DNA of 64,000 bases, taken from IMG/VR virus record IMGVR_UViG_3300025274_001348, positions 20,543 to 84,542 of that record. One strand, 5' to 3'. How positions within the stretch are numbered: the stretch's first letter is position 1; every line of letters starts with the position of its first letter. The notes under the pieces were generated by a model that searched no databases, was not told where the DNA came from, and worked only from the letters and a program-made list of their open reading frames with translations. Made by a program: the position numbers and the translations under genes. The stretch comes from a virus. This document shows positions 1 through 64,000 of this stretch, piece by piece.

Positions 1-56
1 GGGAGTTCCCCACCAGAGACTTCTTTGAGTTTGATTTCTACAGACCTAATTCTGTT

Positions 57-1685
57 ATGCTGGATAACTGTCTTGATATTGTAAAAAAGTTCAAGGCAGA
101 CGATATGCTGTATACATGCGAAGACAAGTTAAGCAGAGAGGTGATTCAAGCATTGGCTAACAGTGGCTATTACGGCTTACTGGTTCCATTACCAGATAAG
201 CCAGCCCTGTCTTTCTCTGAGTTTTCATCGTTCCTGACGAAGATGGCAAGTATTGAACCCAGTATTGCTGGCATGTGTTCAATTCATGGTTGTATAGGTT
301 CTGTAGATCCCATTAGAACATTTGGAAATGAGTATCAAAAGGAGAAGTATTTACCGGGACTATCTGACGGAACCTTTTTGTCTGCTTTTGCTCTGACCGA
401 GCCTTGTGCCGGATCGGACTTGACAGCGTTGAAGACGTGTGCTAAAATAGATGGCGACGATTATGTTTTGAATGGCACTAAACTGTTCATTACAAATGTT
501 CATTACGGTGGACTTGTTTCTGTTGTATGTCTCATAGAGAATAAGCCTCAAGTATTACTAGTAGAGGTTCCTAGTGGAGATACCGATACATTCAAGATTG
601 GTCACTATAAAATCCACGCATTGACTAGGTTAAATAATAACTCTTTAATCTTCACGAACCATCGTGTACCAAAGGAAAACCTAATCCGGTTGCACAAAGG
701 AGACGGGCTAACCGTAGCCTATCATGGGCTAAACTTAGGCAGGATTTCCCTATGTGCAAATGCGTCTGGTTGTATGAAGACAATGCTGGCCTCTATGATT
801 CCTTGGGGTCAGTATCGACAAACATATGGTCAACCAATTATGCACAGAGAACTGGTACAAGAGCGTATTGGTAGGCTGGCTGGCTATATTCTTTCATCAG
901 ATGCTCTGGTAGCTTGGTGTTCAGGATTGATTGATAAGGGCTACAGGGGTGAGCTAGAATGCATAATAGCAAAGACTTTTGGTTCTGAATGTCAGAAGGA
1001 GGCTGCAATTGATCTATGTATGAAAACTCATGGGGGGAGGTCGTTCTTGGGTGGACATATAATCGGTGATAATATTCATGATCTCTTGGCTCCACTTATC
1101 TATGAGGGCGAAGGGGATATGTTGAACATGGCTTTCTTCAAGAGCCTAGTTAAAGAACACGGCAAAACCTTTTTTGAACCTGTCGGACAACTGATGTCTA
1201 ATCTTGGAAAGAAAAGTCCATCCCCTATGGATGTAATCAGAAATCACAAGACTTTTACTCCATACCTCAACTGGATGATAAGGGAAGTGTTCCTACCCAA
1301 GAGTGGTATTAGACCTATAGGATTTAATGAAGATCTAGTTAAGCACGCGAACTTTGCAATCAATGGGTTGCAAAAGTCTGGTCGGGAGATTAGTGCATTA
1401 ATGCGAAAGCATCAACTACGATTAGCTGATAGACAATGCAGGATGTCTATATTGTCCAGAAAGATTCAGAATCTTACGACCATGATGGCAACGGTGTGTT
1501 ATGCTTTTGCTAAGGCTAACCTGCTAACTGCACGAATAGCAGATGTGTCTTGTGAGAATTTAAGATGTAAGATTACGGGAAGGCATCCAACTGACTTACA
1601 GATTAGAAAAAGCGTATCTCTCGGTGAAAAATTGTGTTGCGATCAAGTAAGTCAAAAGTCTATCCTTATGAAATACGAAATATGA
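57..1685 (+). CDS. Acyl-CoA dehydrogenase (frame is open to the window edge, so the true start is probably upstream)
   Basis: ACAD motifs AFALTEPCAGSD, YVLNGTKLFITN, LNLGRI, THGGRSF, IYEGEGDM; no in-frame stop between nt 3 and 57. Confidence 0.92.
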   Translation: MLDNCLDIVKKFKADDMLYTCEDKLSREVIQALANSGYYGLLVPLPDKPALSFSEFSSFLTKMASIEPSIAGMCSIHGCIGSVDPIRTFGNEYQKEKYLPGLSDGTFLSAFALTEPCAGSDLTALKTCAKIDGDDYVLNGTKLFITNVHYGGLVSVVCLIENKPQVLLVEVPSGDTDTFKIGHYKIHALTRLNNNSLIFTNHRVPKENLIRLHKGDGLTVAYHGLNLGRISLCANASGCMKTMLASMIPWGQYRQTYGQPIMHRELVQERIGRLAGYILSSDALVAWCSGLIDKGYRGELECIIAKTFGSECQKEAAIDLCMKTHGGRSFLGGHIIGDNIHDLLAPLIYEGEGDMLNMAFFKSLVKEHGKTFFEPVGQLMSNLGKKSPSPMDVIRNHKTFTPYLNWMIREVFLPKSGIRPIGFNEDLVKHANFAINGLQKSGREISALMRKHQLRLADRQCRMSILSRKIQNLTTMMATVCYAFAKANLLTARIADVSCENLRCKITGRHPTDLQIRKSVSLGEKLCCDQVSQKSILMKYEI

Positions 1686-1703
1686 GAATAAAGGAGATTA
1701 GTT

Positions 1704-1868
1704 ATGACGTTTGAGGTTTTTTGTAGATTTTGCAATGGCTGGGTTGATACTGAAGATATTGAGGTTAAAGATGTGTCAGCAAACGTTCATGAAGAGGACG
1801 TAATTATATTTTCACATTTAGACTGTAACCCAGCAGAACAACAGTCTGTTGTTAGAGGTTCTAAGTGA
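1704..1868 (+). CDS. Small hypothetical protein (54 aa, CxxC)
   Basis: AAGGAG SD then ATG; MTFEVFCRFCNGWVD...; below ORF-track cutoff. Confidence 0.6.
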   Translation: MTFEVFCRFCNGWVDTEDIEVKDVSANVHEEDVIIFSHLDCNPAEQQSVVRGSK

Positions 1869-1934
1869 TATAAAACTGTCTTTTCTACACTAACCCGGTT
1901 TGGTTTCACTTTTCTATTGACCGAGGAAATTATC

Positions 1935-2495
1935 ATGACGAAAAATAAAACTTTGGATGACTATTGGTACGAGGCTAGGAGGGTAATTGGAAAATGGGGA
2001 CAAATGCATTGGCAAAACGACGATGAATGTATCGCATTTGTGTCCTACTGGATGATGAGAGCAGATTGGAAATATGATCCAACAAAGGGAGCAAAAAGGT
2101 CAACCTACAGAGTGAACGCTGGAAGATGGGCGTTAGTGTCTTGGGCTAACAAGCTCAAAAAACAAGCTGATAAGAAAATTACATCTTTGAGCGTGCCAAC
2201 TAAAATAAGCGGGGAGTATGTTGATTTATCTGAAACTATCCCATCAAAAGAGAATCAGTTTGGAAACGGTAGTGACGAATTTTCAGAATATATTGTAAGT
2301 CACAAATGTAACTCAGTAAAGCTACAGGGTTACTTGAGAAAATATTATATTCAGGGTTATAATTGTTCAGAAATTGCAAAAATGCAAGGTGTAAGTAAAC
2401 AGGCAGTTAATGAAGGTATAAGAAGGGCTATACTTAAGCTCAGAGAGCAAAAATCGCTAAAAAACTTCTTTACCGGCGACGAAATCGTGGTATAA
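1935..2495 (+). CDS. Phage sigma-70-like factor (region 2 plus region 4 HTH)
   Basis: YDPTKGAKRSTY (region 2.3-like FDPxKGxKFSTY); C-terminal SEIAKMQGVSKQAVNEGIRRAILKLR HTH. Confidence 0.75.
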   Translation: MTKNKTLDDYWYEARRVIGKWGQMHWQNDDECIAFVSYWMMRADWKYDPTKGAKRSTYRVNAGRWALVSWANKLKKQADKKITSLSVPTKISGEYVDLSETIPSKENQFGNGSDEFSEYIVSHKCNSVKLQGYLRKYYIQGYNCSEIAKMQGVSKQAVNEGIRRAILKLREQKSLKNFFTGDEIVV

Positions 2496-2496
2496 T
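2487..2496 (+). promoter_or_regulatory. Extended -10 promoter (TGnTATAAT)
   Basis: GTGGTATAAT at the end of the sigma gene, upstream of a run of small genes. Confidence 0.5.
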
Positions 2497-2540
2497 TATA
2501 GGGAGAGCATACGTAGCCGACCATAAAGTTTCGAGGATTT

Positions 2541-2774
2541 TTGATGCTTATATACGAATTAAAAGAGAAAGAGGGTGAATTGGACATAGAAACCCTAGCC
2601 TATCTAGGTAGCGAAAAAGGAGCCAATTTAGTCTTGACTCAAGGTGTATACCGTGGACCGACAGTGGTCGCCCATAGTTCTATTACTCTAAAACCAATGG
2701 AGTGCGCAAAAATTGTGACCGTGCTTTCACAAATTGAAATAGGAAAATTTTTGAAGGACTACAAAGCTAAATAA
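2541..2774 (+). CDS. Hypothetical protein
   Basis: GAGG SD; packed ORF. Confidence 0.55.
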   Translation: MMLIYELKEKEGELDIETLAYLGSEKGANLVLTQGVYRGPTVVAHSSITLKPMECAKIVTVLSQIEIGKFLKDYKAK

Positions 2775-2784
2775 GGAAATAACC

Positions 2785-3102
2785 ATGATGGGTTTAGAAA
2801 AACGTCCAGTAAAACAAAAACAACCAATGCATCAAAAGGTCGATCCTATGGGTCCACCATCAGAAGAATTAAAAGAAGCTATCGAGCATAAGGTCTTAAA
2901 AAGACTGGGAAAGCCACCGGGCTTTCACAATATTGTAGCAAGACATCTATGGGATAACAAATGGCGAGTTAACATCTGGGTTAAATTTTACAACAGCACT
3001 GATAAGGTGGTTCCCGGTTTCTCTATAACAGATTCGTTCTTTGTTGAAGTGTCTAAGACCAACAGGGTTTCTACCAGTCCGAAAATTGTGAAAAAATATT
3101 GA
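2785..3102 (+). CDS. Hypothetical phage protein
   Basis: AAGGA SD; packed ORF (HLWDNKWRVNIW). Confidence 0.65.
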   Translation: MMGLEKRPVKQKQPMHQKVDPMGPPSEELKEAIEHKVLKRLGKPPGFHNIVARHLWDNKWRVNIWVKFYNSTDKVVPGFSITDSFFVEVSKTNRVSTSPKIVKKY

Positions 3103-3147
3103 GTTATTCCTATAATATCTCGGCCCGACCACTATAAGGAGAAGAAC

Positions 3148-3291
3148 ATGCCAACAAAAGAGGAGATGGCAAAGGCTTATGTCGAACAGATTAAGGTGAA
3201 AGTTACCGACCTGAATAAACAATTAGAGATGCTGCGTAGGCATCTCGAAGAATGTGAGGAAGAGTTTAACGAGAAGGAGAGTTCGGAATGA
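3148..3291 (+). CDS. Small coiled-coil hypothetical protein (47 aa)
   Basis: AAGGAG SD; MPTKEEMAKAYVEQIKVKV...; ATGA overlap with next gene. Confidence 0.6.
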   Translation: MPTKEEMAKAYVEQIKVKVTDLNKQLEMLRRHLEECEEEFNEKESSE

Positions 3292-3605
3292 CAGAGACAC
3301 AGTTTTTGATTGCGCTTTCACAGACAACAGGTGCGTACAAGTGGGGTCTGGAAGGTAAGACTATTGTTGGTACTGCTAGGAATGGTAAGACTCGCGGTAA
3401 GAAGTTTGACCCGATGACTGCTGTTTGTCGCTCAACTGGTAAGGGAACGTATGCTTCCACCTGTAGGGGAAAGAAGCAAGCCGCTACCAAGTTGGGTCTG
3501 ACGAGTACCTTTACGACAAATGTGTCAAGTGCTACTCAAGCAAAGTCTAACCGTGGAAACTATCAGGTTCTTCGCGGTAAGATTCGCCAAGTTCTTGACG
3601 TTTAA
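3288..3605 (+). CDS. Basic hypothetical protein (possible nucleic-acid binding)
   Basis: AAGGAG SD; K/R/T/G-rich; highly-expressed-type codons. Confidence 0.7.
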   Translation: MTETQFLIALSQTTGAYKWGLEGKTIVGTARNGKTRGKKFDPMTAVCRSTGKGTYASTCRGKKQAATKLGLTSTFTTNVSSATQAKSNRGNYQVLRGKIRQVLDV

Positions 3606-3610
3606 TTTAA

Positions 3611-3712
3611 CAGCACCGAAGATGGTGTAGGTGTTACACAGGTGCGTGAGGGAGGAACCATCAAACCTCCACGATTAAAGTGGTAGTGAAACATACACCC
3701 GCCTGTTTTTTT
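3611..3712 (+). ncRNA. Structured intergenic RNA / terminator-antiterminator candidate upstream of guaC
   Basis: 3638-3648 pairs with 3696-3706 followed by a T-tract; alternatively 3624-3639 pairs with 3686-3699; inner GGAGG/CCTCC helix. Confidence 0.45.
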
Positions 3713-3730
3713 ATTTTTGAGGTGGATCAG

Positions 3731-4819
3731 TTGAAGTTTGAAGACGGAATTAAACTGGATTTTGACGATGTTCTTATCAGACCGAAAAGATCCACCCTTA
3801 GTAGTCGGTCTGGGGTTGATATACAGAAGGTGTATGATTATCTTCACGCTCCAGTTAAAGAGGCTGTTGTTCCTATTGTAGCCGCTAACATGGACACGGT
3901 AGGGACTATGGCTATGTCTGAACAGTTGAGTCCGAATGGGATGCTAACCTGTTTACATAAATACTACAGCGTAGACGAGCTAGTAAACTTCTTTGCTGAA
4001 GCACCCAGATTGGATACTTTTTATACACTGGGCATTAAACAGGAAGATGTCGAAAAATTAATAGATGTTAACGATGAGCTTCCTCGTTTAGACGAGGGTG
4101 GTCTAGGAATACATAAGATATGTATTGATGTGGCAAACGGTTATCAAAAGGTGTTTGTTGACCATGTTAAACGCATAAGAAATATGTTTCCTGACACTAT
4201 CATCATGGCAGGTAATGTGTGTACGCCAGAGATGGTGAGTGAGTTGCTTATCAGTGGTAAGGCCGATATAGTCAAAATAGGAATAGGACCGGGAAGCGTA
4301 TGCACAACAAGAATGGTAACGGGTTGCGGTTATCCTCAGTTGTCGGCCATAATAGAGTGTGCGGATGCTGCGCATGGTTTAGGAGGACATATTTGCGCAG
4401 ACGGAGGATGCAGAACTTCGGGAGATGTTGTCAAGGCATTCGCTGCCGGGGCCGATTTCGTTATGCTGGGGGGCATGTTGGCAGGGACAGACGAGTGTGA
4501 GGGAAAATGGGAAGAAGAATCTGAAATTCTTAAGAATGACAAAGGTGGATACACTGTAAGTGGTAAAAGAGTGAAGAAATCTTTACGCTTTTATGGGATG
4601 TCTAGCGAGGAGGCTATGGATGCTCATAATGGTGGAGTTGGAACCTACAGAACTTCGGAAGGTAAATCTGAATCAGTAGTCTATAAAGGTCCGGTCATGG
4701 GTGTCATTCAGGAGGTTACGGGGGGCCTAAGAAGTGCTTGTGCCTATGTAGGAGCAAACTCTCTCAAAGACTTCCCAAGGTGTGCAACTTTCGTCAGAAC
4801 AAATAGGGTTCACTACTAA
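3731..4819 (+). CDS. guaC: GMP reductase
   Basis: KLDFDDVLIRPKRSTL, AANMDTVGT, IDVANGY, GIGPGSVCTTR, FYGMSS; TTG start after GAGGTGG. Confidence 0.95.
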   Translation: MKFEDGIKLDFDDVLIRPKRSTLSSRSGVDIQKVYDYLHAPVKEAVVPIVAANMDTVGTMAMSEQLSPNGMLTCLHKYYSVDELVNFFAEAPRLDTFYTLGIKQEDVEKLIDVNDELPRLDEGGLGIHKICIDVANGYQKVFVDHVKRIRNMFPDTIIMAGNVCTPEMVSELLISGKADIVKIGIGPGSVCTTRMVTGCGYPQLSAIIECADAAHGLGGHICADGGCRTSGDVVKAFAAGADFVMLGGMLAGTDECEGKWEEESEILKNDKGGYTVSGKRVKKSLRFYGMSSEEAMDAHNGGVGTYRTSEGKSESVVYKGPVMGVIQEVTGGLRSACAYVGANSLKDFPRCATFVRTNRVHY

Positions 4820-5793
4820 TGCAAAACACTATAGACAAACTGGCCGAATACGGTAAGGGTATTTTGGCAGCAGATGAAAGCATCCCAACGATTGAAAAAA
4901 GGTTAAGCTCGGTTGGGATAGATTCTACACCGAGTACGAGACACAACTACAGGCACACGTTATTTTCCACTGACGGATTAGAAGACTACATCAGTGGTGT
5001 TATCCTGTATGACGAAACCCTGCGAAGCGCCGTTGATGGTGAGCCTACTGTCGCCCCTCTTAGAGAAAAGGGGATAGCTTTAGGTATCAAGGTGGACAAG
5101 GGAGCGAAACCCTATACGGATGGCGGGTTCTTAACGGAGGGGTTAGATGGACTCACAGAAAGACTCAGAGACTATAAAGACTTGGGGGCCGAATTCGCTA
5201 AGTGGCGTGCTGTTATTAATATTGGTGATAGCGGTTCTTGCATCCTTGCAAACGCTTGGCATCTTGCGAGATATGCTAAAAAGTGCCAACTTGAAAACAT
5301 GGTTCCCATTGTAGAACCAGAAGTTATTATGGATGGCACACACACAATATATGATTCTATCAGAATAACTGAAAGAGTTTTACATCATGTGTTCGATGCT
5401 ATGTTCTACGAGAAGGTTGAACTGGAGTATATGATTCTAAAGCCAAATATGATTTTACATGGATATAAGTATGCTAGCAGCATTAGCAGTGATGAAGTAG
5501 CTGAACTAACAGTTAGCTCTCTTAGACGAGCAGTTCCAGCAGCAGTACCCATGATTGCTTTTTTAAGTGGTGGTCAAATTGACGGAATGGCTGTGGAAAA
5601 TCTTAATGCTATAAATGGATGTATTTCTCTTCCTTGGTACACATCATTTTCATTTGGCAGAGAATTACAACAAAACTCTTTAAGACTTTGGGCCGAAGGG
5701 AAAAGGGAAGATGCACAGAACGCTTTGTTGGAAAGAGCTAATCAATGCAGTCTAGCAACACAAGGCGAGCTTCATGGGACGGTTAATATATAA
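4819..5793 (+). CDS. Fructose-bisphosphate aldolase class I
   Basis: KGILAADES, GIKVDKG, FAKWR, PIVEPEV, LKPNM (Schiff-base Lys), FLSGGQ, SFSFGR. Confidence 0.95.
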   Translation: MQNTIDKLAEYGKGILAADESIPTIEKRLSSVGIDSTPSTRHNYRHTLFSTDGLEDYISGVILYDETLRSAVDGEPTVAPLREKGIALGIKVDKGAKPYTDGGFLTEGLDGLTERLRDYKDLGAEFAKWRAVINIGDSGSCILANAWHLARYAKKCQLENMVPIVEPEVIMDGTHTIYDSIRITERVLHHVFDAMFYEKVELEYMILKPNMILHGYKYASSISSDEVAELTVSSLRRAVPAAVPMIAFLSGGQIDGMAVENLNAINGCISLPWYTSFSFGRELQQNSLRLWAEGKREDAQNALLERANQCSLATQGELHGTVNI

Positions 5794-5971
5794 GTGTGAT
5801 GAAGGCATGGGCAGTTTCCATTGGGAGACAAAGGCTTTTATCTCTGAAGGAAATAAAGAAGTGTCTTTTGTTCAGACATGGTTTGACGATACGAAAGTTA
5901 TAAGCAAACAGAGTGTAATAATGACAACCGATGAGCTACGGAACATAATACGTCGAATAGAAAAGGCGTAA
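5774..5971 (+). CDS. Hypothetical protein
   Basis: Overlapping packed ORF. Confidence 0.5.
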   Translation: MGRLIYKCDEGMGSFHWETKAFISEGNKEVSFVQTWFDDTKVISKQSVIMTTDELRNIIRRIEKA

Positions 5972-5976
5972 TAAAT

Positions 5977-6048
5977 GCCCCCGTAGTTCAATGGTTAGAA
6001 CGCCGTTCTTATAAAGCGGTAACGATAGTTCGACTCTATCCGGGGGTA
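5977..6048 (+). tRNA. tRNA-Ile (anticodon UAU)
   Basis: Cloverleaf: GCCCCCG/CGGGGGT acceptor, GTTC/GAAC D-stem, CCGTT-CTTATAA-AGCGG anticodon arm, GATAG-TTCGACT-CTATC T-arm, discriminator A, CCA not encoded. Confidence 0.92.
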
Positions 6049-6109
6049 CTTAATCTGTTGGAAAGATGTCTCAGTAAAAACACCACGATTAAGATTAGCA
6101 GGATTTAAA

Positions 6110-7147
6110 ATGTCAAAGAACAATAGCGAATTTTATTCAAGCCTTATATCCAAGGCGACAATGCGGTCAGCCAATACGGATACCCCAAAAACTGTTGCTG
6201 TTCTTGGAGCAGGTGCTATGGGAATGGGTATTGCTTTTGCTTTGGCTAACAAAGCATCCATTAACGTCAACCTATATGATATAGATGTCGGCCAATTTAA
6301 GTTGGCTAAAGATATTCCATTAATCAGAACCACAACCGATCTGTCAGAGGCGATTGAATCTTCCGATCTCGTTATAGAGGCAGTTCCAGAGGTTCTCTCA
6401 TTAAAGAGAGAAGTTGTCTCCAAGTGTGTAGATCAGTTCGTTGCTACAAACACTTCAACATTTAAAGTAGAAGACATATCATCCAGAAGCAATTTTGGAG
6501 GAATGCACTTCTTTAATCCTGTCTCTAAAATGCCTCTCGTTGAGGTAGTTTCAGGACCATCTACCTCAGAAGAAACTATAGCTATTCTATGTAAGACATC
6601 CTTAGCCATGGGAAAAATACCACTGATTTGCAATGACTGTAGTGGATTTGTAGTCAATCGTATGTTGATGCCATATTTGATTGAGTTTGATAAGATGGTC
6701 TCAGAAGGCCATGACTATTCTCATATAGATACGGTTATGAGAAATCATGGATGGCCTATGGGTCCAGCAGAACTCTGTGATCTTGTTGGCCTTGATGTTA
6801 TCTACCACGGGTCTCAAAGCATAGCAGAAGCATACGATCATATAACTGTTTCTGATAATAGCGTATGCCATCAACTATACAAAAATAAAGACTTCGGAAG
6901 AAAGTCGCATAGAGGATTTTATAGCTACGATGTCATATCAGGTAAAAAAGCTGGTAGATTCTCTGTGCCGGGAGAGACTAGGGAATCATCTCATGTAATT
7001 GCAGACAGGCTTGTCTCTCCCATGCTTAATGAGGCCAGAATGCTCCTTGACGAGAATATAGTTGATAGTGTCGAAGAGATAGATGTGGCATTAGCTTTAG
7101 GGGCGGGACTTCCGCCGTTTATTACAACTGTGGCGGAAATGACATAA
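6110..7147 (+). CDS. 3-hydroxyacyl-CoA dehydrogenase (FadB/FadJ dehydrogenase-like)
   Basis: VLGAGAMGMGIA, VIEAVPE, ATNTST, GMHFFNPV, GFVVNR, PMGPAELCDLVGLD. Confidence 0.92.
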   Translation: MSKNNSEFYSSLISKATMRSANTDTPKTVAVLGAGAMGMGIAFALANKASINVNLYDIDVGQFKLAKDIPLIRTTTDLSEAIESSDLVIEAVPEVLSLKREVVSKCVDQFVATNTSTFKVEDISSRSNFGGMHFFNPVSKMPLVEVVSGPSTSEETIAILCKTSLAMGKIPLICNDCSGFVVNRMLMPYLIEFDKMVSEGHDYSHIDTVMRNHGWPMGPAELCDLVGLDVIYHGSQSIAEAYDHITVSDNSVCHQLYKNKDFGRKSHRGFYSYDVISGKKAGRFSVPGETRESSHVIADRLVSPMLNEARMLLDENIVDSVEEIDVALALGAGLPPFITTVAEMT

Positions 7148-7161
7148 GTGTTTAACAATAA

Positions 7162-7496
7162 GGGGGCGATTGGCTTCGACTGGTAGTGGAGATAATAGTT
7201 GCATGGAGTGGTTGGTCAGTTGGCCACTATAAAAGCTGACCAAAAAGTAATTGCCGAAAAGCAATTCGCGTTGGCTGCCTAGAGTAGTCAGGGGTTGCAC
7301 AAACCTTTTTATCCAATTGTGCTGACTCCGATAATCGGATAGGGATGGCTAACCCAAAAATAACGCCTGATGACCATAATGGTCTGATGATGGTCAATCC
7401 ATCTAGTTTTGTCTGCTGTGCGATAACAACAGACTAACCATGTAGAAGTTATTGTTTAAGCTATACAGGACGCGGGTTCGATTCCCGCCGCCTCCA
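7162..7496 (+). ncRNA. ssrA: tmRNA; tag (A)AEKQFALAA* at 7253-7282
   Basis: 5' GGGGGCG pairs with 3' CGCCTCC-A with a G3.U70 pair; TTCGAC near the 5' end; GCGGG-TTCGATT-CCCGC T-arm; tag ORF ends ALAA-stop. Confidence 0.95.
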
Positions 7497-7515
7497 TTTT
7501 ACATTGGGAGAAAGT

Positions 7516-8001
7516 ATGAATAAAACTATAGCGATTAGTGGCGGGTTTGATCCCGTACACATCGGTCATTTGAATATGATTAAAGGCGCTGCACAAGAAG
7601 GCAGTGTTATTGTTATTCTGAACAGTGACGCATGGCTACAACAAAAAAAGGGATATGTGTTTATGCCCTTTGAAGAAAGAAAGGCAATCTTAGAGGCATT
7701 TAGTGACGTTCACCATGTTATTGAGGTTGATGACTCTGACGGTACTGTATGTGAGGCTTTAGACCAACTACGCCCATGCTACTTCGGAAACGGGGGAGAT
7801 AGAGTCTCTGATAATGTTCCAGAAGTAAAGTTCTGTAAAAGATATGGCATCGGGCTGAGATGGAATCTTGGTGGGAATAAAATACAGAGCAGCAGCGAAT
7901 TAGTTACACATGCTAGGGATTATGACCACAAAGACAGAGAGTTAAAACAGCATAATGATCCAAGTGATCCGTTTGAATTAGAGTTGGGAGGTTCAGGTTG
8001 A
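7516..8001 (+). CDS. Cytidylyl/adenylyltransferase (HIGH superfamily, RfaE/TagD-like)
   Basis: SGGFDPVHIGH, LNSD, NGGDR, QSSS. Confidence 0.88.
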   Translation: MNKTIAISGGFDPVHIGHLNMIKGAAQEGSVIVILNSDAWLQQKKGYVFMPFEERKAILEAFSDVHHVIEVDDSDGTVCEALDQLRPCYFGNGGDRVSDNVPEVKFCKRYGIGLRWNLGGNKIQSSSELVTHARDYDHKDRELKQHNDPSDPFELELGGSG

Positions 8002-8195
8002 TGTCTAAGGAACGAAAGAAGCTACAGAAAAAAAAGAAGCGAGAAACGAGAGCTAAAGAGAAAGTCGTAAGAAAAAGAGGTGAGCTAAGAGAATCAAAAA
8101 GAATAGAGAAAGAGATTGAGAAAATTCAGTGGGAGGCTAGAGAAAGACTAACCCCCTATAGGAATCCTAAAAATGATAAATCAGAAGAACATTGA
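7998..8195 (+). CDS. Small highly basic hypothetical protein
   Basis: GGAGG SD; K/R/E-rich. Confidence 0.55.
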   Translation: MMSKERKKLQKKKKRETRAKEKVVRKRGELRESKRIEKEIEKIQWEARERLTPYRNPKNDKSEEH

Positions 8196-8601
8196 TAAGT
8201 CTGTCCAAATAGCCTGTCAACTTTTTCCTGAGCGATATGAGAATACACAAAGCTGTAAGGCTTTTCATTTTGCTTTTCTGTGGAAAAAGAACAGGCTTAT
8301 TTCTATTGGCCAGAACTATGCAGATAAGCCGTGCGCTAAAGCATTATACTTTGCGAAAAGATTTAATACAAAACGCCGCATTAAATATCCCTACATTCAC
8401 GCTGAGATCAATGCGGTACAAAAGGTGTGGGGAAAATCCCAGATAGATAATTCGTTCAGCTTGGTTTCTCTCAGAGTGTCTAGAGATTGTGTTTTAAGAA
8501 ACGCCAAGCCTTGTAAAGATTGTCAAACCGTATTGTCTGCTATCGGAGTAGGTGACATTTGGTGGTCGAATAAAATTGGAGAGGTTGTATGTGTGGAATA
8601 A
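8173..8601 (+). CDS. Zn-dependent nucleoside/nucleic-acid deaminase superfamily protein
   Basis: IHAEINA ... AKPCKDC motif. Confidence 0.8.
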   Translation: MINQKNIDKSVQIACQLFPERYENTQSCKAFHFAFLWKKNRLISIGQNYADKPCAKALYFAKRFNTKRRIKYPYIHAEINAVQKVWGKSQIDNSFSLVSLRVSRDCVLRNAKPCKDCQTVLSAIGVGDIWWSNKIGEVVCVE

Positions 8602-10373
8602 TAGGATGTATTGGAACAGATACTATAGACACAGTAATCACAGGCATGAGGCGAATGGAATACCGTGGCTATGATAGCTATGGATTCTGTGCCTTCAAAA
8701 ATGATTCCAAATTTCTCTACAAAGATGTTGGGCTGGTATCTAGAAATACAAATCTCAATGGCTATTCCCATGCACTAAGGGGCTATACTTCTGCAATAGG
8801 TCATACCAGATGGGCAACTCATGGCGAGGTCACAAAAGAAAATGCTCATCCACAGTATGACGAACAAGAAACTATATTTGTTGTTCACAATGGTACGGTA
8901 GATAATTCTCCATCTGATATGTTGGATACGCAGTATATAGTTCAGCAATTAAAACTACGCCTTACCAAACACTGGATGACCGTCAAAAGCCCAGACCGTT
9001 TTACAGAACCCCTGCGAGAACAAGTCCCACTAACACCAGAAGACTATCTTCTCACGGTCAATGCAGTAACACAAAAACTAGAAGGTGATAATGCATTCCT
9101 AGTGTCCTTCTCAAGCCTGCCAGATTATATTTTCTGTGCCACCAAAGGCTCTAAGTCACTGTTAGTTACAGATAATGGACACGTTAGCAGCGATTCGTAT
9201 GCGATATCGGGCAAGGCGAAAGAGGCTCGAAGAATTAAGAACTCTGTGGTGTGCTTATCTTCCAAGGGGATAATATCTAGTGTGAAACCGTTTAGCTCAT
9301 CTGCGAAGATAGAAACAGTGCCAGAGCAACAGGAACATAAATTATCTGAGCCTCACTTCATGCTGCAAGAGATTAAAGAACAATACTCTCTTATGGAGGA
9401 TATGGGTAATTATCCTATGTACCATCCTCCGTTTCGGCCAGAGAGATTAAACCTGATTGGGTGTGGAAGTAGCTACTATGCAGCTATGTGGGCAAAGGTT
9501 TGGTTTGAGACGATTGCAAGGATTCCCACTACCGTAACTTATGGAAGTGAAGCCTTCAATCTCACTCTTAAAGACCCAAACGCAACCGACATCTACATAA
9601 GCCAAAGCGGAGAAACTAAAGATATTATTCGTGCATCCCGTGATGCTAAGTCAGACAGCGTTTTTGTAGTTACAAACAATATTAATTCCCACCTAGGAAA
9701 TTCTTTCTTTCACACAATTGATATTGGCGCAAACATTGAACGAGGAGTTGCCGCTACTAAAACCTTTACTCTAACCTGTTATGCGCTATGGGAGCTTGCT
9801 TGGCACTGGTCATCTGAATCTGAAGAAAACGAACTTAAAGTGTTAGACTACCAAGACGCCCTAGCCGAAGGAATTAAGCATGTGCTTGATCGTGAACAAA
9901 CCGTAGCGACTATTGCAAAGATGATAGCCCAGTATGACAACGCTCTATTCTTAGGTAGACATTGGGACTACCCAATAGCCTTAGAGGGCGCACTTAAGTT
10001 AAAGGAAGTTAGTTACATTCACGCAGAGGGTATGCCAGCAGCAGAAATGAAGCATGGACCCATCGCCTTGGTGGATGAAAAGACTCCAAGCATATTTACT
10101 GTTACCGGCTCTTTCGACATAGACACAATTATTTCTAACATGAGAGAGGTTAAATCCAGAAACGGAAAAGTGTTTGCTGTTGTTAGTCCTGTAAACTATG
10201 ACAGAGTAAAAGAAGTTGCAGACTGGACTTTCCGAACATGCGATATTCACGGTGTGGCAATGCAGCCACTTGTAGCAAATGTTGTCCTACAGTTACTTGC
10301 GTATCACGTAGCTGTTGAAAAAGGACTTAACCCTGACCGCCCCCGTAACCTAGCCAAGAGTGTAACCGTATAA
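8589..10373 (+). CDS. glmS: Glutamine--fructose-6-phosphate aminotransferase
   Basis: MCGIIG, EYRGYDS, GHTRWATHG, HNG, SQSGET, ALEGALKLKEVSYIHAEG, PRNLAKSVTV. Confidence 0.96.
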   Translation: MCGIIGCIGTDTIDTVITGMRRMEYRGYDSYGFCAFKNDSKFLYKDVGLVSRNTNLNGYSHALRGYTSAIGHTRWATHGEVTKENAHPQYDEQETIFVVHNGTVDNSPSDMLDTQYIVQQLKLRLTKHWMTVKSPDRFTEPLREQVPLTPEDYLLTVNAVTQKLEGDNAFLVSFSSLPDYIFCATKGSKSLLVTDNGHVSSDSYAISGKAKEARRIKNSVVCLSSKGIISSVKPFSSSAKIETVPEQQEHKLSEPHFMLQEIKEQYSLMEDMGNYPMYHPPFRPERLNLIGCGSSYYAAMWAKVWFETIARIPTTVTYGSEAFNLTLKDPNATDIYISQSGETKDIIRASRDAKSDSVFVVTNNINSHLGNSFFHTIDIGANIERGVAATKTFTLTCYALWELAWHWSSESEENELKVLDYQDALAEGIKHVLDREQTVATIAKMIAQYDNALFLGRHWDYPIALEGALKLKEVSYIHAEGMPAAEMKHGPIALVDEKTPSIFTVTGSFDIDTIISNMREVKSRNGKVFAVVSPVNYDRVKEVADWTFRTCDIHGVAMQPLVANVVLQLLAYHVAVEKGLNPDRPRNLAKSVTV

Positions 10374-10630
10374 TGCCTAAATACTATGTAGAGACCGGAA
10401 CCCTGCAAGAAATAGTGGAATCTAATACTCCTTTTGATGCCTGCGTGAGGGCTGTACGCAGGGCTACTAATGAATATCTGGAGGGTGGAGAGAATGTTAC
10501 CTTGGGGGAATCGTTTATTGTTAACCAAAAGGGTTTCCCCTCCAATCGTGAACCCTTCGCTCTTGATACTGCAAATGACACTATGGTGTCTACGAGTCGT
10601 ATTATAGAGGCTCTTGAAGATGGATCTTAA
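10373..10630 (+). CDS. Hypothetical protein
   Basis: TAATG coupling to glmS. Confidence 0.6.
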   Translation: MPKYYVETGTLQEIVESNTPFDACVRAVRRATNEYLEGGENVTLGESFIVNQKGFPSNREPFALDTANDTMVSTSRIIEALEDGS

Positions 10631-10766
10631 CGGCAAAAGAGGCAAATTTGAAAGATGGCTAGATCTTCATAATCATAAGATGGAATTGATGAGAACATCG
10701 TTTTCATTTGTTGCAGCAATCACTGGTATATTGGTATTATTAAAGGTGTTCGGATTTATGGACTAA
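10620..10766 (+). CDS. Small membrane protein (48 aa)
   Basis: MDLNGKRGKFERWLD...SFSFVAAITGILVLLKVFGFMD; one C-terminal TM helix. Confidence 0.5.
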   Translation: MDLNGKRGKFERWLDLHNHKMELMRTSFSFVAAITGILVLLKVFGFMD

Positions 10767-10767
10767 A

Positions 10768-10853
10768 GCCCTGTTGCAGCCGACATGAGCCTTCTAAGCT
10801 CATCCCCTGAATGTGTCGGATGGAGGGGTAGGGTTCGATTCCCCAGCGGGGTA
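10768..10853 (+). tRNA. Atypical D-arm-less tRNA-like RNA, anticodon UCU (Arg)
   Basis: GCCCTGTTG/CAGCGGGGT acceptor, ATGAGC-CTTCTAA-GCTCAT anticodon arm, CCCCT/AGGGG long variable arm, GGG-TTCGATT-CCC T-arm; only 8 nt where the D-arm should be. Confidence 0.7.
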
Positions 10854-10873
10854 CTCATATAAGGAGAGTTAAT

Positions 10874-11290
10874 ATGACAATGGGTGGAAGCGAAAAGAGA
10901 TTAATAGTAGACTGCGACGGAGTTATAGCCGATAAAGACCACGGTGGTATATATGCGAATGCTGGCCCCTTACAGCACGGTATCGACCAAGTAAATAAAC
11001 TGTATGACATGGGATATGAAATCGTACTATATACAGCGAGATATGGAGATCGAGAAAAGGGTAACATAAATAGACAATATGAACGTGGATATGTAGAATG
11101 GGTGAAGTGGCTGAAGGATCACGGTGTTAAATATCACCACGCATTTATGGGCAAGATTGCTGGAGTTCTCTATATAGACGATAAGGCTGCTAGAGTCAAC
11201 AGTGATAGTGAAGACGGGTGGGAAGACGTGTGGAAGGAAATAGATGACCTTACAGACAGAGATAGATACGGGAGGAAAATCGTGTCATGA
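10874..11290 (+). CDS. HAD-superfamily phosphatase (capsule-biosynthesis phosphatase-like)
   Basis: VDCDGVI, YTAR, GK...YIDDKA. Confidence 0.85.
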   Translation: MTMGGSEKRLIVDCDGVIADKDHGGIYANAGPLQHGIDQVNKLYDMGYEIVLYTARYGDREKGNINRQYERGYVEWVKWLKDHGVKYHHAFMGKIAGVLYIDDKAARVNSDSEDGWEDVWKEIDDLTDRDRYGRKIVS

Positions 11291-11787
11291 AACTAGATCA
11301 TATTGCCTACAGGGTAAAAGGTAGACATGAGGCAGCAGAGTTCTTTTATTCGATGTTCGGTTACGAGTTTGGAACCGAATTTGATGTAGAATTTGATGAT
11401 GGCTCCAAGGCCGAATGTTATGTCCTCCTTCCACCAATAAATCCATCTATTTTAGTTCGTGAAGGACCGGAGATATTTATATCTGACGGAAGTCCCGGCT
11501 CAATTGTCGGGGATTGGGTTGAGGCTAGGGGTGGTATTGGTGGTATACATCATATAGCTTATAAGGTAAGAGATATAGACGCTGTTGTTGATGAATGGAA
11601 GAAACAAGGCATTGTCGAGTTTCTTACAGACGATGTAATCGAATGTCCAGACGACGACCTTCGGCAAATTTTTACTAAACCCTTGGAATACGTAGGTGGA
11701 ATAATTATCGAACTGATTGAAAGAGGATCTAAAGGATTCTGTGAAAAGTCAGTTAAGGACTTAATGAATAGCACGAAAGGATTATAA
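11287..11787 (+). CDS. VOC/glyoxalase-fold protein resembling the catalytic C-domain of HPPD
   Basis: LDHIA, GIHHIAY, RQIFTKP, IELIER, KGF (His-His-Glu triad pattern). Confidence 0.75.
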   Translation: MKLDHIAYRVKGRHEAAEFFYSMFGYEFGTEFDVEFDDGSKAECYVLLPPINPSILVREGPEIFISDGSPGSIVGDWVEARGGIGGIHHIAYKVRDIDAVVDEWKKQGIVEFLTDDVIECPDDDLRQIFTKPLEYVGGIIIELIERGSKGFCEKSVKDLMNSTKGL

Positions 11788-13271
11788 TGGGAACTTATAC
11801 GATTACTCAAGGATTACACTATGTCAATGGTCAATGGACCGGAGGAAGCCAACAGGCGGCGTTTGACAGCAAGAATCCAGCAACAAAAGAAATTATAGGA
11901 TCTTTTCCTCAAGCCACTCAGTCAGAAGTTGACTCCACATACCATTTTGCAAGAGATTCTTTTTACGGGTGGAGGGAGTATGGCAGGGTGCGACGAGCCG
12001 AATATTTCCTCAAGCTAGCTAGCCTGATCGAAAAAAGAAAAGATGAAATTGCAAAAATGATCAGCATCGAAACGGGTAAGGTATACAACGAGTCTGTTGC
12101 AGAAGTGAACGAAGCTCTACACATGGCACAATATGCATTTAGTACAGGGAGGATGCCTTATGGTGAAGCAATCGCGTCAGAACTACCTGAAAAAGATGCT
12201 TACATGCTTCGCAAACCAAAGGGTGTGGTCGCAATTGTCGCTCCTTTTAACTTTCCTTTTGCTATTGGTGGTTTTTGGTGTGCCGCACCTGCTTTGGTTG
12301 AGGGAAATACTGTCATACTAAAACCAAGTGAAGATACCCCTTTAGTGGGACAATTAACGGCAGAACTATATCACGAAGCTGGATTTCCACCGGGAGTATT
12401 CAATCTACTTCACGGTGACGGCGAAGTTGGAGATATGTTGATTCATCAGGATGTAGACCATGTATGTTTTACGGGAAGCGCCGATGTGGGCATGCACGTC
12501 AGAAAAGTTTGCGCTGAAAGTTGGCACAAGTCTTGTTCGTGTGAGATGGGTAGTAAGTCTGCTGTAATCATCCACGAAGATGCCAACTATGATATGGCTA
12601 TGGCTGCTTGTCTTGCTAGTGCATATAAACTTTCTGGACAAAGATGTGTGTCTGCCGGTAGGCTAATTGTTCATAGATCTTTATATCACCAGTTTGCAGA
12701 AGAATTTGCTGCTAGAAGTGCAATGCTAAAGACTGGCGATCCGTTTAATGAAAACACTTTCTACGGTCCACTGATAAATCGACAGGGGTTGGACAAGGTT
12801 ATGCACTTCAATAGCATTGTATTTAACGACAAGGACGTAGACGTGCTGCTTGCCGGGGTTAGAATTGTTGAAGACGGATTATTTATGACTCCTACGGTTT
12901 ATAAAACCGAATGGAAAGATGCTCCGTACCTAAAGAATGAAGTGTTTGGGCCTCATGTATCTATTATCCCCTATGATAGAGTTTCAGAAGCTATTAATAT
13001 TTATAACGATACTGATTACGGATTAGCTCTTGGAGTAGTAACCGAAAACTTTAAAGTTGCCAGAAGGGTTCGTAATGAATGTGATTTTGGTCTTGGTTAT
13101 TGGAATGGTGGTAGTATTGCGGCTGAGTCTCATCTTGGATTCGGAGGAGTAAAGAAATCTGGAAATGGGCAACCTAGCGCTGCTCGTACTTTTAGATCTG
13201 TTACTCACGAAGTTGCTTGGACCGTCAATCATGGAGATACTCTTAACTTTCCTCAAGGCATGAACTCTTGA
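11787..13271 (+). CDS. Aldehyde dehydrogenase (candidate P6C/P5C semialdehyde dehydrogenase)
   Basis: PFNFP, KPSEDTP, FTGS, EMGSK, GQRC, EVFGP, FGGVKKSG. Confidence 0.93.
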   Translation: MGTYTITQGLHYVNGQWTGGSQQAAFDSKNPATKEIIGSFPQATQSEVDSTYHFARDSFYGWREYGRVRRAEYFLKLASLIEKRKDEIAKMISIETGKVYNESVAEVNEALHMAQYAFSTGRMPYGEAIASELPEKDAYMLRKPKGVVAIVAPFNFPFAIGGFWCAAPALVEGNTVILKPSEDTPLVGQLTAELYHEAGFPPGVFNLLHGDGEVGDMLIHQDVDHVCFTGSADVGMHVRKVCAESWHKSCSCEMGSKSAVIIHEDANYDMAMAACLASAYKLSGQRCVSAGRLIVHRSLYHQFAEEFAARSAMLKTGDPFNENTFYGPLINRQGLDKVMHFNSIVFNDKDVDVLLAGVRIVEDGLFMTPTVYKTEWKDAPYLKNEVFGPHVSIIPYDRVSEAINIYNDTDYGLALGVVTENFKVARRVRNECDFGLGYWNGGSIAAESHLGFGGVKKSGNGQPSAARTFRSVTHEVAWTVNHGDTLNFPQGMNS

Positions 13272-13272
13272 A

Positions 13273-14076
13273 ATGAATAATATTCTTGTATGTCCACCCA
13301 CCTTTTATGGCGTTAACTATGAAATTAACGCTTGGATGGATGCAAGTATGGATGTTGATTACAAGAAAGCAGATTTACAATGGCTGAAGATGTGCGACAG
13401 GCTTATAAGGTCCGGGGGGTATCTCAAATATATAGATCCTCATTCAGATTATCCAGACATGGTCTTTACTGCTAACGCAGGTTTTGTGCATGGTAAAACT
13501 GTGATATTGTCTAACAATAGACATAAAGAGCGTCAAGGAGAAAGCCCGTTATTTAAGCAATGGTTTCTAGATCACGGGTATAGGGTCATAGAGCTTCCTA
13601 AACACATCTTTTTTGAAGGAGCAGCCGACGCCATATTTATAAACGATGTTTTGTTTATGGGATATGGTTTTAGAACAAGCAAAGAGGCTCATTCAATAAT
13701 TGCAAACGTATTTAATGTCGAATATGTTTCCTGTGAATTAGTTGATCCACATTTTTATCATTTAGACACCTGTTTTTTCCATATGAAGGATAGGGTCATT
13801 TATTACAGAGAAGCCTTCTCTCATAAATCAATTGAAGGAGCCATAGAAAAATTGATAGAAACATGTCTATTTACGCAGGTGCCATTAGACATACTAAACG
13901 TGGCTGAATCTCAAGCTAAACAATTTATATGTAACAGTATAGAAATTGATAATAACATCGTCACTCCTTCTGTTGATTGTGACGATACGTTTGGTAACCA
14001 TAGTGTATTCATGTGTGATATGTCAGAATTTATGAAGGCTGGAGGAGCAACAAAATGTCTAACTCTCAAGCTATAA
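13273..14076 (+). CDS. Amidinotransferase/DDAH-superfamily guanidino hydrolase
   Basis: YEINAWM, PDMVFTANAG, FEGAAD, FYHLDTCF, GGATKCLTL (Cys-His-Asp triad). Confidence 0.9.
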   Translation: MNNILVCPPTFYGVNYEINAWMDASMDVDYKKADLQWLKMCDRLIRSGGYLKYIDPHSDYPDMVFTANAGFVHGKTVILSNNRHKERQGESPLFKQWFLDHGYRVIELPKHIFFEGAADAIFINDVLFMGYGFRTSKEAHSIIANVFNVEYVSCELVDPHFYHLDTCFFHMKDRVIYYREAFSHKSIEGAIEKLIETCLFTQVPLDILNVAESQAKQFICNSIEIDNNIVTPSVDCDDTFGNHSVFMCDMSEFMKAGGATKCLTLKL

Positions 14077-15284
14077 ATACCTTGTCTCAGTACATTCTGA
14101 CCGATGGTTTTCATGTTGTTGTTGACCTAGATAAAAGTCAAGGTTCTTGGATAGTAGATGCTGAAAATGGAAAGAAGTATTTAGACTGTTATTCCCAATT
14201 TGCTAGTCAACCTCTAGGCTGGAATCATCCCGCTCTAATCAACGCCCAAGAGGAACTAGGGCGCGTAGCTATGCACAAGTTGGCAAATAGTGACATGTAT
14301 TCAAAGCCCTATGTTGAATTCGTAGAAAAATTTGCGGACATCACAAGAGATTTTAGACACTACTTTTTTGTTGATGGTGGGACACTAGCGGTAGAAAATG
14401 CATTAAAAGCTGCTTTTGATTGGAAGGCGCAAAAACTAGGATATACAATAGACATGAGTCCCAGCCTAAATGAAGCTCTTGCCAATAAACTTGATGTTAT
14501 ACATTTTAGCAATGCTTTTCACGGAAGAAGCGGATATTCAATGTCTATTACAAATACAGATCCTAATAAAACCAGATGGTTTCCATCCTTTAATTGGACC
14601 CCTGTTAATGACCCGTCTGATATAGAGCATAAAATGCACGGTGATGTAGCGGCAATAATTATAGAGCCGATACAAGGTGAAGGAGGAGATATACACTTTA
14701 ACAGAGCGGCGTTCCGGCACCTTAGAAAAATGGCATATAAGTATGACGCAATGTTAATATTTGACGAAGTTCAAACCGGGTTAGGACTTACAGGAAAAAT
14801 GTGGGGGTACAAACATTTTAGTGGCGTAATGCCTGATATGATTTGTTTTGGTAAGAAGACTCAGGTGTGTGGCTTTTGTTGCACAAATAGAATCAATGAA
14901 GTTCCCGACAACGTATTCACCGTCTCCTCCAGAATTAACTCTACATGGGGAGGAAATATTGTGGACATGGTTAGATTCTGCCATATCATAGATGCAATAG
15001 AAGAAAATAATCTTGTAGAGAATGCAAAAACTATAGGTGAATACCTCCTCGGAAAGTTGGTTATTGTAGATGGCATTTCAAACGTCAGAGGCAGAGGCTT
15101 AATGATAGCCTTTGATTTGTCTAACGAATCAGAACGAGACAAAATGATGGAATTGCTATCCGAAAATATGTTGGTTCTAAAATGTGGCAAGAAATCTATA
15201 AGACTAAGACCTCATCTTACATTCTCAAAAGAGGATGCTGATTTTGCCCATTCCTACATAGAGAAAGCGGCGGGGGAACTATGA
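14055..15284 (+). CDS. lat: L-lysine 6-aminotransferase (class III PLP)
   Basis: FFVDGGTLAVENALKAAFDWK, AFHGRSGY, EPIQGEGGD, DEVQTG, FGKKTQVCG, RINSTWGG, all characteristic of Lat. Confidence 0.9.
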   Translation: MSNSQAINTLSQYILTDGFHVVVDLDKSQGSWIVDAENGKKYLDCYSQFASQPLGWNHPALINAQEELGRVAMHKLANSDMYSKPYVEFVEKFADITRDFRHYFFVDGGTLAVENALKAAFDWKAQKLGYTIDMSPSLNEALANKLDVIHFSNAFHGRSGYSMSITNTDPNKTRWFPSFNWTPVNDPSDIEHKMHGDVAAIIIEPIQGEGGDIHFNRAAFRHLRKMAYKYDAMLIFDEVQTGLGLTGKMWGYKHFSGVMPDMICFGKKTQVCGFCCTNRINEVPDNVFTVSSRINSTWGGNIVDMVRFCHIIDAIEENNLVENAKTIGEYLLGKLVIVDGISNVRGRGLMIAFDLSNESERDKMMELLSENMLVLKCGKKSIRLRPHLTFSKEDADFAHSYIEKAAGEL

Positions 15285-16123
15285 ACATTCAAACCGTGGG
15301 AATCATTGGTCAGGGATTTGTAGGAAGCGCATTGGGTTGCGCCTTTGCTCAACATTATAAGGTGTATACTTACGATAAAATGCTTACAGATCTATCCACA
15401 CATAAAAGCGTGCATGGGCTGTCCAGAGATTGCGATTTGCTTTTTGTCTGTGTCCCAACCCCAATGAGGGAAGATGGGTCTTGCGATATCTCAATAGTCA
15501 AAGAAGTTGTTCAAGAAGCCTGTAGCACCGGAAGAAGAAACATAATTGCCATTAAATCCACGGTCCCTCCTAATACTACTAAGACGTTACAAGAGCTATG
15601 TCAAGATTCTCAAATAGTTTTTAACCCGGAGTTTCTACTTGAAAGAAACGCTGAAGAAGATTTTCGCAACACTAGTCGAGTCATTTTAGGTGGCCCTAGA
15701 CCAGCAACAACTAGGCTGAAACAATTCTATTCAAAAATCTTTCCTAATGCCCATATCATAAAAACCGACTCCACTATAGCAGAGATGGTTAAGTATCTTA
15801 CTAATTCATTTCTTGCGGTTAAAGTTTCATTCGCTAATGAAATGTACGCCATCTGCAAAAATCTAGATATAGACTACGACAAGGTAGCTGAATATGCCTT
15901 GCACGATGACCGTCTAGGAAATACACACTGGGCCGTTCCCGGTCCCGATGGTCACTATGGATTTGGAGGAAGCTGTTTTCCAAAAGATATAAATGCGTTA
16001 ATGCATCTCGCACAAACTCTGTGTATAAAAGCCAACACAATAGAAGGAGCTTGGAACACTAATCTCATGGCTAGGCCAGAGAAGGACTGGGAAACTCTCA
16101 AAGGTAGGGCAGTAATCGAGTAA
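15281..16123 (+). CDS. UDP-glucose/GDP-mannose dehydrogenase family (no C-terminal domain)
   Basis: GIIGQGFVG, CVPTP, KSTVPP, FNPEFL, AEMVKY, GFGGSCFPKD; only 280 aa. Confidence 0.88.
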   Translation: MNIQTVGIIGQGFVGSALGCAFAQHYKVYTYDKMLTDLSTHKSVHGLSRDCDLLFVCVPTPMREDGSCDISIVKEVVQEACSTGRRNIIAIKSTVPPNTTKTLQELCQDSQIVFNPEFLLERNAEEDFRNTSRVILGGPRPATTRLKQFYSKIFPNAHIIKTDSTIAEMVKYLTNSFLAVKVSFANEMYAICKNLDIDYDKVAEYALHDDRLGNTHWAVPGPDGHYGFGGSCFPKDINALMHLAQTLCIKANTIEGAWNTNLMARPEKDWETLKGRAVIE

Positions 16124-16153
16124 CGTGAAGCAAAAAGGTAGAAAGGTTTACAA

Positions 16154-16645
16154 ATGCCTACAAGCGTCGAAGAAGCCAACAGTATTATGGAAATAATGGA
16201 TGATTTTCTGGATGCAGATGACGCCAGAGAATTAACAGCAAGACTTGAGCATGAAATTGGTCAAAGTACTGATAATGATTCACTAAAAACTAGTCTTGAA
16301 ATGCTGAAGGAGCTTTACAAGGATAGAACCGGAAGTAGAAAAAAAGACCTTTATAAGAAGACGTGTCTTTATTCGTTAGTAGCTTTCCATTCCTTTGTTA
16401 TCACGGTAAATATTATTGCCTTTTTTGTTTTACCGTTCCTGTATCCGTTGTTAGTATGGATGCCTCTCAACAGTTTTATCCTTACAGTTACATTCACTAG
16501 GGAGATATGTCCGTTAACCAGATTAGAGAACTATATCAGAACCTCTCTTGATATGCCAAGAATAGGTGGGTTTCTTGGTCACTATGGAGTTAGGCCGGTG
16601 AAAAACTTTTTAAAAAATAGGCCAAACGGGCCAAAGAGTTCTTGA
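16154..16645 (+). CDS. Membrane protein (C-terminal CPLTRLEN motif, DUF2784-like)
   Basis: Two hydrophobic helices followed by ICPLTRLENYIR. Confidence 0.6.
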   Translation: MPTSVEEANSIMEIMDDFLDADDARELTARLEHEIGQSTDNDSLKTSLEMLKELYKDRTGSRKKDLYKKTCLYSLVAFHSFVITVNIIAFFVLPFLYPLLVWMPLNSFILTVTFTREICPLTRLENYIRTSLDMPRIGGFLGHYGVRPVKNFLKNRPNGPKSS

Positions 16646-16670
16646 CTTTCCCACAAACCTGTGCTAAAAT
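16642..16670 (+). promoter_or_regulatory. Sigma70-type (early) promoter for the rII operon
   Basis: TTGACT-17 nt-TAAAAT with extended TG. Confidence 0.75.
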
Positions 16671-16719
16671 TGATTAGAGAGTTTGAAAAAATCGTTTTCT
16701 TTGGTTGAGGGTTGATGAA

Positions 16720-18921
16720 ATGAAACTGCAAAAGAACGCTAACCTAATTGAAAGGTCGCAGAAGTTCGAGGAAACGAACTACACGATTGAGGCTACAGCA
16801 AAAGCCTTCTCCATTCTCTCGGATGGACTGTACGCGAACAAGATAAGGGCAGTAGTTCGTGAGCTTAGCACAAACGCTTACGACTCACACATCGACGCTG
16901 GCAAGCCTGATGTCCCCTTCGAGGTTCACTTGCCTAATTCAATGGAACCCCATTTTAGCATTCGGGATTTTGGTACAGGTCTTTCGCATGACGATTGCAT
17001 GAACCTGTATACCACCTACTTTCGGTCCAACCGGACTGACAGTAATAAGGCTGTTGGATGTATGGGTCTTGGTAGTAAGTCTCCATTCGCTTATAACGAT
17101 AGCTTTACCGTTGAATCTTTCTTTAATGGCAAGCATCGTACCTACAGTGCTTATAAGAATGAGCAAGAGGAGCCAGTATTTGCTTTGCTCCATGAAAAGG
17201 ATACCAGCGAACCTAACGGTTTGAGGGTTAGCTTCCCTGTCCAGTCTCATGCTTATGATAATGACTTTGACAGGTTTAAAGATGAGGCTGGAGAACTTTA
17301 CGCCTACTTCAAAGTCCAGCCCAAGGTCACTGGCCAAAGTATCGAAGTTGAACCAGTTAACTATATCCTTGAAGGTGATGGTTGGGCTGTTCATGACGGT
17401 AGTGGTCCCAATTACCACTGTAGTGCTATCATGGGACAAGTCTGTTACGAGATTGACCAAGATGCTATGGGTGATTACCCTCAAGAGATCAAGCCAGTAT
17501 TGATGTCAAAGATGGATCTGTTCTTCGATATTGGTGAAATTAATATCACTCCTTCCCGTGAATCTCTTAGCTATAATGAATTCACCCAGAAGGCTATCAT
17601 CAAAAAGTGTCAAGAGGTTCTGGAACAGGCTGCTGGTATTGTTGAGGAGTCAATTAAGAACGCTGAAACACTCTGGGATGCTAGGAAGATGTTTGTTGAT
17701 ATTGTTGATTCCGATCAAAAGTTTGGTAGAATCGGTCAAAGTATCAATAAGGAAAATGCTGAATGGCAAGGTCAGAAGCTATTTTCTGAGAGTACCACAT
17801 GGGGATATCATATTCCCACTGGAGGTATTGATGGCCTAACTGTAGTTATGTATTACAGAGATGGGTGGAAAGAGGCAGTTCAGCGAGACAGCAAAACTGG
17901 CATCGCTCCTAGAGGCAATTATGTTATCTATGTGGATGATCTTAAACGAGGGGCTATTGGCAGAACCAAGCAACTCGTTAAGGATAATACTACCCACAAC
18001 AGGTGGGGAAGTTCTGACAACTCCTTTAGGGTCTACCTGATTAAAGGTAGCGACGAAGCTATCCAACGGGTTAAGGATAAGTTGGGATGTAAAGATAGCG
18101 ATATTCTTCTTGCATCTGATCTACCTAGACCGGATACTAGTGGTTCTTACTCTGATACAGAGGCTAGGACTAAGATTGCTGTTTGGAATGGTGGTACTTA
18201 TGGCTGGAGAGATGCTAACAACTGGGATGATGTAACTATAGACCTCAAGGAAGGTGGTTACTTTGTAGAGATCAATAGGTACAAGTTCAAAAACCCGAAA
18301 CGACCATACGGTTCTTTCTCCTCAAGGACTGGTACTTTTCAGACCATCATTAATAAGTGTGACAAACTTGGCATCGACATTGATAAAATCTATGGTGTTA
18401 AGTCAGCAGTCATGAAGACCAAGAAGTTTCGTGATCTAGAGAAAGCAGGTGTTTGGGTTAACATCTTTGACAAAGTTGAAGAAATTGTTGAAGATCATCT
18501 TGACCATAAAGGCTACCGCACTATAATTGGAATGAGAGAAGGTCGCTCTGACCTGTTCCGTTATGGTAATCACAATCTGGATTACGATGAGGTCTTGGCA
18601 TTCGCTAAGTTGACCGAGACAGATAATGATCTCAAGAACTTCATGAAGCTCTATGAGGAAGAACAAGTAGAAGAGAGTGAAGAATATAGAGCAGTTCTAA
18701 CCTTGTTGAACTGTGCGGAAATGAAAGTAGAGAAAATCAGTAACGGTATTAAGAAGGAGGATTTTGACAAAGCGGAGAAGGCATTATGGGAGAAGTATCC
18801 CCTTGTCAAAGCCGTGTGCCATAACTTTGCTTCAAATCATTTCGATAAGCCGAGTGAAGCTATCAAAGAGTTGGTACGATACGTAGACTTGAAGGAGAAG
18901 GAAGCCAATGAAGCGAATTAA
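16720..18921 (+). CDS. rIIA: rIIA-like protein (N-terminal GHKL/Hsp90-like ATPase domain)
   Basis: AFSILSDGLYANKIRAVVRELSTNAYDSH, IRDFGTGLS, GCMGLGSKSPFAY, ITPSRESLSY. Confidence 0.88.
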   Translation: MKLQKNANLIERSQKFEETNYTIEATAKAFSILSDGLYANKIRAVVRELSTNAYDSHIDAGKPDVPFEVHLPNSMEPHFSIRDFGTGLSHDDCMNLYTTYFRSNRTDSNKAVGCMGLGSKSPFAYNDSFTVESFFNGKHRTYSAYKNEQEEPVFALLHEKDTSEPNGLRVSFPVQSHAYDNDFDRFKDEAGELYAYFKVQPKVTGQSIEVEPVNYILEGDGWAVHDGSGPNYHCSAIMGQVCYEIDQDAMGDYPQEIKPVLMSKMDLFFDIGEINITPSRESLSYNEFTQKAIIKKCQEVLEQAAGIVEESIKNAETLWDARKMFVDIVDSDQKFGRIGQSINKENAEWQGQKLFSESTTWGYHIPTGGIDGLTVVMYYRDGWKEAVQRDSKTGIAPRGNYVIYVDDLKRGAIGRTKQLVKDNTTHNRWGSSDNSFRVYLIKGSDEAIQRVKDKLGCKDSDILLASDLPRPDTSGSYSDTEARTKIAVWNGGTYGWRDANNWDDVTIDLKEGGYFVEINRYKFKNPKRPYGSFSSRTGTFQTIINKCDKLGIDIDKIYGVKSAVMKTKKFRDLEKAGVWVNIFDKVEEIVEDHLDHKGYRTIIGMREGRSDLFRYGNHNLDYDEVLAFAKLTETDNDLKNFMKLYEEEQVEESEEYRAVLTLLNCAEMKVEKISNGIKKEDFDKAEKALWEKYPLVKAVCHNFASNHFDKPSEAIKELVRYVDLKEKEANEAN

Positions 18922-19201
18922 CGGACATATCAGTATAATTTATGCAGCGGGTCTTGTAGGCTGCGTTTACCTTGGATATCTTATTGGAGGAATCAGTGCG
19001 ACTGAAGTTGAAGTAGGAAAACAAGAGGCTCCTGTAAACAGTTTTCACAACAGGAAATTAATCAGGGAGATTGTGGCACAGAACAAGGTCATTATTAAGC
19101 ATCAAGAAAAGGTGGAAAAGATCGTGGAGTATCTATTCAAGTATGAGCTTGGCACTCCCGTTCCAAGGTTTGAAGAAGAAGGAAAAGAAGATGAGAATTA
19201 G
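18908..19201 (+). CDS. Membrane-anchored hypothetical protein
   Basis: N-terminal TM helix; overlaps the rIIA stop. Confidence 0.55.
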   Translation: MKRINGHISIIYAAGLVGCVYLGYLIGGISATEVEVGKQEAPVNSFHNRKLIREIVAQNKVIIKHQEKVEKIVEYLFKYELGTPVPRFEEEGKEDEN

Positions 19202-19412
19202 TGGAAAGAGTTTTGGTGAATTGAAGGACGTTTTGAGTACGGCTTTGAACAGTGACATTGAGTTCACTTACAACGATAAGCCCCGTCACGGTGAGTTGGT
19301 TGACTTTGGTGTTGGTCCGCATGGTGCGTTCTTCACTATCGAGAATGATGTAGATACTAAGTCGTTTAGCGTCAACAAGGTTAGCGGTCTTAAGATTAGC
19401 CAGTCTGCGTAA
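19191..19412 (+). CDS. Small WYL/Sm-fold-like protein
   Basis: IEFTYNDKPR...KSFSVNKV resembles the WYL pattern (FxY...R...RxFRxDRI); weak. Confidence 0.45.
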   Translation: MRISGKSFGELKDVLSTALNSDIEFTYNDKPRHGELVDFGVGPHGAFFTIENDVDTKSFSVNKVSGLKISQSA

Positions 19413-19430
19413 CTTAAAAAGGTATTGAAA

Positions 19431-20297
19431 ATGAATTACATTGTAAGCGGTAACGGAACTATGACAATCGTTGTGAACAACGAGAGTCACACAGTTGGAC
19501 ATGACCATCCTAATTACATGGCAATTAAGGAATGCCTTGGTAACAACGATGAAGCTACTTTGATCCCGTTGCTCGACATCCCTAAGTCAATCCTCAATTA
19601 CACTGAGGGAAAGGTTGATATCAAGGACGGTATCCTTCAGTATGATGATGAGGAGATTCATAACGCGCTAACGGATCGTGTTATGCAAATGATGAGGGAT
19701 GGATTCCCGTTTAAGCCGATGCTTAATTTCTTGGCTAATGTGCTTGAGAATCCCAGCAACCGTGCTGTGGAGGAATTGTATACATTCCTTGAGCATAAGA
19801 ATTTGCCCATTACGGAAGATGGGTGTTTTCTGGCATACAAGGCTGTTACTCATGACTACAAGGACAAGTGGACTGGCGACATTGATAACAGTGTTGGTCA
19901 GCAAGTAGGCATGAAGCGCCGTAAGGTGAATGACAACTGCGACGTTGGTTGCAGCGAGGGTCTCCACTGTGGCGCAATCGAGTATGTCGAAGGCTACAGT
20001 CGTATTACTGGTGATCCAAACACTGATGATAAAGTGGTCATCGTTAAGGTGAACCCCAAGGACGTTGTTTCTGTGCCTCTCGATTCTGAGTGCCAGAAGG
20101 TTCGTACTTGTGCATACGAAGTGGTTGCTGATTACGATGGGCCGCTTCAGCAAGTTGTTCATCATTCTGATAGCAAAGAATGGAGTCAGGATGACTTCGC
20201 TAACTTCATGGCTACTCTCATGGGTAGTAACGAAGACGTTGAGGAATGTGATGAGCAGGACTGGACCGATCATGGGTATGATCCTGACCTCAACTGA
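19431..20297 (+). CDS. rIIB: rIIB-like protein
   Basis: NPSNRAVEELYTFL, PITEDGCFLAYKAV, CSEGLH, VKVNPKDVVSVP, KVRTCAYEV. Confidence 0.9.
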   Translation: MNYIVSGNGTMTIVVNNESHTVGHDHPNYMAIKECLGNNDEATLIPLLDIPKSILNYTEGKVDIKDGILQYDDEEIHNALTDRVMQMMRDGFPFKPMLNFLANVLENPSNRAVEELYTFLEHKNLPITEDGCFLAYKAVTHDYKDKWTGDIDNSVGQQVGMKRRKVNDNCDVGCSEGLHCGAIEYVEGYSRITGDPNTDDKVVIVKVNPKDVVSVPLDSECQKVRTCAYEVVADYDGPLQQVVHHSDSKEWSQDDFANFMATLMGSNEDVEECDEQDWTDHGYDPDLN

Positions 20298-20309
20298 GAG
20301 GAGGGACAT

Positions 20310-20768
20310 ATGCAGGATATGCCCCATGTTGTTGGTATAGATGGGTTTCTCGGTTTTGTCTATGTCATGATAGCCATTATCGGTTTTTGGTATGGTGTTT
20401 GCCAAGGATTTCGCTCTATGAAAGAACCCTTATATATCACCCTGACAGAAGAAGAAAAGGATCACACACCTTTCTGTAATGACGATTGGGACACGATTTG
20501 TCGATCAGCTATTGAAGGAGCAAAAGATGGCAATCATCGTGACAGACAATGGGTTATGGAAAACGTCATCAGTACCCATGAGGTAGATAAGGAGGAACCG
20601 GAAGACGAGAAGCCCAAGACGAGTGAGCAAGTAATTAATGATACTATTGCAACACTCAGATCTATGGGTCATAAAGCTGCCGAAGCTAAGAAGCTCGTTA
20701 TGGATCTTGCTTCTAAGAAGGTTTACCACAGTGCCGAAGAGTTGTTAGTAGATGTATATAAAAGGTAA
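20310..20768 (+). CDS. Membrane protein with C-terminal RuvA-domain-III-like helical motif
   Basis: N-terminal TM helix; DTIATLRSMGHKAAEAKKLV...AEELL. Confidence 0.55.
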   Translation: MQDMPHVVGIDGFLGFVYVMIAIIGFWYGVCQGFRSMKEPLYITLTEEEKDHTPFCNDDWDTICRSAIEGAKDGNHRDRQWVMENVISTHEVDKEEPEDEKPKTSEQVINDTIATLRSMGHKAAEAKKLVMDLASKKVYHSAEELLVDVYKR

Positions 20769-20779
20769 ACCTCAACCAG

Positions 20780-20815
20780 CAGGTTCGCCCCCGTAAGGGG
20801 GCGTTCCTGTTTTTT
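20780..20815 (+). terminator. Rho-independent terminator
   Basis: CGCCCCC-GTAA-GGGGGCG hairpin plus T-tract. Confidence 0.85.
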
Positions 20816-20833
20816 GTTTTACTGGAGTAAGAA

Positions 20834-21400
20834 ATGAATAGATTAAAAGGTATGACTTGTTATCTATGCGGCGCGATGGATCGCGTGTCTGATGGGGGCG
20901 AAGGATGGCGAGAATGGATCACTCCTCATCTTTACGATCTTGGGGTAGGCGTGTATAATCCTTGTAACAAGCCTAGTGATTTCGCACCAGAAGACGAGAA
21001 CACTAGGAACGCCATTAATTATTACAAGGAGATGGGCAACCATGAGAAGGTTGCTGAAATAATGAAACCTATTTGCGCAGTTGATCTACGCATGGTAGAC
21101 ATCGCGCACTTTCTAGTAATGAGCCTAGATTTAGATGTGCATATGTGTGGATCATATCATGAAGCATTCATGGCGGTGTTTCAAAAGAAGCCCGTACTCA
21201 TCATGTGTGAGCAGGGTAAGAACGCTCTTCCTAATTGGCTGTATGGAGTCATGCCAAACGAAACCATGTTTTCTAGCTGGGAAGACTTACTTAATTACCT
21301 AGAACACATTAACAGTGCAGAAGAAGTAGACCATCTAGATAGATGGAGGTTTTTCGATTTCGAGAAAGTATATGGAGTAGCTGATGGTACGACAACTTAG
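20834..21400 (+). CDS. Nucleoside 2-deoxyribosyltransferase-like protein
   Basis: YLCGAMD...WRE...NP...DLRMVD...GSYHE...KKPV. Confidence 0.75.
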   Translation: MNRLKGMTCYLCGAMDRVSDGGEGWREWITPHLYDLGVGVYNPCNKPSDFAPEDENTRNAINYYKEMGNHEKVAEIMKPICAVDLRMVDIAHFLVMSLDLDVHMCGSYHEAFMAVFQKKPVLIMCEQGKNALPNWLYGVMPNETMFSSWEDLLNYLEHINSAEEVDHLDRWRFFDFEKVYGVADGTTT

Positions 21401-21641
21401 GCAGAAAAGGATTATCAAACCGCCAGAGCCTTATAAATATCCTACGAGGTATGGCAGTCATCTATCAATGGTCGATGAAGAAAAGACCGGCGAACTGAAC
21501 AAGGAAAATAAAGTTGTGATTGAGGATGAACATGGTTACTATATAACGGATGAGAGTAGACTCGACAATGGACTAGCAGACCCGAAAAGATATAATTCCA
21601 ACCGTTTAAAATGGTATGAAAAGGAGACACCTAATGTTTGA
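21384..21641 (+). CDS. Hypothetical protein
   Basis: Packed ORF with GGAG SD. Confidence 0.6.
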   Translation: MVRQLRQKRIIKPPEPYKYPTRYGSHLSMVDEEKTGELNKENKVVIEDEHGYYITDESRLDNGLADPKRYNSNRLKWYEKETPNV

Positions 21642-22872
21642 CATTCAATTCAACCGGCGAGACTTTATGAAGGTGGGGGGCATTAGTACTGGTCTTGCCT
21701 CTCTAGGATTGTCAGATGACAACGTAGAGAATCTTCCCAACAATGAAAAGTCGGTAGTCTGGTTATGGCTAGGCGGTGGAGCAACTCATGTTGAGACATT
21801 TGATCCTAAACCAATGGCTCCAGTGGAGGTAAGATCCACTACTGGTTCGGTTATGACTAACGGAGACTTTCTCCTTGGCGGCAACTTCCTTAAGATGGCC
21901 ACTAGGGGCGATAAGATCGCTGTAGTTAGATCGTTTGCCCACAGCAACTCTAGTCATAGAACTGGTACTCATTGGGTAATGACTGGACATAACTCGACTG
22001 ACAATACTCCACAGTCAATGCAGCAAGAGCCGTCCTATGGTTCTATCATGTCATCGGTGTATGGAGCTAATCATCCGACAACCGGAATGCCTTCCTACGT
22101 CAAGGTTAATGGTATTTCTTTTGACGGTCCAGCTTGGTTAGGTGGTCAGTATAAGCCTTACGGAGCAAGCGGTGAGGGCGTTGAAAACCTTAAGTCAAGA
22201 GTGGAGAACAATCGTTTTCTTCAACGTCGTGATTTAGTTGGTGGACTGGATAAGCTCAAGATTGAAAACGCTCTTGAAATCTGGCCTGACTTGCGTAAGC
22301 AATCTTTTGGTCTTATTCTAGGAAAGGCTAGTGAAGCCTTCGACCTTAAGAAAGAACCAGAACCCAGCCGCAAGAAGTACGGCGGTGGTCTTGGTGAACA
22401 AATGCTTCTAGCCCGTAGGTTAGTTGAAAATGGCACTAGGTTCGTAACCATCCATTACGGTGGATGGGATATGCATAGCAACATTGCTAAGTCCCTTAAT
22501 GGTAGGATGCCTCCACTTGACCATGCTCTGTCTACTTTTATTGATGATTTGTATGATAGAGGTATGAGCAAGAATGTCTTGCTTGTAGTCACTGGTGAAT
22601 TTGGTCGTACCTATCGTGTCAATAAGAATGCTGGTAGAGATCACTGGGCGCAACTTAGCCCACTGATGTTTAGCGGTGGAGATTTTGAAATGGGTAGAGT
22701 AATCGGAGAATCTACGGCTAAGGCAGAAACTCCCAAGAGTGAACCCTTTGGGCCAAAAGATGTTACCGCTACTATGTTTGCTCACTTCGGTATTGATCCT
22801 CAATTGCAGAAGATTGATTTCGCTGGTCGTCCAAGATATTTCGTGGAAAGTGATGCAAAGGTAATCCTGTGA
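21634..22872 (+). CDS. DUF1501-family (sulfatase-associated) protein with Tat motif
   Basis: NRRDFMKVG; WLGGGATHVETFDPKP; LLARRLVENGTRFV; GGWDMH; GEFGRT; GRDHW. Confidence 0.9.
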   Translation: MFDIQFNRRDFMKVGGISTGLASLGLSDDNVENLPNNEKSVVWLWLGGGATHVETFDPKPMAPVEVRSTTGSVMTNGDFLLGGNFLKMATRGDKIAVVRSFAHSNSSHRTGTHWVMTGHNSTDNTPQSMQQEPSYGSIMSSVYGANHPTTGMPSYVKVNGISFDGPAWLGGQYKPYGASGEGVENLKSRVENNRFLQRRDLVGGLDKLKIENALEIWPDLRKQSFGLILGKASEAFDLKKEPEPSRKKYGGGLGEQMLLARRLVENGTRFVTIHYGGWDMHSNIAKSLNGRMPPLDHALSTFIDDLYDRGMSKNVLLVVTGEFGRTYRVNKNAGRDHWAQLSPLMFSGGDFEMGRVIGESTAKAETPKSEPFGPKDVTATMFAHFGIDPQLQKIDFAGRPRYFVESDAKVIL

Positions 22873-23204
22873 TAACCCTGACAGAGAAAGCAATCAAAGA
22901 GGTCAGGAAAGTGATGCAAGACCTTCCCGAAGCAACCAACAGGCTGCTACGGGTTGGTGTTGCTGGTGGTGGATGCTCTGGGTTTGAATACAAACTGGGG
23001 TTTGTAGAACAGTCAGAGTATTCAGAAAAAACCCATAACAAGTATGAGCAGGATGGGTTGACCATGATAGTCGAAAAGAAAGCTGAACTGTTTATTGACG
23101 GTACTACTATCGACTGGATAGAGGACTTATCTAAACGTGGATTTGCTTTTAACAACCCTAATGCCGCAAGTAGCTGTGGTTGTGGGGAGAGTTTTAGTGT
23201 CTAG
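22869..23204 (+). CDS. iscA: A-type Fe-S cluster carrier (IscA/ErpA/HesB)
   Basis: ITLTEKA, GGGCSGFEY, NPNAASSCGCGESF. Confidence 0.93.
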   Translation: MITLTEKAIKEVRKVMQDLPEATNRLLRVGVAGGGCSGFEYKLGFVEQSEYSEKTHNKYEQDGLTMIVEKKAELFIDGTTIDWIEDLSKRGFAFNNPNAASSCGCGESFSV

Positions 23205-23345
23205 ACTTGACTTAGGCTTCAATTTTAATTGTCGGTTTTTTGCCTCGGTATTTACGTGGTCGGCGCTTGTCTCAATGATTATGAATGAGTTTGTACCATC
23301 TTATTCAACTGAGATACTACTATGGTGCTGTGTTAACTGCTATAT

Positions 23346-23576
23346 ATGGGAAGGAAGAACGCCTACTATAAAATGAAAGAGTATCCCAATAGAGCTACAC
23401 ATATAATTTGCGATTACATTGAGAATGTGGGGTTGAATGGGCCATTTGAGTCTATTCAACCCCATATTCGTATGTTGTGCAAAGAAGCTAAAAAGGCACA
23501 CCCCTTTTTAGGAATGTGCGCAAAAAATATCTACAACAATGCGGAATGGAATTTCATCAAACAATACTTCAAGTAA
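23346..23576 (+). CDS. Hypothetical protein
   Basis: ORF ending just before a terminator. Confidence 0.45.
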   Translation: MGRKNAYYKMKEYPNRATHIICDYIENVGLNGPFESIQPHIRMLCKEAKKAHPFLGMCAKNIYNNAEWNFIKQYFK

Positions 23577-23577
23577 A

Positions 23578-23606
23578 AGCGGCATCTTTTGCCGCTGTTT
23601 CTTTTT
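23578..23606 (+). terminator. Rho-independent terminator
   Basis: AGCGGCA/TGCCGCT hairpin plus T-rich tail. Confidence 0.7.
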
Positions 23607-23659
23607 GTTCCTGCCCAGCCTTCCCGATGGTTACGAACCCCTTACGAGTCAGTAAAATC

Positions 23660-24622
23660 ATGAACGAGTTTTTAAAAGAAGATATCATTAACGTAAAGTC
23701 TTGGTTTGACTTAGGTGATTGTAATTACGAACACGATCATAAAGACGACTCAATACCAGATTCTGGTGTTGTGTATTGCAATATAGAACACATACACAAA
23801 TTTTTCAAGAAATGTGAATCTACTGTAAATAATTATGTTGTAGTTAGTGGGTTTAGCGACTATGGTGTTGCATACCAACAACAACACCCAGTTGGAGTTG
23901 ACATGCTAAAATGGATTCCGTTTGTAGAACATATGATACCTGAACTTGGATACAACCCATTAGTTATACCACCAAGATGTGATACAGATAATTGTGATTT
24001 AAACGACACTTATTCCGTGAAGTGTTATTCCCACACAATGTCAACTTTTAAAGGCATACCTTCAAATGTTACAAAATGGTTTTTAGTTAATTCTATGCTC
24101 TCTCAGGATAGGATTCAAGGAATACCTCTTGGTATAGGTAAAGATGCTACAGATGATATACTCGCAACCAACCAATACGAATTGTCAGAGACAGATAACT
24201 GGGTTTACGTTAACTGGCAAAACTACACTTTAGAAAGAAAGTACCTGAAATCATTCTTCCTAAGTAATGGTTTTGACTGGGTTACATACGTTGAAGAACC
24301 AAAAGAATTTAAAGAATACTTGGATGAACTTTCCCGACATGTTTACGCTATATGCCCTCCGGGTAATGGTTTGGACTGTTATAGAATTCTAGAATGCATT
24401 TACGTTGGAACCATACCTATAGTGTTCAATAGTCCATGTATGGACTACCTTAAAGATTTACCAATACTAATTATTGACAATTTTGATGAATTAAATATTG
24501 AAAATCTAAAATCACAGTACGAATCAATATCTCAAAAGATGCAGGATTCCGGTGTGGACAAAGCTAAATTTTCGTACTGGAAGAATGAAATTTCCCAAGC
24601 TGCAAGAGCTTTAAATGAGTGA
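23660..24622 (+). CDS. Exostosin-like glycosyltransferase
   Basis: IPLG, ICPPGNGLDCYRILECIYVGTIPIV, DLPIL. Confidence 0.75.
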   Translation: MNEFLKEDIINVKSWFDLGDCNYEHDHKDDSIPDSGVVYCNIEHIHKFFKKCESTVNNYVVVSGFSDYGVAYQQQHPVGVDMLKWIPFVEHMIPELGYNPLVIPPRCDTDNCDLNDTYSVKCYSHTMSTFKGIPSNVTKWFLVNSMLSQDRIQGIPLGIGKDATDDILATNQYELSETDNWVYVNWQNYTLERKYLKSFFLSNGFDWVTYVEEPKEFKEYLDELSRHVYAICPPGNGLDCYRILECIYVGTIPIVFNSPCMDYLKDLPILIIDNFDELNIENLKSQYESISQKMQDSGVDKAKFSYWKNEISQAARALNE

Positions 24623-25688
24623 TGCTATAAATATAATAAGCCCTATCAATCAACTAGGGTACGGTATAGCTGGATTGAACATTGTAAACACCCTGCACAA
24701 AGACGGTTATGAGGTGGGTCTCTCAATAATTGGTCAAGGAGAAGCCCCTCCTGAATATCATCCAATGATAAAGGAGTGTGTAGATAACGCAAAGATGCCA
24801 AATTTCAACGCTCCATGTATTAGAATATGGCATCAGTTTGATATGAGTCAGTTTATCGGCAGGGGCGAAAGAATAGGGTTTCCTATTTTTGAACTTGACA
24901 CTTTTACCGAACAGGAAAAACATCACCTTTCCAGTTTGGACAAAATTTTTGTTTGTAGCCAGTGGGCGAAAAACGTTGTAAAAGAAAACAATATCAAAGT
25001 TGATACTTGCGTAATCCCCCTTGGAGTAAACAGAGATATCTTTTTAAGATCTGACGCCCCGCGTAAAAATACAATCTTCTTCAACTGTGGAAAATGGGAA
25101 AAAAGAAAGGGTCACGATACCCTACCGGAAATTTTTTCCAAAGCTTTTACGTCGGAAGACGACGTGGAATTATGGATGATGTGCGAGAACCCATTTTGTG
25201 GCCCAGAAGAAAATCATGCTTGGGCAGATTCTTATAAGAGGTCTGGATTGGGTGATAAGATAAGACTTATTCCACGCCAGCAGAGCCAAGAAGAGGTGTA
25301 TAATATTATGAAGCAAACCGACTGCGGAGTGTTTCCATCCAGAGCAGAAGGCTGGAATTTAGAGTTATTGGAGATGATGTCCTGTGGCAAACATGTGATC
25401 GCTACCAACTATTCCGCACATACAGAATTTTGCAATAAGGACAATTGTCATCTCGTAGAAATAAACAGCCTAGAGGAAGCTAAAGACGACAAATGGTTTT
25501 TTGGGGGAGGTAATTGGGGATCTATTAAAGAGCTAGAAATAGACCAAATTGTTTCTCATATGCAGGAAATCCACAAACTCAAACAAGAACAAAATCTGAA
25601 AATTAATAGCGCCGGAATTGAAACAGCGGAAAAGTTTTCTTGGAATAATACCGTGAAGGAAATTATATGTGGAATGTCCCAGATATAA
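24615..25688 (+). CDS. Glycosyltransferase (GT-B, family 4-like)
   Basis: GKWEKRKGHD, FPSRAEGWNLELLEMMSCG, TNYSAHTEF. Confidence 0.88.
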   Translation: MSDAINIISPINQLGYGIAGLNIVNTLHKDGYEVGLSIIGQGEAPPEYHPMIKECVDNAKMPNFNAPCIRIWHQFDMSQFIGRGERIGFPIFELDTFTEQEKHHLSSLDKIFVCSQWAKNVVKENNIKVDTCVIPLGVNRDIFLRSDAPRKNTIFFNCGKWEKRKGHDTLPEIFSKAFTSEDDVELWMMCENPFCGPEENHAWADSYKRSGLGDKIRLIPRQQSQEEVYNIMKQTDCGVFPSRAEGWNLELLEMMSCGKHVIATNYSAHTEFCNKDNCHLVEINSLEEAKDDKWFFGGGNWGSIKELEIDQIVSHMQEIHKLKQEQNLKINSAGIETAEKFSWNNTVKEIICGMSQI

Positions 25689-26575
25689 ACGCGATTAAAT
25701 ATTTTTCGATTGTTGATGAAGCACTAACTAATGATGAATTATTCAAAATCTTTAAACGGAATCATGACTACTATTCAATAGTAGGGATGTCATGTCAATC
25801 AGAGGCGGAATGGATGATAGGCAAACTGAAAGATAACGATGATATAAGCCTGAACATAGAAAAATTCAAGAGAAATGATACGATAGGTGATCCCGAATTA
25901 TTTGAATCAAAAGAGTACGGTTTAATTTCTGCCAACACTGTAAGATATATTAACTCGTTACAAAATATACAAAAACATATAGGAAGTCTTCACGGGAAAG
26001 ACATCGTTGAGATTGGAGTGGGGTATGGTGGCCTCTGTTACATCCTGTCCACTTTTTACAACATTAAATCGTACAGACTAGTAGACGTGCCTAACGTGGC
26101 TTTGCTTGCGGTAAAATATTTGAGAGCTTTGGGATTGAATACAAGTCTTGTAACAGAAAGAAGCATAGAAGTCAATTTTGACCACAAAACCTCAGTGATT
26201 CCCAAACACTTTGATACCCATCTTACTCCTAGTATTGTTGATACAATATCCGAAAATGGTAGAGAACCTAGAGTTGATTTTGTCAACCCCTCTGTGTCCA
26301 ACACCCTGAACCGCTCTCCAGATCTATTTATAAGCGAGTATTGTATTTCGGAAATGAACGACGATGGTATAGATCATTTTTACGAGAACTACATTCAGCG
26401 CTCTAAAAACATTTATATCTTTTCAAACCTGTGGGATAAAAAAAGGAAAGAACAATTCTTATCTAAACTAGGTGAAAAATTCAACCTAACCGTGTTTGAT
26501 GATCCTCTACCTCACGAAACAAAAATTTGTCCCGAGAAAACGAACTACATAATAATGGGAAAAAGGAGACTATAA
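25667..26575 (+). CDS. Putative sugar O-methyltransferase
   Basis: IVEIGVGYGGL SAM motif; ISEYCISE. Confidence 0.75.
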   Translation: MWNVPDINAIKYFSIVDEALTNDELFKIFKRNHDYYSIVGMSCQSEAEWMIGKLKDNDDISLNIEKFKRNDTIGDPELFESKEYGLISANTVRYINSLQNIQKHIGSLHGKDIVEIGVGYGGLCYILSTFYNIKSYRLVDVPNVALLAVKYLRALGLNTSLVTERSIEVNFDHKTSVIPKHFDTHLTPSIVDTISENGREPRVDFVNPSVSNTLNRSPDLFISEYCISEMNDDGIDHFYENYIQRSKNIYIFSNLWDKKRKEQFLSKLGEKFNLTVFDDPLPHETKICPEKTNYIIMGKRRL

Positions 26576-26815
26576 ATGGCCTCTATTTTTATCTACGAAG
26601 ATCAAAAAACCGGAGAACTTTTTCATTACAAAAGAAGGGGTTCGCACAGAAAAAATGGCAGAAGGTTAGTTTTTATTAAGAAGTCAAGGGCGGAAACCTC
26701 ATCAAATCATATTTTAAACAGAATAGAAGAATCCTACAGCGACGAAAAGGCTGGATATCCACCTAATTGCAACAAGGGATACGTAGAAAAAAATGGCAAG
26801 TGTGTACCAGAATAG
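26576..26815 (+). CDS. Hypothetical protein (C-terminal GYPPNCNKGYVEKNGKCV motif)
   Basis: AAGGAG SD; packed ORF. Confidence 0.6.
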   Translation: MASIFIYEDQKTGELFHYKRRGSHRKNGRRLVFIKKSRAETSSNHILNRIEESYSDEKAGYPPNCNKGYVEKNGKCVPE

Positions 26816-26826
26816 GGGAAGGACTG

Positions 26827-27018
26827 ATGAGAACTCTTAAGAATACTCACAAGTGGCTCGGTAGCATAAATCAAGAAAGAAAACAACTTCTGAAGAACTT
26901 ATCTAGGATAAATAAAAAGCTGGACGATCTTCAGCACAAAGAGGACAGGTTAGTCAGGGACTTAGAAGCTCACGTAAAACTGGATACTTCTGACTTGCCG
27001 CCTTCTAGGACTAAATGA
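26827..27018 (+). CDS. Small coiled-coil hypothetical protein
   Basis: AAGGA SD before ATG 26827. Confidence 0.5.
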   Translation: MRTLKNTHKWLGSINQERKQLLKNLSRINKKLDDLQHKEDRLVRDLEAHVKLDTSDLPPSRTK

Positions 27019-27028
27019 GGAACTGATC

Positions 27029-27910
27029 GTGATATCCACTATTGTCTTTTCAAAAGACAGAGCTTGTCAGTTAGATTTCTTGTTGACAAGTTTAATTCAA
27101 AATGACAACGGGTTATTCGACATCAATGTTTTGTATAGACATTCAAACGATGAATTTAAAACTGGCTATGAAAAATTGATAAAGAAATACCCGTTTTTAA
27201 ATTGGATTCAGGAGACTGATTTTCAAAAAGATACAACCGACCTTGTAAAAAAAGGAGGTGATCTAGTCTGTTTTTTTGTGGACGATAACATCCTATATCG
27301 TAAAATAGAAGTTGATGAAGATATCATAACAAAACTTTTTGACAATAGGGATGTTTTTTGCTTGTCTTTAAGGCTCGGAACCAATACTATTGTTCAGAAT
27401 GAATACACGATGCAGGACTGTGTTCTTCCTATAAGAGGAGAGATAGCTGAAGATACGTTTTTTATATGGAACTGGATCTCTCAATGCGAGCATTGCAGAG
27501 CACCTTTAACGGGTAATTATGCGTATCCTTTTTCGGTTGATGGTCATATTTTTAAGAAAAGTTTAGTGGAGAAGTTCATAGGAAATGAAGACGATTTTGT
27601 TAAAATCAAATTTTCAACACCCAACGCTTTTGAAGGAGGCATATGGGATAAGGGGTGGGAAGTGGATGATTTTCCTAAAAGTATGTCTTCCTTCAAAGAA
27701 AGCTTAGTCGTAAATACACCATTGAACTTAGTAGGCTCTTCAGAAAACATGTCTGGTCAAAAATTTGGAGTTTCCCTAGAGGAACTCAATAAAAAGTATT
27801 TAGAGGGACACGATCCAGACTTGGACAATATGGATTTTTCAAACATTCAAGGATGTCATCAAGAAATTCAACTTAAATTTAAGGAGGTTGCTAATGTTAG
27901 ATCTATTTAA
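27029..27910 (+). CDS. Putative GT-A-type glycosyltransferase
   Basis: IVFSKDRACQL, FFVDDNI, LSLRLG, YPFSVDGH; paralog of 38462-39325. Confidence 0.65.
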   Translation: MISTIVFSKDRACQLDFLLTSLIQNDNGLFDINVLYRHSNDEFKTGYEKLIKKYPFLNWIQETDFQKDTTDLVKKGGDLVCFFVDDNILYRKIEVDEDIITKLFDNRDVFCLSLRLGTNTIVQNEYTMQDCVLPIRGEIAEDTFFIWNWISQCEHCRAPLTGNYAYPFSVDGHIFKKSLVEKFIGNEDDFVKIKFSTPNAFEGGIWDKGWEVDDFPKSMSSFKESLVVNTPLNLVGSSENMSGQKFGVSLEELNKKYLEGHDPDLDNMDFSNIQGCHQEIQLKFKEVANVRSI

Positions 27911-28091
27911 GAAGCACTGGCTTTGTCTTTTATTGGGAGTCGGACTGGGTTACTCACTTCACTGGTGTCCATTGCTTGGACATAGTCACGTATGCCCTCA
28001 CGCCGCAGCAAATGCATGCGCCTGTGATGATTGCGAATGTGGCGCAGACTGTGCTTGTCTAATCGGGGAAGTATGTGGATGTAAGGGCTGA
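27894..28091 (+). CDS. Membrane-anchored Cys-rich metallothionein-like peptide
   Basis: AAGGAGG SD; hydrophobic N-terminus; CACDDCECGADCACLIGEVCGC. Confidence 0.6.
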   Translation: MLDLFKKHWLCLLLGVGLGYSLHWCPLLGHSHVCPHAAANACACDDCECGADCACLIGEVCGCKG

Positions 28092-28161
28092 GTAGTAAAA
28101 TAATTTAACACCAGTTGGTGTTTTTATTTTCTCGTTTTTTTACTTCAGTGGAGAGCTAGCA

Positions 28162-28335
28162 ATGATTAGTAAAGTTCAAGGTCTTTTTGGCTCGCGTAGA
28201 TTCTGGGTCGCCGTTGGCGGCGTGGTTTTTGTTATCTTTGACGGTGTGGGCCTCGGTATATCCGCAGATCAAGTAAACCATTTGGTTCTGTTGGGCGGCG
28301 CTTGGATCGTTGGTGACAGTCTTCGATCAGCTTAA
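28162..28335 (+). CDS. Small two-TM holin-like protein (57 aa)
   Basis: GGAG SD; MISKVQGLFGSRRFWVAVGGVVFVIF...LVLLGGAWIVGDSLRSA; SR(K/R)FW pattern. Confidence 0.55.
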   Translation: MISKVQGLFGSRRFWVAVGGVVFVIFDGVGLGISADQVNHLVLLGGAWIVGDSLRSA

Positions 28336-28360
28336 TTGCTAGACACAAAGGAAGGATTAA

Positions 28361-28549
28361 ATGGACGTATCCAAAGCTGTAAATGCTCATTTCGAAGCTA
28401 AGAAGGCAGAAGCCCTTGTTAGATATCTCCTGTACACCAATAATGCCGTAGGAATTGGAGATCATTCTAATATCGTAGAAGAAGCTATAAAAGCTATCGA
28501 AGATTATGAGCATGCTGAAAGCTGTCTAAAAGCTTTATCGAAAGTTTAG
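28361..28549 (+). CDS. Hypothetical phage protein
   Basis: NNAVGIGDHSNIVEE motif; SD present. Confidence 0.65.
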   Translation: MDVSKAVNAHFEAKKAEALVRYLLYTNNAVGIGDHSNIVEEAIKAIEDYEHAESCLKALSKV

Positions 28550-28552
28550 TTA

Positions 28553-28957
28553 ATGAAACTTATAGCGGCTATTAAAAAGTTTTTTTCTCGAAAAGAGAAA
28601 GAAAAAGAGAAAGCGTTAGCTTCTTTAAAATTTGAAGTTGATTCTGCCGGGGATATATGGATAGATTGCTCTTGGCAGGATCAACCTGCCGCTAATATAA
28701 TCTTTGCTGACCTCATGTACAAGGTCATGGACGGCGAGCTTTTTGCAGAAACCCTTTCTTTCATAAAAGAGGAGTGTGAAAAACGAAACAAACTGGATAA
28801 CTTCATTGAGATATGGGCATATCTACACACCATGGAACAGGAGCTTAATGAAGAAGAAGCTTCAGAAGCTTCAGAAGATTCTACTGTAGTTAGTCCAACC
28901 AAGATGCTAGATATCTATAAACCAAAGATTATCCCCGATGATGAACACCTGATATAA
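28553..28957 (+). CDS. Hypothetical protein
   Basis: Packed ORF. Confidence 0.6.
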   Translation: MKLIAAIKKFFSRKEKEKEKALASLKFEVDSAGDIWIDCSWQDQPAANIIFADLMYKVMDGELFAETLSFIKEECEKRNKLDNFIEIWAYLHTMEQELNEEEASEASEDSTVVSPTKMLDIYKPKIIPDDEHLI

Positions 28958-29009
28958 AAGATATTTTATCTTTTAGACTGGTGTAATTATCCCACAAAAA
29001 GGTGCTAGA

Positions 29010-29636
29010 ATGAAACCAAATAGAAAAATAGCGTGGGAAAAATGGGATGATGACCTTCTTGAGGAAGAAATAGCAGAAAAAATACGGGTAGATGACGACG
29101 ACGAAGAGCTAACAGAAGATGCTCTGGAGCTTATGTCCAAGATCCCCAAGCTCGTTTCCACCCCTTTGGGGGTGTTTCAACTTTACGATAAGATGAATCC
29201 TATGCGGCAATACGAATGCTGGATGGGTCATACCAATTTTGATATAACACACCAAATACAAAAACAGGTTGAAAAAATAGAGGGAATAGAGCTTCTTTTT
29301 ATTATCAGTAGGTATAGGTTTTTTCTAGGCGTTGCTAAAATGTTTAATTTTAGGGATGTCAGAATAGATATCGAGTCCCTTCTTAACTGTAATCAATCTG
29401 AGTCTAACTCAGGTACGGAAGATGACAGCACTACCACCGAAGAAACTGTTCAAATAATCAAAGAAATAATTTCCAACGACAAGCACTGGGCAATATTCGT
29501 AGACCCCGAGGGAAGGGTCGATTATGCGAGCACTAACATAGATCACGACATCTCTTTCCTAGAGAAGTTGAGATTGTACAAAAAACTATTCAACCGAAAG
29601 GGTGGAAGGATATTACATCCCGATAGTGAAGAATAG
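29010..29636 (+). CDS. Hypothetical phage protein
   Basis: CWMGHTNFDIT...ISRYRFFLG. Confidence 0.7.
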   Translation: MKPNRKIAWEKWDDDLLEEEIAEKIRVDDDDEELTEDALELMSKIPKLVSTPLGVFQLYDKMNPMRQYECWMGHTNFDITHQIQKQVEKIEGIELLFIISRYRFFLGVAKMFNFRDVRIDIESLLNCNQSESNSGTEDDSTTTEETVQIIKEIISNDKHWAIFVDPEGRVDYASTNIDHDISFLEKLRLYKKLFNRKGGRILHPDSEE

Positions 29637-29651
29637 ATAACCGGAGGAACG

Positions 29652-30137
29652 ATGAAGGAAACAAAGCCTATAGGGGATGAGGAATTTGAAGAAGCTCGAA
29701 AAGATATTAACAACATAAAAATATTGAACAAGGTTTGCTCAAAATATTTTAAGGTAATACCTCAAGACGAGCTTGATAGGTGCAAATTAGTCGCTCTCTG
29801 GGAAGCGATGAAAGCGTATGACTCCGAGAAGGGCCAGAAATTCACGTCTTTTCTCTATAACAGAATAGATTGGGAATGCAAAAAGCAATTGTACGATTTT
29901 AACAAAAGAAAGAGGCAAAAATACTATAACGAGGCTCTCCATTTTGAAAATGATTCAAACGATGTAGAAATCTTTGACGTGATACAAAAATTACACCCAA
30001 GACTAAGGCTTGTTGTACATCAAAGATTTTTTGAGCGGTTAACAATGGAGGAAATAGCGGAAAGAAACAGTTATAGTAGAGAAACAGCGAGAAGATATAT
30101 ACTTCAAGCCTTAAAAAAGCTAAGAGAGATCTACTAG
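29652..30137 (+). CDS. Phage sigma-70-like factor
   Basis: ALWEAMKAYDSEKGQKFTSFLY (region 2); LTMEEIAERNSYSRETARRYILQALKKLR (region 4). Confidence 0.8.
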   Translation: MKETKPIGDEEFEEARKDINNIKILNKVCSKYFKVIPQDELDRCKLVALWEAMKAYDSEKGQKFTSFLYNRIDWECKKQLYDFNKRKRQKYYNEALHFENDSNDVEIFDVIQKLHPRLRLVVHQRFFERLTMEEIAERNSYSRETARRYILQALKKLREIY

Positions 30138-30140
30138 AAA

Positions 30141-30155
30141 TGGTGTATAATACTA
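30141..30155 (+). promoter_or_regulatory. Candidate phage-specific promoter TGGTGTATAATACTA
   Basis: Intergenic; identical 13-mer GTGTATAATACTA also at 41437-41449. Confidence 0.55.
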
Positions 30156-30217
30156 ATGGACCGGATCGTTATTTATTAGGAAAAACAGGAATAATACCTA
30201 GATAACTGGAGGTCGTT

Positions 30218-31267
30218 ATGACTGTTAGTACACACACGAGAACGCTAGGCATTACAGGAGCAGAAGCCACTGCAACAGTAACAGTTACTGACTATGTGGA
30301 ACTTAATACAGGCGACAAAGTTAATTTAATCGCTACTGATGGAACTAACTATGATTTTACAAACGGAGACCAAAGCTCGGTAGCTGGCACTTGGGAGTCC
30401 ACCGCAAGCAACGATCAAACTGCTACAAATTTAATGAACGTTATCAACACAGGCAGTGGACCCGCTGGAACCAGATTTTCTGCATCGGTAGATGGAGCGG
30501 TTGTTACCATTACACAGAGTTCCAGCAGCGAGGCCAGCCTCGAAGACGGAAACACAGCGATCACCCTCACGGACACTGCCCCCGCCGGTTTGACTAAAAC
30601 AGACTTTACTGGTGGAAGCTCATCGGCAGTAGTTAATGATCGCGGCGTAGTTATGCAAGGCGGAAACATTGCCGGTTCAAAATATACAAACAAGAGTATT
30701 TTGGATATCGTCAAAGGCGCAGATGAGTACGGTTCAAAGCTTGGTCTAGTTACAGGTACGGCACACAAGGTCGGTCTTGTTGTTGCTCGTAGCGTAGGAA
30801 GTCCCGCGTTTGCCTTCTTCCCGAAGAAGACAGATCGTACTGCTGCTAACTGCACCTTCTTGGCTAGAGGTCTTCAGACGCTGGTCGCTGGTGCTGCCTC
30901 AACAGAAAATATCATGGGAGTCCTCGGTCAGGACCAAGGCGCTCGCGGTATTCATCTTCATACTGACGATCACTACCAGAGGGGAAGCTGGGCTACGTTG
31001 GCATTCAACTTGTTCCGCAATCCTACTGCCGGGGATAACTCCGAAACTACCGGTCTCGTGCAAAGTGATGGAACGGTTAAAACTGGCGCTACCAACTATG
31101 GCAGTGCTGCTATCTTCCGTAACTTGGCTGACCAAGATAATGCTAGACCAGTCACGAATGTTCCCACACGGGCCATTCCGGGTGAGCTAGTCTTCTTGGT
31201 TGACTTTGCTGATCGTTCAACCAGTGGTGGTAACTTTAAGGATTATTCAGCCATTACAGGCGGGTAA
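30218..31267 (+). CDS. Putative virion structural protein (paralog 1, with extra N-terminal module)
   Basis: G/T/A/S-rich; C-terminal ~210 aa highly similar to the next gene. Confidence 0.6.
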   Translation: MTVSTHTRTLGITGAEATATVTVTDYVELNTGDKVNLIATDGTNYDFTNGDQSSVAGTWESTASNDQTATNLMNVINTGSGPAGTRFSASVDGAVVTITQSSSSEASLEDGNTAITLTDTAPAGLTKTDFTGGSSSAVVNDRGVVMQGGNIAGSKYTNKSILDIVKGADEYGSKLGLVTGTAHKVGLVVARSVGSPAFAFFPKKTDRTAANCTFLARGLQTLVAGAASTENIMGVLGQDQGARGIHLHTDDHYQRGSWATLAFNLFRNPTAGDNSETTGLVQSDGTVKTGATNYGSAAIFRNLADQDNARPVTNVPTRAIPGELVFLVDFADRSTSGGNFKDYSAITGG

Positions 31268-31291
31268 TCTTACTTATAAGGAGATTGTATT

Positions 31292-31972
31292 ATGACTATT
31301 AGTACTCATGTTGGCACAGCAACTGGCTCTGGCGGCGCAGACAATGACGGTGGCGTCATCGCAGGCGCTGGCAATGTCGGTAGTTCAAGATGGACAAGCA
31401 AAAGCAGCTTGGATCTTGTCAAAGGCGCAGAAGATTATGGCTCAAAGCTTGGTGTATCTACAGGCACAAAATACGTTGTCGGCCTTGCCGTTGCACGTAG
31501 CTTAAATAGTCCCAAGTTTGGCTTTACTCCTAAGAGGTCAGATCGTTCTGCCACCAACTCCACCTTTATGATTAAGGGAGCTTCAACAAAGGTAGCTAAC
31601 ATTACTTCCTCGGAAAGCATTCTGGGGCTTCTTGGAAGCGACCATAGTGTTCGAAGCCTTCATCTTCATACTGATGATCATTACCAAAGAGGCTCTTGGG
31701 CTACCTTGGCCTTTAACCTCTTTAAAAACCCGACTGCTGGCTCTACCAGCAATCACGGTCTTGTCCAAAGCGATCTTACGGATAAGAGCGGTGCTACCAA
31801 TTATGGTACTGCTGCGATCTTCCGCAATATTGCCGATCAGGACAATGCCAGACCGGTTACAAATGTTCCCTCAAGAGCGATTCCGGGTGAATTGGTATTC
31901 TTGATTGATTTCGTCACTCGCACAACGAGTGGTGGAAACTTCCAAGATTATAGTGCCATCACAGGCGGTTAA
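31292..31972 (+). CDS. Putative virion structural protein (paralog 2)
   Basis: Shares HLHTDDHYQRGSWATLAFNLF, DQDNARPVTNVP, AIPGELVFL, DYSAITGG with the upstream gene. Confidence 0.6.
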   Translation: MTISTHVGTATGSGGADNDGGVIAGAGNVGSSRWTSKSSLDLVKGAEDYGSKLGVSTGTKYVVGLAVARSLNSPKFGFTPKRSDRSATNSTFMIKGASTKVANITSSESILGLLGSDHSVRSLHLHTDDHYQRGSWATLAFNLFKNPTAGSTSNHGLVQSDLTDKSGATNYGTAAIFRNIADQDNARPVTNVPSRAIPGELVFLIDFVTRTTSGGNFQDYSAITGG

Positions 31973-31988
31973 TCATTGTTGCAGTCAC

Positions 31989-32025
31989 AGGGAGGGGACT
32001 GCTTTTGCAGTCCCTTCCTTTTTTT
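31989..32025 (+). terminator. Rho-independent terminator
   Basis: GGGAGGGGACTGC-TTTT-GCAGTCCCTTCCT plus T-tract. Confidence 0.85.
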
Positions 32026-32046
32026 CTTTGAAGAAAGAGATAACAA

Positions 32047-32367
32047 ATGGAATCAGACATTCTCTCAATTCCTGTATTAGCCGCAATCGTTGCTATAGTA
32101 ATAGGATTAGGAAAGGTTATTGAGGTTCTCATTTTAAAAGCGGTTCCTTCAAAGTCAGTTTTGATGGATGATGAAAGAGGCTGGATGCAACATACTTACA
32201 AGATAATCTCTCGTCAGGATTCCGATGGAACGCCGTTAGTTTACGTTCCTAGGAGTTGGGCAGAAACTCAAAAAGATATGCAACAAGTGATGATACAAAT
32301 CGTTAATGATCAACGAAGAATCGCTGATATTCTAGACAGAATAGATAAAAAGCTAGAGGATAAATAA
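32047..32367 (+). CDS. Single-TM membrane protein with C-terminal coiled coil (holin-like candidate)
   Basis: ILSIPVLAAIVAIVIGLGKVIEVLIL; IADILDRIDKKLE. Confidence 0.55.
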   Translation: MESDILSIPVLAAIVAIVIGLGKVIEVLILKAVPSKSVLMDDERGWMQHTYKIISRQDSDGTPLVYVPRSWAETQKDMQQVMIQIVNDQRRIADILDRIDKKLEDK

Positions 32368-32369
32368 TA

Positions 32370-33050
32370 ATGATCTTAGTCCCTTACCATGAAGCTAAGC
32401 AACACATCCGAGAAGCAGACGTACTCTTGTTTCGTGGTAAGGGACTATCTAGCTGGTTAATCAAACGGTATGGTAGCGGGGTTCATAGTCATGCTGGCGT
32501 AGCTCACTGGGACGGCGAAAGACTGGCAAATGGGGAGATGGCTGGAGACGGCGGTCATTTACAGTGTGTGGAATTCAGAGAGTTTAAAGGTGGCAGGGCT
32601 GTTTCTATGAAAAGTCAGGTAGAAACTCACCCAGACAATATAGACGTTTTTAGAGCCGCCTCTCCCGTTGGATACTCTAATTTTTCTGCTTGGCCTGAAA
32701 ACAAAGAGAAGAGATCAATAAAAATTGATTATAGCGAAGAAAAGATACAAAACCCTTTTACGCCAAGAGATATTACCGATGTCATGATAAATCTAACAGG
32801 ATTACCATACGGATGGAAAAATATATGGAAATTAGCAAGACACTATCTGCCATTTTGTAGGCTAGCGCCACAAAACATCAAGGATGATGATCCCATGAAT
32901 GTTTTTGTATGCAGTACGGCAGTAGCTTATGCTTATCGACAAGCATACATAGATCCTGTACCATATTTGGCAGACTCGGCTGTTATGCCCGCTGATTTGG
33001 CTAGGTCGGCACTCTTTAAATATCAATTCACCATAAGTAAGGACTGGTAG
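32370..33050 (+). CDS. Permuted papain-like NlpC/P60 amidase (YaeF/YiiX-like)
   Basis: ADVLLFRG, HSHAG (His before Cys), GLPYG, FVCSTAV, VMPADL. Confidence 0.8.
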   Translation: MILVPYHEAKQHIREADVLLFRGKGLSSWLIKRYGSGVHSHAGVAHWDGERLANGEMAGDGGHLQCVEFREFKGGRAVSMKSQVETHPDNIDVFRAASPVGYSNFSAWPENKEKRSIKIDYSEEKIQNPFTPRDITDVMINLTGLPYGWKNIWKLARHYLPFCRLAPQNIKDDDPMNVFVCSTAVAYAYRQAYIDPVPYLADSAVMPADLARSALFKYQFTISKDW

Positions 33051-33052
33051 CC

Positions 33053-35101
33053 ATGAAAAAACTAATGCAAGCTTTAGTTTTGGGGCTGGTTTTATACTTC
33101 CCATCTTTGGGATTTGCTCAGCCGCTTACGATGGACGAGGCTTTGGAAGGAGTATGCAGGGTTACTACTAGAGGTTCCGCAGGCAGCGGGACCGTATTTC
33201 AGGAAGACGAGGATAAATATTATGTTCTGACTAACGGACATGTGGTTGGTAGATCTAAAAGAGGTCATTTAGAATTCTTTCAAGACGGCTACAAATCTGC
33301 CATGATCCCATTCAGAACAGAATATTCTGAATATAAAGAAGGCACCGCTCTAGACTTAGCAATTGTGTCTGTTAAAAAGAAGTATTTTGGTAGATTCCCT
33401 CCTAGAGTAATACCTCTTGCTCCGAAAGGGACAGAGATAAAAGCTAACGATTTAGTTATAGCTGGAGGGTGTCCTTCTGCTCAGTGGGCTACCGCATGGA
33501 AGGGTAGAGTCCTTAGAAACGCAGGGGCTACCGTAAGCTTTAATGCTGCGCCCCTTGGTGGTCAGTCTGGAAGCGGCGTTCTTGTCCTTGTCAAAGATGA
33601 CAAAGGAGAGAGTCATACTAGACTAGGTATCCTTCTAGCTTGGAGAATAGGAGACGGCGCATGGACAGATGATGGGCCAAACGACTATGGTGCTGGCTTA
33701 TCTCTAAGACAGATCTACGAAATAATGGAGGGAAATGGTCAAGGCCATCCCATAGAAGCTTCTTATAGCATTGTTGCCGATAAAGAGGTCAAGTCCAGTA
33801 AGCCAGAGCGCCTTAACAAGCTCTGTCCACAATGTGGACGTAAAATTGAAGACCATGTCGTCATTCCCTATAAAGGGGGTCTTAGAAAGACCACTAAGGG
33901 TGAGTTTATGTTTTGCCCCGAGCTTAAGTTTCCAGATGGCGGCATCGCAGATACTGCTAAATACTATGGGGGTATAAGAGTTGGCGAACTATACGATAGT
34001 AATGGCTTATTCCCTTGGTGTCCTTGGGGTAATAGCCCTCCAAATCCAAACCCTCCCCCTAACCCACCAGACGGCGGCGGAAACGGTGATGGGTGGAATG
34101 GTTGGCCCGGTAGACCAGACCCCGGTGGCCCCGTAGATCCTCCTACAGATTTTGAAAAGGAGCGTCAGGAATACCTTGATAAGATTTCAGGACTACAGGA
34201 AAAACTGACCAACCTCGAAAATATGTCTGATAGCGTTCAAGCTGAATTACAAACAAAACTAAATAGTTTGGAATCTTTATCTGAAGGTCTTAAAGCGGAA
34301 CTTGGTGGAACAAACAGCAATCTTTTAGAGGCGCAAAACGCGGTTAACGGTTTGAGAGATCTCTTAGGGGCTGTCGAGGGACAAAAGGATTCTCTAAAAT
34401 CTAAAATAGGCGTCCTAGTGGGAACAATTGACGCAAGAGATGCACAGATATCAGATTTAGAGGCTAACAGTGGCCACTACATGGACGATTATACCGGCGG
34501 TAATGGCAATAGCGTAGAAAATGTCAGCTTTACGCTTGGTGGTATGAGTCTAGGCATGCTGGCTCTTAAATACGGAGTTCCTTTCCTTCTAAACAGGAGA
34601 CGACGAAAAAAGAAAAACGGAAAAAACATTGACAAAGATGATGAAGAGGGGTATGATAATGATACAAGACCATCTACACCGCAGTCTGCCGTAGATGACG
34701 ACTGCAATAACTGTGATGGTTCTCATACACACGTCCATGAACATATTCATAAGCACCGGCACGAGAACGAATACGTTATGCCGCTAGATGAATTGCCAGA
34801 AGCTCCGAGAGCTACAGAAGATATTGATGATAGAACTGGTAAACATGGACTAAATCCGGGGTTTGTTCCTTATGGATTTCCTGTGAGCGAACCTTATCAT
34901 CAACAACCAGTTGCTATGCAAGGATTGCCACCGCAATTTTTGAATGTACCGTTCAGCACACGGAAACAAGCTACTGCTGAACAGATCATGACGGTATTTG
35001 GAGAATTAGTAAATGAATACCAAAACGATCAAACGATGACAATGAGACAAGTTGACACATTGATACGTCATAGACTTAAACAGAAATTTAACATAGAATA
35101 A
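33053..35101 (+). CDS. Exported trypsin-like serine protease with Pro/Gly linker, coiled coil and C-terminal TM anchor
   Basis: Signal peptide; LTNGHV, DLAI, GQSGSG triad; TM followed by RRRRKKK; His-rich cytoplasmic tail. Confidence 0.8.
   Translation: MKKLMQALVLGLVLYFPSLGFAQPLTMDEALEGVCRVTTRGSAGSGTVFQEDEDKYYVLTNGHVVGRSKRGHLEFFQDGYKSAMIPFRTEYSEYKEGTALDLAIVSVKKKYFGRFPPRVIPLAPKGTEIKANDLVIAGGCPSAQWATAWKGRVLRNAGATVSFNAAPLGGQSGSGVLVLVKDDKGESHTRLGILLAWRIGDGAWTDDGPNDYGAGLSLRQIYEIMEGNGQGHPIEASYSIVADKEVKSSKPERLNKLCPQCGRKIEDHVVIPYKGGLRKTTKGEFMFCPELKFPDGGIADTAKYYGGIRVGELYDSNGLFPWCPWGNSPPNPNPPPNPPDGGGNGDGWNGWPGRPDPGGPVDPPTDFEKERQEYLDKISGLQEKLTNLENMSDSVQAELQTKLNSLESLSEGLKAELGGTNSNLLEAQNAVNGLRDLLGAVEGQKDSLKSKIGVLVGTIDARDAQISDLEANSGHYMDDYTGGNGNSVENVSFTLGGMSLGMLALKYGVPFLLNRRRRKKKNGKNIDKDDEEGYDNDTRPSTPQSAVDDDCNNCDGSHTHVHEHIHKHRHENEYVMPLDELPEAPRATEDIDDRTGKHGLNPGFVPYGFPVSEPYHQQPVAMQGLPPQFLNVPFSTRKQATAEQIMTVFGELVNEYQNDQTMTMRQVDTLIRHRLKQKFNIE
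34629..34657 (+). promoter_or_regulatory. Intragenic sigma70-type promoter candidate
   Basis: TTGACA-17 nt-TATGAT. Confidence 0.45.
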
Positions 35102-35113
35102 GTGGAGGCAAAA

Positions 35114-35914
35114 ATGCCAGAAGTAAATGAAAACTTAGTTATCCCTACTCACGATGCAATTCTTCCTTACATGTTTGAGGGAGTAAAGTGGGCTATTCCT
35201 AATGTTGGCGACAACAAGGAAACCCACAACATGGCAATTGCTCGCCTGTTTGAAAAGATTGGTGAGCATCTACAAGCATTTTCAGTGCGTACTGATTGCT
35301 TTGTCCCCGGTCCTCCTACACTGTCTGCTGTCAAGCATCATCACAACATGTTTGTCCGTTTGTGCAACTTAATTGACACAAATACAAAGCCAGATAACAT
35401 GGAAAGACTTGAAGCTCATCATATCACACATGAGCGTAGAGCTTTCAAGATTTATCCGATTCGTTATTTCGATGTCAAGAATGACTACTGCCGTCGATGG
35501 ATCGAGCTTTGTCTTCAGGGCTTGAGTGATATGGCTCAGCTTTCTGAGAATACTTGGGCCAATGACTGGAGTGTCCAGACTGGCAAAGAGATGAAAAAGC
35601 TTTTCCGTGAAGCTTACCGTCTTATGGCTGTTGAGTTGTTTAGGGTTCCCGTCATTGAAGCTCACTCAGTGTTTGATGAAGAAAACTCCTTCTATCTGAC
35701 AAAAGAGCATTTCGATGGTTATGATGTCAGTCATATTCCAACAATCGAGTGGATTAAGCATCCTGCTCTCGGTAGCGAATTCACAGAAGACGAACTTCGT
35801 CCAATTTCAACTCCTAACGTTCCGGTGGCACCCGGTGTTGCAGAGAACGAAGGCAATACGCCCCAGCGTGAGCTAGAGCGTAGAATGCAAGGTGGCGGCG
35901 AAGTAGTCAACTAG
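35114..35914 (+). CDS. Hypothetical phage protein
   Basis: GGAGG SD; highly-expressed-type codons; followed by a terminator. Confidence 0.75.
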   Translation: MPEVNENLVIPTHDAILPYMFEGVKWAIPNVGDNKETHNMAIARLFEKIGEHLQAFSVRTDCFVPGPPTLSAVKHHHNMFVRLCNLIDTNTKPDNMERLEAHHITHERRAFKIYPIRYFDVKNDYCRRWIELCLQGLSDMAQLSENTWANDWSVQTGKEMKKLFREAYRLMAVELFRVPVIEAHSVFDEENSFYLTKEHFDGYDVSHIPTIEWIKHPALGSEFTEDELRPISTPNVPVAPGVAENEGNTPQRELERRMQGGGEVVN

Positions 35915-35932
35915 CGTGTCAATTATCCAGCT

Positions 35933-35969
35933 AGGGGGTCTGGGGTAGATAAAACAAAACCCCCTTTTT
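35933..35969 (+). terminator. Possible terminator
   Basis: AGGGGGT...ACCCCCT plus T-tract, large loop. Confidence 0.5.
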
Positions 35970-36000
35970 ATTCTTTTACAAGACATTAAGGAAGGAATCG

Positions 36001-36942
36001 ATGAAAAAAGCAATCTTGAGTTCTATTCTACTTCTTCTTATATTCTCCGCTCCCTTGCTAGGGAATGACAAACAGCTTTACCAACACCTACAAGATGTAT
36101 CTGTTACGGTAAAGTCTGGCTTCGGAGAAGGTTCTGGAGTAATTTTTACTCGAACCATTCCCATTACTAAAATTCAACCACCCGAACTAGGTAAACCTCT
36201 TACGGTAAAGGTAAACTTCGTGTGGACAGCGGCTCATGTTGTAGATGGTCTCCGTTCCGTTAGGACAACAATCAAGGATGGGCGATCAGTAAAGATTGTT
36301 GAATTTAAAGATGCTCAAATCGTCCAAGAATTAGTCGAAGATGGCCGTCGTGTTGGTGAGTTCAAGATGGAAGCCAAGGTTATCAAATATAGCGATTCCG
36401 AAAACGGGGAAGACTTGGCCCTTCTAATGATTAGGAAGAAGGGTTTTATTGACAAGTCAGTCACCTTCTTTAAGGCTGAAGGTAAACCTGTGCCTATTGG
36501 TACTGAATTATATCATGTAGGCTCATTATTAGGACAAACTGGCTCAAATTCGATGACGCGAGGAATTTGTTCTCAAGTTGGAAGAGTTCTTGACTTGGGG
36601 GCGGGTGGTGGTGTAATATTTGACCAGACAACCGTTACGGCTTTCCCCGGATCAAGCGGGGGTGGAGTTTTTCTCAGCGAGAGGTCTGGCAAAGATGCGG
36701 GTCAGTACGTTGGAATGCTTGTCAGAGGCGCTGGAGAAACATTCAACCTAATTGTTCCAATTCGTAGGATGCGAGCTTATGCTGAAAAAGAAGGCATCTT
36801 GTGGGCTATCGATTCAGATCATCCCGTCCCTGCCCTAAAAGAAATTACGGAGTTGTCAATTGAAGGTGGATCATCAAAGAACAAAACCGGAAAGAGTATC
36901 TTGACCAAAGATAGTGTCAAGTTTCCCACGCTACTTAAATAA
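36001..36942 (+). CDS. Secreted trypsin-like serine protease
   Basis: Signal peptide; GEGSGV, WTAAHV, DLAL, FPGSSGGGV. Confidence 0.88.
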   Translation: MKKAILSSILLLLIFSAPLLGNDKQLYQHLQDVSVTVKSGFGEGSGVIFTRTIPITKIQPPELGKPLTVKVNFVWTAAHVVDGLRSVRTTIKDGRSVKIVEFKDAQIVQELVEDGRRVGEFKMEAKVIKYSDSENGEDLALLMIRKKGFIDKSVTFFKAEGKPVPIGTELYHVGSLLGQTGSNSMTRGICSQVGRVLDLGAGGGVIFDQTTVTAFPGSSGGGVFLSERSGKDAGQYVGMLVRGAGETFNLIVPIRRMRAYAEKEGILWAIDSDHPVPALKEITELSIEGGSSKNKTGKSILTKDSVKFPTLLK

Positions 36943-36951
36943 AGGATAGCA

Positions 36952-37179
36952 ATGTTTAAGAAGATTTTTGATTGGTACATGGAACAAAAAATGAGTTACA
37001 TACTGTTATCTATCTACCTTGTGGCGGCTATTACGGCGACCCTCGGTATACCGGGGCGTGAAGGATTGGTTCTTTGGGCTTGGGGCACTGGAGCAACTTT
37101 AATACTCGGTCCTTGGATGTGGTCCCTTAATAGGATTAACAAACAAACGACAGGAAAGAATCTCTGGGACAATGGATAA
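36952..37179 (+). CDS. Small two-TM membrane protein
   Basis: Two hydrophobic segments. Confidence 0.55.
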   Translation: MFKKIFDWYMEQKMSYILLSIYLVAAITATLGIPGREGLVLWAWGTGATLILGPWMWSLNRINKQTTGKNLWDNG

Positions 37180-37483
37180 AAAAGATCTTCAGGTAGTAGT
37201 TTTTGTAACTAGCTGGTGTCCTCATTGCAAGAACATGAAAGATTCTGTGTGGACTGACCAGACCGTTCTTGAGTCGGTTAAGCCATATTTCGAAGGCATA
37301 CCAGCTATTGTCCCGGTTGATAAACCCGGAAATGAATACTTATCTCAGCAGTTTAATATTGAAGTGTTTCCAACCGTAGTCATTATGGACGAATCTCGTA
37401 AGGTACTTAGACGTGCAAAAAACATGACTAAAGAAGAAACCATAAAGTTTTTGGAAGAAACTGATAACGATGACAATCAGTAA
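37172..37483 (+). CDS. Thioredoxin-family protein
   Basis: WCPHC; FPTV cis-Pro. Confidence 0.88.
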   Translation: MDKKDLQVVVFVTSWCPHCKNMKDSVWTDQTVLESVKPYFEGIPAIVPVDKPGNEYLSQQFNIEVFPTVVIMDESRKVLRRAKNMTKEETIKFLEETDNDDNQ

Positions 37484-38462
37484 ACACGATAGCGTGCTAA
37501 TTACCGGCGGAAAGGGCTTTTTGGGCCGAAGGCTTTACAGATCGCTAAATGAGGCTGGCTACAGTCGCCTCACAGCGGTAGGGGGCACTCAAGATGGTAT
37601 TGATCTAGGCGAAGATGCTCACATAGGTTGGATGTTTGATATGTACCGTCCTGATGTAGTAATCCATCTTGCCGCTAGAGTGGGTGGAATCGGAGCCAAC
37701 ATGAAATACCCCGGAGGTTTTCTGTATGAAAATCTTAACATGGGTATCAAGATGATCGAAGAAGCTCGCCAGTGGGAATGCAAAAAATTCATCATGACAG
37801 GAACGGTATGCTCTTATCCTAAATACTGCCCTGTCCCTTTTAAAGAAGAAGACATATGGAATGGATATCCAGAAGAAACTAATGCTCCTTATGGCATAGC
37901 AAAGAAAACGCTAATGGAAATGCTACAGGCGTACCATAGCCAGTTTGGAATGAACACTGTTAATTTAATACCTACCAACATGTATGGACCGGGAGATAAT
38001 TACGATCCTAGAGCCAGTCATGTCATACCAGCCATTATGTCTCGCGTGGCTCATGCTAAGAAAAACAACGATCCTGAGTTAGAGGTATGGGGTTCTGGTG
38101 AAGCCAGTAGAGAATTTCTATTTGTTGAAGACTGCGCAAAAGCTATCCAGCTTGCTATGGAAAATCACGATGACGATCCCTCGCCAGTCAATATAGGAAC
38201 CGGTGAAGAAACTAAGATCAAAGACATGATCGAAACAATGTGTGAAATAATGGAATATGACGGAGAGCTTGTGTGGAACGATAGAAAACCTGACGGTCAG
38301 CCAAGAAGATGTCTAGACGTTACAAAAGCAAAAGAAAAATTTGGGTTCACAGCCTCTACTTCTCTCAGAAAAGGTCTAGAAATAACTGTCGAGTGGTTTA
38401 ACCGGCATATGTCCCCGTACAAGAAGACGCTAAGAGAGCTTCCCCCTACGGAAATCTACTGA
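37470..38462 (+). CDS. fcl: GDP-L-fucose synthase
   Basis: TGGKGFLG, HLAARVGGIGAN, GTVCSYPK, YGIAK, WGSGEASREFL, KPDGQPRRCLD. Confidence 0.92.
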   Translation: MTISKHDSVLITGGKGFLGRRLYRSLNEAGYSRLTAVGGTQDGIDLGEDAHIGWMFDMYRPDVVIHLAARVGGIGANMKYPGGFLYENLNMGIKMIEEARQWECKKFIMTGTVCSYPKYCPVPFKEEDIWNGYPEETNAPYGIAKKTLMEMLQAYHSQFGMNTVNLIPTNMYGPGDNYDPRASHVIPAIMSRVAHAKKNNDPELEVWGSGEASREFLFVEDCAKAIQLAMENHDDDPSPVNIGTGEETKIKDMIETMCEIMEYDGELVWNDRKPDGQPRRCLDVTKAKEKFGFTASTSLRKGLEITVEWFNRHMSPYKKTLRELPPTEIY

Positions 38463-39325
38463 TGATTACCACCCTAATTCTTTCTGAAAACAACGCTGTT
38501 AGACTTCACCTACTCTTAGAGAGTCTCCATTTAAACGGCGGTAACTTATTTGACATAACCGTTTTATACAGAGCCTCTTCCGAAAAATTTTTTGCAGGAT
38601 ACGAGAAAGCGTCTACCTACTTTAACCTTAAAAATCAATACGAGCATATCTTTCCAACCAGATGGATAGAAATGAGCGACCTTCCTGTCGCAAAAAATAT
38701 GATATCATGCCTCAAGGAAGCAAGAGAATTAGTATGCATTTTTAATGATGAGAATATTTTATTCAAAAACCCACCATCTTATGATTCTATAAAAACCCTT
38801 TTTGATGAACACAATCCTCTAACCTTGTCTTTACGGTTGGGTAACAATACTATTATCCAAAATCCTTATAGTCGAGATAGATATTTTGCCGAAATCCCTT
38901 CAGAGGGTGACTTCGTTTTGGATCAGTTCTTAGTATGGGATGCCGCTGAGATAACACCGTATACAAATTTTGGTATACCATTTTCAATTAACGGACATGT
39001 TTACAAAAACGAACACTTGGCAAAGATTTTAGATCAATCGACCTCTTCCAATTTGGAAGAATTAGAATCAGAAGTCCAGCCACTTTTTTATCAAGGGTCA
39101 TCTTCTGGTTTACCTACTAAAATGTCTTGTCTCGAATATAGTGCCGTGATACATAACTCTTCGCAAAAAATTTCAGACGAAAGCGGTAGCAACTTAGGGA
39201 TTAGCTTGGAAGATCTTAATGAAAGATACCTTCAGTCACAAACCATAGACTTAGACTACATTCCTTTTGAGCATATTTCTATGCCCTTTGAACACTTTGT
39301 TCTAAGGTTCCACAATGCAAATTAG
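38462..39325 (+). CDS. Putative glycosyltransferase-like protein (paralog of 27029-27910)
   Basis: LSLRLGNNTIIQN, PFSINGH, GISLEDLNERYL. Confidence 0.6.
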   Translation: MITTLILSENNAVRLHLLLESLHLNGGNLFDITVLYRASSEKFFAGYEKASTYFNLKNQYEHIFPTRWIEMSDLPVAKNMISCLKEARELVCIFNDENILFKNPPSYDSIKTLFDEHNPLTLSLRLGNNTIIQNPYSRDRYFAEIPSEGDFVLDQFLVWDAAEITPYTNFGIPFSINGHVYKNEHLAKILDQSTSSNLEELESEVQPLFYQGSSSGLPTKMSCLEYSAVIHNSSQKISDESGSNLGISLEDLNERYLQSQTIDLDYIPFEHISMPFEHFVLRFHNAN

Positions 39326-39761
39326 AAGAATAGAAAGAGATGATTTAGACGAGCACTATTTAAATCTGAGAAGCCAACTAAGCCCTCTTCCACACGATTC
39401 CTGTAATGCCAATTTTGACAAAATATGGTCAACTTTTGTTAACGATAGTAATCACCATGTTATAGTCGCAGTACAAAAAATCTATGACTCTCCGAAATAC
39501 GCTAATCTCGTTGTGGGGACGGGATCGTTGTTAATTGAACGGAAATTAACTGGCACAATTGCGGGTCGCATCGAAGATGTAGTAATTTTACAGGAATACA
39601 GAAAGTGTGGCATGGGGACCGCCATAATCGATGGGCTTATCGATATAGCGACACAGGAAAAATGCTACAAAATCATTTTACACTGTTCCGACAAAAATAT
39701 ACCGTTCTACAACAGGCTTGGTTTTCTTAAAGTAGACAACGGAATGAAGCTAGTACTATGA
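39315..39761 (+). CDS. GNAT acetyltransferase, glucosamine-6-phosphate N-acetyltransferase (GNA1)-like
   Basis: LLIERK, GRIEDVV, YRKCGMG, CYKIILHC, NIPFYNRLGF. Confidence 0.82.
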   Translation: MQIRRIERDDLDEHYLNLRSQLSPLPHDSCNANFDKIWSTFVNDSNHHVIVAVQKIYDSPKYANLVVGTGSLLIERKLTGTIAGRIEDVVILQEYRKCGMGTAIIDGLIDIATQEKCYKIILHCSDKNIPFYNRLGFLKVDNGMKLVL

Positions 39762-40672
39762 AAATCATTTGCACCACGGTTGTCAGAGCAGCCTCTCAGG
39801 GCGATGTCCACGGTGGATTGTATGTTATCGATATGGATTCTGAAGAGGTTGTACATCATTTTCCTTATGCAGAAGATTTTATCAATGACAATGAACGTGG
39901 GGGAGAACGAGGGTTAAGGGGCCTAGCCGTTCTAGACGATAGGATTATTGTTGCAGATTCTTCCGGGCTAATGGAATTAGACAGAGACAATTTTAAAATT
40001 ACCAACAGGATTCAGGATGATAACATATTTAAATCAATACATGAGATATGTTTTTTCGATGGGAATCTGTGGATAACTTCGACAGCATACGATAAGATCG
40101 TTGCAATGGATCTTAATTTTAAACTGCGCGGTATTTGGGAGGTAATAGGAGAAGACGGAGAAGACCGTAAAATTTTAACCGACTTAAAGCCCAGCAATCC
40201 CACGCCGCCTAAAACCGAAGACAAATATCACATTAACTCTATTTCCAGTAACAATGGTAGAGTAGTTTTTTCTGGATTGATTACGCATTTACACTCTGCC
40301 ACAAACATGGATGTTGTTGCTTCTATGCCCGTCATAGACAACGAAAAAAGTTTTCAGCACAACTTTTATGAATACGAAGATTTATGCCTTGTCAACCTTA
40401 CAACTTTTGGATACGTGGGAATTATCAAAAAAGACTCCCCAAAGATCAACTACGTCGCAATCCCCAAGTCCAAAAAGGTGAAATACTCTGCTGACCAGAT
40501 AGCCGCTAATAACTGGAATCGTGGATTGGCTCGCAAAGACAACTATATTCTCATCGGTACTTCACCAGCCAGAATACTTTTATATAACATGGATACCGTC
40601 AGGATAGAAAAAGAAATACAGCTTGAGGAAGATGTAAGACACTGTATTCACGGATTAGAGATATTGGAGTAA
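39758..40672 (+). CDS. Beta-propeller-like protein
   Basis: Repeated RGLA / HEI / HINS blade motifs. Confidence 0.6.
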   Translation: MKIICTTVVRAASQGDVHGGLYVIDMDSEEVVHHFPYAEDFINDNERGGERGLRGLAVLDDRIIVADSSGLMELDRDNFKITNRIQDDNIFKSIHEICFFDGNLWITSTAYDKIVAMDLNFKLRGIWEVIGEDGEDRKILTDLKPSNPTPPKTEDKYHINSISSNNGRVVFSGLITHLHSATNMDVVASMPVIDNEKSFQHNFYEYEDLCLVNLTTFGYVGIIKKDSPKINYVAIPKSKKVKYSADQIAANNWNRGLARKDNYILIGTSPARILLYNMDTVRIEKEIQLEEDVRHCIHGLEILE

Positions 40673-40674
40673 AG

Positions 40675-40890
40675 ATGAAACTAGATGAAAAAAAGGTAAG
40701 TAGGAGCAAGGCCGAGTTATTGAAAATTGACGACAAAACTACAGCGCTGGTTTTGCCGGAAAATTTTGACGGTCTCGAAAACGGAAACGGGTTTCGCAAA
40801 ATGATTGCATATGCGATTCATTCAAAATATATTTGGGTTCATTCAGACTTTAGGTTAAAGCATGGGAAAAACAGTAAGAAAAAAAAGTAA
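40675..40890 (+). CDS. Hypothetical protein
   Basis: GGAG SD; packed ORF. Confidence 0.5.
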   Translation: MKLDEKKVSRSKAELLKIDDKTTALVLPENFDGLENGNGFRKMIAYAIHSKYIWVHSDFRLKHGKNSKKKK

Positions 40891-40940
40891 GCGAGACAAG
40901 AAGAAGCTAAAGAAGGAGCGTCGTTCAAGGAAAGAAAAAC

Positions 40941-41426
40941 GTGAAAACGCATATAACATGGGATGATTACTTCATGGGTCTGGCCTATTATGCCTCTATT
41001 AGAAGCCATGACGATCAAACCAAGGTTGGTTGTGTGATCGTTAGCGACAAGAGAGTAATTAGTATGGGCTACAATGGTTTCTGTAAAGGTGTCGATGACA
41101 GCGACCTTCCCACCGTAAGACCCAATAAATATCCGTTTATGGTTCACGCGGAGGAAAACGCTGTTAGCAACATGCTGATCAATCCTCCGTCACTAAAGCA
41201 AGTATATGTTACACACATGCCCTGCAATAGATGCGCTAAACTTCTATGGCAAAACGATATCCACGACTGGCATATCCCCGAGGGCTGCAAGGCTCACGGA
41301 TATTCAAAAGAAGACGAAATTGTTTACCGACATCTGATAGACAACGGGCTTCAAATATCCTATGTCAACCCAGACCTGTCTTACTTGAACAGACTGACGG
41401 ATAAGGGAAAACCTTTGAGTCATTAG
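40941..41426 (+). CDS. dCMP deaminase
   Basis: WDDYFM, VGCVI, GYNG, VHAEENA, THMPCNRC. Confidence 0.9.
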   Translation: MKTHITWDDYFMGLAYYASIRSHDDQTKVGCVIVSDKRVISMGYNGFCKGVDDSDLPTVRPNKYPFMVHAEENAVSNMLINPPSLKQVYVTHMPCNRCAKLLWQNDIHDWHIPEGCKAHGYSKEDEIVYRHLIDNGLQISYVNPDLSYLNRLTDKGKPLSH

Positions 41427-41436
41427 CTCATATTTA

Positions 41437-41449
41437 GTGTATAATACTA
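41437..41449 (+). promoter_or_regulatory. Candidate phage-specific promoter GTGTATAATACTA
   Basis: Intergenic; identical to 30143-30155. Confidence 0.55.
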
Positions 41450-41517
41450 CATGTCGACAAGAGTTATTCACAACGGCCCACCCCCTCTGGGTGAAGAAGA
41501 AAAGAGAGTCAACGAAG

Positions 41518-41880
41518 ATGAAGCAGCCACCGATAGGAATTACAACCAAAGGATCTGTCGTCAATGTTGTTGACGGCGATACGTTGGACGTAGAAGTAAC
41601 AAGAACTATCAGAGTGAGACTTAAAGATTGTTGGTGTCCTGAAACAAGAACCAGAGATTTAGAAGAAAAGAAAAAGGGGCTAGCGGCCAAGGCTCATTTA
41701 AATGGGCTTTTAGAAGACAGCAAAGATGTAGTTTTATTTATCCCGGCAGATTCAGACGGTGACATAAAAGACGTGTTCACTCTGAATCGAGTGCTGGGAT
41801 ATATTTTTATAGATTCCGAAAATGTCTCGTCCAGAATGGTCACAGATGGACATGCAACCATAAGAAAAGAAAAAAAGTAG
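41518..41880 (+). CDS. Thermonuclease (SNase-like)
   Basis: VVDGDTL, RVRL, PETRTRDLEEKKKGLAAK, RVLG. Confidence 0.85.
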   Translation: MKQPPIGITTKGSVVNVVDGDTLDVEVTRTIRVRLKDCWCPETRTRDLEEKKKGLAAKAHLNGLLEDSKDVVLFIPADSDGDIKDVFTLNRVLGYIFIDSENVSSRMVTDGHATIRKEKK

Positions 41881-41887
41881 GAAGAAA

Positions 41888-44071
41888 ATGTCATTGAACG
41901 AATTGCAAAATTACACGTTTGTTAGTAAGTACGCGAGATGGATTCCAGAAAAGAAAAGAAGAGAAACTTGGAAAGAGTCAGTTGATAGAGTAAAAAATAT
42001 GATGTATGCTAAATATCCCGAAGTGAACGGGGAAATAGAATGGGCATACGATCTAATGCACAAGAAACGTGTGCTAGGCTCTCAAAGAGCTTTACAGTTT
42101 GGAGGAAAGCCAATCTTTAAGCACCATGCTAGAGTCTACAACTGCATTGCTTCTTATGTAGACAGGCCAAGATTCTTTCAAGAATGTATGTATCTTTTAC
42201 TATGCGGGTGTGGCGTAGGATTTTCGGTTCAAAAACACCACGTAAAGAAGCTACCAAATATTATTATCAAAAAGAACGGTACAAAAAAATATACAATACC
42301 CGATACTATTGAGGGGTGGTCTGACGCAATTGGCGTTTTGGTTAGTAGCTACTTTGTTGATGACAAACTGTTTCCTGAATACGAAGGAAAGAACGTAAAC
42401 TTTGATTTTTCTGAAATCAGACCCGCTGGATCTTATCTTAGTTCCAGTTCGGGAAAAGCTCCCGGCCCAGAGCCACTTAAAAAAGCACTCACTAATATTA
42501 AGAAGGTTTTAGACAGGGCTATAAAAGAATCGGAATTCGGCATAAAGAAATTGGAGCCAATACATGTCTACGACATTGTTATGCACGCTGCTGATGCTGT
42601 TATCTCTGGTGGTGTACGCAGAAGTGCTACGATCTGTGTTTTTTCTCCAGATGACCAAGACATGGCGATGGCGAAGACTGGTAACTGGTTTCACGATAAT
42701 CCTCAACGTGGCCGTTCTAACAATTCTGCTTTACTCCTACGTGATAAAACCACTCCTAAACAGTTCTCCGGGTTGATGCAGTCAGTAAAGGAGTTTGGAG
42801 AGCCGGGTTTTGTGTGGTCAGATTCCACAGAGTTAATTGTGAACCCGTGTGTGGAGATTGGGTTGTATCCTGTTGATGAAGAAACAGGTAAGACAGGATG
42901 GCAAGCATGTAATCTCAGTACCATTAATTGTGCAAAAGTTAACACCAAGAAAGAATTTTTTGAATCTTGTCGCGCTGCTGCAATTATTGGAACGCTTCAG
43001 GCCGGTTTTACTGATTTACCATATTTAGGAGAGATCAGCGAGAGAATTTTCCGACGAGAAGCCCTATTGGGCGTTTCCATGACCGGGATTATGGAACAGC
43101 ACGAGCTTTGTCTCGATCCTGAAATCCAAAAAGAAGGCGCTAGGGTTATCAAAAAAACAAACAAGGAATTTGCTGCTAAGATCGGAATCAATCCGGCGGC
43201 TAGAACTACTTGTGTCAAACCTGAAGGCACTGCCAGTTGCATCCTTGGTACTAGTAGCGGCATACATCCCCATCATGCTAAGCGTTATATACGACGTGTA
43301 CAAGCTAACAAGATGGAGAATATTTATCAGCACTTCAGGAAAACAAACGAAAGAGCTTGTGAAGAATCAGTTTGGTCAACTAATGGCACAGACGACGTAA
43401 TCTCTTTCTGTATAGAAGTACCAGATGGGTCAAAGCTGAAGAATAAAATTGGAGCCATAGGTCTTCTAGAATATGTTAAAAGCACTCAGAAAAATTGGGT
43501 AATGGGAGGTAGGAATGAGAGTCTTTGCGTTCAACCCTTTCTACAACACAATGTCTCCAATACTATCAATGTAAAGCCCGAAGAATGGGAAGAGGTAGAA
43601 AAGTTTATCTACAAGAATCGTAAATTTTTCTGCGGCGTGTCTCTGCTTCCTGTGAGCGGAGACAAAGATTACCCTCAAGCCCCATTCACCACGGTCTATC
43701 TCCCCAGTGAAATGGTGTCTCATTACGGAGACGGAGCCGTGTTTGTCAGCGGCCTGATTGAAGTTGCTCTCAATTTATGGGAAGATAACCTATGGGCCGC
43801 TTGCGATGCCATAATTGGGCTTGGCGATAAAATAAAAGGCAACGGTAAAAAGATTTGGCAAAAAAGATGTCAAAAATTTGCCGACAAATATATGGACGGA
43901 GACGTTAAGCGATTAACCTACTGCATGAAAGATGTTTATAACTGGAAAGAATGGGTTGACGTAAAGCGATCATATAAGCCTGTAGAATACACAACATGTA
44001 TCGAGGAGCATGATAATACTAAACCAGAACAAGAACTAGCTTGCGCTGGAGGAATGTGTGAAATCATCTAA
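41888..44071 (+). CDS. nrdJ: Ribonucleotide reductase, probably class II monomeric (RTPR-type)
   Basis: RRETW, YNC, GGVRRSA, NPCVEI, CNL, VKPEGT, C-terminal CAGGMC; no NrdB in the window. Confidence 0.8.
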   Translation: MSLNELQNYTFVSKYARWIPEKKRRETWKESVDRVKNMMYAKYPEVNGEIEWAYDLMHKKRVLGSQRALQFGGKPIFKHHARVYNCIASYVDRPRFFQECMYLLLCGCGVGFSVQKHHVKKLPNIIIKKNGTKKYTIPDTIEGWSDAIGVLVSSYFVDDKLFPEYEGKNVNFDFSEIRPAGSYLSSSSGKAPGPEPLKKALTNIKKVLDRAIKESEFGIKKLEPIHVYDIVMHAADAVISGGVRRSATICVFSPDDQDMAMAKTGNWFHDNPQRGRSNNSALLLRDKTTPKQFSGLMQSVKEFGEPGFVWSDSTELIVNPCVEIGLYPVDEETGKTGWQACNLSTINCAKVNTKKEFFESCRAAAIIGTLQAGFTDLPYLGEISERIFRREALLGVSMTGIMEQHELCLDPEIQKEGARVIKKTNKEFAAKIGINPAARTTCVKPEGTASCILGTSSGIHPHHAKRYIRRVQANKMENIYQHFRKTNERACEESVWSTNGTDDVISFCIEVPDGSKLKNKIGAIGLLEYVKSTQKNWVMGGRNESLCVQPFLQHNVSNTINVKPEEWEEVEKFIYKNRKFFCGVSLLPVSGDKDYPQAPFTTVYLPSEMVSHYGDGAVFVSGLIEVALNLWEDNLWAACDAIIGLGDKIKGNGKKIWQKRCQKFADKYMDGDVKRLTYCMKDVYNWKEWVDVKRSYKPVEYTTCIEEHDNTKPEQELACAGGMCEII

Positions 44072-44096
44072 TGGAATTTTAAAGGAGCAACAACGG

Positions 44097-44543
44097 ATGG
44101 CGATTTCATCGGAAATAGGCGGGATAGAAGTTCAAAAGTTAAGTCCAAATGCCAGAATACCCACCAAGGCAACTTCCATGGACGCAGGGTTTGACCTGTA
44201 CGCCTCGATGGTAGGGGCTACAATTTTAGCCCCTCAAGAAGTTAAATTGATCCCAACCGGAATAGCCATGGCTCTACCTAGGGGCTATGCTGGACTTATC
44301 TGGGACAGATCTTCAATGGGCGTAAAGGGTATACATAGGTTTGCTGGAGTAGTGGACGCTGGATATAGAGGAGAAATCAAAGTTTGTCTGTATAATAGTA
44401 ATGACCGTCCCTATCGATTGAATTCAGGGGACAGGATAGCTCAAATTCTAATCCAAAAAGTGAACGATTTTTATTTGCGGGAAGTGGAAAACCTGAATAA
44501 AACCGATAGAGGAGGCGGCGGTTTCGGTTCATCAGGTATATAA
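44097..44543 (+). CDS. dut: dUTPase
   Basis: AGFDL, DRSS, GVVDAGYRGEI, GDRIAQ, RGGGGFGSSG. Confidence 0.95.
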   Translation: MAISSEIGGIEVQKLSPNARIPTKATSMDAGFDLYASMVGATILAPQEVKLIPTGIAMALPRGYAGLIWDRSSMGVKGIHRFAGVVDAGYRGEIKVCLYNSNDRPYRLNSGDRIAQILIQKVNDFYLREVENLNKTDRGGGGFGSSGI

Positions 44544-44544
44544 T

Positions 44545-45195
44545 ATGCGAAGAAAAAAGTCTGTAGGTAGACAACTCAAGCCAAAAACGGAGAATCAAGC
44601 AGAATACATCAGATCCATGGTTGAATCTGATGTTACAATATGTATTGGCCCGGCAGGAACCGGCAAAACAACACTTGCTGTAGGGCTTGCTTGTCAGTAC
44701 CTTCTGGAAAACAAGGTGAATAAAATTATAATTACCCGACCAGTGGTAGAATCTGGTAAGGGATTAGGATTTTTACCCGGAACTTTTCAGGATAAAATAC
44801 ATCCTTATCTAGTGCCCATCTTTGATGAGATGAATTTGTACTTGTCAAAAGAGACCGCTGAAAAATGGCTAAGGGAAAAACGTGTAGAAATTTGTCCTTT
44901 GGAGTATATGCGAGGGAGAAATTTTCATGACTCCTTCATCATATTAGATGAGGCACAAAACGCCACATACAAACAAATAAAAATGCTAATTACAAGAATG
45001 GGTTCTAGATCCAAGTGTGTGATTAACGGCGATATAGAACAGACCGATTTGCCAGTTAGCATTAGCGGGGCTTTAGAAGAGTGTGTAGACAGGCTTGAAA
45101 ACCTCAAGGGTGTCAGTATCGTGGAACTATACCGGTGTGACATAATCAGAAACAAAATTATATCAAGCATCTTAGAGAGATTAGAAGATGACTGA
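44545..45195 (+). CDS. phoH: PhoH-family ATPase
   Basis: GPAGTGKT, RPVVE, GFLPG, YMRGR, LDEAQN, GDIEQ. Confidence 0.95.
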   Translation: MRRKKSVGRQLKPKTENQAEYIRSMVESDVTICIGPAGTGKTTLAVGLACQYLLENKVNKIIITRPVVESGKGLGFLPGTFQDKIHPYLVPIFDEMNLYLSKETAEKWLREKRVEICPLEYMRGRNFHDSFIILDEAQNATYKQIKMLITRMGSRSKCVINGDIEQTDLPVSISGALEECVDRLENLKGVSIVELYRCDIIRNKIISSILERLEDD

Positions 45196-45514
45196 ACTGA
45201 TAGCAAAACGAGACCATAAGTTTTACTTTGCTGTAATGTGGCTAGCTATCGGCATAATTTCTTCAATCGATTTATACTGGGCTGTTAAAAATCAACACAT
45301 AATGCTTTATTATGAGCAGAATCCTATTGGCAGATACTTAATAAGGCAAGATGATGGAGATGTCGCATTATTTATGGGTACAAAAATGGCTGGAACAATT
45401 CTGGCTCTAGGGTTTCTGATTTTCTTATATCACCACAAAAGACTTTATGCTTGGTTAAGCATAATATTTCTAACGATAGCACAATTTCTTTTGTTATTCT
45501 ATCTAGGACAATAA
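45188..45514 (+). CDS. Multi-TM membrane protein
   Basis: Three hydrophobic helices; EQNP motif. Confidence 0.6.
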   Translation: MTELIAKRDHKFYFAVMWLAIGIISSIDLYWAVKNQHIMLYYEQNPIGRYLIRQDDGDVALFMGTKMAGTILALGFLIFLYHHKRLYAWLSIIFLTIAQFLLLFYLGQ

Positions 45515-45515
45515 A

Positions 45516-45881
45516 ATGCCGGAATATGCATACAGGTGTTTGGCTTGCGAACATACATTTTCTGATGTTATACCAATGAAACAGTACAAAAAAAGAAGAA
45601 AGTGTCCGTCTTGTAAGAAACATAAACTATCGCGAATCTTGGGCAGCTTTACGTCTTTTGTAAGAGCGGAGCCTACAACGCTGGGTCAGTTAGCTGAACG
45701 CAATACCCAAAAATTCGGAAAATACGAGTTAGACGAGAAAAAACGGCAACAAGCGAAGGGCAAAAATGTTGACAAAAAGGGCCAGCCTTGGTATCATAAA
45801 GATGGGGAAGCGTCTCAAAATGAAGTCTTCAAAATGACTCCCGAGCAAAAAAAGAGATATATTCAAGAAGGTAAAAAATGA
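45516..45881 (+). CDS. FmdB-family zinc-ribbon protein
   Basis: MPEYAYRCLACEHTF...CPSC. Confidence 0.8.
   Translation: MPEYAYRCLACEHTFSDVIPMKQYKKRRKCPSCKKHKLSRILGSFTSFVRAEPTTLGQLAERNTQKFGKYELDEKKRQQAKGKNVDKKGQPWYHKDGEASQNEVFKMTPEQKKRYIQEGKK
45769..45797 (+). promoter_or_regulatory. Intragenic sigma70-type promoter candidate upstream of the replication block
   Basis: TTGACA-17 nt-TATCAT with extended TG. Confidence 0.45.
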
Positions 45882-46165
45882 GTGAGCAGGAGCCTACTGA
45901 AAGCGGACTGGAGGATTTGGGACACGAATTTATCAAATGCGTATCCTGCGAATCTGAACATGTTGACATATGGAAAACTAAAGAATCAAACAGAATAACA
46001 ACGGTAAAAGTAATCTGCGAAAACGAAGGGTGCGGCGGATCGAGTCCTACTAGAGAAATCATTGGAGAGTTTTATATCGGTTGTACGGAATCGAGTCAAC
46101 TTGTCAGTATAGATCAAGATACTGAAGATTATGTAGAAATACACTGTAAATCTATAGAGGTTTAA
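45878..46165 (+). CDS. Hypothetical Zn-ribbon protein
   Basis: CVSC...CENEGC. Confidence 0.6.
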   Translation: MSEQEPTESGLEDLGHEFIKCVSCESEHVDIWKTKESNRITTVKVICENEGCGGSSPTREIIGEFYIGCTESSQLVSIDQDTEDYVEIHCKSIEV

Positions 46166-46166
46166 C

Positions 46167-46496
46167 ATGGTAGATAAACACGAAGATTTCGGAGAGACTT
46201 CTAGGGAGATAAACCGTAGATATATCTTAGGCAGCGGTAAAGAAGTAGATAAAGAAACTCAACAGGTTTGTGCGAAGATGCACATTCTTATCGATAACGG
46301 AAAGCATACCAATTTTTGCTACGTTAAATTCTTCAGGGGCAAAATGTTTGACCCCCAAGGAATCGATGCAACAAAAATAAGGCTTGCCGAGTTCAAAAGG
46401 GTTAAAGAAAATATATTTAACCTCTACTTCAATTACCTAAAAACCAAAAACGGGGAGTCCCTTATCAGAGCAGAAAGAGAGTATATACATGTCTAA
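46167..46496 (+). CDS. Hypothetical phage protein
   Basis: GAGG SD; packed ORF. Confidence 0.65.
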   Translation: MVDKHEDFGETSREINRRYILGSGKEVDKETQQVCAKMHILIDNGKHTNFCYVKFFRGKMFDPQGIDATKIRLAEFKRVKENIFNLYFNYLKTKNGESLIRAEREYIHV

Positions 46497-46821
46497 AAAA
46501 AGCGGTCCCTTAAATAGGGTTGAGAAATTTTACATAGATAATCATTCTGATAAAGGCGTTAAAGACCTTGCCGAAGAATTAAACAGAAACCAAAAGGTTA
46601 TATCAAAATACCTAGGAGGCAAACCCGAAAAAGCGACCACGTCTGAGGCTCAAGGCGAAGGCAAGGAAAATGTCATTGCTGGAGAACTGTTCGGCCATAA
46701 AGATGGCAGAGGAGTTACTGTTATGACACCGGCTGCATCAGAACAGGCTGATAGTTTTAAATCCAATGCATTATTAAAAAAATCAGAAAGCTCCTCCTGT
46801 ATACATAGGATTAAAGACTAA
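46489..46821 (+). CDS. Hypothetical protein (possible HTH)
   Basis: VKDLAEELNRNQKVISKYL. Confidence 0.6.
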   Translation: MSKKSGPLNRVEKFYIDNHSDKGVKDLAEELNRNQKVISKYLGGKPEKATTSEAQGEGKENVIAGELFGHKDGRGVTVMTPAASEQADSFKSNALLKKSESSSCIHRIKD

Positions 46822-47265
46822 ATGTCTATAAGTATTTCCATCGACGGCTATATCAATCAGTATGCCGACAGCAATCCTATCTGGATAGCTACTTTATCTG
46901 ACGGTACTACTGTTTATCAGGACGACGACAGACCCGGTGAAGAGCCGAGCAGCGCATGGGAAAGATTGGGAGCGCATTGCAAAGAGAACAACCTCTACAT
47001 CACCGGCATGAAAATCAAAAACCGTTCACATATTGAGGTTGTCGGAGAGGGCGGTGACGGCTATTATTTTTGTAAGTGCGCCGGAAAATATATGTTCGGA
47101 GACACAACCAACCATTCTTTTATAGTTGGGGTGTTAGAAAATGACGAGCTACGAGTCAGACACTGGAATCTGCCAGAAATAATACCAGAACAATTTGAGA
47201 CCAGAAACCCCACCGAAGCAGGGGCTTGCTTGATTGCCAAAAATAAATCATATGAAGAAGTATAA
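46822..47265 (+). CDS. Hypothetical protein
   Basis: Packed ORF. Confidence 0.65.
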   Translation: MSISISIDGYINQYADSNPIWIATLSDGTTVYQDDDRPGEEPSSAWERLGAHCKENNLYITGMKIKNRSHIEVVGEGGDGYYFCKCAGKYMFGDTTNHSFIVGVLENDELRVRHWNLPEIIPEQFETRNPTEAGACLIAKNKSYEEV

Positions 47266-47671
47266 ACACGTTACGACTGGACAAGAATGCGATGCCGCTC
47301 AATACATAGCGGAGATGGTTTTATTGAGAGAGGCAGAAAAGGCAAATGAAGGTACTCCAGCCTTCAAATTGTGGAATACCACAAAATGGAAGAACAAATT
47401 CAGAAGTCAGGTGACAAAAGCGTACCAGCTTCTTAAGAAGTATGACGAAATCGCTATCATAAATGCTCTCAAGTCACCAAAGGGTAGCTGGATGTATTCA
47501 CTACGTCTAAAAGCGCTGGAGAATATAATCAAATACGAGCAGATAAAGGTAGATAAAGAAAAAGATCGTGAAATTGTACCTAAAAAGTACGTGATAGAAG
47601 AAGCTGCTCCTCCACGAAAACCGTTTGGCAGAAAAAGTACGATTCAGAAACTGAGGGATTTAGATGGCTAA
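47252..47671 (+). CDS. Hypothetical protein
   Basis: Packed ORF overlapping recA. Confidence 0.65.
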   Translation: MKKYKHVTTGQECDAAQYIAEMVLLREAEKANEGTPAFKLWNTTKWKNKFRSQVTKAYQLLKKYDEIAIINALKSPKGSWMYSLRLKALENIIKYEQIKVDKEKDREIVPKKYVIEEAAPPRKPFGRKSTIQKLRDLDG

Positions 47672-48749
47672 AGCTGTAGCTGAAATGCTGAATGATGACA
47701 CAACAAAAGAAATTATCAAAAAATATGGACACGTAGTACGGAGTGGATTAGAGGTTTTTGAAGAAAGATCTAATCTGCAAATCATTCCTGTTAGCCCTGC
47801 TTTAGATTTGGCTCTGGGTGGCGGGATACAAGAAGGGGGATGGGTTACCTTCACTGGCGATCCCAAAAGTGGAAAAACAACAACAGCCCTTCAGTTCGCC
47901 GCCACTTGCCAGCAGGAAAAATACGGTTCTAAACCGGTAATATATCTTGATGCAGAGGGAAGGTTAAAATCAATAAACCTTACGGGTATCCATGGACTAG
48001 ATATTGAAAAAATGAAGATTGTTGGCACTGTGGATGAACCCATGAGTGCAGAACAATTCCTTAATATTGCCGAATTTTATATCAAAAATACCCCCGGCTG
48101 TGTATTGATAGTAGACTCCATTTCAGCGCTTATCCCAGAAAAGGAATTGATTGATGATGTTAATGCCCAATATCGCCCATCTCTTCCCAAGCTTCTAAAA
48201 AACTGGTGCAAAAAATTAGGTGGTATTGTACCAAGACAAAAAGCTATTGTAATTATGATTACGCATTTAATTGCAAACACTTCTGGCTTTGGCAAGAGTA
48301 AAGTACCTGATGGTGGCCGTGGGATTCAATATCAAACAGACAACATATTAGAAATAAAATATATAAAGCCGTGGGTATCTGGGGGTAAGCAAATTGGACA
48401 AATGATTCATTGGCAAATTAAGACTTCCGCCGCAGGAGGCTTTCCCGGCAGCGAAGCTCAGGGATGGCTTAAATACGGTCTAGGAATCGACAAAACCCAA
48501 GAGTTGTTTATAATGGCGGTAGATTTAGATTTAATAGCTAAAGCTGGAGCTTGGTACACCTGTAATTACCTTCTTGAAGATAGCGACAGGGTTAAAGATT
48601 TACTTATAGCCAACGACATAGATGTAGAAGATGAAAAGGAAGTAAAGTCATTTTTTCAATTTCAAGGGCAAGATAAGGTTGCTGCTTTTTTAAGCAGTAA
48701 TCCTACCACCTTAGAAATCCTCGAAGAAGAAATAAAGAGCATGCTGTGA
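47664..48749 (+). CDS. recA: RecA/UvsX-like recombinase
   Basis: LDLALGGGI, GDPKSGKTT, YLDAEG, IVDSISAL, KAGAWY. Confidence 0.9.
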   Translation: MAKAVAEMLNDDTTKEIIKKYGHVVRSGLEVFEERSNLQIIPVSPALDLALGGGIQEGGWVTFTGDPKSGKTTTALQFAATCQQEKYGSKPVIYLDAEGRLKSINLTGIHGLDIEKMKIVGTVDEPMSAEQFLNIAEFYIKNTPGCVLIVDSISALIPEKELIDDVNAQYRPSLPKLLKNWCKKLGGIVPRQKAIVIMITHLIANTSGFGKSKVPDGGRGIQYQTDNILEIKYIKPWVSGGKQIGQMIHWQIKTSAAGGFPGSEAQGWLKYGLGIDKTQELFIMAVDLDLIAKAGAWYTCNYLLEDSDRVKDLLIANDIDVEDEKEVKSFFQFQGQDKVAAFLSSNPTTLEILEEEIKSML

Positions 48750-49165
48750 AAGTTACAGGATTCGATGGCCGGGAGAGAGAATGGAAACTTGTAAGAAAAA
48801 CTGCTAGACACAACAAAAGAAAATGCTCCAGTCTTCACAAAAGAGCCAGAGCCGTCTTGCGTGAACTCTTCCCGCGTACTATAATTCTAGAGGAAGTCCA
48901 TCTTCCCGGTAGCGCCACGCTGACACGATCTTCAACGCTATTTGCAGATTTTTACGTTCCGTCACGCAAACTTCTCGTAGAGGTTCACGGCAGACAGCAT
49001 TACGAATTTAACGAATTTTACCATAAGACTAAACGAGGTTTTCAGAAAGCCAAGGCTAGAGACAGAGATAAAATCAGATGGTGCGATTTAAACGAGATCG
49101 ATATTGTTGTATTGAGTCACGAAGGTGAAGACGATGAATGGAAAAGGTCAATTCTCAACCGATAG
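48746..49165 (+). CDS. PD-(D/E)XK endonuclease (DUF559/Vsr-like)
   Basis: ADFY...VEVHGRQHY...RDRDK. Confidence 0.75.
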   Translation: MKVTGFDGREREWKLVRKTARHNKRKCSSLHKRARAVLRELFPRTIILEEVHLPGSATLTRSSTLFADFYVPSRKLLVEVHGRQHYEFNEFYHKTKRGFQKAKARDRDKIRWCDLNEIDIVVLSHEGEDDEWKRSILNR

Positions 49166-49613
49166 CTTTGAATATTTTGTTGACTCTTTAGATAACTATA
49201 TCTCAGGAGAACAAATATATTCCATTCAGATAAATCCAGAAGTTGAAACCATTATCAATTTAGAAAGTGTAGAATTAGAATCTTTAACCCCCGAAGAATG
49301 CTGCGAAAAGGCTTATGTTCTTTATGGTTATTGTCATTATGTTCAGTCCGTTTCTAATCAGCATATCGTAAAACTAAATTGGTGTGAAAAACAACTGAAC
49401 ATGATCGTTTCAAAACAGGCGAGCCAGTTTGATAAATACATGAAGTGGGAACAAAAATATTACACCGTTATAGACAATGACGAATTTGCCAAGAAGTTAT
49501 TTGAAGTTAAGTTGGCCGCTGAAAGCAGAGTTATGTGGCTCGACAACAAAGTAAGAGACCTTAGAAGAATGGCAGACTCATTATTAGAGCTTAGTAGGAG
49601 AAAAAGTGGATGA
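49125..49613 (+). CDS. Hypothetical helical protein
   Basis: Packed ORF in the recombination block. Confidence 0.6.
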   Translation: MKTMNGKGQFSTDSFEYFVDSLDNYISGEQIYSIQINPEVETIINLESVELESLTPEECCEKAYVLYGYCHYVQSVSNQHIVKLNWCEKQLNMIVSKQASQFDKYMKWEQKYYTVIDNDEFAKKLFEVKLAAESRVMWLDNKVRDLRRMADSLLELSRRKSG

Positions 49614-50035
49614 TTAGCCCGTTAGAAAAAATGAGAGTTGGCATAGAGACCAATGACATGGATCTTATTCGAGTAGCATTTGAGGAATTAACGGGAGAGG
49701 TAACAACCAGTCCGAAAAACCCACCAACTACGGAAGACCCACCTATGAATAAAAACGACTTTAGTGACTTTGTTGCTTCTGCTCAGTCATCCGATCCTAC
49801 AACAAAATCTAGAGTGGCTAAAACCGCGCCGGTTGTTGGAGGTGATAACACCTTCACAGACGAAGGAACAGATTCTAAGGATATAGAGACTCCACAAATC
49901 GCTCTTTCGCCTCGAAATAGACCCGCTTCCGTAACAGTGGAAATACTGTGTCATAAATGTGGTAAAACAGAAAAGGTTGCCCAAAGTCTCGTACAGGGTG
50001 AATTCCACGTTTGCGGAAAATGCGCTAGAAAATAA
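49610..50035 (+). CDS. Hypothetical protein with C-terminal Zn finger
   Basis: CHKC...CGKC. Confidence 0.6.
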   Translation: MISPLEKMRVGIETNDMDLIRVAFEELTGEVTTSPKNPPTTEDPPMNKNDFSDFVASAQSSDPTTKSRVAKTAPVVGGDNTFTDEGTDSKDIETPQIALSPRNRPASVTVEILCHKCGKTEKVAQSLVQGEFHVCGKCARK

Positions 50036-50036
50036 A

Positions 50037-51494
50037 ATGGCAAGCCAAATAAACAACTCGGCGTCTGAAAAAGCGGTACTAGCCGGTCTTTTAAACCACG
50101 GGGTGGATGCGTATATCGACGTAGACGATATAATTAATGTAAACACCTTTGACTTTGAACAAAATCAAATACTTTATGCCTGTATAGAAAAAGCTCTAGA
50201 AGGTAGTTCCAGCGTGGACCTACCTTCTCTTCTTAGCGTTGCTAAAGATTTAGGGCTAGACTCTATTATAGAAGAAGAGGTTGCTTTGGATGATATCAAA
50301 GCACTCTTTAAAACGGATATTGATTTAAACAATGTTAGGAAGCACGCGGTTAAGCTAAAAAAATTAGAAATAGCTAGAGACATAAAAGGCAAAGTAAAAC
50401 AAATCATTTCTGATGTTTCTGATGTTACGGGTGATGAATCCATAGATGAGATACTTAACATTGCTGAGTCACCTATTTTTGCTTTATCCGCAACACTAAA
50501 CGGATCGGTAGAAGATAAACCGATTACTCTCGGAAAAGAAGTCTCTGAATATATCTCTCATGTAGAAGAGAATCCTTCGGCCTTTTTGGGCTTGACTAGC
50601 GGTTTTGTTAGGTTTGATGAGGCGATAGGCGGTGGGTTTAGAAGGAAGTGTGTAGACCTAATTGCTGCACGTCCCAAAGTGGGTAAAAGTATGTTTGCTG
50701 ATAATGTGGCTATACATATATCCGAGAAATTAAACGTTCCCGTTTTAGTTCTAGATACGGAAATGTCGAAAGAAGATCACTTCAATCGCGTTCTTGCTAA
50801 TTTTAGTGGTGTGAATATTAATGATATAGCCAGTGGTAAATTTGCGGAAAGTGTTTGTGAAAAAGAAAAGGTCTATAAAGCTGTAGAAAGATTTGATAAA
50901 ATTCCCATCGACTATATAAGCATTGCTGGGAAGCCTTTTGAAGAAACCCTATCAGTCATGCGAAGATGGTTATTCAAAAATGTCGGATATGACGATAATG
51001 GCCGAATCAAAGACTGTATGATTATATACGATTATCTTAAACTTATGGACTCCGGGCAAATTAGTGACAGCCTCAAGGAATATCAAGTCTTAGGTTTTCA
51101 CATTACGCAACTTCACAATTTTTGTGTTCAGTACGACTGCCCGTGTCTAAGCTTTGTTCAGTTAAACCGGGATGGGATTACTAAAGAATCTACTGATGTC
51201 GTAAGTGGCTCTGACAGGTTGGTATGGCTATGTAGCAGCTTTAGTATTTTTAAGAAAAAATCCGACGAGGAAATTGCAGAAGACCAAGGGGAAAACGGAA
51301 ATAGAAAATTGGTTCCTATTGTTACACGGCACGGTGCTGGTTTAGACGATTATGATTATATCAATATCGCAATGCTTGGAGAGACAGCGAAGATTATAGA
51401 AAAACCCACCAGAAATGAGATCAAATTCGATTACCAAAAGCAGCAGTCTGGATTTGAAGTCGATGATTTTGATAACGAAGAAAGTCCCTTTTAA
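50037..51494 (+). CDS. dnaB: Replicative DNA helicase
   Basis: SEKAVLA, AARPKVGKS, DTEM, YDYLKLM, QLNR. Confidence 0.92.
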   Translation: MASQINNSASEKAVLAGLLNHGVDAYIDVDDIINVNTFDFEQNQILYACIEKALEGSSSVDLPSLLSVAKDLGLDSIIEEEVALDDIKALFKTDIDLNNVRKHAVKLKKLEIARDIKGKVKQIISDVSDVTGDESIDEILNIAESPIFALSATLNGSVEDKPITLGKEVSEYISHVEENPSAFLGLTSGFVRFDEAIGGGFRRKCVDLIAARPKVGKSMFADNVAIHISEKLNVPVLVLDTEMSKEDHFNRVLANFSGVNINDIASGKFAESVCEKEKVYKAVERFDKIPIDYISIAGKPFEETLSVMRRWLFKNVGYDDNGRIKDCMIIYDYLKLMDSGQISDSLKEYQVLGFHITQLHNFCVQYDCPCLSFVQLNRDGITKESTDVVSGSDRLVWLCSSFSIFKKKSDEEIAEDQGENGNRKLVPIVTRHGAGLDDYDYINIAMLGETAKIIEKPTRNEIKFDYQKQQSGFEVDDFDNEESPF

Positions 51495-52534
51495 TGAAAA
51501 AAGAAGAACTCGCAGTTTTGTCACATAAAGTTGCATTGAGAATGGAGGATTTATTGGACCTCTTCGGGGTCGAATATTTCCGTCAGTATGACAGAATAAC
51601 CTGCGTGTGTCCTATACACGAAGGCGCAGATAACCCACAAGCGTTTACCATTACAATGGAAGACAAATACTTTGGATGCTGGAGATGCTGGACCCACGGG
51701 TGTGAAGAAAAATTTCTGCATACCCCCATAGGCTTGATAAGGGGTTTGCTAAGCTCCAGAAAAGGTAAGGAAGTTTCGTTTCAAAAAGCCGTTAATTTTT
51801 CCTTAGAGTTTGTGTCTAGCTCTATAGAGGATTTAGCAAAAGAAAGTCACGATTTCAAAGTCGAGAAAGTCACTACCCCGTCAGACCCCTTAAAAAACCG
51901 ACATATTCCCGACAACGCAATATCCAGAAAAACAGTAAGAAATTCTTTAGCCAGACCGGTAAAATATTATTTGAACAGAGGTTATTCGGAAGATACTCTG
52001 GATAAATTTGATGTAGGTATCTGCAATGATCCCTCAAAGCAAATGAATGGAAGAATAGTTGTCCCGGTGTATGACGACAATCATGAGTATATGGTCGGCT
52101 GCGTAGGTAGAACACAAAGTGAAATCAGTAATGGATTTAAGTGGGTAAACTCTAAAAATTTCAACTCTGGTTTATATCTATATGGATATTGGCTCGCCAA
52201 AGATAAAATTCGAGAAACCAAAACCGTTATTCTCGTGGAAGGCCAAGGGGATGTATGGCGGCTATACGAAGCTGGCATCGGAAACGCTGTCGGAATGTTT
52301 GGATCGAGCCTTAGTGATGGTCAGGCTAGAATTTTAGAAACATCCGGGGCTTTTAACGTTGTTGTTCTGACTGATAATGATGACGCTGGAGCAAAGGCTA
52401 AACAATCTGTAGGCAAAAAATGCGAGAGGTTATTTCATCTGGTGTTTCCTGAATTTTCCAAAGAGGATATAGGTGAAATGTCTGTTGATGAAATAGAAAC
52501 AATAATTAAGCCACAATTAACGGGAATGATCTAA
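51494..52534 (+). CDS. dnaG: DNA primase (CHC2 Zn finger plus TOPRIM)
   Basis: CPIH...CWTHGC; LVEGQGD; DNDDAG. Confidence 0.9.
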   Translation: MKKEELAVLSHKVALRMEDLLDLFGVEYFRQYDRITCVCPIHEGADNPQAFTITMEDKYFGCWRCWTHGCEEKFLHTPIGLIRGLLSSRKGKEVSFQKAVNFSLEFVSSSIEDLAKESHDFKVEKVTTPSDPLKNRHIPDNAISRKTVRNSLARPVKYYLNRGYSEDTLDKFDVGICNDPSKQMNGRIVVPVYDDNHEYMVGCVGRTQSEISNGFKWVNSKNFNSGLYLYGYWLAKDKIRETKTVILVEGQGDVWRLYEAGIGNAVGMFGSSLSDGQARILETSGAFNVVVLTDNDDAGAKAKQSVGKKCERLFHLVFPEFSKEDIGEMSVDEIETIIKPQLTGMI

Positions 52535-52535
52535 A

Positions 52536-53303
52536 ATGGAACAAAAAATACTTGGAATCTCTGGCGCGAAGCAAAGCGGAAAAACTACTACTAGTAATTT
52601 TCTACATGGCTATCAGTTACGTTTTTATGACATCGTTGAAAAGTTCATGATGGATGAAGAGGGAAATCTACTTGTAAACACAAAAGGCATTGACGAAAAG
52701 GGCGAGGAAATTGAAGGCATGGGAATCATGGACATAGAGAGGCAAGATGATGATTTTTGCGAATTCGCAGCGGGTCACATCTGGCCATGTGTTAGATCAT
52801 TCAGTTTCGCTGATCCCTTAAAATCAATATCCATGCAATTGTTTGGTCTTACTAGAAGCCAATGCTTCGGTACAGATAAAGATAAGAATTCTTCAACAGA
52901 TATACCGTGGAAAAATATGCCCGGAAAATCTAGATCCAAGAAGAATATGACAGCTAGAGAATTTCTACAATGTTTTGGCACAGATGTTTGTAGAAAAATT
53001 AAGCCGGATATTTGGACATCTTCGTGTATTTCACGCATCAGAATGAGCCAAACCGAATTGGCAATCGTTCCAGATTGCAGATTCCCTAACGAAGTAGAGG
53101 CTATAAAAGAAGCTGGCGGCAAGGTTGTTCGTCTAACCAGAAGCCCTTACAGCGACCCTCACGTAAGCGAAAACGCCCTAACAAACGATTATGAGGGGTT
53201 TGACTGTATAATCGATAACAAAAATTTAGACATGCACGAGTCTAACATCGCCATACTTAACATCTTAAAAAACTGGGAATGGTTACAGGTAAAGGCTGGT
53301 TAA
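52536..53303 (+). CDS. Deoxynucleoside monophosphate kinase
   Basis: GAKQSGKTT, SFADPLK, REFLQCFGTD, DCRFPNE. Confidence 0.88.
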   Translation: MEQKILGISGAKQSGKTTTSNFLHGYQLRFYDIVEKFMMDEEGNLLVNTKGIDEKGEEIEGMGIMDIERQDDDFCEFAAGHIWPCVRSFSFADPLKSISMQLFGLTRSQCFGTDKDKNSSTDIPWKNMPGKSRSKKNMTAREFLQCFGTDVCRKIKPDIWTSSCISRIRMSQTELAIVPDCRFPNEVEAIKEAGGKVVRLTRSPYSDPHVSENALTNDYEGFDCIIDNKNLDMHESNIAILNILKNWEWLQVKAG

Positions 53304-53304
53304 T

Positions 53305-53676
53305 ATGATTAAAACGAAAACCGTAGAAAAACCTTGGGGTTGTTATACCGACTATTATAGAACTGATTCTGTAGTATTCAAACGTATAGTAGTTAACCCC
53401 GGCGAGGAATTATCATATCAACTCCACCACAAAAGAGAGGAATTTTGGTATGTCCTTAGTGGAAACGGTATGCTAAGGCTTAACAGTTCAAACTGGTATG
53501 TCAGACCGGGTATGTCGTTTCACATTAAGACGAATGAATCTCATCAGCTTATAAATAACGGCGATGAAAAAATTGTAGTCTTTGAGATGCAGTTTGGAAC
53601 ATGTCTAGAGGATGACATTGTAAGATTGGAGGACAAATATGGACGGCAAGGTGAATCTGGTATGGGCGACTCCTGA
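53305..53676 (+). CDS. Cupin, mannose-6-phosphate isomerase type II C-terminal domain
   Basis: [30 protein letters not shown]. Confidence 0.88.
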
Positions 53677-54274
53677 AGCAGAAAAAGTTATAGGGTATTG
53701 CGCTAGAGTCAGCAACTCCAAAAACCAAAAAAATCCAAAAGTGTCCGGGCTGTTGAAGTTTTGTATTAAACACGGTCACTGGTCTATTTTTGAGATGGCC
53801 AACATGACTGTTGAAATAAATACAACCAGAGGCATAGCCGCCCAGATTCTTAGACACCGGAGTTTTTCTTTCCAAGAATTTAGTCAGCGATACGCCGAGA
53901 TGGAGGGATTTGAGTACATCTGTCCTAGAAGACAAGACACAAAGAATCGTCAAAACTCTTGGGACGACCTTGAAGAAGATGACAAGACGTGGTTTGAATA
54001 TACCCACAAGAAGGTTCAAGACGCCACTAGTGACTTTTATAAAGAAGCACTGGAGAGGGGGATCGCAAAAGAAAGTGCAAGGTTCTTGCTTCCTATGAGC
54101 GTTAAGACTAGAATGTATATGAATGGTACGACACGTAGCTGGATTCACTACATACAACTCAGAACCGATAAGTCTACACAAAAGGAACACAGAGGTATTG
54201 CAGAAGCCGTCAAGAACATTTTTATCGAACAGTTTCCTATCACCTCAGAAGCTTTAGGATGGAAAAATGAATAA
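53639..54274 (+). CDS. thyX: FAD-dependent thymidylate synthase
   Basis: [27 protein letters not shown]. Confidence 0.96.
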
Positions 54275-54791
54275 TCGCGTACAAATCAAGCTACCGAAAG
54301 AAAAGCTTGAAGAAGCTATTTATATCGCCAAACAGAGAGACCTGAAAAAAGAAAAATTTGGCTCAAAGAGTTATAATAACAGTTATCGAAGTTCAGAAGA
54401 TGTACATATCGTAGGCGCGATTGGAGAAGCCGCTGTAGCCCATCTCTTCGGCGTAGAAATAGATAAAACTATTTTTCATGACCGAGGGGACGCAGGGGTC
54501 GATAATAAAGTAGAGTCCTATGGGAACATCGAGGTAAAGACTACCACGTACTGGAAAAACCCCTACCTAAGAGTACCCGCCTACAGACCAAACAAAGACA
54601 TCGACCACTATGTTTTGTGCTATGTTGACAAAAGGGATTATTCCAATGTTTGGGTGATCGGCATCGCAAAAAGAGAAGACGTGGTCAATAGACCTAAGAG
54701 GAAGCTGTGCAAAGATGGACCGCTCAACTATATCTTGGAAGAAAGTGAGCTAGAAAAAATAAATGTTAATTTGTTACCATCGAAGCAGTAG
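54267..54791 (+). CDS. Hypothetical protein, possible PD-(D/E)XK nuclease
   Basis: GAIGEAAV...D...IEVKT. Confidence 0.55.
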
Positions 54792-55764
54792 CCTTGGGAC
54801 TCTGGACTTCTGCGAACAGAAGTATTTCCTAGAGTACAACTTGTCGTTTAAAGACAAAACAAACCCAAAGGCTTTAATGGGAACCGTTGTCCATAAAGCT
54901 TTGCAAGTTTTAGGGGATAAGAAGCTCTGTATTAACAGGGGAAATAAAAGCTTTACGGATGACGAATTAGGGAGGCTTACTCTTAAAGATTGTGATGATT
55001 TAGAAAAAATTACCACCAAGGCGTTCAAGTATTATACAAAACATCAACCGGAAGTCAAGCTAGGAAAACCTGAATTAACAAAGTGTGTCAAATGGGTCAA
55101 CAAGGCCGTGGAGTATAACGACGGCCTCCTCGATCCTCGAAATCAAGATGTTTTTGCTACGGAGCAGTATTTCGATATAGAAATTAAGAAGCCATGGGCT
55201 AAGTATTGTTATGATATCGGAGGAGAAAAGATTGAAGGATATCTATCCATCAAGGGAACGGTGGACCTAATTGTAAGGCACGACGAAAAATACCATGAAA
55301 TTCTTGACTACAAGACTGGAAAACGCATTAATTGGGCAACGGGGGAAGAAAAAACGCTGGAGTCGTTACAGAGCGATACACAGTTGTTACTGTATTATTA
55401 CGCCCTTAAAAATTTGTACCCTGAATATGATTTTGGCGTTAGTATTTTTTATATCAACGCTGGTGGCTTGTTTTCTATGTGTTTCGAAGATAAGGATTAC
55501 GTCAAGGCTGAAAACATACTCAAACAAAAATTTCAATACATACGAAATGTAAAAAGGCCAAACTTACTGTCTGATGAAAATAAACACTGGAAGTGTCAAA
55601 AGCTTTGTAAATTTAGCGAGCAGTACAAAGACACGGGCAAAAGTTTATGTCAGTTTATAAGGGATGAAGTCAAAGTAAAGGGCATTAGCAAAGTTGTTTT
55701 AGAATACGGTGATTTGAACAAGCTTTCCAGTTATGGAAGCGGTGGAGGAAAATTGAAAAAATGA
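54763..55764 (+). CDS. Cas4/RecB-like PD-(D/E)XK exonuclease
   Basis: SSS...C, GTVVH, GTVDL, DYKTG, QLLLY, CQKLC. Confidence 0.85.
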   Translation: MLICYHRSSSLGTLDFCEQKYFLEYNLSFKDKTNPKALMGTVVHKALQVLGDKKLCINRGNKSFTDDELGRLTLKDCDDLEKITTKAFKYYTKHQPEVKLGKPELTKCVKWVNKAVEYNDGLLDPRNQDVFATEQYFDIEIKKPWAKYCYDIGGEKIEGYLSIKGTVDLIVRHDEKYHEILDYKTGKRINWATGEEKTLESLQSDTQLLLYYYALKNLYPEYDFGVSIFYINAGGLFSMCFEDKDYVKAENILKQKFQYIRNVKRPNLLSDENKHWKCQKLCKFSEQYKDTGKSLCQFIRDEVKVKGISKVVLEYGDLNKLSSYGSGGGKLKK

Positions 55765-57668
55765 GTTGGGTTCCCTTACATATGCACACGCATTATAGCC
55801 TTCTAGACGGTCTTTCCAAACCCTCACAGGTTGCAAATTGTTGCTCCGAATTTGGGTATAACGCCTGTGCGATAACAGACCATGGGACTATTTCTGGCGC
55901 TGTTGCTTTCACTCAAGCGATGCAGAAAAAAAGTATCAAGCCGATCATAGGGTGTGAATTTTATCTAAGCCAACAGTCCTGCAAGATCCAAGACAAAAGC
56001 AATAGACAGTTAAGTCACTTAGTTGTCTTGGCTAAGAATCATCAGGGGTGGCTAAATTTAATTCAAGCAACATCCAGAAGTAACGATGAGGATATTTTCT
56101 ATTTTAAACCCCGGTTAGACTTGGAGACGCTTGGGGAATATACGAATGGCAACCTGATTGCTTTTAGTGGACATCTCGGCAGTGATTTAGCCAATATCAT
56201 CTTTTCAGATTATAAATCTGCATATAAAGCCTCTACAGAAGCAGAGGTTAAGGAACATGTTGATCCAGACTGGGAATTAAAAGTTCTTAATAAGGCAAAC
56301 TTGTATAAGGATATCTTTGGTAAAGAGAACTTTCTTATCGAGATTCAGTGTATCGATGAAGAAAATTCCCCAGCAGCCAAGCTGGTAGCACAGGGGTTAC
56401 GATACGTTGCCAAAAAATATCACATACCTACGGTAGCTACAGCAGACTCACACTATCCAACCAAAGCTGACGCTTCCGACCACACGATTTTGCTCTGTTC
56501 GGCAATGAAGACAACCCTAAGAGGGATTAAGAAAAAAATAGCTGACAACGAGGACGTGGGGTTTTCTGGTTTTTTGAAGTCTAACAATTTTCATATCCCT
56601 TCTCCAGAAGAAATGAAGGCGTTACACACAGAAGCAGAACTGGAAAACACTGTTATGGTTTCTGATATGTGCGAAGAATATAACATATTAAACGCCCCCA
56701 CCCTGCCTAAATTTGCTTGCCCAAACTCCTCGAAAGAAGAGGATCACTTGAAGCAGCTATGCCGAGATGGATGGCGTGACACTTTGTTGAACAAAGGGAA
56801 ATTAACAGATGAAAACACGCAGGTTTATCTGGATAGGGTCACTAAAGAGCTAGATGTCATAAGCGATGCAAACCTTTCAGGATATTTTTTGATCGTTAAG
56901 GATATCGTAGATGAGGTTAGGCGTCGAGACTGGCTTCCGGGTCCGGGTAGAGGGTCTGCTGCTGGCTGCTTAGTTTCTTACTTGATGGGTATTACCCAAG
57001 TTGATCCAATAGAGCATGGATTATTATTTGAACGATTTTATAACGTGGGTAGAAACACCGCTGATCACGTCTCGCTTCCCGATATTGATATTGATGTTCC
57101 TGCCACAAAACGAGACGAAATAATTGACTATATAAGAGAAAAGTACGACCCTAAAAAGGTCGGGCAGATGGTTACGTTTGGTAGATTACAGGGGCGCAGC
57201 GCGCTGAAGGAAGTGCTAAGAATGAATGAGGCTTGCTCGTTTGATGAGATGAACACAATCACCAAAAGCCTACCACACGAACATGAAATCTCAGACCTAC
57301 TAGCAGACATGGATAATCCTTCGGTTATTCGCTGGACCTTAATAAATCAACCGGATTCTTTACGGGATTATTGCAGAATCAACGATCAAGGAGAATTGGA
57401 AGGTGACTATTCTAAACTCTTTGAACAGGCTATGCGAATCGAGGGAACTTTTAAATCTCAAGGGAAACATGCCGCAGGTGTGATCATTTCTCTACATAAC
57501 CTCAGTGAGGTTTGTCCCATGGTCAGAAACAAGAAGGGGTCTGAAAAAATAGCCGGTATGGAAATGAACGATCTTGAAGCAATGGGGCATGTTAAGTTTG
57601 ATGTACTCGGCGTTTCTTTGTTAGATAAAATCATGGGAATCAGTAAACAGGTTAATGAAAGAAACTAA
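55761..57668 (+). CDS. dnaE: DNA polymerase III alpha, N-terminal fragment (PHP plus palm)
   Basis: HMHTHYSLLDG, TDHG, GPGRGSAAG, LLFERF, PDIDID, HAAG, KFDVLG. Confidence 0.93.
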   Translation: MSWVPLHMHTHYSLLDGLSKPSQVANCCSEFGYNACAITDHGTISGAVAFTQAMQKKSIKPIIGCEFYLSQQSCKIQDKSNRQLSHLVVLAKNHQGWLNLIQATSRSNDEDIFYFKPRLDLETLGEYTNGNLIAFSGHLGSDLANIIFSDYKSAYKASTEAEVKEHVDPDWELKVLNKANLYKDIFGKENFLIEIQCIDEENSPAAKLVAQGLRYVAKKYHIPTVATADSHYPTKADASDHTILLCSAMKTTLRGIKKKIADNEDVGFSGFLKSNNFHIPSPEEMKALHTEAELENTVMVSDMCEEYNILNAPTLPKFACPNSSKEEDHLKQLCRDGWRDTLLNKGKLTDENTQVYLDRVTKELDVISDANLSGYFLIVKDIVDEVRRRDWLPGPGRGSAAGCLVSYLMGITQVDPIEHGLLFERFYNVGRNTADHVSLPDIDIDVPATKRDEIIDYIREKYDPKKVGQMVTFGRLQGRSALKEVLRMNEACSFDEMNTITKSLPHEHEISDLLADMDNPSVIRWTLINQPDSLRDYCRINDQGELEGDYSKLFEQAMRIEGTFKSQGKHAAGVIISLHNLSEVCPMVRNKKGSEKIAGMEMNDLEAMGHVKFDVLGVSLLDKIMGISKQVNERN

Positions 57669-57916
57669 TGTCAACAACATATAGAGAATTTATTGAAAAC
57701 GAGATCTATAACGGGAGACATGTGGATTATAGAGGTGTGTCTATATGTTGTATTAACGATTTTTATGAGTTAAAAACTGGCAAAATTAAATATCAGGTTC
57801 ATTGTGACGATATTAAAAATAAGTTCAGTCACTTGTATAGCAATTTGTACACTGCTATAGATAAGTTCATGTCAATTAGACGAAACCTAATGCGTTATAA
57901 AGGAGCTAGTCATTAA
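57668..57916 (+). CDS. Hypothetical protein
   Basis: TAATG coupling to dnaE-N. Confidence 0.55.
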   Translation: MSTTYREFIENEIYNGRHVDYRGVSICCINDFYELKTGKIKYQVHCDDIKNKFSHLYSNLYTAIDKFMSIRRNLMRYKGASH

Positions 57917-58595
57917 TTTTCACGATATTATAGTATTTGACTTTGAAACTGGCAGTCGCAACCCCTCTAAAACTCAGCCTACACAAATCGCAGCAGTTGC
58001 GATCCATGGCAGAAAGCTAACTATTCAGCCAAACGGCTATTTTAATAGCGAAATGAGACCTATTCTTGACGACGAGAAAGCAATAGAAAAAGGCTTCGAT
58101 CCCCTAGAAGACGAGGCTTTGGATATTACTCGAAAAACAAGGGCTGCTTTAGCCAAGGCTCCGTCTCCCAAAACGGTTTGGAATAAGTTTGGCAACTTCG
58201 TAAACAAGTATAATTGGAAAAAGACGCCGTATTTTGCGCCTATAGCTTCTGGTTATAATATCAATGGATTTGATATGATTATTGTGGACAGGATGTGTGA
58301 ACAATTTGGTCCTTACGATAAAGAGCGAGGACAACAAACTCTATTCAATAAGATTCATAAGATAGATGTCATGCCGTTGGTGTGGGGATGGCTTGAAAAT
58401 AATAAGGATATCAGGTCTTTAAGTTTAGATTCTCTCAGGGACTATTTTGGAATGTCTAAAGATAATGCTCATGATGCATTACAAGACGTAAAAGACACTG
58501 CTAACTTATTGATTCGGTTTTTAAAAATGCAACGTAAATTTGCATCCAAAGTACAATTTGAAAAGGCTTTTGCTGATGGATCAAAAGAACTTTAA
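57912..58595 (+). CDS. DEDDh 3'-5' exonuclease (DnaQ-like), probable ATT start
   Basis: VFDFETG (ExoI), GYNINGFD (ExoII), HDALQD (ExoIII); ExoI lies upstream of the first ATG; AGGAG SD 6 nt before ATT 57912. Confidence 0.85.
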   Translation: MNFHDIIVFDFETGSRNPSKTQPTQIAAVAIHGRKLTIQPNGYFNSEMRPILDDEKAIEKGFDPLEDEALDITRKTRAALAKAPSPKTVWNKFGNFVNKYNWKKTPYFAPIASGYNINGFDMIIVDRMCEQFGPYDKERGQQTLFNKIHKIDVMPLVWGWLENNKDIRSLSLDSLRDYFGMSKDNAHDALQDVKDTANLLIRFLKMQRKFASKVQFEKAFADGSKEL

Positions 58596-60162
58596 TATTG
58601 ACGATTTAGACTATACCGACCAGCAAACATGGGATTTAATTTGTGCTGGTAGAACTAAAGGCGTATATCAACTAGAGAGCAACCTAGGTAAATCTTGGGC
58701 CAAGCGGGTCAGGCCGAAGAATATTGAAGAATTAGCTGCTTTGGTAGCCCTCATTAGGCCGGGATGCTTAAAAGCTATCGTCGATGGTAAGTCTATGACC
58801 CAGCACTATGTTGATAGGAAACACGGTCAGGAAGAAACTACCTATGTTCACGAATCTTTAGAGCCAATCTTGAAGAGCACACAGGGGGTGCTTGTTTATC
58901 AAGAACAATCCATGGAAATTGCTCAGAAAATTGCGGGGTTCAATCTGGAGGAAGCGGACAACCTGAGAAAAGCTATCGGTAAAAAACAGGCTGATCTAAT
59001 GGCTCGGATTAAGAAAAGGTTTATTGAGGGAGCAGTTAATGAATCTATTGTTTCTAGAGAAGCAGCGGAGGAGATATTTGGATGGATCGAAAAATCCAGT
59101 CGCTATGCTTTTAATAAGTCTCATGCTGTTTCCTATGCTATTTGTGGCTATTGGTCTGCTTATGCTAAAGCGCATTATCCACTAGAGTTTTACGCCAATT
59201 ATCTCAAACACGCAAAAAATAAACCAGACCCACAGCAAGAAGTCAAAGAGTTAGTATCTGATGCTAAGATGAGTGAAATTCATGTTCAGCCCCCATCTAT
59301 CGATAAACTGAATGAAGAAACCGAAATAATCAATCAAAAAATTCATTTCGGATTGAAGGACTTAAAGTCCATAGGAAACAATCAAATTAACAAGCTAAAA
59401 TTAGCCCTGTCCGAAGAAAACGATGCGTGTGATAATATCTCAGGTTGGACGTGGTACGAATTTCTGGTTAAACTGTCACACAAAATTAATTCCTCAACAG
59501 TAGTCGCTATGATTTCCGTAGGAATGTTTGGACATACTAAAATTAGTAGGAATAAGATGCTGGACGAGTTTGACACATGGGAAAAATTAACAGCCAAAGA
59601 AAGAGATTGGGTATCTTCTCAACATGAAAAATGGGACACCCTGACTAAAGCAATGAAAATGCTTGCTCCCAAAAAGAAGGAGGGTGGGGGCACTTTTAAC
59701 GATGCTAGAAGCCAAATTGTCAAAGACCTCACTTTGCATCTCGATAATCCCGCGTATTCTCTAGACGATACTCCCGACTGGGTTGCCCAGACAGAACAGC
59801 AATATTTAGGGGTTTCTATTACCTACTCTAGAGTAGACTCATGTGATACTAGCTCTGCCAATACTACATGTAAGGAATTCGTTAACGGCGGTAGGAAATC
59901 GGCAGCTTTAGCTGTATCAATTAATGCGGTTAGAAACTACACAGTTAAAAAGGGAAAGATGAAGGGAGAAGACATGGCTTTTCTAGAGGTAGAAGATCAC
60001 AGTAGCCCCTTGGATAATGTCGTGATTTTCCCCGAAAATTTGGAAAAGTATAAGAACCTTCTCTACGAGGGCAATACCGTCCTGTTATCGGGAAACAGGT
60101 CTAAAAAAGAAGGACAGAGAAACAATGATAGCTTGGTTATAGAGAGGGTGCGGCAGATTTAG
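58576..60162 (+). CDS. dnaE: DNA polymerase III alpha, C-terminal fragment (fingers, HhH, OB)
   Basis: GVYQLES, ALIRPG, GVLVYQEQ, ADNLRKAIGKK, YAFNKSHA, MAFLEVED. Confidence 0.93.
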   Translation: MDQKNFNIDDLDYTDQQTWDLICAGRTKGVYQLESNLGKSWAKRVRPKNIEELAALVALIRPGCLKAIVDGKSMTQHYVDRKHGQEETTYVHESLEPILKSTQGVLVYQEQSMEIAQKIAGFNLEEADNLRKAIGKKQADLMARIKKRFIEGAVNESIVSREAAEEIFGWIEKSSRYAFNKSHAVSYAICGYWSAYAKAHYPLEFYANYLKHAKNKPDPQQEVKELVSDAKMSEIHVQPPSIDKLNEETEIINQKIHFGLKDLKSIGNNQINKLKLALSEENDACDNISGWTWYEFLVKLSHKINSSTVVAMISVGMFGHTKISRNKMLDEFDTWEKLTAKERDWVSSQHEKWDTLTKAMKMLAPKKKEGGGTFNDARSQIVKDLTLHLDNPAYSLDDTPDWVAQTEQQYLGVSITYSRVDSCDTSSANTTCKEFVNGGRKSAALAVSINAVRNYTVKKGKMKGEDMAFLEVEDHSSPLDNVVIFPENLEKYKNLLYEGNTVLLSGNRSKKEGQRNNDSLVIERVRQI

Positions 60163-60226
60163 TGCAAAAACCCCTACGAAGTAGTATTTTTAAGTAGTTA
60201 CTTGTAAAAAATTGGAGGATCTCGTA

Positions 60227-60628
60227 ATGAACAACATCACAAATGATTGTCGTTTTCTAGGAAGACTCGTTTCCGATCCAAATCTAATTAAGACTAAAAA
60301 TGATGTGGATCTGGTTACTTTTACACTAGCGATTCCTGAATATCGTAAGGAAAGAACCGGAGAGAAAAAAAGAAATGTGAGCTATTTTGATTTTGAAGCT
60401 TGGGATACCGGGGCTACTACTATTGCTAAATATACACGAAAAGGGGACGAAATTTTTGTCCACGCTTCTGCTAGACCAAATAACTGGACAGACAAGGCTG
60501 GTCGAAAAAACTATCAGGTAAAGTTCAGAGTGAAGGAATTTAAACTGTTCAATTATCATAGCGACGACAAAGAGACTGGAGACGCCCAAGAAGAAGAAGT
60601 AACTCAGGAGGAGTTTAATACTGTGTAA
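60227..60628 (+). CDS. ssb: Single-stranded DNA-binding protein
   Basis: GRLVSDP, FTLA, EAW, KGD, acidic tail. Confidence 0.88.
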   Translation: MNNITNDCRFLGRLVSDPNLIKTKNDVDLVTFTLAIPEYRKERTGEKKRNVSYFDFEAWDTGATTIAKYTRKGDEIFVHASARPNNWTDKAGRKNYQVKFRVKEFKLFNYHSDDKETGDAQEEEVTQEEFNTV

Positions 60629-61144
60629 ATGAACAACTCTAGCAAAAAATATCAATCTCAATCCGAGCTTGAGGAACAGTTAATACTAAAGCATTACGGG
60701 TTAGCTGTTTCTCAAGCTCTTAGATTTATTGGCAATGATAAACAGCTTCTTGAAGATTACATTCAAGTGGGTTTAATAGGATTATTGAAAGCGGTAAGAA
60801 AATACGACGAAAACCGATCCAAATTCTCCACGTTTGCTACAACATGTATAAAAAACGAGCTTATAAACTTTGTCAATCGATCACTCAAACGAGACAAAAA
60901 GGTTAACGTGATTTATAACAGTGATCTTCTTTCAACCCTTTCTGAAAAGTATGCTACCGATCCAACAGACTGTTTTGAAACCATTAATGACTTGTTCACA
61001 GAAGAACAAAGGTTTATCATCACAAAAAAAATTCAAAACATTCCCGATGAAGAAATATCTCAAGCAATCGGTTGTTCCAACGTTGCTCTCAAGGACAAGA
61101 TAAGAGATATAATCGGTACGATTAAAGGATCTTATGCGCGATAG
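60629..61144 (+). CDS. Phage sigma-70-like factor
   Basis: EDYIQVGLIGLLKAVRKYDENRSKFSTFATTCIKNE; degenerate region 4 (DEEISQAIGCS). Confidence 0.85.
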   Translation: MNNSSKKYQSQSELEEQLILKHYGLAVSQALRFIGNDKQLLEDYIQVGLIGLLKAVRKYDENRSKFSTFATTCIKNELINFVNRSLKRDKKVNVIYNSDLLSTLSEKYATDPTDCFETINDLFTEEQRFIITKKIQNIPDEEISQAIGCSNVALKDKIRDIIGTIKGSYAR

Positions 61145-62777
61145 AAAAAAGAAAATTTTACTTTGCTGTGAAGCCACCTATCTGAACACTGGCTATGCTA
61201 CTTATGGTAGGGAACTCATGAAGCGCCTCTACCAGAGTGGGAAATACGAATTGGCTGAATTTGCTAGCTACGGTGAGGCTGATGATCCTAGGGCAAATAC
61301 CATACCTTGGAAATTCTATCCCAATGCTCCAGATCAAAACAATCCAGCACAGGTTGAAGAATACCATAGCAATGGGACCAATCAATTTGGAGAGTGGAGA
61401 TTTGAAAGCGTACTTTTGGATTTCAAGCCTGATATAGTATTTGATATACGAGACTTTTGGATGGTGGATTTTCAAGAGAGGTCACCGTTCAGAAAATTCT
61501 TTCATTGGGTGGTCATGCCAGCCGTAGATGCTTTTCCACAAAATGAACAGTGGTTAGCTACATATGCTAATGCTGACGGAGTTTTTAGCTATTCAGACTG
61601 GGGATTCGAAACCTTAAGAAACGAAAGCAATAATAAAATTAATTGCCTTGGGTCCGCGCCGCCCTCCGCAGATGCGGCCTATAAACCGGTTGCCGATAAA
61701 GATCAACACAGGATATCCATGGGATTCGAGCCGGATATTAAGATCATCGGGACTGTAATGCGAAACCAGAGGAGAAAATTGTTTCCCGATTTGTTTGAAA
61801 CATTCAGAAAGTTTCTAGATATGTCGGGAAGAAATGACGTATATTTATATTGTCATACTAGCTATCCAGATGTAGGATGGGATATTCCCAAGCTTATTAA
61901 TCAACACGGTCTATCGTCCAAGACAATTTTTACATACGTATGTATGGACTGCAAGCGAGCCTTTCCAGCATTTTTTTCTGACGCAAGAACACAATGCGCG
62001 ATTTGCGGAAGCAGCAGGGCGGGGCTGTCAAGCGTGCAGAAAGGGGTGTCATACGAGTTCCTGTCTTCAATTATGAACCTGTTTGACCTTTATATTCAAT
62101 ACGCAAACAGCGAAGGATTTGGTCTTCCTCAAGTAGAAGCCGCTGCCTGTGGTGTACCAGTAATGTCTGTAGATTATTCTGCAATGTCTAGCGTGATCAG
62201 AAAACTACAAGGGGAACCGCTAAAAATCAAAGGCTTGTATCAAGAATTAGAAACAGGGTGCAACAGGGCCGTTCCAGACAATGATTATTCAGCATTAAAA
62301 ATAAAGGAGTTTTTTGATCTCACAAGCGAAGAAGCTAATCAAAAAGGGGTTATTTGCAACGAAATGTTTCTGAAACATTATCAATGGGACATTACCGCAA
62401 AAATATGGTCTGATTATTTTGACAGTGTAGAAATTAAACCCGAGGAGGAGACGTGGATGTCACCCCCTAGAGTATACTCTCCGAGCAGAGAAATCCCCAC
62501 TGATATCAGCCCTAAAGAGTATGTTAAGTGGCTTATGGTAAACGTTCTATGTGAACCAGACCGTTTGAATTCATATATGGAATCTAGATTGATACGAGAT
62601 CTAAATTACGGGTTTCATATGGAGGGAACCGGTGGTATGTATTTTAACGAAGACGCGATGCAGTTTACTCGACCACAATTTGAGCCATTCGACAGAGAAA
62701 CCGCTTACGATTGCATGCTAGATCTTTGTCTCAGAAGAAATATTTGGGAGCAAAAAAGAATTGAGATGATAGGATGA
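61134..62777 (+). CDS. Glycosyltransferase (GT-B, family 4-like)
   Basis: TGYATY, MRNQRRK, EGFGLPQVEAAACGVP. Confidence 0.88.
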   Translation: MRDRKKKILLCCEATYLNTGYATYGRELMKRLYQSGKYELAEFASYGEADDPRANTIPWKFYPNAPDQNNPAQVEEYHSNGTNQFGEWRFESVLLDFKPDIVFDIRDFWMVDFQERSPFRKFFHWVVMPAVDAFPQNEQWLATYANADGVFSYSDWGFETLRNESNNKINCLGSAPPSADAAYKPVADKDQHRISMGFEPDIKIIGTVMRNQRRKLFPDLFETFRKFLDMSGRNDVYLYCHTSYPDVGWDIPKLINQHGLSSKTIFTYVCMDCKRAFPAFFSDARTQCAICGSSRAGLSSVQKGVSYEFLSSIMNLFDLYIQYANSEGFGLPQVEAAACGVPVMSVDYSAMSSVIRKLQGEPLKIKGLYQELETGCNRAVPDNDYSALKIKEFFDLTSEEANQKGVICNEMFLKHYQWDITAKIWSDYFDSVEIKPEEETWMSPPRVYSPSREIPTDISPKEYVKWLMVNVLCEPDRLNSYMESRLIRDLNYGFHMEGTGGMYFNEDAMQFTRPQFEPFDRETAYDCMLDLCLRRNIWEQKRIEMIG

Positions 62778-63907
62778 AGGTACTATATATTGGATGCTAT
62801 AGAGACGGAACCGGATGGGCACAAGCTGCCATCGATTACATTTTGTCTATGGATGCTGCTGGCATAGACGTAGTTCCAAGACCTGTCAAGCTTAACGACA
62901 GGCGTGTAGAGCCACCTAGCAGGATTCTTGAGTTAGAAAAAAAGAGCGATAGAGGTTGTGACATCTGTATTCAGCATGTATTGCCTCATATGTTAGATTA
63001 TAACGGGAGGTTTAAAAAGAACATAATTTTGTACGCTACGGAAACCGATAACTTCAAAAGATCTATCTGGGCCGAAAGAATTAACCAAATGGATGAGGCG
63101 TGGGTTATCAACAATGAGATGAAAATATGTTCAGAGGGAAGTGGTGTTACAATCCCGATAAAAGTTATTCCTCATGCATGCGATGTCGCTAAGTTTAAAA
63201 AAGAATACGAAAAAATAGATATTCCCAACTCAGAAGAAAATTTCGTATTCTATACGATAGGAGAGTTTACTCGTCGTAAAAATTTATCAACTCTCGTTAG
63301 AGCTTTTCATACTGAATTTTCTCCAGAAGAACCCGTATCAATTATGATTAAAACTAATCAGTACGGAACATCTCCAGAAGTTTGCAGAAATCAAGTTCGT
63401 GAAATGTGTCTCAATGTTAAAACCGGATTAAAACTTTATCCGTCTACAGATGATTATATAGAGGATCTAATTATAACAGATTATCTACAAGAAGAAATTG
63501 TCATGAGCCTTCATCAATCTTGTGACTGTTTTGTTATGCCCAGCTATGGAGAAGCGTGGTGCATACCAGCATTTGATGCTATGGGATTTGGTAATACTCC
63601 TATTTGCACAGACGTTGGTGGGATGACAGATTTTCTCGACGGCGGTGGAGGTATTTTGGTTAAGGGGAGATACGAGCCGGTGTTCGGCATGGTCGATACT
63701 TTCAATGATCTGTATACAGCAGGAGAAAATTGGAAATCTATAGATCCCGCCTCCTTGCAAAAAGCAATGAGACGTGTTTATAATTTATGGAAGGCTGACG
63801 ATCAGAAATATCACAACATGAGACAGCGTGGTATATCATCTGTAGAAAATTTCTCTCACAGGAACATAGGTAACCTAGTAAGGTCAATCTTAGAAGATGT
63901 CAATTAG
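62774..63907 (+). CDS. Glycosyltransferase (GT-B, family 4-like)
   Basis: RRKNL, PSYGEAWCIPAFDAMGFG, TDVGGM. Confidence 0.88.
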   Translation: MKVLYIGCYRDGTGWAQAAIDYILSMDAAGIDVVPRPVKLNDRRVEPPSRILELEKKSDRGCDICIQHVLPHMLDYNGRFKKNIILYATETDNFKRSIWAERINQMDEAWVINNEMKICSEGSGVTIPIKVIPHACDVAKFKKEYEKIDIPNSEENFVFYTIGEFTRRKNLSTLVRAFHTEFSPEEPVSIMIKTNQYGTSPEVCRNQVREMCLNVKTGLKLYPSTDDYIEDLIITDYLQEEIVMSLHQSCDCFVMPSYGEAWCIPAFDAMGFGNTPICTDVGGMTDFLDGGGGILVKGRYEPVFGMVDTFNDLYTAGENWKSIDPASLQKAMRRVYNLWKADDQKYHNMRQRGISSVENFSHRNIGNLVRSILEDVN

Positions 63908-64000
63908 TCCAGTATCATCTATAACCAGATCCGCTACAAGGCTTGATAACGAGCCTTTGAATATCTTAACCTTTCCTACCCATGAAAGGTATGAGACAGG
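63897..64000 (+). CDS. Start of next gene, truncated by the window end
   Basis: MSISPVSSITRSATRLDNEPLNILTFPTHERYET..., overlaps the previous stop. Confidence 0.5.
   Translation, partial: MSISPVSSITRSATRLDNEPLNILTFPTHERYET

Follow-up and report, generated by a model that had tools for sequence, protein, structure and literature searches.

A mostly phage-borne family of putative tRNA-Arg(UCU) genes with a re-threaded D stem, represented by an 86-nt element in a marine phage genome

Background

The tRNAs of bacterial translation are described in reviews as cloverleaves with modest variations only, namely 8/5, 8/4 or 9/3 geometry and long variable arms. The stretch of viral DNA analyzed here (the window, 64,000 nucleotides of an 84.5-kb phage record) contains at positions 10768-10853 of its plus strand an 86-nt element with the anticodon UCU and no D hairpin. 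A preliminary description, made from the letters alone, offered three readings of this element: a tRNA of novel architecture that decodes AGA, an anticodon-nuclease decoy, or an arginine-sensing leader of the operon downstream. The question raised by the locus is which of these, if any, fits, and how a tRNA core could be assembled from the strands that are present.

Sequence and parts of the element

The stems, the loops and the absence of a D hairpin in the 86 nt, as first described, were confirmed by direct reading. All parts lie on the plus strand. The acceptor stem is formed by GCCCUGUUG (9 nt, 10768-10776) and CAGCGGGGU (10844-10852), which make nine pairs, three of them G.U, with G10768 opposite U10852; the discriminator A (10853) is followed by CU and no CCA is encoded. 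The T arm (10831-10843) consists of a 3-bp stem, GGG/CCC, which is invariant in the element's subfamily, and the loop UUCGAUU, and acceptor and T stems together give a stack of 9+3 = 12 bp. The anticodon arm (10785-10803) has a 6-bp stem, AUGAGC/GCUCAU, and the loop CUUCUAA, with the anticodon UCU at 10793-10795. The acceptor stem, the discriminator, the 7-nt anticodon loop (U33, purine 37) and the T arm with its UUCGAxU loop are features of a canonical tRNA. The D stem-loop of a canonical tRNA is missing: only 8 nt (CAGCCGAC) separate the acceptor stem from the anticodon stem, and these are incapable of pairing with themselves. The weak points of the window copy are its 3-bp T stem, the three G.U pairs of the acceptor and the lack of an encoded CCA.

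The 8 nt are made up of a 3-nt connector, CAG (10777-10779; CAG, UAG or UCG across subfamily members), and a strand X, CCGAC (10780-10784), which abuts the anticodon stem. Strand X is the exact complement of a strand X', GUCGG (10815-10819), located beyond the anticodon arm, and the two are the halves of a long-range helix. This complementarity had been seen from the start, together with a sixth pair, A10785-U10814; the latter is rivalled by the anticodon-stem pair A10785-U10803, conserved as A-U in 27/28 distinct members of the subfamily. Between the anticodon arm and X' lie CCCC (10804-10807) and a connector, UGAAUGU (10808-10814), which is A-rich in most family members. X' is followed by a D-loop-like motif, AUGGA (10820-10824), whose GGA recurs in the same alignment register in 44/46 distinct members of the family, and by GGGG (10825-10828). 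CCCC and GGGG pair as a short second helix that turns the fold into a pseudoknot. The variable arm CCCCT/AGGGG proposed earlier fits the family as far as these four pairs; its fifth pair, U10808-A10824, is unsupported because it would consume the A of the conserved GGA.

The earlier statement that the variable loop supplies the missing half of the D stem holds for the pairing, but "re-threaded D stem" is the more fitting name for the topology, since the strand equivalent to positions 22-25 precedes the anticodon arm and the strand equivalent to positions 10-13, with the D-loop GG-A, comes after it. Strand X would thus play the structural role of D-stem positions 22-25 and strand X' that of positions 10-13. 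By textbook tRNA knowledge, the GG of AUGGA would be the equivalent of G18-G19 and its final A that of A20.

The 9/3 reading of the acceptor and T stems is borne out by the relatives of the element, with G1.U in 28/28 subfamily members and nine of nine acceptor pairs in 27/28. Two further details of the preliminary description are likewise correct, in that the ends of the element match those of the tRNA-Ile gene in the window (GCCCCCG...CGGGGGUACU) and the next ORF begins approximately 20 nt downstream. A scan for promoters and terminators found none of the element's own, with counts at or below those in shuffled sequence. The minimum-free-energy fold is a rod (-30.4 kcal/mol, z = -0.2), a single-sequence, pseudoknot-free computation that is uninformative either way; the tRNA-like nested fold comes to -27.5, with the pseudoknot left out of the energy.

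No tRNA was called at the element by ARAGORN, and Rfam at gathering thresholds returned no match there, RF00005 included. The best Rfam match was tRNA-Sec (RF01852), aligned end to end with the D arm deleted, at 23.8 bits against a gathering score of 47. An alignment of the element with ordinary tRNA-Arg genes in MAFFT was discarded, as the anticodon arm was misaligned; its only hint was a resemblance of the post-anticodon region to a D loop.

Family and covariation

Viral contigs were scanned with a pattern of CTTCTAA, 25-45 nt and GGTTCGATTCC, which gave at least 119 loci in a sampling that is partly circular, the search patterns fixing the anticodon loop and the T loop and the subfamily pattern also AUGGAGG. 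Among the matches listed were 58 distinct D-armless candidates, in 43 of which the last 5 nt of the connector are fully complementary to the variable region. A covariance model (R1) was then built without the X/X' helix and from sequences other than the element. Searched against viral contigs at E <= 1e-10, R1 returned 57 matches, 46 of them distinct; the window element itself scores 52.2 bits (E ~1e-13), which is above chance.

In the 46 distinct sequences, found with a model whose 27 seeds had been picked from sequences that pair, 95.7% of X/X' cells are paired and double changes occur in five of the five pairs (one pair, for example, is CG in 17, UA in 10, GU in 9, AU in 5 and GC in 2). The whole structure is 94.7% paired, compared with 68.0% after shuffling (0/500 shuffles reached the observed value) and 37-50% with slid partners. 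All 8 modelled acceptor pairs covary, and so does the anticodon stem. The small second helix behaves differently: in a single fixed register only 76.1% of its cells pair, and because no one register fits all subfamilies it was read subfamily by subfamily, as GGC/GCC, AGC/GCU, GAC/GUC or CC/GG in those other than the window's. In the nearest relative (L367) it is CUCC/GGAG rather than CCCC/GGGG, with both strands changed and the pairing kept.

The 9/3 subfamily to which the window belongs comprises 40 matches (28 distinct) from marine and aquatic sources, with 4 viral and 39 metagenome loci. Across the 28 distinct sequences X/X' is 100% paired, with double changes in four of five pairs, and of all cells 99.1% pair, with many double changes among them. 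Twenty-two of the 28 have A as discriminator and six have G; none encodes CCA, which in the wider family is encoded by 36/46 members. Acceptor and anticodon stems diverge widely within the subfamily, which is therefore not one recent clone. With the family the element shares the covarying helix of at least 5 bp, a GGA two nt past X', an Arg anticodon and a match to R1. A failure of CCGAC/GUCGG to covary had been named beforehand as grounds for giving up the proposed architecture; the helix covaries in family and subfamily alike. Judged by these comparisons of sequence, the element is neither a one-off nor a decayed gene.

The element is spanned by a contig from an independent 2024 viral metagenome, which establishes that the DNA is real. 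Half or more of the sampled words were present in 17 sequencing runs, 6 of which are possible sources of the window DNA. Two metatranscriptome runs (X19 and X20) contain only small shares of these words and cover only 10984-11083 (with 5 and 10 differences), with the element outside. The element also lies outside the covered part of run X17. No viral contig matched exactly the 23 nt taken from the 3' end of the window's copy. Comparison by blastn of the 1.1 kb around the element with GenBank phages likewise gave no match; at the DNA level, cultured relatives of the window's clade are lacking.

Genomic context

Homologs of the gene downstream of the element were used to collect 53 loci. ARAGORN called a tRNA-Arg(tct) in 21 of these, and in 15 of the 21 this gene ends no more than 78 nt before the downstream-gene homolog; R1 matched in 0/53. 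The gene order GlmS-like, o85, tRNA, o138, glyoxalase, ALDH is common to the window and to L003, L004, L051 and L052, all four of which carry an ordinary tRNA gene in the tRNA slot. An o85 homolog is followed by the rewired gene in another six loci (L340, L341, L347, L348, L363 and L376), and no ordinary tRNA-Arg was found within those six. Read from gene order, the rewired gene replaces the ordinary tRNA-Arg(UCU) at an orthologous slot. At one locus (L118) both are found, 60 nt apart, and the two forms are accordingly not strictly exclusive. No other Arg tRNA was found in the 84.5-kb record, which is 56% complete, so that the absent sequence could contain an ordinary tRNA-Arg(UCU); within the same 56% the record encodes neither a CCA-adding enzyme (PF01743) nor an ArgRS (PF00750).

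Members of the family are also present in cultured phages, between ordinary tRNA genes in E. coli phage Av-05 (88.9 bits; KM190144.1, about 7394-7478) and flanked by ordinary tRNA genes in Acinetobacter phage KARL-1 (88.0 bits; MH713599.1, 109460-109544). In both it is the only gene of the tRNA array with an Arg anticodon, and no ordinary Arg tRNA is among the genes named by ARAGORN in the loci covering the tRNA clusters of these complete genomes. With RF00005 of Rfam, 13 matches were counted in Av-05, 12 of which exceed the cut-off, and 7 in KARL-1. In arrays of 10-30 tRNAs at eight further loci (L068, L069, L071, L086, L145, L158, L103 and L081) the rewired gene is the sole UCU gene. A total of 55 GenBank phage records match the family. 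The feature under the match was checked in a spread sample of 40, where it was "none", "hypothetical protein" or "record has no annotation", and in no case was a tRNA named; the tables for the KARL-1 and Av-05 loci list no tRNA.

Arginine identity and AGA usage

A scan in which the anticodon was left free returned 45 distinct segments, of which 34 with UCU and 2 with CCU have the rewired layout and the other 9 are without it. Of the 841 Arg codons in 69 ORFs of the phage, 395 (47%) are AGA. When the AGA codons of four conserved genes were aligned pairwise with their homologs, Arg was found in 109 of 134 positions (23 of them with CGN codons), Lys in 11, and neither Ser nor Ala in any. The element retains both the A20-like A and C35.

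Interpretation and alternative explanations

The conservation of the element, its covarying helices, the interchange with tRNA-Arg(UCU) at one locus and the position of relatives inside tRNA arrays are all observed. Of the readings offered at the outset, the novel AGA-decoding architecture has thus gained comparative support, from covariation, slot replacement, arrays and the CCA encoded in most members. The element is accordingly taken, with a probability of roughly three in four (0.77), to be a functional elongator tRNA-Arg (UCU, AGA-decoding) with a re-threaded D stem, one of a widespread and mostly phage-borne family. Its equivalence to tRNA in three dimensions, its processing, its charging with Arg and its use by the ribosome are predictions of this reading.

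In the fold envisaged, the RNA would run from the 5' acceptor strand through a short connector and strand X into the anticodon arm and the 5' strand of the small helix, and from there through the A-rich connector to strand X', GGA, the 3' strand of the small helix, the T arm and the 3' acceptor strand. The 5-bp X/X' helix would enclose the anticodon arm and stack on it as a D stem does. The GGA past X' would stand in for the D loop, its G18 and G19 equivalents contacting the T loop, and the small helix would close the core to form the pseudoknot; A20 and C35 would supply identity for ArgRS. The acceptor/T stack stays at 12 bp, split 9/3 in the element and 8/4 in most relatives, and is thus compatible with an L shape. 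Such an RNA would be excised from a long transcript of the phage, have its CCA added by the host enzyme and its arginine by the host ArgRS, and serve the decoding of AGA in a phage for which this is the main Arg codon.

Among the alternatives, a tRNA-like decoy or other non-translating RNA, for instance one soaking up a host nuclease or an enzyme that acts on tRNA-Arg(UCU), has the most to be said for it and is nevertheless unlikely. The altered core might spoil use by the ribosome or EF-Tu with the anticodon loop retained, that loop (CUUCUAA) is identical to the one in ordinary phage tRNA-Arg, and in L118 the rewired gene adjoins an ordinary tRNA-Arg(UCU). Both cultured phages and the clade of the window, however, have the rewired gene as a substitute for the ordinary one, not as its neighbour, and large tRNA arrays depend on it as their only UCU gene. 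The 12-bp stack, the discriminator, CCA (in 36/46) and GGA are conserved, none of which a nuclease decoy would need, and nothing specific was found in favour of the anticodon-nuclease decoy suggested at first. A quite different role, as an AGA-reading tRNA that carries another amino acid, with the extra helix of the variable region as identity element for another synthetase, is very improbable. The 9/3 geometry and the extra helix do recall the allo-tRNAs, some of which inserted Ser or Ala at sense codons of E. coli (PMC5389517); against recoding, AGA codons of conserved genes align mostly with Arg and never with Ser or Ala, the anticodon-free scan yields Arg anticodons only in this layout, and the A20-like A and C35 are retained.

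Hardly any weight can be given to the view that the element is a decayed pseudogene of the ordinary tRNA-Arg(UCU) seen at this slot in relatives. Homologs with a normal D arm had been named as a sign of decay, and such genes do exist, the positional homologs in the nearest relatives being normal cloverleaves; the failure of ARAGORN and Rfam to call the element points the same way. Every helix is nevertheless intact although the sequences differ from the ordinary gene, the 28 distinct subfamily members have kept their pairing through many double changes, and decay does not yield a new, covarying helix. The normal-D-arm homologs do not imply a decayed copy, because the element belongs to a separately conserved family. 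They weigh in addition against the least probable explanation of all, a leader that senses arginine or tRNA and acts in cis on the downstream operon. That idea had arisen from the distance of 20 nt to the next ORF and from a gene cluster with pentein/DDAH-like, class III aminotransferase and aldehyde dehydrogenase genes; in relatives the position is taken by an ordinary tRNA gene, family members occur in unrelated contexts, pure tRNA arrays included, and no terminator or anti-terminator was found at the element.

The reading as a functional tRNA-Arg can be extended to a speculative and, as a whole, doubtful account of its origin and spread. Phages might use a natural non-cloverleaf tRNA with permuted core strands (22-25, anticodon arm, 10-13, D loop), which may have arisen via duplication and deletion inside a tRNA-Arg gene and which host RNase P, CCA-adding enzyme, ArgRS, EF-Tu and ribosome would accept; it would have spread through many phage lineages, among them that of the marine phage described here, and displaced the ordinary tRNA-Arg(UCU), the advantage being that its re-threaded D region hides it from a host toxin or defence by which the ordinary tRNA is attacked or sequestered.

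If the element is indeed a working tRNA-Arg, the L shape could be built from a different strand order, and the family would allow the true requirements of RNase P, ArgRS, EF-Tu, modification enzymes and the ribosome to be tested on a natural example, besides serving as a new scaffold toward the engineering of orthogonal tRNAs. Since ARAGORN and Rfam miss these genes, phage tRNA sets would be undercounted and AGA decoding wrongly scored as absent. A question that follows is why the arginine AGA/AGG tRNAs in particular take the rewired form in phages.

Comparison with known systems

In the main texts of openly available articles, passages of PMC5389517 and PMC7609411 among them, no phage or bacterial tRNA was found that is D-hairpin-less, pseudoknotted or re-threaded; the supplementary figures of PMC5389517, on phage 8/4 tRNAs, might bear on the point.

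The closest comparison is the ordinary tRNA-Arg(UCU) (RF00005) of relatives, which occupies the same slot between the same genes (e.g. 117-190 in L003 and 2478-2552 in L004). The two have in common the CUUCUAA anticodon loop, the UUCGAxU T loop, the 12-bp acceptor/T stack and a GGA resembling G18-G19-A20, and the ordinary genes of this phage clade also share G1.U, the discriminator A and the lack of an encoded CCA. The element differs in having no D hairpin, in D-stem-like strands that flank the anticodon arm with GG-A after the arm, in a 6-bp anticodon stem, in 9/3 rather than 7/5 geometry and in the extra small helix that makes the pseudoknot.

Allo-tRNAs, and further tRNAs with 8/4 or 9/3 geometry (Mukai et al. 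2017, PMC5389517), are similar in their 12-bp acceptor branch split 9/3 or 8/4, their longer anticodon stem, the extra structure past the anticodon arm and the occurrence of some in phages. For allo-tRNAs, the D stem-loop is given there as tRNA-Sec-like, with a long stem and a tetraloop, and a long variable arm accompanies it (PMC5389517); the element has the 12-bp branch but no D stem-loop at all. Ser, His, Cys and Sec species are reported, and "UCU" does not occur in the main text (PMC5389517). The D-armless tRNA-Ser(UCU/GCU) of animal mitochondria (reviewed in PMC7609411 and PMC4013460) resembles the element in lacking a D hairpin and in that the anticodon can be UCU, but it has a short flexible connector, with no covarying long-range helix and no GG-A motif, and works with adapted mitochondrial factors. 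The element, in contrast, is on a phage contig and has a full T arm and T loop, and its connector strand pairs at a distance, with covariation.

tRNA-Sec (RF01852) likewise has a long acceptor stem, an anticodon stem of 6 bp and an extra arm; in the element, however, 4 nt stand where the model has a D arm of 14 positions, and the anticodon is UCU and not UCA. A non-textbook order of parts is known from the circularly permuted tRNA genes of the red alga Cyanidioschyzon merolae, where processing and ligation restore a normal cloverleaf in the mature tRNA. In the element, by contrast, the unusual order would be expected to persist in the mature RNA.

Layout and detection of the element

Direct reading of the 86-nt element (10768–10853) agreed exactly with the layout given in the preliminary description. 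A 9-bp acceptor stem, beginning with a G·U pair, occupies the first part with its 5' strand and is followed by a 3-nt connector, CCGAC (X, 10780–10784) and a 6-bp anticodon stem with the loop CUUCUAA. Directly 3' of the anticodon stem lie CCCC and UGAAUGU, then GUCGG (X', 10815–10819), AUGGA, GGGG and UA, a 3-bp T stem with the loop UUCGAUU, the acceptor 3' strand and a discriminator A. In the window, ARAGORN called a tRNA-Ile(UAU) and a tmRNA but nothing else, and Rfam at gathering thresholds returned the same pair, with no match to the element. With Rfam at loose thresholds, the tRNA-Sec model aligned to the element end to end at 23.8 bits (gathering score, 47) with the D arm of the model deleted. 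Genes with the X/X' layout ("rewired" genes) are missed by standard tools often but not always, because ARAGORN calls one of them (L110, 798–890) as a 93-nt tRNA-Arg(tct). The phage-borne tmRNA gene (7162–7496; Rfam, 132.8 bits) encodes the tag AEKQFALAA; tmRNA was also found in relatives, with tags AEKNFALAA, AEKQYALAA, VENNFAIAA and AEHSFAIAA.

Family search and covariation

The viral_contigs set was searched for a UCU anticodon loop followed 25–45 nt on by a T-loop motif, giving at least 119 loci from which at least 58 distinct D-armless candidates were parsed. In 43 of these 58, the variable region contained a full complement to the five bases 5' of the anticodon stem. A covariance model (R1) was seeded with 27 candidates of one register, using the acceptor, anticodon and T stems as the only modelled pairs and leaving out the long-range helix X/X'. 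Run over the 119 loci and the window, R1 produced 57 hits (46 distinct) at E ≤ 1e-10; the element scored 52.2 bits. X/X' was paired in 95.7% of cells across the 46 sequences, with changes on both sides in all five pairs, similar to the acceptor (97.8%) and anticodon (94.9%) stems of the same alignment. The whole structure was 94.7% paired, versus 68.0% for shuffled sequences (0 of 500 shuffles reached 94.7%) and 37–50% for slid partners, where the R1 seeds were chosen from pairing sequences and both loops were fixed by the search patterns. GGA stands two nucleotides 3' of X' in 44 of the 46 members, and CCA is encoded in 36. Among cellular genome assemblies, 7 of 80 pattern-matching loci searched held a member scoring at least 46 bits; the carriers were mostly metagenome-assembled genomes, with one Brucella haematophila isolate.

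The subfamily of the element was collected with a pattern from the stretch after X' (AUGGAGG, 0–4 nt, AGGGUUCGAUUCCC), which matched 4 viral and 39 metagenome loci holding 40 R1 hits (28 distinct). All nine acceptor pairs were formed in 27 of the 28 members (8/9 in the viral contig L118) and the T stem was GGG/CCC in every one, supporting for this subfamily the 9/3 geometry suggested previously. The CCGAC/GUCGG pairing, also suggested there, withstood the check for covariation: every X/X' cell was paired (100%), and four of the five pairs showed double changes (e.g. CCAGC/GCUGG, CCACC/GGUGG, CUUGC/GCAAG and CCCAC/GUGGG). The nearest relative, L367, has the X/X' and anticodon loop of the window, and its small helix is CUCC/GGAG versus CCCC/GGGG. 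The first pair was G1·U in 28/28, the discriminator was A in 22 and G in 6, and encoded CCA was found in none of the 28. A conserved G1·U72 pair is unusual. Ordinary tRNAs of the clade, namely tRNA-Ile(UAU) (window 5977–6049) and tRNA-Arg(UCU) (L003, 117–190; L004, 2478–2552), also have G1·U72, discriminator A and no encoded CCA; G1·U72 and the lack of encoded CCA are thus common to these and all 28 subfamily members.

Genomic slot

The window comes from an 84.5-kb IMG/VR virus record of 56% estimated completeness and holds 69 long ORFs, all on the + strand, at 41% G+C. A neighbouring gene has distant homologs in T4-like phages of enterobacteria and cyanobacteria, and the window DNA is present in many marine metagenome runs; the window is therefore assigned to an uncultured marine myophage. 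The slot was compared in 53 viral-contig loci, 52 with a homolog of the downstream 138-aa gene (o138) and one found via the upstream GlmS-like gene. An ordinary tRNA-Arg(UCU) was present in 21 of the 53, and in 15 loci its 3' end lay at most 78 nt before the downstream-gene homolog. The gene order GlmS-like, o85, (o50), tRNA, o138, glyoxalase-like, aldehyde dehydrogenase is common to the window, L003, L004, L051/L055 and L052, so the element occupies exactly the slot of the normal cloverleaf gene in its nearest relatives. R1 had no hit in the 53 loci of these closer relatives. The stems of the element are all intact and their sequences differ from those of the ordinary slot gene, which argues against decay. 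The surrounding metabolic block (8589–16123) contains GlmS-like (SIS plus amidotransferase), glyoxalase-like, aldehyde dehydrogenase, pentein/DDAH-like, class III aminotransferase and UDP-glucose dehydrogenase-like genes, three of which may resemble arginine catabolic enzymes of the succinyltransferase type.

Six marine contigs that are more distant (L340, L341, L347, L348, L363, L376) carry an o85 homolog (31–38% identity) with a rewired gene directly after it, and ordinary tRNA-Arg was not detected in these loci; in L051/L055, L004 and L052, it is an ordinary tRNA-Arg gene that comes after the o85 homolog. Either form can thus fill this slot, an argument that both would serve one function. 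The two are not strictly exclusive, however: the 176-kb contig L118 carries a rewired gene (11188–11275) and an ordinary tRNA-Arg(UCU) (11336–11411) 60 nt apart.

tRNA arrays and cultured phages

A blastn comparison of a family member to GenBank phages matched 55 records (29 Acinetobacter, 19 Vibrio, 2 Aeromonas, 2 Escherichia, 1 Pseudomonas, 1 Salmonella and 1 "phage"), including Aeromonas phage AhSzw-1; among the 40 of 55 records listed, the annotation under the match was "none", "hypothetical protein" or "record has no annotation". The rewired genes of E. coli phage Av-05 (88.9 bits) and Acinetobacter phage KARL-1 (88.0 bits) both encode CCA, escape ARAGORN and are flanked by ordinary tRNA genes; RF00005 matched 13 times (12 over cut-off) in the whole Av-05 genome and 7 times in that of KARL-1. 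Arg tRNA was absent among the ARAGORN-named tRNAs in the loci covering both clusters. Among 45 loci with distinct members, the rewired gene is the sole UCU gene in arrays of 10–30 tRNAs in L068, L069, L071, L086, L145, L158, L103 and L081, and the L367 copy completes a tRNA-Arg cluster whose ordinary genes have the anticodons CCU, UCG and CCG. Suppressor-type tRNA genes (anticodons CUA, UUA) were seen in the same phage arrays (L175, 463–537; L096, 6822–6906; L111, 9087–9158).

With the anticodon left free, a scan whose only anchors were the end of X', AWGGA and the T loop gave 45 distinct segments. The rewired layout was present with UCU in 34 of them and with CCU in 2, confirming that it occurs with CCU; the remaining 9 lacked it (8 without a detectable anticodon hairpin, 1 spurious) and appeared by eye to be ordinary tRNAs or unrelated sequence. 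The layout was also found with anticodon GUA (Tyr) at L068 3908–3997 (CUCUAC/GUAGAG pairing, small helix GGC/GCC), in a 30-tRNA array where ARAGORN found no tRNA-Tyr. Tandem rewired genes, CCU then UCU, occur at ~1440–1630 of L190 (115,739 nt). A second D-hairpin-less UCU type (L105, 3228–3305; L112, 1016–1092; L057, 6411–6488; L113, 9857–9932; R1, 39.5–43.7 bits) combines ordinary 7/5 acceptor/T geometry with a short post-anticodon region (UAUCGG ... CCGUAAYGGA...) that offers only ~3 complementary bases.

Proposed fold and function

We consider it roughly 77% probable, from the sequence comparisons, that the element works as a tRNA-Arg(UCU) whose D stem is re-threaded. X is continuous with the 5' strand of the anticodon stem and X' follows the 3' strand via a connector, so X/X' could stack on the anticodon stem like a D stem, with X in place of positions 22–25 and X' in place of 10–13. 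The GG-A 3' of X' would be the counterpart of the D loop that follows 10–13 in normal tRNA, after which the chain would run along the 3' strand of the small helix and enter the T arm. Relative to the cloverleaf, "10–13 plus D loop" would have moved from before to after "22–25 plus anticodon arm". The fold would be a pseudoknot because the small helix (CCCC/GGGG) crosses X/X'. Nearest-neighbour energies were -21.5 kcal/mol for the acceptor, anticodon and T stems, -27.5 kcal/mol with X/X' added and -26.9 kcal/mol with the small helix added instead; single-sequence folding gave a rod-like minimum-free-energy structure (-30.4 kcal/mol), with which the putative combined pseudoknotted fold is plausibly competitive.

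In tRNA, G18–G19 dock on the T loop, and bacterial ArgRS recognizes its substrate mainly through A20 and C35; by analogy, the GGA after X' may play the G18–G19 and A20 roles. Of the 841 Arg codons in the window, 395 are AGA, which occurs 21 times per 1000 codons. When the AGA codons of four genes were compared with relatives, 109 of 134 pairwise positions held Arg (23 of these CGN), 11 Lys and none Ser, so AGA stands for Arg in this phage. No other Arg tRNA, ArgRS or CCA-adding enzyme was found in the record, and host enzymes would have to serve for the latter two.

Comparison with known tRNAs

Openly accessible full-text literature yielded no description of a D-hairpin-less, re-threaded layout. 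Allo-tRNAs have the same 9/3 geometry, but they possess a tRNA-Sec-like D stem-loop (PMC5389517), which the element lacks. Animal mitochondrial tRNA-Ser also lacks the D hairpin, but it has no covarying replacement helix (PMC7609411), whereas the element has X/X'. The closest known molecule is the ordinary tRNA-Arg(UCU).

What the first reader, a model, noticed from the sequence alone, without database searches (positions are those of the whole stretch)
11287..15284. Compact phage-encoded lysine/arginine catabolic cassette (dioxygenase-like, ALDH, amidino-hydrolase, Lat)
Seen: four abutting or overlapping genes with intact catalytic motifs, embedded in phage DNA. Established: Lat plus P6C dehydrogenase convert Lys to 2-aminoadipate (as in actinomycete lat/pcd). 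DDAH-fold dihydrolases (ArgZ-N/AgrE type) convert Arg to ornithine + 2 NH3 + CO2. Class III omega-aminotransferase plus ALDH convert Orn to Glu. HglS, an HPPD-mechanism VOC enzyme, converts 2-oxoadipate to 2-hydroxyglutarate. Inference: the phage carries a near-complete route that strips nitrogen from the two most N-rich amino acids and yields Glu/NH3 (for its GlmS and nucleotide synthesis) plus NADH and TCA carbon. I am not aware of such a multi-gene amino-acid catabolic operon described in a phage; this is the best candidate for a new system in the window.
Basis: partly seen in the sequence, partly recalled or inferred. Interest (0 to 1): 0.85.

Follow-up and report, generated by a model that had tools for sequence, protein, structure and literature searches.

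The report
Phage arginine/lysine nitrogen-stripping gene block
An uncultured marine phage carries a tightly packed, conserved block of enzyme genes that most likely turns the nitrogen-rich amino acid arginine (and perhaps lysine) into ammonia and glutamate during infection, a kind of viral metabolic module for which I found no description in print.

Summary
The four genes are real, intact and lie in phage DNA. They are a 166-aa VOC protein, an ALDH, an ArgZ-type arginine dihydrolase and a LAT-family aminotransferase. All are translationally coupled on the + strand, 1.4 kb upstream of rIIA.

The conserved unit is three genes, not four. ALDH-dihydrolase-aminotransferase keeps its order in 21 of 21 related viral contigs, two of them in a different neighbourhood. 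The VOC gene is missing from 3 of 20 assessable contigs and occurs without the block in one relative.

Each enzyme also occurs alone in other viral contigs: LAT 20, ArgZ-like 59, ALDH 4.

In 80 cellular loci the ArgZ-type gene sits beside an ornithine-consuming enzyme in 61 (cyclodeaminase 60, ornithine aminotransferase 1). None of the 80 has the phage arrangement.

My reading: arginine goes to ornithine + 2 NH3 + CO2, then to glutamate semialdehyde, then to glutamate. Lysine to 2-aminoadipate is a possible side activity.

The ALDH is not the piperideine-6-carboxylate dehydrogenase type. All substrates are inferred.

I found no paper describing the module. This scan has already reported the same cassette on other phage DNA (e1-5661184, e1-6054560 and others).

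The parts
11787..13271 (+). Aldehyde dehydrogenase (494 aa), first gene of the conserved three-gene core. Proposed glutamate-5-semialdehyde (and/or 2-aminoadipate semialdehyde) dehydrogenase.
   Evidence: PF00171 426.8 bits. No NCBIfam equivalog cut-off is reached: best HpaE 318, GucD 315, GSA-DH PRK03137 306.5, P6C-DH 275.5. The catalytic Asn/Glu/Cys motifs are kept in 22 of 22. It lies directly upstream of the dihydrolase in 21 of 21 relatives.
13273..14076 (+). Stand-alone ArgZ-N/AgrE-N-type arginine dihydrolase homologue (267 aa).
   Evidence: NF052232 233.7 bits, below the cut-off of 450. Full-length match to Sll1336 (6jv0, E 2.6e-54) and Alr4995 (6lrf). FTANAG, YHLDTC and KCLTL are conserved. 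The best cellular relatives are only 42-43% identical.
14055..15284 (+). LAT-family class III (PLP) omega-aminotransferase (409 aa), a shortened cassette-type variant. Proposed ornithine (and/or lysine) omega-aminotransferase.
   Evidence: TIGR03251 471.6 bits, below the cut-off of 520.8. M. tuberculosis LAT 2cin 339.8 bits; the residues aligned to R170, E243, D271, K300 and T330 are identical. It lacks 20 to 31 residues (31 against the cellular LAT) that solo viral LATs and the cellular LAT possess. It overlaps the dihydrolase gene by 22 nt.
11287..11787 (+). Small VOC-superfamily metalloprotein (166 aa), resembling MMCE and the HPPD C-terminal domain. A neighbour of the core; its membership in the pathway is not shown.
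   Evidence: Glyoxalase_4 39.2 bits. Profile against PDB: MMCE 1jc4 E 1.3e-12, HPPD C-domain E 6e-12. AF2 model pLDDT 88.5. Foldseek: MMCE E 6e-11, HPPD/HMS TMq 0.74-0.76. H5, H88, H89, E142 and Q127 are invariant in 20 homologues. Absent in L002, L039 and L017; present without the core in L127.
10874..11290 (+). HAD-type phosphatase (138 aa), translationally coupled upstream neighbour. Probably not part of the amino-acid block.
   Evidence: TIGR01689 48.8 bits, below cut-off. phrog_1238. 4-nt overlap with the VOC gene. Found within the held DNA in 10 of 21 relatives (counted again).
15281..16123 (+). Truncated nucleotide-sugar-dehydrogenase-like protein (280 aa: N-terminal and central domains, no C-terminal domain), translationally coupled downstream neighbour.
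   Evidence: PF03721 and PF00984 only. TIGR03026 199.5 bits, above the cut-off of 189.8. Follows LAT in 17 of 21 relatives. Follows a 57%-identical ALDH directly in L147, which has no dihydrolase or LAT.
16705..18921 (+). rIIA-like phage gene, the nearest phage hallmark.
   Evidence: phrog_612 E 5.6e-127 over 6-723.

Best explanation
The core is a three-gene viral metabolic block: ALDH, ArgZ-type arginine dihydrolase and a LAT-family aminotransferase. It works as a non-orthologous version of the arginine-to-glutamate routes known in cells.

Proposed steps:
1. The dihydrolase hydrolyses L-arginine to L-ornithine + 2 NH3 + CO2.
2. The PLP aminotransferase moves the delta-amino group of ornithine to 2-oxoglutarate. 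This gives glutamate plus glutamate-5-semialdehyde (in equilibrium with P5C).
3. The ALDH oxidises the semialdehyde to glutamate with NAD(P)+.

Net reaction: arginine + 2-oxoglutarate gives 2 glutamate + 2 NH3 + CO2 + NAD(P)H. All four nitrogens of arginine become usable for phage nucleotide and protein synthesis in a nitrogen-poor ocean.

Because the aminotransferase is of the LAT family, lysine to 2-aminoadipate semialdehyde to 2-aminoadipate is a likely side or second activity.

Shown: the genes, their families, conserved catalytic residues, conserved order, and independent DNA support. Inferred: every substrate, the direction of flux and the benefit to the phage. The upstream VOC protein is a metal enzyme of unknown substrate, and I do not count it as part of the pathway.
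For: (1) Adjacency and order ALDH-dihydrolase-LAT hold in 21 of 21 related viral contigs at 49-84% protein identity. Two of them (L002, L039) sit between glycosyltransferase genes instead of the HAD/VOC...UGDH' setting. The triple therefore moves as a unit.

(2) The dihydrolase matches ArgZ/AgrE over its full length and keeps the Cys, the His and the TAN Asn.

(3) In cellular genomes the ArgZ-type gene is habitually coupled to an ornithine-consuming enzyme. Of 80 loci, 60 have a homologue of the nickel-pincer-dependent ornithine cyclodeaminase next to it or fused to it, and 5 have a PutA-like gene nearby. One (L082) has a bona fide ornithine aminotransferase 12 nt downstream (TIGR01885 543 bits, cut-off 378.4). 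In the phage block the aminotransferase plus ALDH occupy that place, and together they give the same end product as OCD plus PutA.

(4) The product of each proposed step is the substrate class of the next enzyme: guanidino, then omega-amine, then aldehyde, then acid.

(5) The ALDH is not the P6C-dehydrogenase type that partners a true LAT in cells (275.5 against 764.3 bits on NF050084).

(6) Cassette-type LATs share a deletion of 20 to 31 residues (31 against the cellular LAT) that is absent from three solo viral LATs and from the cellular LAT. This is compatible with altered specificity.

(7) All catalytic motifs are kept in 22 of 22 copies.

(8) The DNA recurs in 18 runs, including a viral-fraction metagenome, with bridging contigs.
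Against: - The aminotransferase is by sequence a LAT (471.6 bits on TIGR03251, against 154.6 on Orn_aminotrans TIGR01885). All M. tuberculosis LAT residues that I could map are kept. Activity on ornithine is not shown.
- The dihydrolase is below the NCBIfam equivalog cut-off (233.7 against 450) and also scores 202.6 on the Mtb-type dimethylargininase model.
- The ALDH has no subfamily assignment.
- Each gene stands alone in other viral contigs within the DNA held: LAT in 20, ArgZ-like in 59 (0 of 59 with LAT or ALDH), ALDH in 4.
- In 5 large LAT-bearing viral records, whole-record searches found the ALDH in 1, the VOC protein in 1 and the dihydrolase in 0. None of the enzymes therefore needs the others.
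- In L147 a related ALDH is followed by the UGDH-like gene without dihydrolase or LAT. The ALDH may belong with that gene instead.
- 9 relatives carry a gene nearest to L-lysine 6-dehydrogenase just downstream, which points to lysine.
- There is no expression data.
Confidence: 0.5

Rival explanations
1. This is a lysine route: LAT makes 2-aminoadipate semialdehyde, the ALDH makes 2-aminoadipate, and the VOC protein acts like HglS on 2-oxoadipate. The dihydrolase is a parallel arginine branch feeding the same aminotransferase and ALDH.
For: - LAT family is the best hit by far, and the M. tuberculosis LAT residues are kept.
- 9 of 21 relatives have a Sacchrp_dh-family gene downstream. Its nearest solved structure is P. 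horikoshii L-lysine 6-dehydrogenase 3abi (E 2.6e-17). The identity of 3ABI was confirmed in passages of PMC10413350.
- The VOC protein keeps an HPPD-like 2-His-1-Glu set and an HPPD-like C-terminal helix, so it could be an intramolecular 2-oxo-acid oxygenase.
- The ESM Atlas lists an HGLS (PF07063) cluster at score 0.91 with 163 shared features. This is a lead only.
- The uncultured huge phage LR756511.1 holds LAT (59.8%), VOC (46.9%) and an ALDH stretch (67.9% nt), but no dihydrolase hit.
Against: - The ALDH is not P6C-dehydrogenase type (compared with L054).
- The VOC protein has no PF07063 hit and is dispensable: absent in 3 of 20 assessable contigs, and alone in L127.
- No 2-aminoadipate aminotransferase or 2-hydroxyglutarate step is present.
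- The lysine-dehydrogenase-like gene is absent from this 84.5-kb record.
- The model leaves the invariant position of the dihydrolase between ALDH and LAT unexplained.
Confidence: 0.2
2. This is an island of independent auxiliary genes. The four enzymes are neighbours because accessory genes accumulate in this part of the genome. Each works separately with host enzymes. For example, the dihydrolase could supply ornithine for polyamines or ammonia, and the LAT could make glutamate from lysine. There is no dedicated pathway.
For: - The same region also holds GlmS, a cytidylyltransferase, a deaminase, a HAD phosphatase, a UGDH-like gene, GMP reductase, class I aldolase, an acyl-CoA dehydrogenase and a 3-hydroxyacyl-CoA dehydrogenase.
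- Every component occurs alone in other viruses.
- Whole-record co-occurrence is low.
- Evolution inside the block is mosaic. The window's LAT is 64-68% identical to all 21 relatives, even where the flanks are 84-93% identical (L006).
Against: The triple is kept contiguous and in one order in 21 of 21 contigs, and in two different neighbourhoods. The genes overlap or abut. The chemistry of the three enzymes is serially compatible. Cells couple ArgZ-type genes to ornithine consumers in 61 of 80 loci.
Confidence: 0.2
3. The block serves a biosynthetic or modification pathway together with its sugar-type neighbours (HAD phosphatase, UGDH-like protein, GlmS, cytidylyltransferase). For example, it could make an amino- or guanidino-modified sugar or polyamine-like compound for the virion, the DNA or the host surface.
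For: The genes are translationally coupled to the HAD and UGDH-like genes. In L002 and L039 the triple lies between glycosyltransferase genes. ALDH and the UGDH-like gene are adjacent in L147.
Against: The closest characterised relatives of the dihydrolase and the aminotransferase are catabolic enzymes acting on free amino acids. No sugar aminotransferase (DegT-type) signature was found. The triple occurs without HAD or UGDH' in L002 and L039.
Confidence: 0.05
4. The block is a host fragment joined to phage DNA by mis-assembly.
For: None found. The best cellular relatives of all four genes are distant.
Against: GC content and skew are continuous. The same block with phage flanks appears in 21 other viral contigs. 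Contigs of independent runs bridge the ALDH/dihydrolase/LAT and the dihydrolase/LAT/UGDH' junctions. No cellular genome among 80 loci has the arrangement, and cellular dihydrolases are at most 43% identical.
Confidence: 0.01

Closest known systems
Cyanobacterial ArgZ (Sll1336) / AgrE (Alr4995) arginine dihydrolase routes, and the split form found here in cellular genomes (ArgZ-type gene + nickel-pincer-dependent ornithine cyclodeaminase + PutA, e.g. locus L068)
   Same: The first enzyme is a homologue over its full length (E 2.6e-54) with the same Cys/His/Asn motifs. The dihydrolase is genetically coupled to the enzymes that consume ornithine. The end product is glutamate. That ArgZ makes ornithine + 2 NH3 + CO2 is recalled knowledge; the ArgZ and AgrE structure papers were not held.
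   Different: There is no cyclodeaminase domain or gene: 0 of 22 cassette copies, against 60 of 80 cellular loci. Ornithine would go through an aminotransferase and a soluble ALDH, not through proline and PutA. The protein is below the NCBIfam equivalog cut-off and at most 43% identical to any cellular representative. The block is carried by a virus.
Arginase (Roc) pathway of Bacillus subtilis: RocF arginase, RocD ornithine aminotransferase, RocA P5C dehydrogenase (recalled, not tested against those proteins)
   Same: It uses the same three-step logic: arginine to ornithine to glutamate semialdehyde to glutamate, with a class III aminotransferase and an ALDH.
   Different: Step 1 uses a DDAH-fold dihydrolase that releases ammonia, not urea. 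The aminotransferase is LAT family, not OAT family (154.6 bits on TIGR01885 against a cut-off of 378.4). The ALDH does not reach the GSA-dehydrogenase cut-offs (306.5 against 648).
Bacterial lat-pcd pair (L-lysine 6-transaminase + piperideine-6-carboxylate dehydrogenase), e.g. Verrucomicrobiales locus L054
   Same: A LAT-family aminotransferase lies next to an ALDH. The M. tuberculosis LAT residues that I mapped are conserved.
   Different: The phage LAT scores 471.6 against a cut-off of 520.8 and lacks 20 to 31 residues (31 against the cellular LAT). The phage ALDH scores 275.5 on the P6C-DH model, where the L054 partner scores 764.3. In L054 the ArgZ-type gene is on the other strand and is not in the operon.
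   Same: It has the VOC fold with a conserved His/His/Glu set. Residues 70-166 align with the HPPD catalytic C-domain, including its C-terminal helix. The whole length aligns with MMCE.
   Different: It is a single domain of 166 aa (HPPD has about 350-390 aa and two domains). It is far below the HPPD and MMCE cut-offs (31.5 of 277; 37.4 of 114.95). It has no DUF1338 hit. Its substrate is unknown.

Membership tests
ArgZ/AgrE-type arginine dihydrolase (NCBIfam NF052232) | Full-length homology to the dihydrolase domain of Sll1336/Alr4995 | tested here: met
   phmmer E 2.6e-54, residues 4-266 against 28-289 of 6jv0. NF052232 is matched over 4-266 of 266 profile positions.
ArgZ/AgrE-type arginine dihydrolase (NCBIfam NF052232) | Score above the curated equivalog cut-off | tested here: not met
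   233.7 bits against a cut-off of 450. The Mtb-type dimethylargininase model NF045659 scores 202.6 against 300.
ArgZ/AgrE-type arginine dihydrolase (NCBIfam NF052232) | Catalytic Cys and His, and the Asn of the TAN motif | tested here: met
   YHLDTC and KCL(T/A)L in 22 of 22, F(T/V)AN in 22 of 22. The Asn is the position changed to Ser in PDB variant 6juz. Its role in the second hydrolysis is recalled.
ArgZ/AgrE-type arginine dihydrolase (NCBIfam NF052232) | Arginine is converted to ornithine + 2 NH3 + CO2 | not testable with these tools
   This needs an enzyme assay.
L-lysine 6-transaminase family (TIGR03251) | Score above the curated cut-off | tested here: not met
   471.6 against 520.8. 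Five other cassette copies score 471-480 and five solo viral LATs 417-514. A cellular LAT (L054) scores 552.2.
L-lysine 6-transaminase family (TIGR03251) | PLP lysine and the residues aligned to M. tuberculosis LAT R170, E243, D271, K300, T330 | tested here: met
   Identical in the alignment to 2cin. The numbering was counted from that alignment; the roles of the residues are recalled. The motifs are kept in 22 of 22.
L-lysine 6-transaminase family (TIGR03251) | Partner ALDH of P6C-dehydrogenase type (NF050084) | tested here: not met
   The phage ALDH scores 275.5 against a cut-off of 730. The L054 partner scores 764.3.
L-lysine 6-transaminase family (TIGR03251) | Preference for lysine over ornithine | not testable with these tools
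   This needs kinetics. A clade-specific deletion of 20 to 31 residues (31 against the cellular LAT) is the only structural difference seen.
Ornithine aminotransferase (TIGR01885) | Score above the curated cut-off | tested here: not met
   154.6 against 378.4. The claim is functional analogy, not membership.
Aldehyde dehydrogenase superfamily (PF00171) | Domain over its full length, with catalytic Cys, Glu and Asn | tested here: met
   426.8 bits over 17-472. The motifs are aligned to 7kqv and kept in 22 of 22.
Glutamate-5-semialdehyde (P5C) dehydrogenase (PRK03137 / TIGR01237) | Score above the curated cut-off | tested here: not met
   306.5 against 648 and 283.4 against 659.65. No ALDH subfamily is favoured.
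HglS / DUF1338 2-oxoadipate dioxygenase-decarboxylase (PF07063) | Match to the family profile | tested here: not met
   No PF07063 hit at E<=0.01. No HglS or YdcJ entry appears among the Foldseek matches listed. There is only an ESM Atlas lead at 0.91.
4-hydroxyphenylpyruvate dioxygenase (TIGR01263) | Two-domain architecture and score above the cut-off | tested here: not met
   166 aa. 31.5 bits against 277, matching only profile positions 304-342.
4-hydroxyphenylpyruvate dioxygenase (TIGR01263) | His/His/Glu metal set in the C-terminal domain | tested here: inconclusive
   H5, H88/H89 and E142 are invariant in 20 homologues and lie in the stretches aligned to the HPPD C-domain. The same positions also fit MMCE ligands. 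Metal and substrate are unknown.
Viral auxiliary metabolic gene cluster | Metabolic genes of cellular type on a virus genome, flanked by virus genes and conserved among related viruses | tested here: met
   IMG/VR virus record. rIIA, polymerase, RNR and helicase in the window. 21 related viral contigs. Present in a viral-fraction metagenome.

The most novel reading that the evidence does not exclude
One lineage of marine phages has rebuilt arginine catabolism from parts. It kept the ArgZ-type dihydrolase. It replaced the cellular partners (the nickel-pincer-dependent ornithine cyclodeaminase and membrane-linked PutA) with a shortened LAT-derived enzyme that has shifted to ornithine, plus a new soluble ALDH. 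The result is a cofactor-light route, arginine + 2-oxoglutarate to 2 glutamate + 2 NH3. It moves between phage genomes as a three-gene unit and fuels virus production under nitrogen limitation.
Probability: 0.3. Interest if true: 0.7.

Novelty: new variant of a known kind. Interest (0 to 1): 0.55.

Why it matters
Auxiliary metabolic genes of ocean viruses are mostly known as single genes or as steps of photosynthesis, carbon, nucleotide, phosphate and polyamine metabolism.

A conserved and mobile three-enzyme block that would release all four nitrogens of arginine as ammonia and glutamate would be a concrete, testable case of a virus re-routing host nitrogen. It would bear on nitrogen budgets of infected cells in nitrogen-poor seas.

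It would also show an ArgZ-type dihydrolase paired with an aminotransferase and an ALDH in place of the cyclodeaminase found beside it in 60 of 80 cellular loci. And it might reveal a LAT-family enzyme that works on ornithine.

All three enzymes are small and soluble-looking, so they can be expressed and assayed directly.

Tried and rejected
- Promoter and terminator scan of 7000-17000. 29 promoter-like sites against 23.5 +/- 4.7 in shuffles, and 11 terminator-like sites against 6.7 +/- 3.2. No usable operon boundary.
- Expression. No RNA holder listed. Nothing can be said on transcription.
- ALDH subfamily. NCBIfam, PDB and the 120 best database homologues, all named at most "aldehyde dehydrogenase (NAD+)", did not resolve the substrate.
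- LAT cut-off comparison. Five cassette copies (471-480 bits) and five solo viral copies (417-514) do not separate. Only the deletion does.
- Single-protein scan of viral contigs with the dihydrolase found nothing. The alignment-based scan found 86 relatives, of which 80 were kept.
- Whole-record co-occurrence in five large LAT-bearing viral records was low: ALDH 1 of 5, VOC 1 of 5, dihydrolase 0 of 5. Four of the five records are 42-68% complete.
- Cultured phages. Of 50,697 GenBank phage records, a LAT at high identity occurs only in the uncultured LR756511.1; the other 62 records with a match are under 60% identical, and those listed are at most 31%. Dihydrolase-like genes (25-35%) in Ralstonia phage RsoM2USA, Xanthomonas phage phiXF1 and six Bacteroides phages have no aminotransferase or ALDH neighbour.
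- I considered a link of the block to the acyl-CoA dehydrogenase and 3-hydroxyacyl-CoA dehydrogenase genes upstream (lysine via glutaryl-CoA). The acyl-CoA dehydrogenase has no glutaryl-CoA signature (106 bits against 470), so I dropped the idea.
- ESM Atlas hit to an HGLS cluster (0.91, 163 shared features) is kept as a lead only.

Literature. Searches found no paper on a phage LAT/ArgZ/ALDH block.
- In the main text of the ocean AMG catalogue PMC11360552, "lysine" occurs 0 times and "arginine" only in other contexts (passages).
- PMC10732071 says only that large marine phages have a larger share of AMGs in "lysine degradation" (one passage).
- The ArgZ and AgrE structure papers (PMC7029115, PMC7186175) are not held. 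What I say on ArgZ chemistry and the role of the Asn is recalled.
- That Flavobacterium LAT also accepts ornithine is recalled and is not used as evidence.

Full report
**What is there**

The window is bases 20543-84542 of an 84.5-kb IMG/VR virus record estimated 56% complete. Essentially all ORFs of 100 aa or more that look like genes are on the + strand.

Phage hallmarks in the window are:
- an rIIA-like gene at 16705-18921 (phrog_612, E 5.6e-127);
- a ribonucleotide reductase;
- a DnaB-like helicase;
- a DNA polymerase split into 55761-57668 and 58540-60162. Its best annotated GenBank matches are called DNA polymerase III alpha, at no more than 35% identity. The phage therefore has no close cultured relative.

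At the coordinates given there are four ORFs:

| Gene | Coordinates | Length | Main hits |
|---|---|---|---|
| VOC | 11287-11787 | 166 aa | Glyoxalase_4, 39.2 bits |
| ALDH | 11787-13271 | 494 aa | PF00171, 426.8 bits |
| DDAH-fold protein | 13273-14076 | 267 aa | NF052232 arginine dihydrolase 233.7 bits; NF052231 ArgZ 234.5; Mtb-type dimethylargininase 202.6 |
| Class III aminotransferase | 14055-15284 | 409 aa | TIGR03251 LAT_fam, 471.6 bits |

(Family hits.)

The genes overlap or abut: a 1-nt overlap, a 1-nt gap and a 22-nt overlap. The coupling goes on to a HAD phosphatase gene upstream (4-nt overlap) and to a truncated nucleotide-sugar-dehydrogenase-like gene downstream (4-nt overlap).

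**The individual enzymes**

*Dihydrolase.* The 267-aa protein aligns over its whole length with the dihydrolase domain of Synechocystis Sll1336 (ArgZ; 6jv0, E 2.6e-54) and Anabaena Alr4995 (AgrE; 6lrf). It keeps FTANAG, YHLDTCF and GGA.KCLTL. The Asn of that first motif is the residue changed to Ser in the PDB variant 6juz. The protein stays below the NCBIfam equivalog cut-off (450).

*Aminotransferase.* It matches M. tuberculosis LAT (2cin, 339.8 bits) far better than GABA or ornithine aminotransferases (about 153 and 105-130 bits). It has the same residues at the positions I counted as R170, E243, D271, K300 and T330. It lies just under the LAT cut-off (520.8).

*ALDH.* It has the catalytic Asn, Glu and Cys (alignment to 7kqv) but no subfamily. 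HpaE, GucD, BADH, GSA-dehydrogenase, SSADH and AstD models all score 290-318 bits, and the P6C dehydrogenase model scores 275.5.

*VOC protein.* It is a single VOC domain pair.
- A profile of 20 homologues hits methylmalonyl-CoA epimerase over the full length (E 1.3e-12). It hits the catalytic C-terminal domain of HPPDs in two stretches that include the HPPD C-terminal helix (E 6e-12).
- An AlphaFold model (pLDDT 88.5) gives MMCE the best Foldseek E-values and HPPD/hydroxymandelate synthase the highest query TM-scores (0.74-0.76).
- H5, H88, H89, Q127 and E142 are invariant.
- There is no DUF1338/HglS hit.

**Is it real phage DNA?**

GC content and skew run through the block without a break. 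The 5.25-kb stretch is held by 20 DNA runs, 18 of them with at least half of its sampled words. Five are marked as possible sources.

Contigs of run X6 tile 10274-16231 with no differences; one piece covers 12240-14218. A contig of X14, a viral-fraction metagenome of a different year and study, covers 13313-15981 with one difference. Mis-assembly of a host fragment is therefore very unlikely.

**Synteny**

A scan of IMG/VR with the LAT protein gave 41 loci.
- 21 contigs have ALDH-dihydrolase-LAT adjacent, in the same order and on the same strand. Identities to the window are 61-84% (ALDH), 49-73% (dihydrolase) and 62-68% (LAT).
- The other 20 loci have LAT at 49-58% identity, some in records of 250-530 kb. 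None of the other three genes lies in the DNA held, up to 8 kb either side.

The VOC gene precedes the ALDH in 17 of 20 assessable contigs. L008 is cut, and L002, L039 and L017 lack it. In L127 the VOC gene stands in the same backbone without the triple.

In L002 and L039 the triple lies between glycosyltransferase genes. The unit that is conserved and that moves is thus the three genes, not four.

All catalytic motifs are kept in the window and all relatives (22 of 22; VOC 18 of 18).

An alignment-based scan with the dihydrolase found 86 viral relatives, of which 80 were kept. They comprise the same 21 contigs plus 59 others at 30-45% identity. None of the 59 has a LAT or ALDH match nearby. 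One (L187) has a cyclodeaminase, and two (L172, L174) have a weak proline-dehydrogenase-like match next to the dihydrolase.

The ALDH scan added four contigs with the ALDH alone at 57-58%. One of them (L147) is followed directly by the UGDH-like gene.

In five large LAT-bearing records, whole-record searches found the ALDH in 1, the VOC protein in 1 and the dihydrolase in 0.

**What cells do**

The scan of one genome per prokaryote species gave 591 relatives of the dihydrolase. The best 80 are only 36-43% identical. They come from Verrucomicrobiota, Planctomycetota, Cyanobacteria, Nitrospirota, Chloroflexota and others.

None of the 80 has the phage arrangement. But 60 of the 80 have a homologue of the nickel-pincer-dependent ornithine cyclodeaminase beside or fused to the dihydrolase, and 5 have a PutA-like gene near. 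The query for the cyclodeaminase was L068, which scores 524.9 bits on TIGR00300.

In the gammaproteobacterial locus L082 a bona fide ornithine aminotransferase (TIGR01885 543 bits, cut-off 378.4) follows the dihydrolase after 12 nt.

The single cellular locus with a LAT nearby (L054) has a canonical pair. Its LAT scores 552.2 bits and its P6C dehydrogenase 764.3 bits, both above cut-off. The pair is on the opposite strand from the dihydrolase.

Two conclusions follow. In cells an ArgZ-type gene is normally tied to the enzyme that uses its product, ornithine. And a true LAT is partnered by a P6C-type ALDH, which the phage ALDH is not.

**Most likely mechanism**

I read the triple as arginine to ornithine (+ 2 NH3 + CO2), then to glutamate semialdehyde (+ glutamate from 2-oxoglutarate), then to glutamate. 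The LAT-derived enzyme and the ALDH take the place of cyclodeaminase/PutA or of OAT.

The cassette-type LATs share a deletion of 20 to 31 residues (31 against the cellular LAT). It corresponds to about residues 200-229 of M. tuberculosis LAT. It is absent from three solo viral LATs and from the L054 LAT. This could go with a change of substrate, but that is conjecture.

Lysine remains a plausible second substrate. Nine relatives carry, just downstream of the block, a saccharopine-dehydrogenase-family gene. These are L002, L003, L004, L007, L012, L017, L023, L028 and L041. The nearest solved structure to this gene is L-lysine 6-dehydrogenase 3abi (E 2.6e-17). That gene is absent from this record.

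Confidence in the arginine-to-glutamate reading is 0.5.

**Evolution inside the block**

The window's nearest relative is L006, with HAD 93%, VOC 89%, ALDH 84% and UGDH-like 91% identity. Yet the dihydrolase is 73% and the LAT only 67% identical.

The window's LAT is 64-68% identical to all 21 relatives, while the LAT of L006 is 77-83% identical to 12 of its 20 other relatives and 62-69% to the rest. The LAT allele of this phage looks exchanged or fast-evolving. This fits a mosaic, mobile module.

**Novelty**

In 50,697 GenBank phage records, a LAT at high identity occurs only in the uncultured huge phage LR756511.1. The VOC protein occurs only in LR756511.1 and LR756504.1. Distant dihydrolase-like genes occur in eight cultured phages, without an aminotransferase or ALDH neighbour.

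Six literature searches found no description of such a block. One paper mentions only a higher share of "lysine degradation" AMGs in large marine phages (passage).

Earlier agents of this scan reported the same cassette on other phage genomes, there between the two polymerase halves. They reached a similar reading. Those are unchecked AI notes and I do not count them as support.

I rate this a new variant of a known kind: a viral auxiliary metabolic gene cluster that is a functional analogue of the ArgZ and arginase routes. Interest is 0.55. All substrates remain to be shown at the bench.

Noticed in passing
window 15281-16123: A 280-aa nucleotide-sugar-dehydrogenase-like protein. It has the N-terminal and central domains and the GGSCFPKD Cys motif, but no C-terminal (UDP-binding) domain. 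It is conserved after LAT in 17 of 21 relatives and follows a related ALDH directly in L147. Its substrate is unknown.
   Followed up: partly
L002 9302-10390, L004 10715-11806, L017 7406-8479 and six more relatives: A saccharopine-dehydrogenase-family gene of about 360 aa lies just downstream of the block in 9 relatives. Its nearest solved structure is L-lysine 6-dehydrogenase 3abi (E 2.6e-17). It is absent from this window and from the whole 84.5-kb record.
   Followed up: partly
L043-L122 (cellular loci): 60 of 80 stand-alone or fused ArgZ-type genes in prokaryote genomes have a nickel-pincer-dependent ornithine cyclodeaminase homologue adjacent. One (L082) has an ornithine aminotransferase instead. 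L068, L076, L086 and L104 also have a PutA-like gene.
   Followed up: yes
window 14055-15284 compared with L006, L042: The window's LAT is 64-68% identical to all 21 relatives, although the flanking genes are 84-93% identical to L006. This looks like an exchanged or fast-evolving allele inside the block.
   Followed up: partly
L019 12262-13527: A glutamate dehydrogenase gene (ELFV_dehydrog) lies 3 kb downstream of a solo LAT in a 533-kb viral record. ORFs of 420-421 aa at the same relative place in L025 and L029 were not scanned.
   Followed up: partly
L172 and L174, 8824-9570 (minus strand): There is a weak proline-dehydrogenase-like match (27-29% over about 300 aa, E 3e-11 and 2e-7) next to a solo viral ArgZ-like gene that is 45% identical to the window's.
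   Followed up: no
window 57-7147: Further metabolic genes lie upstream: a long acyl-CoA dehydrogenase (57-1685), GMP reductase (3680-4819, above the NF003470 cut-off), class I fructose-bisphosphate aldolase (4819-5793, above cut-off) and a FadB-C-terminal-like 3-hydroxyacyl-CoA dehydrogenase (6110-7147).
   Followed up: partly
window 7504-10373: A cytidylyltransferase-like gene, a deaminase-like gene and a full-length GlmS (451.9 bits, above cut-off) precede the block. They are syntenic in L042.
   Followed up: no
window 55761-57668 and 58540-60162: The DNA polymerase is split into two ORFs about 870 bp apart. The best annotated GenBank matches are called DNA polymerase III alpha. Earlier notes of this scan place the same cassette between the polymerase halves in other phages. 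Here it lies 40 kb away.
   Followed up: no
window 21616-22872: A DUF1501 protein (231 bits), a family usually found in bacteria, is encoded in the phage.
   Followed up: no
window 11287-11787 (family): The VOC family is large and mostly viral. It has 1103 homologues in the metagenome protein collection. ESM Atlas clusters of 80-315 members are labelled 89-100% viruses.
   Followed up: partly
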